The position numbers and the translations under genes are program-made. A stretch of DNA of 23,478 nt, taken from IMG/VR virus record IMGVR_UViG_3300038365_000177; one strand, written 5' to 3'. The stretch comes from a virus. The notes under the pieces were generated by a model, which searched no databases, was not told the origin of the DNA, and saw only the letters and a list, made by a program, of their open reading frames with translations. Of this stretch, positions 1 to 23,478 are shown in pieces. Position 1 is the first letter of the stretch; each line of letters opens with the position of its first letter.

Positions 1-1266
1 GTTCCATGCCCAGGAGGTCGGGGAATTCGCCGAAGTATCGGTGAACATGACCTCTAAGGGAGCCTGTCCGATCGTGGACGAGGCGGTGAAAGAGGCTACC
101 GGTGGGATCATCGCGGTCCCTAGCTTGACCGCACCATAATACGGAACGGAGGCTAGGCTCTTGTACGCGACGACGAAATGGGTGGCGTCCAGAGCGGCGA
201 CGGGGTAGTAGCTTGATGACCCACTGTTGGAAACGCTCGGCGCACAGAGGTTGATGCTTGTACCGCTAACGGTGCCGATAAGCGCGTTCCCGGAAGTAGT
301 ATCACCAAAGTAGGTTCCCCCAGTGGAATAGCTCAATATGAAGTGGGTGGCGTCCAGAGCGGCGACGTTCGAGGTCCAAGTAAACGCGGCGTTGTATACT
401 GCCTGAGGTCCGAGGGTGATTGTCGTCCCACTCACCGATCCGACTATGACGGTGCCATGTAAGGAAGGGGAGGCGCTGGTGTACGCAACCACGAAGTGGG
501 TGGCGTCCAGGGCGGCTATGGTCGTCGGGCGGCCCCCTTGTCCGATCACGACCTCCGGACCGTAGGTGATGCTTGTACCGCTCACCGAGCAAGCAATCAC
601 TCTGTGGTCAAGTGAATCCTCGCGGTAAGTTACTACGAAGTGGGTGGCGTCCAGAGCGGCGACGGAGGTATAGTTGGTGGGCGAGGAGTTGATGACTGCC
701 TCCGGACCGTGGGTGATGCTTGTGCCGCTGATGGTGCCGATTAATGCAGTGCCGGAGCCGGCGTTTCCACCATCGCGGTAAGTTACTACGAAGTGGGTGG
801 CGTCCAGGGCGGCGACGGAGATGCCCCCCGTGACCGCAGAATTGAACACATACTTCGAGCCTAGAGTGATGGTCGTACCGCTGACGGTTCCCACTACAGA
901 ATTACCGAAGCCGCTTTGGGTTTCTTGGAACGCGACAACGAAGTGGGTGGCGTCCAGGGCGGCGACGGATAGAAGACTAATCTCAGACGAGTAGAATTTG
1001 ACCGTACTCCCAAATGTCACAGAGCCTTCGTTGACGATGCCAACAACAACCTTGCCACTATGCGAATCGGTTGAATCGCGGTACGCGACGACGAAATGGG
1101 TGGCGTCCAGAGCGGCTATCTGTATGTCCTCCGCTCCATCTTCACTAAACGTTTTCGAGGTTCCGAAGGTAACGGCCTCCGCCGCTGCCGGCTCCGCCAG
1201 GAGGGTCACTCCCGGGATGACCAGGGCGAGGGCGAGGAGGATGGTTATGACCGTCTTTGGAGACAT
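1..1266 (-). CDS. Secreted 7-blade beta-propeller (AALDATHFVV repeats) + PKD-domain surface protein, 3'-truncated by the window edge (absent from ORF track)
   Basis: ATG at 1266 directly after the TAA of the upstream gene, with SD GAGGAGGAGG. Signal peptide MSPKTVITILLALALVIPGVTLLAEPAAA. Seven in-frame AALDATHF repeats, then PPVASFTASSTIGQAPLEVMFTDTSANSPTSWAWN (PKD consensus). Frame is open to position 1. Confidence 0.9.
   Translation of the reverse strand, partial: MSPKTVITILLALALVIPGVTLLAEPAAAEAVTFGTSKTFSEDGAEDIQIAALDATHFVVAYRDSTDSHSGKVVVGIVNEGSVTFGSTVKFYSSEISLLSVAALDATHFVVAFQETQSGFGNSVVGTVSGTTITLGSKYVFNSAVTGGISVAALDATHFVVTYRDGGNAGSGTALIGTISGTSITHGPEAVINSSPTNYTSVAALDATHFVVTYREDSLDHRVIACSVSGTSITYGPEVVIGQGGRPTTIAALDATHFVVAYTSASPSLHGTVIVGSVSGTTITLGPQAVYNAAFTWTSNVAALDATHFILSYSTGGTYFGDTTSGNALIGTVSGTSINLCAPSVSNSGSSSYYPVAALDATHFVVAYKSLASVPYYGAVKLGTAMIPPVASFTASSTIGQAPLEVMFTDTSANSPTSWAWN
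175..1116 (-). repeat. Seven 24-bp coding repeats gaa(g/a)tgggtggcgtccag(a/g)gcggc
   Basis: Copies start at 175, 340, 493, 637, 790, 940 and 1093. Spacings are 165, 153, 144, 153, 150 and 153, all multiples of 3, and all encode AALDATHF in one frame. Confidence 0.95.
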
Positions 1267-4200
1267 TTACCTCCTCCTCATGCCTTTCTTCTTGCTCCCA
1301 GTGGAGTTGATGGCTATAGCGATCACGATGGCTGCAAGAGCCAGCAAGATCAGTATGATCCACATGGAGCTCCCTCCAGAGCCGTCATCGACGACCTTCC
1401 CGCCGCCCGAGCTGCCGCCGGGTTTGGTCGGAGGGACGTATGGATCATCGCCGTCATCGGGGTCCTCGGGAGCGGCGGCCACGGTTATTGTCCAGTTCTG
1501 ATATGTCGATAGCGTACCGGCTGACGATACGGCCTTGAGGGAGACCTCGTAGGTCCCTGCGGCGGTTGGGGTTCCGGAGAGTACCCCGTTCGTCAGCTTG
1601 AGCCAGCTCGGGGCGCTGACCAGGGTGAAGGTAGCGGTCTCATTGGTCATGGCGGTGTAGGAATATGATGCTCCGACCTTCCCGCTCGTGAGGGGACTGT
1701 TGGTGAATGTGGGGCCCCATGTTGGGATACCCGGTGCGGCGCTCACGACAATAGTCCAGTTCTGGTAAGCGGCGAGCCCGCCGGTGGCCGATACGGCCTT
1801 GAGGGAGACCTCGTAGGTCCCTGCGGCGGTCGGGGTGCCGGACAGGACTCCATCGACCAGGGACAGCCATGCCGGACTGGCCTCCAAAGCGAGTGTGGAG
1901 GTCTCGTTGGTGATCGGAGTGTATGAATAGGTCGTACCGACCTTGCCACTCAGGGACGGCGTCGATGTGAATGTGGGGGACCACTGGGGGACGTCTACCG
2001 TTTCGCTGGTTATGCTCAGCATCGATGTGTCGTTCCAGAAGTGACTGACATAGAGGGTGTTGTCTCGTATATCGTAGCCCACACCCATCTCCCGCGCCGA
2101 GGCGAGGTTGGATAGGGTTCCGTCACTCATCCTGTAAGTCTTTGCACCTTCGGTCAGTATGATGTCCCCGAGGCCCCCTGACAACAATGATAAGTCGAAG
2201 GCTACCGTCACTGGAACATTCCAATATCCGCTTGCATATGGGCTCCGGCGCGAGACATCGTAAACGTAGGTCTTTGCGGAAGACAGCGCCTCGTTGTAGG
2301 TAATGTCGGTCGTCCATCGACCATTCACATACGATGCTACCTCTCCATTAGTGGCCTTCCAGTTCTCGTAGGCGAACCCAGTCTTTGGGTTGGTTACCCA
2401 TGACAAGAATGCGGCCCCAGATGATGTGAAGGATCCGTGACAGTACGCACTGACCACTCCGCCCATGCTGGCGATGTTTTCTACCCAGGGCTCCCATCCG
2501 GCAGCGAGGTTATCCAGACAGGGGTTCCTGTTGATATTCATCAACTGGAGCGGTTCGTAAGGGTAAAAAGCGCCCCCATACCATGCTCCCAATGTGTCGA
2601 AGTCCATCGGAGAAAAGATGCTCCCCGTCCGCCCCATCGTTCGGTATCCCTGCTCGTACATGGCGTAAACCATTTGCAGGTTCCCCCAATTGGCGGGGCA
2701 TCCTCTGGTGATGTAGGTGTCCCCCTGGCCGACGTAACTGGGATCGTCCCAAAGGCTGGCGAAATTGAAGGCGTTAGTCAGCGATGACATACCACTGGCG
2801 GCTTCGGATTTCGCCTGTTCCCATAGCAGATAACCCTGAGTTGCGTATGTGTGGGGAGCGTGATTGCCCGCCTCGGATTGAGTGGTCAGAAGGGCGTTGG
2901 TGTAGGCGAAAGTAGACATATATGATGAAACCGGGTGGTCGTATGCCGAGTAGGTCGAGATGGCATTCGATAGGGAGAGATCGTCGACGCCGATCACCGA
3001 TACCCAGTCCCATCCATTCCACCATAACGGCAAGCTGATACCATTGGCAGTCTGGGCCATCGTGGTTATCTGGAAATATCCGTCGAAGGCGTAACCATCC
3101 ACTGCCACTGAATATGACACCTGCTCGGCCCAGTTCACGCTCCTCCCCAGGGATACTTCGTACCGCTGCCGTTCCGGGACATATGCGGCCGCTATTCCCC
3201 CGATCATCACCGTGGCATCGGCGATGGGATTATTGTCCAGTCCCCTGAGGTAGAGATATGCAGGAGAATCCTCCATAATGTACTCGTAGATCGGGTTGAC
3301 GATGGCGTATCGATCCCCAATACTGCCGATCCGGAGGTTGTCGATACACCACATGTTGAAGGTGTTGTATTCCCCCGTTTTGTCGATGGCTACATCCACA
3401 GTATATGTCATTGCAGGGTCGGAAATGGGGGTCGAGACCGCAACGGTCTCCGTGGCAAGCAGAGACACCACACCATCGATCGAATGATGGATGCTTACGA
3501 CCACGGAGGTCTCGCCGCTGTACTCATAGCTGACTATGTAGTAGTCCACCTTGTTACCGTACATCCCTTCCTGATTTTCCACAGCATATGGGGTTGGGTC
3601 GTGACGGTTGGCGTGGCCTGGTAGGACATCGTCGACTACAGTCCACCACGTCGAGTTCGCAGCAGAGTAGATCTTGATGTTCTCATATCCAAGGCTTGGT
3701 TCTCCTACATAGAGGGAGACGCCAGCCACCTCAACGCCATTGTCGATCAGGCGGACGATCATGCCGTATTTCGATGATGGGATGCCGTTGGCCTGGTGTA
3801 TGGACTCATCCTTTGACGGATACAGTTCCGAGGACATGACCCACGAGCTGCCTGGAATTGTGGGAGTGTAGGTCATGACCTTAGCATTGGATAGGTCAGT
3901 CCTCACGAAGCTGATGAGCTGGCCTCCGAGGGCGATCACTTCCTCATCAGCGGACGGGTTATGCAATACCAACGTTCCAGTATCTAGGGTGATGGTGTTT
4001 GGGTCATGGGTCCCGTTCGCTAACCTGTCAAAGGTCTCGATCCCGCCGGATCCTGGTTCTAGGACGGTCAGCGTATAGTTCTGATATTCAGAGGAGTCAT
4101 CATCGTAGGCCCGCAGGCTCACGCTGAACGAGCCCGTAGAAGATGGCGACCCAGATAGGTTGCAGGTCGCACCCCCTACCTCCCAATCAGCGGTCAGCCA

Positions 4201-5733
4201 CGTGGCGTCGGTTGTGAGCTCCCATCTGATCTGACCGGCGTCGGCGGCTGTGGCCGTGGCGGCGTAGTAATAGTTGGACCCAGTGTAGGTCTTTTCAATA
4301 GGTTCGCTCGTGATGGAGGGTGAATCGGCGGGCTGCCCGTATGTCACACGCACATAGGGGAGGTTGGCAGAGTCGAGGCCGTTGAACTTGGTGGTATGCC
4401 AATATGACTCGGTGGGCTTCACTTGGTCTATGTCCTCATCATAACGAATGGTGAAGGGGATGTATTCTCCCGGACAGCTCTGCAAGTATGCGATACCGGC
4501 GGCGTTGAATTCGATGTTGATGTAAGTGTTAGGTTTGACAAACGAATTTCCGCCAGTGATCGTATAAACATCGACGCTCCCAAGGTCTCCGGTCCAGAGG
4601 GCCTGATTATAGTTCGCATCTGAGTTTGGATAGGTCACGGCAGTAGAATCGACCGCTCCCTGAATGACCAGGAGCTTATGGAGGTCGGCATAGCCTGAGT
4701 TGATCTCAGTACAATACAAGTTCACCGAGGCGCTCATGATGCTGCTCGTTGGTATCGAGGAACGAGGGAGCCAGAAGGTTGGTCTGGCGATGAAGTAGCC
4801 GCCATATGTTGAGCTGTAGCTGTGGCCTACGTTGTTGTCCGTGATCAGACTTCCAGTGGTATTGTACCATGAGTTCGGGTCTCCAGTGTTATAGTTCGCA
4901 TAGGACCGCTCATAGGTGTCGAGATCTGATGGCGTCACATCCTTGGTGGTGGTTACAGGCGGCACATCGCCCCCACCAGTTCCATCTATGTACGTCTCAG
5001 AATAATTGTCAACCTTGGCAATAATCTGGTGGGAACCAGAGGATCCGGTGTTGAGATTCTGAAAATTGGTCCAACCTACACTCAGGGGCGTCCCTGAGAG
5101 TATGGACTGCCTATTGATGCTAGGGGAGGCCCACGAGCCCGAGTCCGTCCACAGCCGCTGGTCGATGATCCATTGACCGTTGGAGTAATGTCGATGGAAG
5201 TTTACATGGTAGGTCGTCCCCTTGACCGGCGTAATTTGGTTTGCCCCAGTGGAGGAGCTTGCAGCCTCGTACATCTGGAGGGACAGAACAGGACCGTTCG
5301 AGTCTTGGTAGAAATTTAGCTGGGTCGATTCATATCCGGCCACAGTCCCCGACCACGCCGTCGATTCGGTCAGGGTCTTGGTGGCAACATTCCAGTAGTA
5401 AGCGACTCCAACGTCCACTCCCCAGCTCACCAGCAGGACGGAGAACGAGATATTGTACTCCCCCGTAGTGGTCTGAGACCATTGATGGGTCACAAAGTTG
5501 TTGTAATTACGCCATGCATCTATGTTGAGAGTTCCGTCGGAGATCGTGGTTCCGGCCGGATAGTTAATAGTCCATCCGTCAGAGGTGGAGAAATCTGAAG
5601 ACCACGAGGCCGCTGAGGCGTTCTCGCTCGTGGCCAGGAACGCCATTCCGGAGAAGAACATCGACAGTACCATCGCCACGGACATCAGCTTCCGCCCGGG
5701 CGAGGGGTTGTTTACACTACCTCCCGTGCTCAC
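1267..5733 (-). CDS. 1488-aa multidomain surface adhesin: signal peptide, lectin-like domains, DNRLRE/CBM96-like domain, He_PIG Ig-like domains, CE4/polysaccharide-deacetylase-like domain, C-terminal TM + basic tail
   Basis: Signal MSVAMVLSMFFSGMAFLATSENASA. DNRLRE-like segment ARPTFWLPRSSIPTSSIMSASVNLY...PYVRVTY. LSGSPSSTGSFSVSL and two LSGTPTAAGTYEVSLKAVS Ig repeats. IGVDD/GNHAPH/AYCHG motifs. Tail WIILILLALAAIVIAIAINSTGSKKKGMRRR. Confidence 0.85.
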   Translation of the reverse strand: MSTGGSVNNPSPGRKLMSVAMVLSMFFSGMAFLATSENASAASWSSDFSTSDGWTINYPAGTTISDGTLNIDAWRNYNNFVTHQWSQTTTGEYNISFSVLLVSWGVDVGVAYYWNVATKTLTESTAWSGTVAGYESTQLNFYQDSNGPVLSLQMYEAASSSTGANQITPVKGTTYHVNFHRHYSNGQWIIDQRLWTDSGSWASPSINRQSILSGTPLSVGWTNFQNLNTGSSGSHQIIAKVDNYSETYIDGTGGGDVPPVTTTKDVTPSDLDTYERSYANYNTGDPNSWYNTTGSLITDNNVGHSYSSTYGGYFIARPTFWLPRSSIPTSSIMSASVNLYCTEINSGYADLHKLLVIQGAVDSTAVTYPNSDANYNQALWTGDLGSVDVYTITGGNSFVKPNTYINIEFNAAGIAYLQSCPGEYIPFTIRYDEDIDQVKPTESYWHTTKFNGLDSANLPYVRVTYGQPADSPSITSEPIEKTYTGSNYYYAATATAADAGQIRWELTTDATWLTADWEVGGATCNLSGSPSSTGSFSVSLRAYDDDSSEYQNYTLTVLEPGSGGIETFDRLANGTHDPNTITLDTGTLVLHNPSADEEVIALGGQLISFVRTDLSNAKVMTYTPTIPGSSWVMSSELYPSKDESIHQANGIPSSKYGMIVRLIDNGVEVAGVSLYVGEPSLGYENIKIYSAANSTWWTVVDDVLPGHANRHDPTPYAVENQEGMYGNKVDYYIVSYEYSGETSVVVSIHHSIDGVVSLLATETVAVSTPISDPAMTYTVDVAIDKTGEYNTFNMWCIDNLRIGSIGDRYAIVNPIYEYIMEDSPAYLYLRGLDNNPIADATVMIGGIAAAYVPERQRYEVSLGRSVNWAEQVSYSVAVDGYAFDGYFQITTMAQTANGISLPLWWNGWDWVSVIGVDDLSLSNAISTYSAYDHPVSSYMSTFAYTNALLTTQSEAGNHAPHTYATQGYLLWEQAKSEAASGMSSLTNAFNFASLWDDPSYVGQGDTYITRGCPANWGNLQMVYAMYEQGYRTMGRTGSIFSPMDFDTLGAWYGGAFYPYEPLQLMNINRNPCLDNLAAGWEPWVENIASMGGVVSAYCHGSFTSSGAAFLSWVTNPKTGFAYENWKATNGEVASYVNGRWTTDITYNEALSSAKTYVYDVSRRSPYASGYWNVPVTVAFDLSLLSGGLGDIILTEGAKTYRMSDGTLSNLASAREMGVGYDIRDNTLYVSHFWNDTSMLSITSETVDVPQWSPTFTSTPSLSGKVGTTYSYTPITNETSTLALEASPAWLSLVDGVLSGTPTAAGTYEVSLKAVSATGGLAAYQNWTIVVSAAPGIPTWGPTFTNSPLTSGKVGASYSYTAMTNETATFTLVSAPSWLKLTNGVLSGTPTAAGTYEVSLKAVSSAGTLSTYQNWTITVAAAPEDPDDGDDPYVPPTKPGGSSGGGKVVDDGSGGSSMWIILILLALAAIVIAIAINSTGSKKKGMRRR
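1525..1830 (-). repeat. 42-bp identical repeat within the tandem He_PIG-like domain duplication (264-nt period)
   Basis: cgatacggccttgagggagacctcgtaggtccctgcggcggt at 1525-1566 and 1789-1830. Confidence 0.95.
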
Positions 5734-5734
5734 C

Positions 5735-7252
5735 TTACCGCCTCCTTCTGCCTGACTTCTTGTTGATACCCTGGCTCATAACTACGGCAACGATCGCGAT
5801 GCCGAGAACAAGAAGGACGGCCACGATCCACAGTGCCCTTGAGGGCTCGTCATCGGCGACCACGGAGCTCCCGCCCGTCTTAGGCGGCTTGGTCGAGTTA
5901 GTGGGGGTGGGGTCCTCGTCGTCTACGGGATCGACGGGGGGCGCGGCTGCCAGGGACGGGACGGTACAGATGGCCCCGACCGGACATATGTCATTATACG
6001 TCGGCACCCCGATAATGGCGAACCTAGAGGGCTCCAGTGGCTGCACGATCACAGGTATGCTGTGGGGGTACTCGATCAGGTCGCCGAGCGTGATCTCATC
6101 GCCGTTGACGGTGGCGAGAGCGGCGTATGCGGTGTTCAGGGAGTAGGCGTAGCCGGTCCAGGCGAAGTGAGTGGCGTCGAGGGCGATCGGGCCGCCCATC
6201 TCAGCCTCGAAGGGCATGATGACCGGGTCCCCGATCGTGATGGAGATGCCGTCGATGGTGCCCATCTTGAGCATGGTCTTGCCATCGGACTCCACGGAGC
6301 ATATGGCGAAGTGAGTGGCGTCGAGGGCGGTGATCTTCGGATTCTGGGCATAATATACGTCCTGGGTGACCATGAACGTGGTCGGCGTGCCGTAGGTGAT
6401 GATATCGCCGTTGATGGTGGCCACCATAGCGGTGCCGCCGTTGGGCGCGTTCGCGGTGGTGGCGGTGTACCAGATCAGGAAGCTGTCGCTGTCTAGGGCA
6501 GCGATGTTGGCGTCGGCCTTGATGCTGTTATACTGGTTGGCATCGCCGAGCGTGATCTCATCGCCGTTGACGGTGCAGATGACAGAGTTCAGGGTCCTCG
6601 GTTCGCCAGACCCAGTATCCTCGGCATAGGTCAGAACGAACCGGCCATCATCCAGGACGGCTATGCGGGTGTCGTCCGATGTTATGACGATCGGCAGTTC
6701 CCGCGTGTTCGCGGCACCAGCGTTGAACTGGTTCTGCCCATCGATGGTCAGGATGTGGAGGGTGAGTAGTGCATTCTGCCCACTGTATCCAACCTTGTAT
6801 CCCAAGAACACGGCGTGGGACGGGTCCAGGAGGGCCATGCGTATGCCGTCGAAGTTACTAGAGAACAGGGGCTGTGTCTCTCCCAGGATGGCGGTGTCTC
6901 CGTTGGTGGTGATGGCGAAGCCGTACACCCAGTCAGGATGGGTTGAGTGATTGCTAAGGGTTTCGGCGACGCCAAGCACTCTGGACGGGTCCGCGGAATC
7001 CACATCGATCGATGAGGATATGACATCATGGGAGCCCAGGCCAGTGTAGGTGATGGGGTCACCGACCAGTATATCTGCCTCGGTTGCTGCGAGTGCCTGC
7101 TGGCTGGCCGGGCCGACCAGCATAGCAAGAGTGATCATCATGGCAATTGCCATGATGGAGAGTGCTGGACAGAGCACCCGGCGTTTTCTGTCAGTTCTTG
7201 CGCTGGACGGCCTTTCGGCCCCCCGATCCCGTCGTATCCATTTTCCAAACAT
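5735..7252 (-). CDS. Membrane-anchored beta-propeller protein (ALDATHF-type blades), paralog of the 1..1266 gene
   Basis: ATG at 7252 overlaps the upstream TGA, with SD GGAGG. Signal-like hydrophobic segment. About 7 blades (ADPSRV, LLDPSHA, VLDDGRF, ALDSDSF, ALDATHF x2, PLEPSRF). Pro/Asp linker, TM and KKSGRRRR tail. Confidence 0.8.
   Translation of the reverse strand: MFGKWIRRDRGAERPSSARTDRKRRVLCPALSIMAIAMMITLAMLVGPASQQALAATEADILVGDPITYTGLGSHDVISSSIDVDSADPSRVLGVAETLSNHSTHPDWVYGFAITTNGDTAILGETQPLFSSNFDGIRMALLDPSHAVFLGYKVGYSGQNALLTLHILTIDGQNQFNAGAANTRELPIVITSDDTRIAVLDDGRFVLTYAEDTGSGEPRTLNSVICTVNGDEITLGDANQYNSIKADANIAALDSDSFLIWYTATTANAPNGGTAMVATINGDIITYGTPTTFMVTQDVYYAQNPKITALDATHFAICSVESDGKTMLKMGTIDGISITIGDPVIMPFEAEMGGPIALDATHFAWTGYAYSLNTAYAALATVNGDEITLGDLIEYPHSIPVIVQPLEPSRFAIIGVPTYNDICPVGAICTVPSLAAAPPVDPVDDEDPTPTNSTKPPKTGGSSVVADDEPSRALWIVAVLLVLGIAIVAVVMSQGINKKSGRRRR
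6081..6575 (-). repeat. Internal exact coding repeats (33 bp and 25 bp)
   Basis: tcgccgagcgtgatctcatcgccgttgacggtg at 6081-6113 and 6543-6575 (TVNGDEITLGD). ggcgaagtgagtggcgtcgagggcg at 6161-6185 and 6305-6329 (ALDATHFA). Confidence 0.9.
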
Positions 7253-9285
7253 CACGTTCTCCTCCTTCCAGCCTTCTTGCGCCCAGAGAACATGACCAGA
7301 ACGAGCGCGATGATGACGATGATGGCCGCGACGACCACGACCACAACGATGCTCTTCACGAGCTCATCGCCGAAGAACGCGCTCATGGTCAGCGGGGATC
7401 CGTCAGCGGGCTTGCCCCCGGCCAGGAAGTCAGCCCACATGTTGTCTATGACCTGCCTGGAGTTTGCCAGCTCCGACGTGATGTTGGTGATGGCCTGATT
7501 GGCCTTGGCCTGCTGGTCGGCGAAGAACCGCTGGGTCTCCATCAGGTTGTCGCTCATGTCCGAGAACATCTGCGCGAACATCGCGTTGGTGTTCTCCATC
7601 TGGGTCTGTGACCAGGACATGAACTCCTTGTTCATCTCGGCGATCGAGGTGATCGAGTCGGTGACGGAGGCTGTGATATTGTTGACCGTCCCGGTGGCCC
7701 AGGTGTAGGCGGCGGTCATGCTGCTTCCGACCAGGCCGATGAACTTCTCGGTCGTGGCGTTCAGCACGGCCCACCATCTGGCCGTCTCCTCGGTGAAGCG
7801 GTCGGCGACCTGATTGTATGTCTGATTGAGCCCGTCCTGGATGTCCTTCCAGGTGGGAACGTATTCCCGGAACTTGTCTAGGTTGAGCGGGTCGTCCAGG
7901 AAGCCGAATGCCTGCTCGCAGGCCCAACGGACGCCCAGCTCGGCGGCCTTGGCCCCTCCGGCGATCGTCCCGCCGACGTCTGCGAGCATGTCCCCTATCA
8001 GATCGAGCTCGGCGGCCGGAAGGAAGGTCATGGTCATGGTCGACCGGGCGCTGTCGACGCTCATAACGGAGAGTTGCGTCGTCGACCCGCCGTCTTTGGT
8101 CTCCCCAGCGTTGGTGGCGGCATATGCATTACGGAGGCTCTCCCAGAGCCTCGTGTACTGCGTCTCGACGATCTCCTCATCGACCTCAGTGGATAGCTGG
8201 AGATAGTCGACGTAGTAATCGACGAGGAATACGTTGCTGGCCTGGAGGCCGAGGCCTCCGGCGATGGATGACCTCAGAGATGATTCGAGATCTCCCCGGA
8301 AGTCGGTCCAGCCCTTGGCTACTAGGATGCCTTCGATGCGCTGGTTTGGCTCGGGCATCGCTCCGAAGAGGTCAATGAGCTCTTCCTTAGTGTAGCGGTC
8401 CTTGGTCAGGTCGAGAGCGGGGATGCCGTTGGCGGCCTGCACGACCTCGGAGCCGGATCGGGCGAGGTCGAGGGATTGGCGGTCGAGCCGGATGCCAGCC
8501 TGGGTGCGGTAGGCGTCGGAGGTCATGGCGTCGACCGCCTTGATGCTGTCAGAGGATGAGGTCAGGGGGGCGGTGTCGGTAACGTAGAGGTAGTCGAACG
8601 TGGCGCTGCCAGCGGCACCCTCGATGCCGAAGTGGACCTCATTGATCTCGCCGGCGTTCAGGACGGCGCTGTTGGCGTAGTAGTTGGCCAGCAGCGTCCC
8701 GTCGGCGGCGTGGACGTAGTAAGTGAGGGTCGTGGCAGTCAGCTCAATCGCAACGCGGTAGTAGGTGTTGGCGGCGATCGGCGCGTAGATGTTGCCGGTG
8801 GCGACATTGGACGCCGTGGTGTACTGGTAGGTCATCGACCCGGAGGCAATGGTCACTCCGGCGATGTTGCCAGTGGCGACGTTCTCCACGGTGAACGAGG
8901 TATTCTGGGTCGAAACATTGGACGCCTTGAGCCGGGTCTCGATGAAGCACCGGCCATCGGGGTTGATGCCTGGAGCATCAGACCCGGACAGGGTCAGCTC
9001 GACCGGAGTGGCCGAGGGGGCCGAGACGGAGAGGGCGGAGTTGCTAACGGACACGCTGGGAGCGCCGACCGAGACCTTCCAGCGGCCAAGGCCGTCGAAG
9101 CGTTGCAGGTATGACGGCTCGTCGGTGACATACGTCACGTCGCGGAAGTGCGGGGCGGCCTTGATCTCGAACGGGTCGATCTCCTCGGCGCTGGCCCCCA
9201 GGGTGATGCACCCTGAGCCTAGGATGGCAACGGAGAGGAACGCGAAGATGAGAGTGATGGCGGTAAACCTGGTGGTGAGTTGCAT
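7252..9285 (-). CDS. 677-aa type I membrane glycoprotein, spike-like (lectin-like head, long amphipathic helical stalk, C-terminal TM)
   Basis: SD AGGAGG 6 nt before ATG 9285 (track start 9351 is probably too long). Signal peptide. Beta-rich N-half and helical C-half with sequons NQT, NAT, NIT, NIT. SPLTM motif, TM and RKKAGRRR tail. Confidence 0.7.
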   Translation of the reverse strand: MQLTTRFTAITLIFAFLSVAILGSGCITLGASAEEIDPFEIKAAPHFRDVTYVTDEPSYLQRFDGLGRWKVSVGAPSVSVSNSALSVSAPSATPVELTLSGSDAPGINPDGRCFIETRLKASNVSTQNTSFTVENVATGNIAGVTIASGSMTYQYTTASNVATGNIYAPIAANTYYRVAIELTATTLTYYVHAADGTLLANYYANSAVLNAGEINEVHFGIEGAAGSATFDYLYVTDTAPLTSSSDSIKAVDAMTSDAYRTQAGIRLDRQSLDLARSGSEVVQAANGIPALDLTKDRYTKEELIDLFGAMPEPNQRIEGILVAKGWTDFRGDLESSLRSSIAGGLGLQASNVFLVDYYVDYLQLSTEVDEEIVETQYTRLWESLRNAYAATNAGETKDGGSTTQLSVMSVDSARSTMTMTFLPAAELDLIGDMLADVGGTIAGGAKAAELGVRWACEQAFGFLDDPLNLDKFREYVPTWKDIQDGLNQTYNQVADRFTEETARWWAVLNATTEKFIGLVGSSMTAAYTWATGTVNNITASVTDSITSIAEMNKEFMSWSQTQMENTNAMFAQMFSDMSDNLMETQRFFADQQAKANQAITNITSELANSRQVIDNMWADFLAGGKPADGSPLTMSAFFGDELVKSIVVVVVVAAIIVIIALVLVMFSGRKKAGRRRT

Positions 9286-9300
9286 GGGGGTCCTCCTGAG

Positions 9301-9321
9301 ATTCAAATAAAGAAATAAAAA
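9301..9321 (-). terminator. U-rich tract between the two spike-like paralogs (possible partial terminator or internal promoter)
   Basis: Minus strand reads TTTTTATTTCTTTATTTGAAT just after the stop at 9332, in otherwise GC-rich DNA. Confidence 0.45.
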
Positions 9322-9331
9322 GGGTTTGAGC

Positions 9332-11092
9332 TCACGCCTTGCGCTTGCCACGGACCTTCTTGGTGCCGAACACGCCGAGGAGGATGACCGCCACGATGGC
9401 GATGATCACCACGACGATGACGATGGGGAACACGAAGTTGCCCATCTCGGTCACCATCGTCAGGGGGCTCTCCAGCAGCTTGCCGTTCTCCATGACGGTC
9501 CAGGACATCGAGCTCTGCACCGAGGTCAGGTCCATAGCCATGTACTTGGCGTTCTGTAGGATCTGGCCGAGCAGAGCATCGGTGAACTGGAAGGCAGAGT
9601 CGAGTCCCTTCATGGTGTTGTACCAGATGTTGGACTCCATCGCGCCCTCGGCGGTCATGGAGAGGGTTGCGGTGTCGGTGATGTTACCGAAGCTAAGGGG
9701 GACCATCATGGCCGCGCCGACGGTGTGGTAGCGGAGGTAGTCCTGGAGGGTTTCCATCTTCTCACCGAACACGGAGGTCGAAGCGGTGGTGGGGAAGAAG
9801 AGGTACTCCACATCGTCGTACTCGTGGAAGGTCTCCATCGGAGCGGTGCGGCCGAAGGACAGCGCCTTGGACATGTCCTTGTCGGCGTACTTGATCTCCG
9901 CTCCCAGACCGGCACCCATCTCCTTGACGGAGCTGTACCATGCATCGTTCACGTCAGCGGCCAGCTCGGAGGTCCAGGTGTAGTTGACCTGGCAGGAGCT
10001 CATGTAGTAGTCGATGACGCGCACCTGGTCTATGGGAACCTTGTGGACCGAGGCGATGTAGTCCGCCAGGACACGTTCGTTGTCGGCCTGGAGGTTCTTC
10101 CATCCCATGTACTTGGCGAGGCCACGGACCGGGTTGTCGGTCTCCTTCTCAACGGCGAGGATCTCACCGAAGTCGGTCTTGTTGAGGTAGCGGTCGTTCA
10201 CGATGCTCTTGCCGGCATCCTGGTAGCTGTAGGCTTCATGGACGAAGGCGTCGCTGGAGTACGAGCCGGGAACCATGCCCTCAGCGCCGAAGTCGATCTC
10301 CATCTTCTGGTAGGTGTCCAGGGCGGTGGGGGTGGCGTTCAGGTCGGCGGTCTCGTAGGTGGTCGGGGTGAACGCGGTCCTCTCGCTGGAGCCGAAGTAG
10401 TAGTCGGCGTAGCCAGTGGTGGCGGCGGCAACGTTCTTGATGATGACCGCGTCGATGCTGGCGGCGGTGAGCTCACAGTCGGTCACGACGGAGGACTCGA
10501 TGAGAGTACCATTGTCGTAGCTGGCGGAGAACACAACGCTGTCGGCGGCGAACTCGATGGCCAGTAGGTAGAACTTGTCGGCCTCGTAGGCGGCAGCAAG
10601 GGTCACGATCTTGACGGCGGTGCCGTCGTAGTAGGTGGCGGCGATCGATCCGTCGGCAGCGAGGCCGATGGATGCCATGTTTGACGAAGAGAACTTGTCC
10701 AGGGTCATGCTGACATTGGCGGTGATGGCGCTTGCCTTGAGCTTGGTCTCAAAATAGGTCGAGTCGTCAAGAGCGGCGGTCTCGTCGATGGTCAGGTTCG
10801 CGCCCTGGTTCTCTCCCATGACCATCAAAGAATCGTCGAAGGTCACGGATCCGATGGCGTTCCACATTCCGATGGCGTCAAATCTCTGCGAGGTCTGTAC
10901 GGGGTCCAGGACGTAGGTCACGTCCCTGTAGCCAGGGACGAGCTCCATGTCGACATCCCCACCGGACGCTGCGGAGACTTCCATAGTAATGGCACCGGAG
11001 CCGAGCACGAAGGTCATCATGAGGATGGCCGTAGCAAATAGCGCACCGTAGGCTCCGAGCCTCTTCTTTGGTCTAGCGGTTGTCTGTTCCAT
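9332..11092 (-). CDS. 586-aa type I membrane protein, paralog of 7252..9285 and first gene of the structural operon
   Basis: SD AGGTGA 7 nt before ATG 11092. Signal peptide. Shared blocks with the paralog: PGYRDVTYV..QRFDAIGMW vs PHFRDVTYV..QRFDGLGRW; VIDYY vs LVDYY; SPLTM before the TM. Basic tail KKVRGKRKA. Confidence 0.75.
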   Translation of the reverse strand: MEQTTARPKKRLGAYGALFATAILMMTFVLGSGAITMEVSAASGGDVDMELVPGYRDVTYVLDPVQTSQRFDAIGMWNAIGSVTFDDSLMVMGENQGANLTIDETAALDDSTYFETKLKASAITANVSMTLDKFSSSNMASIGLAADGSIAATYYDGTAVKIVTLAAAYEADKFYLLAIEFAADSVVFSASYDNGTLIESSVVTDCELTAASIDAVIIKNVAAATTGYADYYFGSSERTAFTPTTYETADLNATPTALDTYQKMEIDFGAEGMVPGSYSSDAFVHEAYSYQDAGKSIVNDRYLNKTDFGEILAVEKETDNPVRGLAKYMGWKNLQADNERVLADYIASVHKVPIDQVRVIDYYMSSCQVNYTWTSELAADVNDAWYSSVKEMGAGLGAEIKYADKDMSKALSFGRTAPMETFHEYDDVEYLFFPTTASTSVFGEKMETLQDYLRYHTVGAAMMVPLSFGNITDTATLSMTAEGAMESNIWYNTMKGLDSAFQFTDALLGQILQNAKYMAMDLTSVQSSMSWTVMENGKLLESPLTMVTEMGNFVFPIVIVVVIIAIVAVILLGVFGTKKVRGKRKA

Positions 11093-11195
11093 AGTCATTT
11101 CACCTGTCTGGACGGGTGGAGGGACAACCTTTCGTTTCGATGGGGAGTCGGTGACGGCGATCTGCTCCCCCATCCGTCCATCGGTGATCTTACGA

Positions 11196-11253
11196 TGGCC
11201 CATCCGAGTATTTGAGAGGCAAAAGATGGGCCAGAAATCAAAGTTAAAATAAG
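11196..11253 (-). promoter_or_regulatory. Putative promoter of the structural operon with a 9-bp inverted repeat (operator-like)
   Basis: Minus-strand TTATTTTAAC near 11243-11252. tggcccatc (11196-11204) and gatgggcca (11225-11233) flank the expected start site. Confidence 0.45.
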
Positions 11254-11287
11254 AGTTGCACGAACCAGGCAGAAATCGGGTTTGCGG

Positions 11288-11545
11288 TCAGGGCTTTAGG
11301 TCCCTCTTCCGCCGCTCGTAGTACAATTGCAGGGCCTCGGCCATTACCTGTTGTTTGTTCTTGCCAGTAATGAACTTTTCCTGGTCGAGCATGTTGGCTA
11401 TGTAGTCGGGAATATCGCTCCTTAGTCGGATCGGAACGGTCCTGCAATCACTGACCTCACCGAAGATCGTCAGGGTGAGCAGGGAGAAGATGACCGCTCC
11501 GCCCACCGAGATCTCGGTGATCATCACAAAACAAAGCTCAGACAC
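11288..11545 (-). CDS. Ribbon-helix-helix (CopG/MetJ-like) DNA-binding protein; start uncertain
   Basis: RTVPIRL (strand), IPDYIANMLDQEKFITG (helix A) and KNKQQVMAEALQLYYE (helix B) match the RHH pattern. Confidence 0.65.
   Translation of the reverse strand: MSELCFVMITEISVGGAVIFSLLTLTIFGEVSDCRTVPIRLRSDIPDYIANMLDQEKFITGKNKQQVMAEALQLYYERRKRDLKP
11504..11519. repeat. Perfect 16-bp palindrome caccgagatctcggtg
   Basis: The sequence equals its own reverse complement. Confidence 0.9.
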
Positions 11546-11686
11546 GCCGCCCTCCCGGGGACATTTGCCGGTAAATGCGGTCCTCGGGCTCAGGCTGAGT
11601 GCATTGACGTTTGAGGTCCGGCGGGACCTCCGGTATCGTCGTCATGTTTGGTTGGCTCCCCTAAGATACTCTATCGAGGGTGGCCA

Positions 11687-11694
11687 TTTTAAAC
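11687..11694. promoter_or_regulatory. TATA-like box in the divergent intergenic region
   Basis: ttttaaac between the minus-strand RHH gene and the plus-strand membrane gene. Confidence 0.4.
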
Positions 11695-11740
11695 TTGCTA
11701 TATGCGAACGCTTATTCAATTGTACCAATATATCCTGGGC

Positions 11741-12376
11741 ATGAGGCAACCGAGCAAGATCGCATTATTCATCACATTATTGATCGCTCTGTCAGTGGTC
11801 GTTCCTGGGACCGCCAAGGCGGAAAGCGGGACCGAAGTCATATCGGCCGGTAAGATACTTTCGTGGCAACTAGACCTTCCCGCCGGAGGACATATCAGCT
11901 ACGACATCGAGGTCGTGAGCGGCGGGAACATCAACGTGTATGTCATGAAAGAGAGCGAATATAACAGGATGTCCAACGGCATGTCGTTCGAGTACAGCGC
12001 GGACGGCTCAAGGCAGAACACCAAACACGCGGTCGTCTCCATGGACGTGCCATCGGGGGACTACCGCTTGGCGATCGTGAACGACGAGTTGGCGTCCTCC
12101 ACCGTTCGGTATGACCTCGATGGGACCCGCTCCAACATGGGGGCGGCCATCCTAGGCTTGGTGTTCCTGCTGGTCGTGGCAGTGATCGTGGTCATCGCCC
12201 TGGTCCTTGTATGGAAGGCGATTCGAAAGAAGGCAGTCGGACCGTACCCGCCCGCTGCCTATGCGCCGATGCCCGTTCAAGTCTGGTACTGCCACAACTG
12301 CGGACGTCCGATTCCGCCGGACGCGATCGTATGCCCGTACTGCGCTCAACAATTGAGAAAGCCTGGAACCCCCTGA
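11741..12376 (+). CDS. Membrane protein with extracellular beta-sandwich, TM and C-terminal zinc ribbon (alternative start 11702)
   Basis: Signal peptide ALFITLLIALSVVVPGTAKA. TM AAILGLVFLLVVAVIVVIALVLVW. Cytoplasmic CHNCG..CPYC. Confidence 0.8.
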   Translation: MRQPSKIALFITLLIALSVVVPGTAKAESGTEVISAGKILSWQLDLPAGGHISYDIEVVSGGNINVYVMKESEYNRMSNGMSFEYSADGSRQNTKHAVVSMDVPSGDYRLAIVNDELASSTVRYDLDGTRSNMGAAILGLVFLLVVAVIVVIALVLVWKAIRKKAVGPYPPAAYAPMPVQVWYCHNCGRPIPPDAIVCPYCAQQLRKPGTP

Positions 12377-12453
12377 TTCCTCATTTTTATCAACAGGCTT
12401 TCTCGGTCCCGTTCCCGATTCCTATCATCGGGAATAAACAGGATGGTTAAACC

Positions 12454-12603
12454 ATGAACATAGTAAGCATAAACCTGAGCATTCCTGACTGGGTACCAGA
12501 GGAGCTACGGAACGAGATAGCAAGGGAAATGAAAGAGCAGGCCCGAGAAGCTATGGTATGTGTTTGGTTGAGGTATTCACCGAAGGTCGAGCAGCCAGAA
12601 TGA
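12454..12603 (+). CDS. 49-aa hypothetical protein (below the track cut-off)
   Basis: MNIVSINLSIPDWVPEELRNEIAREMKEQAREAMVCVWLRYSPKVEQPE. Purine-rich AGGATGGT upstream and T-tracts directly after the stop. Confidence 0.5.
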   Translation: MNIVSINLSIPDWVPEELRNEIAREMKEQAREAMVCVWLRYSPKVEQPE

Positions 12604-12611
12604 TGCTGAAA

Positions 12612-12660
12612 AACCTTTTTTCTCTTTTTATCCCCCCTCATTTTTGTTGAAAAAGGAAAG
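12612..12660. terminator. Bidirectional T-/A-rich terminator region between convergent operons
   Basis: Plus strand has ccttttttctcttttta. The A-tract aaaaaggaaag is T-rich on the minus strand, downstream of the 168-aa gene. Confidence 0.5.
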
Positions 12661-12709
12661 GAGTTTGGGGGTCTGGGTTGCGTTATTTCCGTGAACGGGC
12701 GTCGAGGCG

Positions 12710-13216
12710 TTATTTTCTCTCTTCTTGCCCTTCGCTCTCGGCGAGCTTCTCCCGAAGATATTGCTCGACGCTCGATCGGACGTGCTTCTTCCAGTTGCCC
12801 CTGATGCCGTTGAACTCGTACCTGCCCTCGATAAGTAGGTCCTCGAACTGAGGAGCATCGAAGACGACATGGTAGGAGTTCTGAGGTGCGGGGAGAAGGG
12901 ATATTCTCGTTAGTTCGCTTTGCTTGATAGGTTCTCCACCAAAGGACCCCCCGTCCGACATGACGCTAAGGAATTCGGCCCATTGGTATAGTTTAACTTC
13001 TTCGTCGTTCACGCTATCCTCCAAGTAATTCAAGCAGACCCGCATGGCGACGATCGGGTTTCGGTACGCATACACCTTGATCCCGTTCACCTCGAACTTC
13101 TCGGCCTCGTTGCCCCAATCGTCGAGCCCGTCGTCCTCTTCGCCCCCGAGGTCGACCCCGAGCTCGTCGTTCTCATGTCCTGCACCTTTGGTTTCTTGTT
13201 CTGTGTTGTCTTTCAT
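12710..13216 (-). CDS. 168-aa acidic hypothetical protein coupled to the recombinase gene
   Basis: TAAATG junction with the upstream gene, SD AGGAG, protein-like composition. Confidence 0.75.
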   Translation of the reverse strand: MKDNTEQETKGAGHENDELGVDLGGEEDDGLDDWGNEAEKFEVNGIKVYAYRNPIVAMRVCLNYLEDSVNDEEVKLYQWAEFLSVMSDGGSFGGEPIKQSELTRISLLPAPQNSYHVVFDAPQFEDLLIEGRYEFNGIRGNWKKHVRSSVEQYLREKLAESEGQEERK

Positions 13217-13801
13217 TTACATCTCTCCTTGCGTTTGCTCTTCATCGAACTCATAATCGAAGTCCCCGATCTCCTCCATAAGCTGCGCTCCGCTCATGAT
13301 CGAGTAGTTGCGGACCGCGACCTCCAATGTGCAGCCCATCCAATGAGGGACCTGATAGATGGTCATGCCCGCGCCGCTCTCATTCTTTGGTCGGAGAAGC
13401 CAAATGCAGTAGGTGTGACGCATGGTGAGGCACGACACGCCGTCATACCCGGCCCGTTCGCCGATCTTGCGAAGGATCTCGTCGTAATGCTTGTTGCTTT
13501 TCGCCGGCGAGGAGAGGAACTTCTCGATAAGGGAGATCTCGTCCTTCCGGATGGGGAAGGAGCGGAGGGTCTTGTTCGTCTTCGGACGCATCCACGACAG
13601 GTATCGGGCTTTGCCCTCGCGGAGAATCTTCGGCCGCTCTCTCGGCTTGCCGTTCCGCTTCCTCGGATTGCAGAACACCGAGGAGTGCATCCCGGTATTG
13701 AGGAGGAGGAGAACGAGACCCCGCTCGTAATCGTCACGGCAAGCGCCGAGCATCTTCAATTTCACGTCCCTGTCGGTGATCGGATACTTCACGGTTCCCA
13801 T
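13217..13801 (-). CDS. Tyrosine recombinase/integrase-like protein, catalytic domain only (194 aa), with atypical catalytic residues
   Basis: Box I LLLNTGMHSS, RPKTNK, box II SCLTMRHTYCIWLL...MGCTLEVAVRNY. SD GGAGG. Confidence 0.8.
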   Translation of the reverse strand: MGTVKYPITDRDVKLKMLGACRDDYERGLVLLLLNTGMHSSVFCNPRKRNGKPRERPKILREGKARYLSWMRPKTNKTLRSFPIRKDEISLIEKFLSSPAKSNKHYDEILRKIGERAGYDGVSCLTMRHTYCIWLLRPKNESGAGMTIYQVPHWMGCTLEVAVRNYSIMSGAQLMEEIGDFDYEFDEEQTQGEM

Positions 13802-13802
13802 G

Positions 13803-13964
13803 TTACTGTCCCTCCGTCTGTAACCCAGTCATCTCGCGGTATAGGAATAGGTTACAGAACCTTATGGTTTTATTTAAAGGAGGTAGTTGGACGGCCTCCC
13901 GCGCCCGTCCCGATTTTTCATCCTCGCTGTCGGACCTTCGGCCCTCTTTTGCGACGGCCCTCAT
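13803..13964 (-). CDS. Possible 53-aa hypothetical protein
   Basis: ATGA overlap with the upstream stop and TAAcATG junction to the recombinase, but it overlaps the putative promoter. Confidence 0.3.
   Translation of the reverse strand: MRAVAKEGRRSDSEDEKSGRAREAVQLPPLNKTIRFCNLFLYREMTGLQTEGQ
13817..13878 (-). promoter_or_regulatory. TATA box (TTTAAATA) and 9-bp inverted repeat upstream of the recombinase
   Basis: Plus-strand tatttaaa at 13871-13878. tctgtaacc (13817-13825) and ggttacaga (13850-13858). Confidence 0.5.
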
Positions 13965-14224
13965 GGTGCGGCCTCCGGGATGTGATAGACTCCTTGGGCA
14001 TCCTTCCGATAGTACCTCTTCTTCCTGCCTTCGAAGAGGATCCCGCTGAATATCTCCATCGTGAACTCGGGTCGGACCGTCCGCACGATGACGGACGGCG
14101 GATATTTGCCGTGTCCGCAACAGCAGGACACCGTCTCGATGCCGTGCGCTCGAAGGTAGTCGATCAGCTTCACCATGCAGGGGTCGATGTATCGGCTGTC
14201 GTTCTTGGGGTCGAATTCACACAT
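13961..14224 (-). CDS. 87-aa phage-type protein with IDPC...TVSCCCGHG motif
   Basis: SD GGAGG. Cys/His cluster resembling an uncharacterised phage family, loosely similar to the Tyw3 TTSSCSG motif. Confidence 0.7.
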   Translation of the reverse strand: MCEFDPKNDSRYIDPCMVKLIDYLRAHGIETVSCCCGHGKYPPSVIVRTVRPEFTMEIFSGILFEGRKKRYYRKDAQGVYHIPEAAP

Positions 14225-14251
14225 GTTACGCTCCCTCCGACCGGTCAGCCT

Positions 14252-14362
14252 TCATGGAGCATCCCTCCGCCGGAGCTCCCGCCACGAGTAGCGGGGGAAG
14301 AACACGAGGTACTCGGCGACGCTGTATGCGAGGTCGAGCATGAGGCGGAGAGGTTTAGACAT
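14252..14362 (-). CDS. 36-aa hypothetical protein
   Basis: MSKPLRLMLDLAYSVAEYLVFFPRYSWRELRRRDAP. Overlaps the upstream stop, with SD GAGGT. Confidence 0.4.
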   Translation of the reverse strand: MSKPLRLMLDLAYSVAEYLVFFPRYSWRELRRRDAP

Positions 14363-14726
14363 ATACCTCGCCCCTCCAGCCGAACTCGTCATTCAGGAGC
14401 AGTTCGTCCAAGCCCTCCTTGGAGAGCCGCACCCATGCGTTGTCGTAATGTTCACCCTCTACCAAGCTTCTCAGGCGGATCACCTCCTCCAGGAACTGGA
14501 GGATGGCCTTGTCAAGATTGGCCTCGCGCACGTCATACCCGCCTTGGGAGCCTTTCTCAAGCTCTCTCCATCCCCTAGTGACGATATATGGCGTGGCCAG
14601 CTTCTCCTCTAGGTCCTCGCGCTCCCTAGCCTTCCTCTTCCTCCGCCCGTCGACCTCAGTATAGATCACCAGGGCGGCCCCTAATACAAGCGCCCCTATC
14701 GCTATTATCGAGCCCATGTCGTTCAT
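14355..14726 (-). CDS. 123-aa protein with N-terminal TM anchor
   Basis: SIIAIGALVLGAALVIY followed by a basic patch. ATGA overlap with the upstream gene. Confidence 0.75.
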   Translation of the reverse strand: MNDMGSIIAIGALVLGAALVIYTEVDGRRKRKAREREDLEEKLATPYIVTRGWRELEKGSQGGYDVREANLDKAILQFLEEVIRLRSLVEGEHYDNAWVRLSKEGLDELLLNDEFGWRGEVYV

Positions 14727-15811
14727 TGGTTGCCTCCATTTGCCGGTAAATACGCCCCGGCCGGCGTTTCATTCTCGGACTGCCGCGAACGAAGCCAAGA
14801 GAGCCCCCTCGCGGAGTAGTAGACGACGAAAACAACTCCGACCGCCGCCCATGCGAGGGTCAAGACCTCGAAGGTGGCCGTCAGCACGTCGAGAGGGAAG
14901 AACTCCGCCCACATGGTCATGAAATTATTGGCGAAGTGGAAGGTTATCGACGCCCACAGGCCGACCTTGAGGAAGAGGTATCCCATGATGAGGCCTCCGA
15001 CCGCCGCCGGGATGACCTTATAGGCGTCCCAGGCCCACAGGTGGCCGAGGCCGAACATGGCGGCGGAGAAGAGCATGAGCGCGGCCTCGCGGTCCCCGAT
15101 CTCGATGTCTCCGCCTAGGATGTATCGCCGGAGGTCCTTGCGCTTCTTCGCGGCGGCGTCGAGGACGAGCAGCGGGATCCCGATGAGCAGGACGCGGGTG
15201 ACGAGCTCCTCCCATACCGAAGCGTGGGCGAGGGACGCGAGGCTCTGCCATAGCGGGCGGGCCTCGAAGTCCGGCGAGGACGCTCCGCCAATCAGGTCAG
15301 CGAAGTAGAAGCTGGCGATGTTGACGGCCAGCAGCGCAAACCACATTGTCGCTATGAGGAACGCGGGGGAGTGCTCGACCACGATCCATCTGTGGCTCAG
15401 CTCTCTCCGGAACTTGTAGCGAGACAGCCTCGCGGTCCACCAGGCGCTAAGGACGATGGCGATGGCCAGGATGGAGTACCAGAGCGAGGCGGCCAGGCCG
15501 TCGAGATGAGCGAACGGCACCAGGAACGGCGTGATGACGAAGAGCGAGACGCGGCCGCTCTCTGGCATGACCAGGGCGGAGCCCAAGAGCAGGGCGATCA
15601 GGTTGAGGGCCAGGACGGCGAGGAACGGCAGGGCGGCCCACGCTCCGAGCATGGTGACGCCGGTCCGGGCGGCGTTTCTTAGCCGTGCCGAGAGCCTCCT
15701 GGGGCATGGCCCGTCGATGGTGCAGCTCACATGCTCATCAATCATGCTGATCGCCTGGTGGGGGCATCCCAGACAGGCTTTCGGGTGGAGATCCCTTCTT
15801 CTCAGTCCCAT
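14723..15811 (-). CDS. CPBP-family (Abi/CAAX, Rce1-like) intramembrane glutamic endopeptidase with a Cys-rich N-terminal extension
   Basis: Multiple TMs. Motifs WEELVTR (EExxxR), FGLGH (FxxxH) and HFANN (HxxxN) are intact. Confidence 0.9.
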   Translation of the reverse strand: MGLRRRDLHPKACLGCPHQAISMIDEHVSCTIDGPCPRRLSARLRNAARTGVTMLGAWAALPFLAVLALNLIALLLGSALVMPESGRVSLFVITPFLVPFAHLDGLAASLWYSILAIAIVLSAWWTARLSRYKFRRELSHRWIVVEHSPAFLIATMWFALLAVNIASFYFADLIGGASSPDFEARPLWQSLASLAHASVWEELVTRVLLIGIPLLVLDAAAKKRKDLRRYILGGDIEIGDREAALMLFSAAMFGLGHLWAWDAYKVIPAAVGGLIMGYLFLKVGLWASITFHFANNFMTMWAEFFPLDVLTATFEVLTLAWAAVGVVFVVYYSARGLSWLRSRQSENETPAGAYLPANGGNQ

Positions 15812-16002
15812 ATCATGCCTCCGTCGATCTCGCTTCTCATGAGTTCCTTCTCGCGGCGCTTCCGCCGCCTTGCGTTCTCATTGTGCTGGCGCTTGCATAT
15901 GCGACAGTGGCCCATGCAGAGCTGCCAGAACGGGTGGTATGTCGGCCCGGAGTAGCCGCCGCCGATCGGGTGGCGGTTGTATGCTCGTTTAGTGCGTGTC
16001 AC
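15802..16002 (-). CDS. 66-aa basic protein with a CxxHCxxC cluster
   Basis: GTG start overlaps the restored stop of the MTase (GTGA). Its 3' end carries the SD of the CPBP gene. Confidence 0.6.
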   Translation of the reverse strand: MTRTKRAYNRHPIGGGYSGPTYHPFWQLCMGHCRICKRQHNENARRRKRREKELMRSEIDGGMIWD

Positions 16003-17038
16003 GATTGCTCACTCTCCCACTGGTCCACCCTCGGTATGTTCAGCATGGCCCTTTCCTCGGCCAGCCTGCCGTACTCCGGGTTGATCTCGATGCCGATGGC
16101 CTCGATGTCGTTCTGTCGGCAGTATTCCAGGACGGTCCCACTCCCGGCGAAAGGGTCCAGAACTACCCCCCCCCAGATGGACAGCCGGCGCGGATCATTC
16201 GTTCAATGAGCGCCGTTGGGAACGAGGCGAAGTGGCTCCCACGGTATCCCTTGGTGGGGATGGACCACACTGATCTCATGTTCCTAGTGATGGTGGCCTC
16301 GCGCTTGCCTACCCAATAGCTGTGGTTGCCAGCATCCTTCATCTCCAGGTTCTTCGGACCGCCAAAGGCGTAGTCGTAACGCTTGATGCTGGCCTCCTTC
16401 ATCGGCTCCTTCTGCTGAGCGAAATAGTGGTCGTTGGCGAGGGTGAAGAAAAGGACATCCTCATAGTCGACGGTGAAGCGGTCTGCGATGCTGGACGGCA
16501 TGGCGTTCGGCTTTTGCCAGATGATGCGGTTACGGAGCTTCCAGCCGTGCTCTGACATGGCCAGGGAGAAGCGGGAGGGGACCTGGAGCAGGCCCTTGTC
16601 CTCGTAGGAGTCGCCGAGGATGACCCAGCAGGTGCCCTTGGGCGAGAGGACGCGCTTCACTTCATCGAAGATGCCTACGAGATGCTGGATGAACAGATCC
16701 GGGGTCGGTTCGAGGCCAAGCTGGCCACGCCACGCACCGCATAGAGAGCAGGAATAGCCCTTGTGCAGCCTGCCAGACGTGTTGCTCCTGGCCTCTTCCT
16801 GCCCCCTAGTGTTCCCGAAATCTCGCCCGTCATGATCTCTCCTGGGGCGCATTACCTTGCTCCCCTGGTCCATCCAGTCGTGAGGGCAGAGCGGATCGCC
16901 GCCCCAGATGAGGGGCTCGGTTCCGTAGTCGCGGAGGAGGTAGTATGGCGGGGAGGTCACGACGCAATCGACCGAGGCCTCGGGGAGCGTCTTGAGCACA
17001 TCGGCGCAGTTGCCGACGATCAGGCGCTGGCCGGTCAT
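15999..17038 (-). pseudogene. Beta-class N4C/N6A DNA methyltransferase, frameshifted at a G9 tract (OFF state or sequencing indel)
   Basis: Motif IV VTSPPY is N-terminal. The reading stops at GGG GGG GGG TAG (16163). G7 or G10 restores GVVLDPFAGSGTVLEY...IGIEINPEY, ending at TGA 15999, which overlaps the next GTG. Confidence 0.9.
16166..16174 (-). repeat. Poly-G9 tract (C9 on the plus strand)
   Basis: Counted directly. Second-longest homopolymer I found in the window. Confidence 0.9.
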
Positions 17039-17103
17039 GCTCCGCCCCCTTGGATCCCGAACTCGGCCTCGAAGTCCCTTATGGACGTCTGATCATCATC
17101 CAT
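17035..17103 (-). CDS. Possible 22-aa coupling peptide MDDDQTSIRDFEAEFGIQGGGA
   Basis: SD GGAGG upstream and ATGA overlap with the N4/N6 MTase start. Confidence 0.35.
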   Translation of the reverse strand: MDDDQTSIRDFEAEFGIQGGGA

Positions 17104-17591
17104 CAGCACTCCCTCCATGATGCCATCCGTCCAGAGTGGCTTGTCGTCCGCCGTCGATCTGTTGGGACAGAACGACGATGATACTGGGGAACGTGGCCGG
17201 AGCCGCCGTCCCCCCCCCCCCCTTCGGATTCGAACTTGAGGCGGCCGCGAACGAAGCGGACCTCTGCCCCAATGTCCAGCAAGCGGTGAAACCATCTGGT
17301 GTCGGTCCTGGCCGGCAGGAGCATGACTATCCTAGTGCAGCGGTGCGACTCCTGGATGGCCTTATCGATCCATTGGGCGATGACAGCGCCGTATGGGGGG
17401 TTGACGAATACTGAGCCGTCCCACGGCTGGGCGAGGCCATCTTCCTCCACGGTGTAGTGTCGTTCACACTTGGCGTTGCTGTGTGAACTGGCCGGGTCCA
17501 GGTCGAAGGAGAACTCCTCGTCCAGTTCGATGAAGAGGTCGCGTGGGGTACCCCACTCGCACGTTTTGGACGTGGCCATGTAGCCGGCCAT
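17096..17591 (-). pseudogene. Phage Dam-like N6-adenine DNA methyltransferase (PF05869-type), frameshifted at a G13 tract
   Basis: EWGTP, FDLDPAS, VNPPY, LLPARTDTRWF and RGRLKF motifs. G12 restores the family-type end APATFPSIIVVL with a stop at 17096. G13 gives an aberrant tail stopping at 17103. Confidence 0.88.
17210..17222 (-). repeat. Poly-G13 tract (C13 on the plus strand)
   Basis: Counted directly. Longest homopolymer I found in the window. Confidence 0.9.
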
Positions 17592-17908
17592 CAGCGCACC
17601 CCCACGAGGTCAGAGGGTTTGATCGCCGAGCGGCTATGACGGCCCTGCTTGCATGCCCTCTCATGCATGATCAGGATGCCCCTGTTTCGAAAGATGCGGG
17701 GGCAGTGGGCGCACTTAAAGCCGTCATCCGGGTCGGCGAGCGGCAGCTCGTCCTTGTATCTCTCCTTCCAGGCCTGGAATAGGTCGCTCCGCTCTCTGAC
17801 CGGAAGCTCGCCGTGCACTCTGTTGATATGAGTGCGGCAGCTGGTGCCAGCGCGGGGCAGACGGGCATCACATCCCTCGACCGGGCAGGGGGCGCGGCCG
17901 TCGTCCAT
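17591..17908 (-). CDS. 105-aa protein with two C2H2/C2HC zinc fingers
   Basis: CPVEGC...HINRVH and CAHC..F.....L..HERAC. TGATG overlaps at both ends. Confidence 0.8.
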   Translation of the reverse strand: MDDGRAPCPVEGCDARLPRAGTSCRTHINRVHGELPVRERSDLFQAWKERYKDELPLADPDDGFKCAHCPRIFRNRGILIMHERACKQGRHSRSAIKPSDLVGVR

Positions 17909-18218
17909 CAGCGACCACCGCCCCAATCCTCGCCGGTGATCCGCTTGAACAGCATCTCCAGGTCCCGGTCGAAGGCTCCCTGTGGGATGGGGTCGGACTT
18001 CATCGGCTTGACCCGCCGGATGATCCAGTCCATGACCTCCACCTTCTTGTTGGGGAACCGTTCAGCCTTCTTCTTCTCCAGCAGCTTCTTGAGAGCGGAG
18101 GCCTCCACCCTAATCTTGAACCTCTCGGCCCGGAAGGTCCGGTACTTGAGGCCTTTTCCTCGACCTCCTCGGAGACTTCCAGCGTGACCTCGTTGAGCTC
18201 CAGGTCCATTTGTGGCAT
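17908..18218 (-). CDS. ~103-aa hypothetical protein split by an apparent -1 frameshift at GAGGAAAAG
   Basis: SD + ATG 18218 frame gives MPQMDLELNEVTLEVSEEVEEK. Protein-like sequence continues in the -1 frame (GLKYRTFRAERFKIRVE...WGGGR), whose stop overlaps the next ATG. Confidence 0.6.
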
Positions 18219-18220
18219 GG

Positions 18221-18466
18221 TCACACCCTCCTCTCGAACTGACGCTCCTCCAATGCCTTACGGAGCTCTCGGATCGCCAGATGGTCAGACCCAAGGAGGT
18301 CCCTCATCACGGCGAGGGAGACCGATATGGCCTCATACTCACTCAGGTAGAGGACCTCTAGGTCGCATGAGTGCGTATGAGTGAGGTCGTAGCCACCCTG
18401 GAGCATGGCGATAAGCCGCACCTGGACCCCATCGATACTCTCGTCCAGGAGTATTTTGTTAGGCAT
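18221..18466 (-). CDS. 81-aa hypothetical protein
   Basis: Starts and ends within junction repeats, with SD GAGGAGG. Confidence 0.7.
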   Translation of the reverse strand: MPNKILLDESIDGVQVRLIAMLQGGYDLTHTHSCDLEVLYLSEYEAISVSLAVMRDLLGSDHLAIRELRKALEERQFERRV

Positions 18467-18468
18467 GG

Positions 18469-18693
18469 TCACACCCTCCTCTCGGCCATGAGGCCGTCGA
18501 TGAACGTCTCCACGTCGCGCAGGCACCCGGGGCTCCAGAGCGTCATCTCCCGGGGGAAGAAACAGTACTGACGCCACGGACTATGCCACATGACCATGCC
18601 GAGAAGGGTCCCCTCCCGAGCGGCGATGACCTTGAAGGTCTTGGTCTTGCCAGTGATCGGGGCTTCCTGGAAAGTGATATAGCTCCCAGGCAT
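18469..18693 (-). CDS. 74-aa phage-type hypothetical protein (W..PWRQYCFFP motif)
   Basis: Starts and ends within junction repeats. The track's longer N-terminus is a shadow frame. Confidence 0.75.
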   Translation of the reverse strand: MPGSYITFQEAPITGKTKTFKVIAAREGTLLGMVMWHSPWRQYCFFPREMTLWSPGCLRDVETFIDGLMAERRV

Positions 18694-18695
18694 GG

Positions 18696-18962
18696 TCACT
18701 GCCTCCTCTTGCCGACCAGGCAGCCGACGCGCTGATACATGCGGCCGTTTCCGGGATCCCACCATACCCAGGTCCAGGGCTTCGACCCCTCCAGGTTGGT
18801 GCAGTTGGAGCCTACCGCCGTCCCTGGCATGCTGGTGCCTATGGGGGATCCGTTGTGTACGCACTCCGCGCAATGGATCAGGGACGCTCTCTGCTCGTCT
18901 GTCAGGGGGGAGGATATCATGCCGAGACGGTCGGTGACTATCAGGAGCCGTTCGTCGGTCAT
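18696..18962 (-). CDS. 88-aa Cys-containing hypothetical protein
   Basis: ATGA overlap. Contains CAEC...C...C. Confidence 0.65.
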   Translation of the reverse strand: MTDERLLIVTDRLGMISSPLTDEQRASLIHCAECVHNGSPIGTSMPGTAVGSNCTNLEGSKPWTWVWWDPGNGRMYQRVGCLVGKRRQ

Positions 18963-19402
18963 GCTCCACCTCCCTCCTCGGTCTGACCAAGGATGCTGGC
19001 CACGTACTCATCCTCCGAGCGCTTGTTATTGACCCGGATGGTCGCAGTTCTCAGCTCCTCCAGATGAGAGATGGCATCGCGCCGGAGGTCCTCCTCGGCG
19101 GAGCGCCGGGCCTGGATGACGTGCTGGCGCTCTGAGAGCCAGAGAGCGCGATCGACCACGCGGCGAATGTCGTCCTGGTCGAGGCCCTTGGCGGCGAGGT
19201 CGTCGATGATCTCGGAGGCGATGCGGTAGTAGGGGTCGTCCGTCATTACCGTGGACGCACCATAGAAGCCGCACTCCGGGCACTCGTAATGGCCTCTCCA
19301 GCCGATCGTGCACTTGTGGCCGGCCTTGACCATGCTGACGGTCTTCCCGCGCTGCTGGAGGCAATCCTCGCAGATGGGGAGGTCTTCTCTGTTCTGTGAC
19401 AT
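18959..19402 (-). CDS. 147-aa zinc-ribbon protein with a helical C-terminus
   Basis: CEDC...CPECG. TAATG overlap with SD GGAGG. Confidence 0.75.
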   Translation of the reverse strand: MSQNREDLPICEDCLQQRGKTVSMVKAGHKCTIGWRGHYECPECGFYGASTVMTDDPYYRIASEIIDDLAAKGLDQDDIRRVVDRALWLSERQHVIQARRSAEEDLRRDAISHLEELRTATIRVNNKRSEDEYVASILGQTEEGGGA

Positions 19403-19512
19403 TAACGTCCCTCCCGAGGGTCCTGGGGTCGATCGCGAGGCTTACGGAGCAGGAAGATGGCCACGGCGGTCAGGAAACCCAGGGCGAAGCCGTATCCGAT
19501 GGCCATCAGCAT
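19402..19512 (-). CDS. 36-aa single-TM peptide
   Basis: MLMAIGYGFALGFLTAVAIFLLRKPR... Its stop overlaps the next ATG. Confidence 0.55.
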   Translation of the reverse strand: MLMAIGYGFALGFLTAVAIFLLRKPRDRPQDPREGR

Positions 19513-19850
19513 GATGGCACCCCGTCGACTGGTTCCTGACGGTAGCGGCCGGAGATTCTGGTCCTTCGGACCTCATACCAGGGGAGCTTTCGCATCTCCA
19601 TGTAGCCGTGAGCTCCGGTCGTCACCTCGACCAGGCCAATGGGCTCAAGGTCCTGGTCGGCGTGAACAACGAAGGAGGTTGGACAGTCCTCGCTCTGGCA
19701 GACGTACTCGAAGGAGTACGGGCGGCGGTCGTCCGAGGTCTCCGACGCGGCCTCCATCTCTGCCTCGCTGCCACAGATGGGGCAACGGCACTTGCGGTAC
19801 AGCTCCCAGGCGGCAGTGACCTGGTCGATGGTGGCGTATGGATCGCTCAA
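19506..19850 (-). CDS. ~114-aa zinc-ribbon protein (probable TTG start)
   Basis: CPICG...CQSEDC. TTGA overlap with the upstream stop and SD GGTGG. Confidence 0.6.
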   Translation of the reverse strand: MSDPYATIDQVTAAWELYRKCRCPICGSEAEMEAASETSDDRRPYSFEYVCQSEDCPTSFVVHADQDLEPIGLVEVTTGAHGYMEMRKLPWYEVRRTRISGRYRQEPVDGVPSC

Positions 19851-19972
19851 AGTCCCACCATCCAGGCGATGCCGAAAGCGACGATCCCGAAGGTCACGAC
19901 GATGATCAGCGCGTGCTTGACGTACCTCAGCATGATGGGGAAGTCCTCCGAGCATGGCCCCATCGTGGTCAT
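19847..19972 (-). CDS. 41-aa single-TM peptide
   Basis: ...HALIIVVTFGIVAFGIAWMVGL. ATGA overlap with the ASCH gene stop. Confidence 0.55.
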   Translation of the reverse strand: MTTMGPCSEDFPIMLRYVKHALIIVVTFGIVAFGIAWMVGL

Positions 19973-20535
19973 TGGGCATCACCGCCCTGGTCGAGGTCCA
20001 GATAGGCATCTTCCGGTCTCCACCGGATGATCTGGAAGGTCTTGCCGGAGATGGTCCCATTGAGGCCTTGCAGGACGGCGCGAAGGCCGTGGCCGGTGGG
20101 AGGATCGATATGGTCCTGCCGTGCCAAGTGGTCGGCCAGCATCCCGCTCCATTTACCGGTAAATATCGCTCCTGGCCGGATGATGGTGAAGCCATCCTTG
20201 CTGTCGATGCGAAGCTCCTCGACGGACGCCACCTCAACGGTCAGCCGCCATTTGGACCATGACGAATGGTACGGGCGTCCCCTCCAGCCGTGGAAGATGA
20301 TGGTGTCCCCGGCGTGGATGCGTCTCCGAGGGCCGGCGTTAGGGTTGATCTCCCGGATGGTCTGGCAACATTCTCCCTGGAGCACCGCCGCGATCTTCGG
20401 CGCATAGGTGAAGGCCTTGAGATGGGTGCGGGGGTGGAGGTTGACGACCTCGGGAACCTCCTGCTCCAAGTACCATTCGAGGTCGGCCGATTCCCTGCCC
20501 AGGTGGGTGGTTGTAACCGAGTTACAAGAGATCAT
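19969..20535 (-). CDS. ASCH (PUA-like) domain protein, 188 aa
   Basis: AFTYAPKIAAVLQGECCQTIR...IHAGDTIIFHGW matches the ASCH GxKxxxIR...GD pattern loosely (C in place of K). SD GGAGG, TGAcATG junction. Confidence 0.7.
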   Translation of the reverse strand: MISCNSVTTTHLGRESADLEWYLEQEVPEVVNLHPRTHLKAFTYAPKIAAVLQGECCQTIREINPNAGPRRRIHAGDTIIFHGWRGRPYHSSWSKWRLTVEVASVEELRIDSKDGFTIIRPGAIFTGKWSGMLADHLARQDHIDPPTGHGLRAVLQGLNGTISGKTFQIIRWRPEDAYLDLDQGGDAQ

Positions 20536-20536
20536 G

Positions 20537-20725
20537 TCACTCCTCCAGCACTCGGGCGATGAGGGATTTCTTGCGCCATGCCTCCTTGCTCTCCCCCATG
20601 TACCTGATCCTTGCCTTGGTCTCGGTGGTCTTGATGACCGTGGCCAGGCAGAATCGGTTATGACGGATGGCAAACACGGTATCACCGGCCTTGAACTCCT
20701 CCAGCATCTCTGGTCCAGCCATCAT
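20537..20725 (-). CDS. 62-aa Tudor/SH3-like beta-barrel protein
   Basis: FKAGDTVFAIRHNRFCLATVI...ARIRYMG..EAW follows the Tudor pattern. TGATG overlap. Confidence 0.55.
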   Translation of the reverse strand: MMAGPEMLEEFKAGDTVFAIRHNRFCLATVIKTTETKARIRYMGESKEAWRKKSLIARVLEE

Positions 20726-20865
20726 CAAAAGTCCCCCCTGGGAGGGTCCCTCCGGGTCAGGGCCACGATGACCCACCGGCAATCCTTGTTCTGGCAGTTC
20801 CACTTGAGCGAGTCCCTAACGTCCGGCTCCAGGTTCCCAGAGCCACATACCGGGCAGGTAGGCAT
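20725..20865 (-). CDS. 46-aa zinc-ribbon peptide (below the track cut-off)
   Basis: MPTCPVCGSGNL...WNCQNKDC. Starts at a TGACCATGCC junction and its stop overlaps the next ATG. Confidence 0.7.
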   Translation of the reverse strand: MPTCPVCGSGNLEPDVRDSLKWNCQNKDCRWVIVALTRRDPPRGDF

Positions 20866-20867
20866 GG

Positions 20868-21173
20868 TCAAAGCCCCCTTATACGGGAGAGCCAGGCTTC
20901 CTTGGCCTCTTTTTCGGTGATGTTCTGGACGATGCTCCCCTTATTCTTGGGGGTTTCAAGGTCAGGCTCTGGCGTACCTGTGTCTGTGTCCGGCTCTGGC
21001 ACAACTTTGCGGTTGACGACCCACACGCCGTCGATCTTCTCGACGGTGTTGCCGGAGAGCTCCAGTTCCGTAATGGCGGTCCAACCCAGAAATCCGCGGA
21101 AGAGGGAGTTGGGCTTGTAGACGCGGTTGTAAATCATCCGGACGTAGTGGTTTCGGAGATAGGACGATATCAT
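20868..21173 (-). CDS. 101-aa hypothetical protein
   Basis: ATGA overlap at 21173. The track's extension to 21455 overlaps a better-supported gene. Confidence 0.65.
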   Translation of the reverse strand: MISSYLRNHYVRMIYNRVYKPNSLFRGFLGWTAITELELSGNTVEKIDGVWVVNRKVVPEPDTDTGTPEPDLETPKNKGSIVQNITEKEAKEAWLSRIRGL

Positions 21174-21379
21174 CTTGACATTCCCCCGGGGACGGCCTTC
21201 TCCAGCCTGGTCAGCATGATCCTCAGGTCCGCGATGTCCTGGATGTTCCGGGCCAGCAGGGTATGGACCCTGGTTATTCCCTCGCCCATTCGGTCTGTTG
21301 CCTGGCTCTCTGAGTCCTGGAGACTCGCTCTGATGGCGAGGTCCTCCGGCTCCATCTTGGCTCTCTCGTTGTCGTACAT
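21170..21379 (-). CDS. 69-aa helical/coiled-coil hypothetical protein
   Basis: SD GGAGG and amphipathic helix pattern. Confidence 0.7.
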   Translation of the reverse strand: MYDNERAKMEPEDLAIRASLQDSESQATDRMGEGITRVHTLLARNIQDIADLRIMLTRLEKAVPGGMSR

Positions 21380-21433
21380 CGGTTGCCTCCGATCTCCATG
21401 TTGGAGCGTGATTCTGGACGGGCAGAGCCAGGG

Positions 21434-23041
21434 CTAACACCTCACGTTGTTCCATGTGTCATCCCCAACCCCGGCTCGGCGGCCGGGAGACGCTCTGAGG
21501 GCGATCGCCCCCTTCCCGGCCTTCTTGCCTTTCTTGTTCTTCCGGCGCTTGTTGACCTGCGCCGGATCCCAGGGACGGACCATCTTCTGGCCCGAGTCAG
21601 ATGTAGAATGATGTATGTCCAGAGCCGAAACGAACTGGCTCGGCGGCTTGGGAAGTGGTTTGCTCTCCGGCTCAGGCGGAGGTAGAGGTGCCTGGGCCGG
21701 AGGCGCTGCCGTGGAGGATCGGGAAACGAGGAGCTCGGCGATCTGCCCGATGGCGTCAGCCACCTTGGTCAGAGCGTTCTCGTTGTCCCTGGTGCGTTCA
21801 GAAGTTTTGGCCTGGGCAGCGATCAGGCCCTCGATCTGCTTGTTGTGAGCTGAAATGGTGCGTATGATGGTCCGGACGTCCTGCTGCATGTCCTCTTGGT
21901 TGCGAGATGACTTGAACATCTGGGCGTTGATGAGGAGGGGGTTGGTCCCTCCCTGCATCAGGGCGAGGAAGGCGTTGAGGTTGTGATCCTCATAGTTTCC
22001 ATGCTCCAGGCAAGCCTCCTCCCGTACTACCAGCTCGTCGCCGAGTATCTTCTCGTAGCTGCGGTACAGCCAATCCTCGAACTGCTGGACGGTGCAGCAC
22101 AGCCGCCCCGCTCCGGCAATCTCGTGCTGGCCGGAAATGTCGTTGTTGAAGTGGCACCGCTCGATGAAGAAGAGTGACTGGATGTCGAGGAACCGGACCC
22201 CGGTCCGGGCGGAGAAGATGCCGTCCAGGCGTTGAAGGGCAGCGCGGAACTCGGGAGCGCCGAAGGGAGCCTCGGAGTTGGCGAAGATTATCTTGACGGT
22301 CCCGGTGCCATAGAGCTGGAACTTGATCTTGTAAGAAGCGAAGTCGAAGGTCTCCTGGACGCCGCCCTTGAGCTCCTTGAGCTTGTGCGCTCCGGCCGTC
22401 CACCGCTGATAGAGGCCGTCCGGGTGGAGGGTGTTGAAGAACTGCTCGATGAACTCGGAGCCGGCGAAATCGGGGGTGGGGGGGCGCGATAGGGAGGGTA
22501 TCTTTTTGTAACTTCCTATATCAGCCTTTGCATAATTTTCCCTCACTGGCCCCCTATCGGCATCCTTGCCTTGTTCCGAGGCTTCTTGAGGGGCATCTTC
22601 TAGGGAGTAGTGAACGTCACGGAAAAGGGTGCTGGCCTCCGACCTGTCGCGTATGGCCTTGCGGATGTTCTCCCGCTTGAACGTGAGGTGAAGATCATGG
22701 ACCTTGGGCAGCGACGCCTTGGTCCCGTCGAACATGAGCTCCTTGTTGAGGATTGCGTCCCGCGACAGCTCGGGGACCTTCCATCCCGTCTCGCCGCGGA
22801 CGACCATTTGCTTGCGCTTCATCCGTTGCAGGGTGGGATTCACTGTACCTACTGGCAAGCCGGTCCGGAGGGCTATGATCTTGTTAGAGATCTCGATCTC
22901 GGAAGCGCGGAGTGAAGCGAGGATCTTGTCCTCGGCTGAGCGCTCCCGAGGGGCCTTACCTTTCGTGGTCGATGATGGGGAGGTACTGCAACTCGTTACA
23001 TCGAGTTGCGAAGAGTTGCAACTTTGACCGTTCGCGATCAT
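21434..23041 (-). CDS. 535-aa protein with N-terminal winged HTH, Rep_trans/MobT-like core motifs, coiled coil and basic tail; candidate replication initiator/relaxase
   Basis: wHTH EDKILASL...TGLPVGTVNPTLQRM...GWKV. TBP-like FQLYGTGTVKI. IERCHFNND, RSYEK and VREE occur in Rep_trans motif order. Confidence 0.55.
   Translation of the reverse strand: MIANGQSCNSSQLDVTSCSTSPSSTTKGKAPRERSAEDKILASLRASEIEISNKIIALRTGLPVGTVNPTLQRMKRKQMVVRGETGWKVPELSRDAILNKELMFDGTKASLPKVHDLHLTFKRENIRKAIRDRSEASTLFRDVHYSLEDAPQEASEQGKDADRGPVRENYAKADIGSYKKIPSLSRPPTPDFAGSEFIEQFFNTLHPDGLYQRWTAGAHKLKELKGGVQETFDFASYKIKFQLYGTGTVKIIFANSEAPFGAPEFRAALQRLDGIFSARTGVRFLDIQSLFFIERCHFNNDISGQHEIAGAGRLCCTVQQFEDWLYRSYEKILGDELVVREEACLEHGNYEDHNLNAFLALMQGGTNPLLINAQMFKSSRNQEDMQQDVRTIIRTISAHNKQIEGLIAAQAKTSERTRDNENALTKVADAIGQIAELLVSRSSTAAPPAQAPLPPPEPESKPLPKPPSQFVSALDIHHSTSDSGQKMVRPWDPAQVNKRRKNKKGKKAGKGAIALRASPGRRAGVGDDTWNNVRC
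22988..23023. repeat. Hairpin (8-bp stem gcaactcg/cgagttgc, 6-nt loop) plus 10-bp palindrome agttgcaact
   Basis: Arms at 22988-22995 and 23002-23009, palindrome at 23014-23023, all inside the 5' end of the 535-aa gene. Confidence 0.85.
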
Positions 23042-23269
23042 TCAGTAACAGCCCCCTCCAAGGAGGCTACCGCTGATGCAAACCATCGAACTGTATCCCA
23101 GAAATCTTAAAGAACGGGAACGGGTATCGTGATAGTTGGATTGCATAATTGGTTGCCTCCAATTCTTGCGTCCAGCATGGGATGGGTCCAGGGTGGTTGG
23201 CTCCCGTTCTGTCCCCTCCCCCATGCACTTCTTATCTCTGTTCTCCTCCTGCGGTCATGTTTGCCTCTG

Positions 23270-23478
23270 TCATTGATCCTCGATAACCAGCGAGAGCTCG
23301 CGCTGCTCGTGGATGATTATTAGTTCCCCCCGCGCCTGCGCGTCGAGGAGCTTGCATTGCTCGATTCCCCAGAGCTGGCTATTGCGGTAAAGGGTTTCTA
23401 TCTTGTTTTCAGCATCTATTTGATGGCCAGAGGTGGATGCGCACCCCGAATCTCTTCGGGCCCACCACATCTCACGGC
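23270..23478 (-). CDS. 3' end of a hypothetical protein, 5'-truncated by the window edge
   Basis: The frame is open to the edge and ends ...LIIIHEQRELSLVIEDQ. Confidence 0.5.
   Translation of the reverse strand, partial: REMWWARRDSGCASTSGHQIDAENKIETLYRNSQLWGIEQCKLLDAQARGELIIIHEQRELSLVIEDQ

Follow-up and report, generated by a model that had tools for sequence, protein, structure and literature searches.

The stretch of DNA analysed here (the window, 23,478 nt) opens with a run of genes for secreted, membrane-anchored proteins, which raises the question of what kind of element carries such an operon and how it travels between cells. A first-pass annotation had read these genes as the 11-kb operon of a capsid-less, pleolipovirus-like enveloped virus or of an element spread in vesicles. 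P5 to P1 are, as it stated, five co-directional, back-to-back minus-strand ORFs within positions 1–11,092 (Table 1), and Kyte-Doolittle windows detected a hydrophobic, signal-like N-terminal segment in all of them. Its observation that the four complete genes terminate in a transmembrane helix followed by a Lys/Arg tail was also borne out, and extends to the fifth once full-length P1 is recovered (tails KKVRGKRKA in P5, KKAGRRRT in P4, KKSGRRRR in P3, KKKGMRRR in P2 and KKSGRRRR in P1). P4 and P3 overlap in GTGATG, P3 and P2 lie 1 nt apart, and P2 and P1 meet in TAAATG; the sole loose junction among the five genes is the 46-nt spacer between P5 and P4. The 85-aa ORF upstream of P5 is possibly a small regulator heading the operon, to judge from its position.

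Table 1 Features of the window and their positions
Feature	Position	Strand	Remarks
P1	1..1266	-	first 422 of 793 aa; full length from L001:18020-20401
P2	1267..5733	-	1488 aa, anchored, adhesin-like, variable slot
P3	5735..7255	-	506 aa, anchored, variable adhesin slot
P4	7252..9285	-	677 aa, anchored, spike-like
P5	9332..11092	-	586 aa from ATG; 623 aa if start = 11203; first module gene
85-aa ORF upstream of P5	11288..11545	-	called in every assembly
Integrase-like remnant, 194 aa	13217..13801	-	phrog_216 (integrase), E 1.8e-8
CPBP/Rce1-like intramembrane protease	14723..15811	-	PF02517, E 5.5e-13
Two DNA methyltransferases, N6_N4_Mtase + Dam	16163..17591	-	
535-aa protein, family not recognised	21434..23041	-	first gene inside provirus left end
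attL (provirus/host junction)	23463..23478		element up to 23470, last 8 nt host

Pfam and PHROGs searches of P1–P5 as encoded in the window returned nothing specific; P4 had no Pfam match, and P2 neither a Pfam nor a PHROG match. P4 and P5 are paralogs, aligning over 397 aa at 24% identity (E 4e-24). P4 runs from its signal peptide through a ConA/LamG jelly roll (residues ~39–270), an alpha/beta domain (~300–390) and long helices (~424–560) to a conserved juxtamembrane motif, the transmembrane helix and the tail. The AF2 models are modest overall (mean pLDDT 68): for P4, pLDDT exceeds 90 in the head, that is, the LamG jelly roll formed by the first 230 ectodomain residues, and is below 50 in the helices, the putative fusion half. 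Against PDB (6QGI and 6QGL included) and BFVD, Foldseek gave LamG/ConA-type matches only, as did the atlas fold search, and no full-length structural relative of P4 emerged. The sole match of the P4 profile among PDB sequences was SO2946, a LamG-like protein; given the paralogy, the head of P5 is probably LamG-like as well. The P4 family has 43 representatives among 1.84 billion proteins, and no relative was found in IMG/VR, in INPHARED phages (tblastn) or in PLSDB plasmids (tblastn). P1 and P3 have a ~50-aa repeat unit in common (E 8e-19). P3 contains ~7 degenerate copies, which would form a beta-propeller, and P1 has seven AALDATHF repeats, probably also a propeller, followed outside the window by two PKD and two He_PIG domains, transmembrane helix and tail (Pfam annotation of full-length P1: PKD, PKD_4, He_PIG). 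P2 has repeated Ig-like units close to its C-terminus.

Identical and near-identical contigs supply the flanks and place the 23.5-kb window within a ~59-kb element that belongs to a Methanomassiliicoccales archaeon. This length was assembled in three independent contigs, and as two contigs (23.5 and 35.5 kb) in the window's own sample. We placed attL by blastn breakpoint and base-level comparison with two contigs, L015, the circle form, and L017, the host form on a 272-kb host contig. The breakpoint between host and element, L015:9572, corresponds to window position 23470; the last 8 nt of the window are identical to L017, in which host genes lie directly upstream of the 535-aa gene. A 334-aa PF00589 integrase is encoded outside the window (L015:8478-9482), ends 90 nt before the junction and adjoins attP. 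Contigs in which integrase, attP and the 535-aa gene are continuous represent the excised circle, and a circle-form contig from the window's own sample overlaps the window contig by 126 nt. Because the attL junction and the attP circle occur in one sample, we conclude that the element is active. It integrates into and excises from the Methanomassiliicoccales chromosome, and has the integrase beside attP and the paired integrated and excised forms of a tyrosine-recombinase integrative element. A search for a tRNA at the att site found none. The integrase-like remnant within the window is not the working integrase.

The first of the two methyltransferases is 291 aa long in the window, but other assemblies of this element give it 346 aa. 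The CPBP protease has 64–70% DNA identity to >30 Methanomassiliicoccales genomes and was not seen in the examined stretches of two related elements (L019 and G001); it is a host-type accessory outside the conserved core, and on these grounds we set aside the idea that it is a dedicated anchor-sorting enzyme. BLAST of window positions 1–20000 against 261 Methanomassiliicoccales genomes gave only short matches of 91–97%, mostly in low-complexity stretches coding for transmembrane segments, and hence no evidence of CRISPR spacers.

The first-pass annotation was right that P5 heads an operon of five surface genes, but the operon does not end at 11 kb: it continues for ~8 kb past P1, outside the window, to an ATPase gene. 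The surface genes make up the first two-thirds of a conserved ~19-kb P5-to-ATPase block. Downstream of P1 lie genes for the anchored proteins g475 and g456, a polytopic protein (g291), a hydrophobic protein of 96 aa (g96), two small proteins (g189 and g156), a 383-aa Zot-like P-loop ATPase and a basic, lysine-rich 431-aa protein, so that the NTPase and small membrane protein that had been expected in the flanks are both present. Phospholipase C (PF00882, 29.7 bits) and fn3 (27.8 bits) both score above cut-off in g456. For g475 the atlas feature search returned only weak adhesin-like rows (0.82), which we regard as a lead. Profiles of g475, g96 and the ATPase found no match among PDB sequences.

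Walker A and B motifs are present in the ATPase, which has no membrane segment and whose model predicts a C-terminal IclR-like winged helix. Its Zot-like character derives from relatives: Zot is carried by its atlas neighbours, and the PF05707 cut-off (20.3 bits) is passed by orthologs in G001 (30.5), G156 (23.8), G158 (22.6) and G072 (20.4), although the model is a loose one, since it also scores above threshold in 5 of 14 genomes used as controls. The element's own ATPase has no Pfam match at E up to 0.1. Foldseek of its model against PDB gave nothing at E up to 1e-3, and the VIA-wide fold search gave tied, generic RecA/ASCE matches that include VirB4, TcpA, EssC and FtsK-type translocases. 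It had no match in IMG/VR (profile), INPHARED phages or PLSDB plasmids (tblastn).

Given that P1–P3 consist of adhesin-type domains (PKD, He_PIG, propeller-like repeats) alongside the LamG heads, and that gut Methanomassiliicoccales commonly have adhesin-like proteins (PMC10673518), the operon could be cargo of an integrative plasmid that only remodels the host surface, for gut or biofilm attachment or for exclusion of rivals, with no role in transmission. The adhesins are indeed swapped between elements. The slot behind P4 holds different genes in L019, ERZ1426827 and G001; an ortholog of P2 (41% identity) occurs in G001 only, and the head of P3 is 51% identical in another element (G019), with a different C-terminal motif. 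The rest of the block behaves otherwise. The order P5, P4, variable slot, g475, g456, g291, g96, g189, g156, ATPase is kept at 26–42% identity in L019 and G001, where only the adhesin slot varies, and, by gene sizes, in ERZ1426827; across three divergent elements the non-adhesin genes retain one order and the ATPase always follows, a constancy that argues against mere surface cargo. P5 orthologs have 36–40% identity in L019 and G001 and 27% in G227, where an integrated element of ~12–13 kb has just a P5-like gene adjoining a g96-like gene, plus recombinases, without the ATPase. P4/P5-like genes, present in 2 of the 261 genomes, were found only inside integrated mobile elements (L019, G001 and G227) and never as a free chromosomal adhesin locus, and no other protein in G001 shares their type of anchor. 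We therefore consider the surface-cargo explanation improbable. The ATPase family is patchy, being found in 46 of the 261 Methanomassiliicoccales species genomes (about 18%); in several of the eight other neighbourhoods that we inspected it again comes after a membrane protein of ~300 aa and large anchored proteins.

Pfam annotation and PHROGs identified no capsid, portal, terminase or tail gene among the ~95 genes of the 59-kb element, so that the absence first noted in the window holds for the whole. Searches with HK97 capsid families were negative, as was a six-frame search of G001 with PF05065, and no VirB4, VirD4/TraG coupling protein or relaxase is present among the element's called genes. 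The core proteins have no homology to known virus structural proteins in PHROGs, in tblastn against phages and plasmids or in IMG/VR. Archaeal virus proteins are often missed by profile searches, and a tailed or icosahedral virus might hide a capsid, portal and terminase too divergent for detection. A weak PHROG match of P4 residues 371–618 to a tape measure (E 1.5e-4) would fit such a virus; we rejected it as coiled-coil similarity, P4 having both a signal peptide and a membrane anchor. Moreover, none of the remaining genes resembles a large terminase or portal in size or features, and we regard a hidden head-tail virus as very improbable. Because capsid, tail and conjugation genes are all absent, a membrane-bound particle of a kind not yet described is the most likely vehicle. 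The findings named in the first-pass annotation as counting against its proposal, namely a head-tail module or VirB4/VirD4 machinery in the flanks and P4/P5-like genes at ordinary chromosomal adhesin loci, were not made, and the element is active; the capsid-less virus or vesicle element that it proposed is nonetheless unproven.

As read from its genes, we lean, if only slightly, towards a block that makes and loads a membrane-bounded, capsid-less particle, be it an enveloped virus or a plasmid vesicle. Signal peptides would export the products, and the C-terminal helix and positive tail would hold them in the cell membrane. P5 and P4, with LamG head and helical stalk, may be attachment or fusion spikes, and P3, P2 and P1 exchangeable adhesins that set the target range. 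g475 and the membrane-bound phospholipase C g456 would modify or remodel the membrane, in which polytopic g291 and hydrophobic g96 could form a scaffold, and the winged-helix ATPase and the lysine-rich 431-aa protein would bring condensed DNA to it. Exit would be by budding or extrusion and entry by membrane fusion. What counts against a particle is that LamG, PKD, He_PIG and propeller proteins are likewise characteristic of plain cell adhesins. The size of 59 kb, far above that of any known pleomorphic virus, counts against it too. Budding and fusion would suit wall-less hosts, and a member of this order, Methanomethylophilus alvi, lacks both cell wall and S-layer (PMC10673518).

Transfer from cell to cell could draw on the same block of membrane proteins, ATPase and integrating element: the anchored proteins would remain on the donor's membrane, adhere to a recipient and fuse or bridge the two wall-less cells, the ATPase and basic protein would move the DNA, and no free particle would form in such a conjugation-like or fusexin-like system. 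The tie of the ATPase fold with VirB4, TcpA, EssC and FtsK-type translocases is consistent with this, as is the fact that hosts of this order can be wall-less (PMC10673518). A further hint comes from 11 proteins encoded beside the block that begin with one common 20-residue peptide (GSGWHxESRRHAEAAKKGR), since effector sets accompany DNA in conjugative elements and phages (PMC5512222). One of the 11 is zincin-like (HExxH); in the 400-aa class, proteins bearing the peptide have a DUF3560 or zincin motif, and the others are membrane-anchored. A link of DUF3560 to polyvalent proteins was not found in PMC5512222, and we do not claim one. However, no relaxase, coupling protein or VirB4-size ATPase was found; the ATPase orthologs pass the threshold of Zot, an assembly and extrusion family; and in the small element of G227 spike and g96 occur without the ATPase. 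We give transfer by cell contact a small but real chance. The virus, plasmid-vesicle and cell-fusion readings are inseparable by sequence alone, and the particle and the role of each block protein are what we infer from the arrangement.

If a particle does exist, a bolder reading is conceivable, though we hold it to be doubtful: the element may be the prototype of a lineage at family level or higher, comprising large (45–59 kb) temperate enveloped viruses of wall-less methanogens with new paired fusogens (LamG head, helical stalk, juxtamembrane motif), a virion phospholipase C and ~11 peptide-addressed proteins delivered together with the DNA. Particles would make the paired LamG-stalk proteins a new class of prokaryotic membrane fusogen and the common N-terminal peptide a new protein-packaging signal, and would raise the size limit of capsid-less archaeal viruses about threefold. 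Methanomassiliicoccales are methane producers of the rumen, human gut and digesters for which very few viruses or plasmids have been characterised. With members in about 18% of the species genomes of the order, an element family centred on this ATPase would constitute a major and hitherto invisible route of gene flow and a potential genetic tool; it escapes IMG/VR and PHROGs as well as the reference sets of phages and plasmids.

Among known systems, the element resembles Pleolipoviridae in its temperate or non-lytic style and its lack of capsid genes (HRPV-1, AvPV1 ‘Thalassapleoviridae’; PMC10919331, PMC6381117). Both have a block of anchored spike with signal peptide, small membrane protein, membrane protein and P-loop NTPase. 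Two spike paralogs occur in some pleomorphic viruses (His2, AvPV1), and related proviruses have been reported in Methanomassiliicoccales (PMC10919331, PMC6381117). A specific kinship to pleolipoviruses nevertheless found no support, with hhalign probabilities of 0.3–2.9% throughout. Against HRPV-1 VP4, the P4/P5 family scored 0.6% and g475 0.3%. g96, which is conserved and adjoins the spike in G227, scored 2.4% against VP3; the ATPase, whose position in the block matches that of VP8, scored 2.9% and aligned from Walker A to Walker B only. VP5 begins with a four-helix bundle (PMC6381117); whereas the VP4-like fold is V-shaped (N1 four-helix bundle, N2, C1–C3), P4 has a LamG jelly-roll head and a poorly modelled C-terminal half. 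The ~59-kb genome lies outside the 7–17 kb of pleomorphic archaeal viruses (PMC10919331), and the adhesins, phospholipase C, basic DNA-binding protein and 11 peptide-tagged proteins are extras relative to Pleolipoviridae.

His1 (Halspiviridae, AF191796) also combines small membrane proteins of 2–3 helices with proteins that have a signal peptide and C-terminal anchor, and its annotation includes an ATPase-like ORF with a C-terminal helix-turn-helix. hhalign of the ATPase against His1 ORF16 gave a probability of 34%, a match at P-loop level only. Unlike that of the element, the His1 genome is linear, 14.5 kb long and encodes a protein-primed polymerase, and the capsid proteins of spindle viruses are more hydrophobic than g96. 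The passing of the Zot cut-off by the ATPase orthologs recalls the Zot/pI ATPases (PF05707) of filamentous phages and, by analogy, Acholeplasma virus L2 (Plasmaviridae), in that progeny would exit through the membrane of a living host, be it wall-less or intact. The element's ATPase differs from these systems in having no Pfam match or membrane segment and a winged-helix C-terminus, and the element lacks coat and replication genes of the filamentous-phage kind. Finally, pR1SE of Halorubrum lacusprofundi has a different host phylum, and neither the ATPase nor P4 matched PLSDB by tblastn, but it offers a parallel: a plasmid of ~50–60 kb that can integrate, encodes membrane proteins and travels in vesicles without a capsid. 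The element likewise belongs to the ~50–60-kb class, can integrate and encodes membrane proteins.

Window positions 1-11203 are filled by five long minus-strand ORFs, P5 to P1 in transcription order (see table), each of which has a hydrophobic segment at its N-terminus. At the C-termini of P2 to P5, a transmembrane helix leads into a KKxGRRRR-type tail, and full-length P1, recovered from an identical contig, closes in the same fashion; the first-pass annotation, which had described five genes with signal peptides and an anchor on the four complete ones, was correct. Gene junctions in the run are GTGATG, TAAgGTG and TAAATG and, read directly from the sequence, AGG/AGA codons for the arginines of each tail double as the AGGAGG Shine-Dalgarno of the gene that follows, such that a single stretch provides both a membrane-anchor tail and a translational coupling signal. 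P4 and P5 are paralogs (E 4e-24). P1 and P3 have in common a ~50-aa repeat (AALDATHF...), with seven copies in P1, that would probably form a seven-bladed propeller. A Pfam search of P2-P5 gave no match. Most assemblies have a P1 of 793 aa and the NCBI contig one of 711 aa, although the elements are otherwise near-identical; this presumably reflects a copy-number change in the repeat region.

Features of the element (window positions unless a contig or genome is named)
Feature	Position	Orientation	Description
P5	9332-11092	minus	586 aa from the first-pass start (AGGTGA precedes); 623 aa if the start is 11203
P4	7252-9285	minus	677 aa
P3	5735-7255	minus	506 aa
P2	1267-5733	minus	1488 aa
P1	1-1266	minus	first 422 of 793 aa
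P1, full length	L005:7623-10004; L006:7869-10004		793 aa; 711 aa
Tail/Shine-Dalgarno stretches	7252-7270; 5735-5750; 1267-1280		
g475	downstream of P1	as P1	signal peptide, transmembrane helix, RKRKKGGNRK tail
g456	L009:1655-3025		4-5 N-terminal transmembrane helices, Zn-dependent phospholipase C (PF00882, 29.7 bits), fn3 (27.8 bits), transmembrane helix, RSRRRKR tail
g291	downstream of P1	as P1	polytopic
g96	downstream of P1	as P1	small, hydrophobic
g189, g156	downstream of P1	as P1	soluble
ATPase	downstream of P1	as P1	383-aa P-loop; Walker A GERGGGKTH, Walker B LLDEFQ
431-aa protein	downstream of P1	as P1	Cys-rich head, long Pro/Ala/Lys tail
Shared-peptide genes	L009:7749-15144		11 consecutive genes
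CPBP/Rce1-like protease	14723-15811		early region
N6_N4 methyltransferase	16163-17038		291 aa
phrog_6247 match	L013:9793-10698		301 aa
att junction	23463-23478; L015:9482-9572; L026 end		
G227 element (L050)	G227:C6:799000-813999		12-13 kb
P3-like head (L046/L047)	G019:C1:87857-94993		

The run of genes had been proposed as an 11-kb operon. The run itself stands, but its extent does not, since genes in the same direction go on beyond P1 to the ATPase and the 431-aa protein. Elsewhere in the same element, outside the window, 11 consecutive genes encode proteins, otherwise unrelated, that share a ~20-residue N-terminal peptide, GSGWH(R/G)ESRRHAEAAKKGR. Among them are a DUF3560 protein, a Zn-ribbon protein and a zincin-like HEMIHH protein of 407 aa, and two copies occur in the G001 element described below. 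The peptide may be a signal, common to proteins delivered along with the DNA, for their packaging or targeting.

The order P5, P4, a variable slot, g475, g456, g291, g96, g189, g156, ATPase is retained (26-42% identity, BLASTP) in two divergent relatives: L019, an 84.5-kb contig with ParB and resolvase upstream, and an element of roughly 45 kb in genome G001, between an HdrD-like gene and HMG-CoA reductase. A third member, ERZ1426827, has the same order by gene sizes and a faint Zot match on its ATPase. The P4-g475 slot is the sole changing part of the block: the window element has P3, P2 and P1 there, L019 an 878-aa He_PIG/BNR protein, ERZ1426827 a 207-aa protein and G001 a P2-like protein. 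The g456 phospholipase C is conserved in all three full members of the block, membrane-bound and anchored in the manner of P1-P5. That the block is plain adhesin cargo is, in our estimate, distinctly improbable.

Genome G227 has an integrated element, flanked by a Rieske gene and purF, in which the candidate structural genes number just two, a P5-like gene and after it a g96-like one; the element also carries a resolvase, a tyrosine integrase and an 864-aa protein. Matches to the ATPase profile occur in 46 of 261 Methanomassiliicoccales species genomes, in some of them 2-4 times; only G001 and G227 have P4/P5-like genes. In several of eight further ATPase neighbourhoods, the genes preceding the ATPase encode large proteins with a hydrophobic segment at either end and a ~300-aa protein with 2-3 transmembrane helices; a homolog of the 407-aa HEMIHH protein follows the ATPase in four of the eight, as it does in L019. 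The family is thus broad and its surface genes exchangeable. In G019, a P3-like head (51% identity) is fused to a different C-terminal motif (...GAIAYV..) common to its neighbours, in an element that also carries homologs of two early genes; elements with different anchors appear to exchange adhesin heads.

At E up to 1e-3, the P4 family has only 43 representatives in 1.84 billion clusters; 31 of these went into an AF2 model. The model has a ConA/LamG jelly roll at residues 39-270 (pLDDT above 90), an alpha/beta domain at 300-390, long helices at 424-560 (pLDDT below 50) and, finally, short strands and a transmembrane helix. Structure matches (Foldseek against PDB and BFVD; atlas shape search) were only LamG, glucanase and receptor-binding domains, many of the viral ones being phage receptor-binding proteins. 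VP5 starts with a four-helix bundle (PMC6381117), whereas P4 starts with a jelly roll; hence, we do not class P4/P5 as VP4-like. Comparison of HRPV-1 VP4, VP3 and VP8 with the block proteins gave hhalign probabilities of 0.3-2.9%, and a VP4-type pleolipovirus spike was not borne out. His1 ORF16 aligned with the ATPase at a probability of 34%, over the P-loop only. Neighbours of the ATPase in the ESM Atlas (language-model and structural) are Thermoplasmatota and uncultured-virus clusters with Zot on 14-54% of members. In a six-frame search, the Pfam Zot cut-off is exceeded by orthologs in four genomes (G001, G156, G158 and G072); the window element's own ATPase had no Pfam match.

An exact P4 match identified the window contig as k127_37041 from fermentation metagenome SRR1562004. 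Other assemblies contain the same element on three contigs of ~59 kb (ENA NODE_263, 59,041 bp; JGI, 59,021 bp; NCBI DARW01000001.1, 59,419 bp), and a whole-element gene map was built by walking along matching contigs. In L017, a 272-kb contig, ordinary cellular genes (among them AMP-binding enzyme, ACT, PBP, hemerythrin, rubredoxin, Na/H exchanger) reach to 430 nt before a 535-aa gene; four other contigs (L015, L016, L024 and L029) have a 334-aa tyrosine integrase (PF00589) in their place. Homology between host and circle forms begins exactly at L015:9572, window position 23470, and the final 8 nt of the window are L017 host flank (attL) rather than circle sequence. A second contig from the same sample, k127_33252 (35.5 kb), ends 126 nt beyond attP, overlapping the window contig by 126 nt. 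Given that one contig stops in host DNA and the other crosses attP, integrated and circular forms coexist. We conclude that this ~59-kb element integrates by tyrosine recombinase and is present as provirus and circle in the same community. No tRNA was found at the attachment site. The host lineage is fixed by a P4 relative (36% identity) that lies on a 587-kb contig from an uncultured Methanomassiliicoccales MAG.

The CPBP/Rce1-like protease gene has 64-70% DNA identity to more than 30 Methanomassiliicoccales genomes and was not seen in the stretches of relatives examined; it is a host-type gene, captured recently, and not element core. The methyltransferase is 346 aa in other assemblies of the element, in agreement with a separate first-pass remark on a poly-G tract. 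The 301-aa protein matching phrog_6247 ('DNA topoisomerase'; E 1.5e-66) adjoins a 789-aa ParB_N protein. Many small early proteins (L013, L015 and the window) end GGE(R/Q)x or GGDRP, probably as their last codons also contain the strong ribosome-binding site for the gene that follows.

Across ~95 genes of the whole element, there was no recorded Pfam match to capsid, portal, terminase, tail, VirB4, VirD4 or relaxase, and the single match to PHROGs structural families was a weak one, to a tape-measure family, from the coiled-coil stretch of P4. The proposed lack of head-tail genes holds, therefore, for the element as well as the window; the recovered flanks also lack VirB4/VirD4 by Pfam, and the ATPase is a candidate for the packaging/extrusion NTPase sought there. 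A PF05065 search of G001 found nothing, and element proteins of at least 400 aa are all accounted for, being either anchored or equipped with the shared N-terminal peptide. A virus with a hidden capsid is highly improbable.

These features are consistent with a temperate, capsid-less element that has a membrane-based module for transmission. The module would consist of anchored spikes and adhesins, proteins that remodel the membrane or act as scaffold, an ATPase of assembly/extrusion type carrying a DNA-binding domain, and a DNA-condensing protein. Members of this order may be without any wall or S-layer, as is Methanomethylophilus alvi (PMC10673518), which would permit budding and fusion, as in pleolipoviruses. 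We somewhat favour a membrane-bounded particle, virus or vesicle, and consider cell-bound transfer of the element rather unlikely. The suggestion of an enveloped virus or vesicle-borne element thus stands up to the search for capsid and conjugation genes, but a specific kinship to pleolipoviruses is not supported; virus, plasmid vesicle and donor-recipient cell-fusion device are inseparable from sequence alone.

A capsid-less, membrane-based archaeal element is an already known kind of entity. No relatives of this family's core proteins were detected among viruses and plasmids already described, and scans of IMG/VR with P4 and the ATPase profile found none either. VP4-like proviruses of Methanomassiliicoccales have been reported (PMC10919331, citing Medvedeva et al. 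2023), and overlap of this family with that catalogue is possible. Compared with pleolipoviruses, the element is three to eight times larger.

Follow-up and report, generated by a model that had tools for sequence, protein, structure and literature searches.

Host-adapted bacteria hedge their bets through phase variation by repeat slippage, a textbook mechanism whose presence in phages was recognised only recently. Bacterial methylases that are switched ON and OFF by repeats are well documented (PMC13076061; PMC6321876). In phages, poly-G tracts have been described in the methylase gene of Bordetella phage BPP-1 and in receptor-binding genes of Campylobacter phages, and contingency loci are known from phages T2 and T4 (bioRxiv 10.1101/2025.10.21.683753). 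Our literature searches returned no described case of such a switch on an archaeal virus or plasmid, and a paper on Burkholderia P2-like phages (PMC3091744) holds nothing on poly-G methylase switching. An earlier note on the DNA studied here had pointed to two adjacent methyltransferase genes, each with its own poly-G tract, and knew of no such description for an archaeal virus; no published archaeal-virus case was found, but a poly-G tract in a phage methylase gene is already on record. Here we analyse this locus within a stretch of 23,478 nt (the window) and compare it with its natural copies in public assemblies. We consider it likely that both G runs are hypermutable simple-sequence repeats, i.e. 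contingency loci, at which slippage switches each of the two methylases ON and OFF.

Two poly-G tracts in adjacent methyltransferase genes

On the plus strand of the window, positions 17210-17222 form a run of 13 C (C13) and positions 16166-16174 one of 9 C (C9); no other homopolymer in its 23,478 nt exceeds 7 nt. Because both genes concerned lie on the minus strand, the runs read as poly-G in the coding sense. Each tract is located inside one methyltransferase (MTase) open reading frame, and the reading frame is broken exactly at the tract. The locus comprises the following features.

15802..16002, minus strand: small Cys/Arg-rich gene of 66 aa, whose GTG overlaps the stop of in-frame MTase 2 (GTGA)
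15999..17038, minus strand: MTase 2, beta-class N4/N6 DNA methyltransferase (PF01555, SPPY, FAGSG)
16166..16174, minus strand: poly-G tract 2 (G9 here), immediately preceding the strand VVLDPFAGSG, which forms the SAM-binding motif I
17096..17591, minus strand: MTase 1, phage-type N6-adenine DNA methyltransferase (Dam PF05869, NPPY motif)
17210..17222, minus strand: poly-G tract 1 (G13 here), encoding the Gly loop that joins the last beta strands of MTase 1
17591..17926, minus strand: zinc-finger-like gene of 111 aa, upstream, whose stop overlaps the MTase 1 ATG

The earlier note had named the two longest homopolymers correctly and had noticed no other G/C run longer than 6 nt; the next longest is one G7, and the remaining homopolymers of the window are indeed no longer than 6 nt. 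Its argument that such runs are rare by chance holds for one tract only. Under a first-order Markov model of the window, with which dinucleotide shuffles agree, 0.005 G/C runs of at least 13 nt are expected, which makes G13 exceptional, whereas 0.61 runs of at least 9 nt are expected and G9 alone is therefore not rare by composition. The position of the runs also favours the observation, as the two MTase genes make up 6.8% of the window and the probability of both longest runs falling inside them is thus p ~0.005. Both G13 and G9 are repeats inside an open reading frame and of the length, about 8 nt or more, that marks contingency loci. Furthermore, the G runs are not the default way of encoding glycine on this DNA: no more than 23% of the Gly codons elsewhere than in the tracts are GGG, and three further Gly-Gly-Gly tripeptides in the examined genes are written with mixed codons.

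MTase 1 starts at the ATG at 17591. Its matches to PF05869 score 103-107 bits, where 28.1 is the cut-off, and together with the VNPPYG motif they place it in the Dam family. The score against the TIGR01712 equivalog model is 86 bits and the cut-off is 97, so that we regard MTase 1 as a Dam-family member and not as a certified equivalog. It also gives a full-length match to the PADLOC orphan MTase model PDLC03726. A tract of G12 keeps the gene in frame and gives a protein of 164 aa with the stop at 17096-17098; in-frame tract lengths are G12 and G15. With the G13 of the window the gene (17591..17103) is frameshifted, and the 162-aa product carries an aberrant 35-residue tail after the tract and ends at the stop at 17103-17105. 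With G11, the frame runs on to a TGA overlapping the MTase 2 ATG. Correspondingly, the match of the window protein to PF05869 (103 bits, profile positions 11-126 of 169) ends exactly at the run, and in the in-frame allele (P0004) it is lengthened to positions 11-145.

The in-frame allele of MTase 1 was modelled with AlphaFold from 56 sequences, and the model (mean pLDDT 74) shows a class I N6-adenine methyltransferase fold. In the model the Gly run forms a low-confidence loop at residues 122-127 (pLDDT <50 at 125-127), which is preceded by a strand at 119-121 and followed by strands at 128-131 and 136-142. The run thus lies in a flexible loop where three to five Gly residues are tolerated. An out-of-frame MTase 1 loses the last core beta strands (PATFPSIIVVL) and, judged by the features of its family, should be inactive.

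MTase 2 starts at the ATG at 17038, with the SPPY motif IV near the N-terminus and the FAGSG motif I at the C-terminus. In the window (G9; 17038..16163) the protein is cut to 291 aa by a TAG at 16163-16165 right after the run, whereas G10 is in frame and gives 346 aa, and with G11 the protein has 343 aa and ends in an aberrant tail. The window protein covers positions 1-182 only of the PF01555 profile, and the next frame (16163..16002) continues the same profile at 185-221 with VLDPFAGSG. The in-frame allele (P0244) covers positions 1-221 with 143 bits, which assigns the enzyme to the beta class. Relatives of MTase 2 in the PDB include both N4-cytosine and N6-adenine MTases; the JGI record labels P0244 cytosine-N4-specific, and this name together with the SPPY motif suggests N4-cytosine specificity. 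An out-of-frame MTase 2 lacks motif I, the FxGxG strand with which beta-class enzymes bind SAM, and, again by the features of the family, should be inactive. Among the alleles compared with Pfam, only G12 of MTase 1 and G10 of MTase 2 reach the C-terminal motifs of their families. The earlier note had placed both runs in MTase genes with a conserved C-terminal motif out of frame, in agreement with the Pfam matches that end at the tracts, and translation reproduced the restoring lengths that it gave (G12 for MTase 1, G10 or G7 for MTase 2).

The methylase genes are part of a tightly packed minus-strand operon. Neither the 66-aa gene (15802..16002) nor the 111-aa gene (17591..17926) has a family match in Pfam, NCBIfam or PADLOC, and the latter has no restriction-enzyme signature. 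PADLOC gave no hit for seven nearby genes, and the tested neighbours had no restriction-enzyme match in Pfam or NCBIfam; no match to a defence protein was obtained for them either. The only tested neighbour with a Pfam family match is a Rce1-like CPBP gene at 14723-15811. Since no restriction enzyme was found among the tested neighbours, both methylases are treated as orphans. A restriction-modification pair was considered and rejected, with no nuclease gene found among the tested nearby genes.

Tract lengths in natural copies and diverged relatives

We sought near-identical copies of the two proteins among 5.8 billion proteins. Such copies of both MTases were found in independent JGI, ENA, NCBI and Logan assemblies, with several of the contigs measuring 58.8-59.4 kb, and copies of both genes occur in all three frames downstream of the tracts. 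Tract lengths in the relatives were inferred from the proteins, by altering only the run length in the window DNA and translating the result. In this comparison, which is made between assemblies and at the protein level, six of the resulting translations are exact matches to database proteins.

MTase 1, G11: P0005, 184 aa, third frame
MTase 1, G12: P0004, 164 aa, in frame, ...GGGGTAAPATFPSIIVVL...
MTase 1, G13: P0003, the window, out of frame
MTase 2, G9: P0243, the window and a 58.8-kb ENA contig, out of frame
MTase 2, G10: P0244, 346 aa, 5 contigs, in frame
MTase 2, G11: P0123, 343 aa, 2 contigs, third frame

The comparison of homologous loci, which the earlier note had proposed as a check, thus yields lengths of 11, 12 and 13 for MTase 1 and of 9, 10 and 11 for MTase 2, with in-frame and out-of-frame alleles of both genes. 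The varied lengths rule out the single fixed length in all relatives that the same note had associated with plain pseudogenes. Fixed pseudogenes were also rejected on the ground that in-frame alleles are common. For MTase 2, eight contigs are in frame (P0244 n=5, P0245 n=3) and five out of frame (P0243 n=2, P0246 n=1, P0123 n=2). The G9 OFF allele is found in two sublineages, with Ile7 and Phe7, respectively (Ile7Phe in P0246), which suggests that the G9 OFF state probably arose more than once; the Ile7Phe sublineage also has the in-frame allele P0245, whose lineage is marked by a 20-aa deletion in MTase 2. Combined states could be inferred for three contigs and are either ON/ON (a 59.4-kb NCBI contig) or OFF/OFF (the window and the 58.8-kb ENA contig), where the MTase variants of the NCBI and ENA contigs were paired by their listed sizes. 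ON and OFF copies are identical at the protein level apart from the tract and carry no secondary lesions.

This distribution of frames bears on programmed recoding, according to which an out-of-frame length would be the normal one and the full-length enzyme would be made by slippage during transcription, or by frameshifting of the ribosome, at the G run. RNA polymerases can slip on long homopolymers, and some leaky expression from the OFF alleles is plausible. Recoding would predict one conserved out-of-frame length, whereas all three frames occur; as in-frame genotypes are the commonest, we regard programmed recoding as very unlikely.

As controls we used five genes of the window, encoding proteins of 1488, 623, 535, 362 and 194 aa (~3,200 codons), searched in the same protein collection. 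Each has 4-8 variants, from the same assembly set judging by the listed contig sizes. No frameshift variants were found in the five control genes, and their differences in length are due to start-codon calls or contig ends. The G7 run of the window sits in the 535-aa control gene and is stable across variants. Therefore the tracts are indel hotspots that toggle both genes, and indel variation is confined to them. General assembly or indel noise was rejected on the same ground, in line with the earlier note, which had argued against it from the intact long genes elsewhere.

Errors could also be specific to the homopolymers. In that case the element would always carry G12 and G10, and the other lengths would be miscalled during sequencing or assembly. 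Long G runs (G11-G13) are error-prone on every sequencing platform, and the variation is known from consensus contigs at the protein level; individual calls of G11-G13 may be in error. Moreover, MTase 1 was found on fewer contigs than MTase 2, as might be expected if assemblies break at G13. Consensus callers, however, give the majority length, and to miscall a run of 9-11 nt in 5 of 13 consensus contigs would take an error rate well beyond that typical of short-read consensus sequences. Three contigs, which come from two sublineages and two data sources, share the G9 allele, and the ~3,200 control codons, which include the G7 run and several 6-mers, are free of frameshifts in the same assemblies. 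With these observations, we consider error as the source of the length variation quite unlikely.

The sites of both tracts were also compared in the proteins of more distant relatives. A Gly run with indels is present where MTase 1 has its tract in lineages of 91%, 70% and 67% identity. In the 91% lineage, P0006 has five Gly residues, one of them extra, and its tract appears to be G15 and in frame, as inferred from the protein. P0009 and P0250, both relatives of MTase 1, differ by one Gly, and P0008, when compared with P0249, is shifted in frame beginning at the Gly run. The Gly run is absent in the 76% lineage of MTase 1 (P0007). The 77% relative of MTase 2 (P0124) reads CPPGGTVLDPF at the corresponding site, and because it has no tract there, tract 2 looks young. 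Searches of genomes, metagenomes, viral contigs, GenBank phages and plasmids recovered methylases of at most 60% identity and did not recover the element itself. Outside the clade, the nearest relatives of the methylases are found in bacterial gut phages, at ~50-60% identity, and both methylase genes were probably acquired horizontally.

Part of this pattern would also be expected if the runs were real mutational hotspots and not an evolved switch, with the methylases being dispensable cargo that is breaking toward pseudogenes. Both genes are OFF in the window and in one 58.8-kb contig, the 77% relative has no MTase 2 tract, and one lineage has lost 20 aa of MTase 2 (P0245). We nevertheless consider decay unlikely, since the genes are intact outside the tract, with ON and OFF copies being protein-identical, and in-frame alleles form the majority. 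In addition, the Gly run of MTase 1 persists together with its indels in some lineages down to 67% identity, where a run not under selection would be expected to be interrupted, and it is the rare GGG codon that is used throughout the runs.

A slippage model and the nature of the element

Returning to slippage switching as the preferred reading, we propose the following course of events. During replication of the element, free or integrated, strand slippage would add or remove single G's, and each change in length would move the gene among one in-frame and two out-of-frame states, presumably in a reversible manner. Were the two tracts to change independently, a population of the element would be mixed in its methylation state. 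The likeliest purpose of such a mixture would be bet-hedging: methylated copies would escape classical restriction, and unmethylated copies might escape methyl-dependent restriction or, in the integrated state, be spared the cost of methylating the chromosome of the host.

In a more far-reaching version, the locus would provide an archaeal virus-like element with a combinatorial epigenetic switch, with four methylation states per population (the earlier note had proposed up to four) deciding which host strains are entered. During integration these states would also reprogramme host expression, as an archaeal phasevarion on a mobile element, and the length of tract 1 would set the delivery of ribosomes to the MTase 2 start, given that the G11 frame ends in an ATGA overlap. 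We find this extension rather unlikely as a whole.

As to the nature of the element, no capsid, tail or conjugation families and no tRNA genes were found in the window. The element encodes an integrase-like protein. Contigs of ~59 kb recur, and one contig of 272 kb carries the Rep-like gene of the element. For the CPBP protease (14723-15811) and a zinc-ribbon protein (11702-12376), the nearest Atlas clusters are almost all archaeal, with Thermoplasmatota prominent. The element is thus probably archaeal, an assignment that comes from look-alike searches of these two proteins, which provide leads and not proof.

Should the element prove to be archaeal, the switch known from bacteria and phages would also be at work in mobile elements of methanogen-type archaea, on their anti-restriction methylases, and natural ON and OFF alleles would already be at hand in public metagenomes. 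The length variants also have consequences for annotation, in that 'frameshifted' methylases of this kind warrant neither annotation as pseudogenes nor silent correction. Furthermore, attempts to link the element to its host in metagenomes by methylation will vary by sample.

Comparison with described phase-variable systems

In the bacterial phasevarions, such as the poly-G/C tracts in restriction-modification genes of Helicobacter pylori and Campylobacter, slippage of an in-frame repeat switches a methylase in the same way as proposed here, and several independent switches per genome are possible, comparable to the two of this locus (PMC13076061; PMC6321876). The locus differs in that its switches would act on small orphan methylases of an archaeal-looking mobile element and not on a chromosomal Type I or III mod gene of a pathogen. 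In addition, the tracts are located near the 3' end of the genes, whereas the usual position is the 5' end.

The loci of BPP-1, the Campylobacter phages and T2/T4 are similar in that a virus-borne homopolymer gives rise to frameshift subpopulations (bioRxiv 10.1101/2025.10.21.683753). In contrast to those bacterial phages, the window has no recognisable virion genes and two of its other proteins look archaeal. It also differs from the poly-G cases described in phages by having two adjacent methylases, each with a tract of its own.

Bacterial-phage Dam (PF05869) genes were also seen to have poly-G runs, of G7-G10 and situated at their PWGG codons, and 13 of 29 such loci are split into two frames. 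These genes belong to the same protein family as MTase 1 (~50% identity) and share its frequent frame breaks, but their tract lies at about codon 59, before NPPY, and that of MTase 1 at about codon 123-127, in the loop of the last hairpin. At the PWGG site, MTase 1 of the window reads CCG TGG GAC GGC and has no run. Owing to the different position and the lack of a run at PWGG, the two Dam-family tracts must have arisen independently. The mechanism that we propose is ordinary slipped-strand phase variation, of a known kind; what is new is its setting, an archaeal-looking element of ~59 kb on which two orphan methylases lie side by side and each have an independent switch.

Frame ends and allelic variants of the two methyltransferase genes

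The poly-G run of MTase 1, the Dam-family (PF05869) methyltransferase gene (tract 1, window 17210-17222, minus strand), is G13 in the window, and the three reading frames past it (window 17035-17209) differ in their end points:

G12 frame of MTase 1 (in frame), stop at window 17096
G13 frame of MTase 1, stop at window 17103
G11 frame of MTase 1, open as far as the start of MTase 2, where its TGA stop shares bases with the ATG (ATGA)

The G11 form is found in nature, as the database protein P0005. Because the G11, G12 and G13 frames end at different places, the length of tract 1 could influence how the downstream gene MTase 2, a beta-class N6_N4 (PF01555) methyltransferase, is translationally coupled to MTase 1. 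The 3' edge of tract 1 is where point changes concentrate: P0247 and P0248, two in-frame MTase 1 alleles, match the in-frame G12 allele P0004 except for the one or two residues that directly follow the Gly run. Where P0004 reads GGGGTAAP, these alleles read GGGGPAAP and GGGGTGAP.

For MTase 2, three ENA contigs carry an in-frame allele lacking 20 aa (P0245), with the deletion site between the catalytic and SAM-binding motifs. The 60 nt absent from P0245 are bounded exactly by a direct repeat, and from these boundaries the loss looks like a repeat-mediated deletion:

window 16335-16342 and 16395-16402, 8-bp direct repeat, TCCTTCAT on the plus strand, ATGAAGGA in coding sense

Other open frames and the state of the element

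window 21434-23041, Rep-like protein of 535 aa
window 13175-14578, plus strand, open frame of 467 aa overlapping three minus-strand genes

One record of the Rep-like protein lies on a 272-kb contig and most other copies on contigs of about 59 kb, which is consistent with an element that is both integrated and free. The genes overlapped by the 467-aa frame include the integrase-like gene (window 13217-13801, minus strand), and no family match was found for the frame itself, probably not a gene but a shadow ORF arising in GC-rich DNA.

Poly-G tracts in Dam-family genes of bacterial phages

In bacterial phages of gut and environmental origin (loci L031-L096), the Dam-family (PF05869) genes have a separate G7-G10 tract that coincides with the PWGG codons, roughly 160 nt downstream of the gene start, for example:

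L046:5170-5178, PWGG poly-G tract
L081:6158-6166, PWGG poly-G tract
L096:6158-6167, PWGG poly-G tract

Two-frame splits of the gene, located precisely at this tract, occur in 13 of the 29 phage loci examined. Since the phage genes have their own PWGG tract and are frequently split there, poly-G switching seems to have arisen repeatedly within the Dam methylase family.
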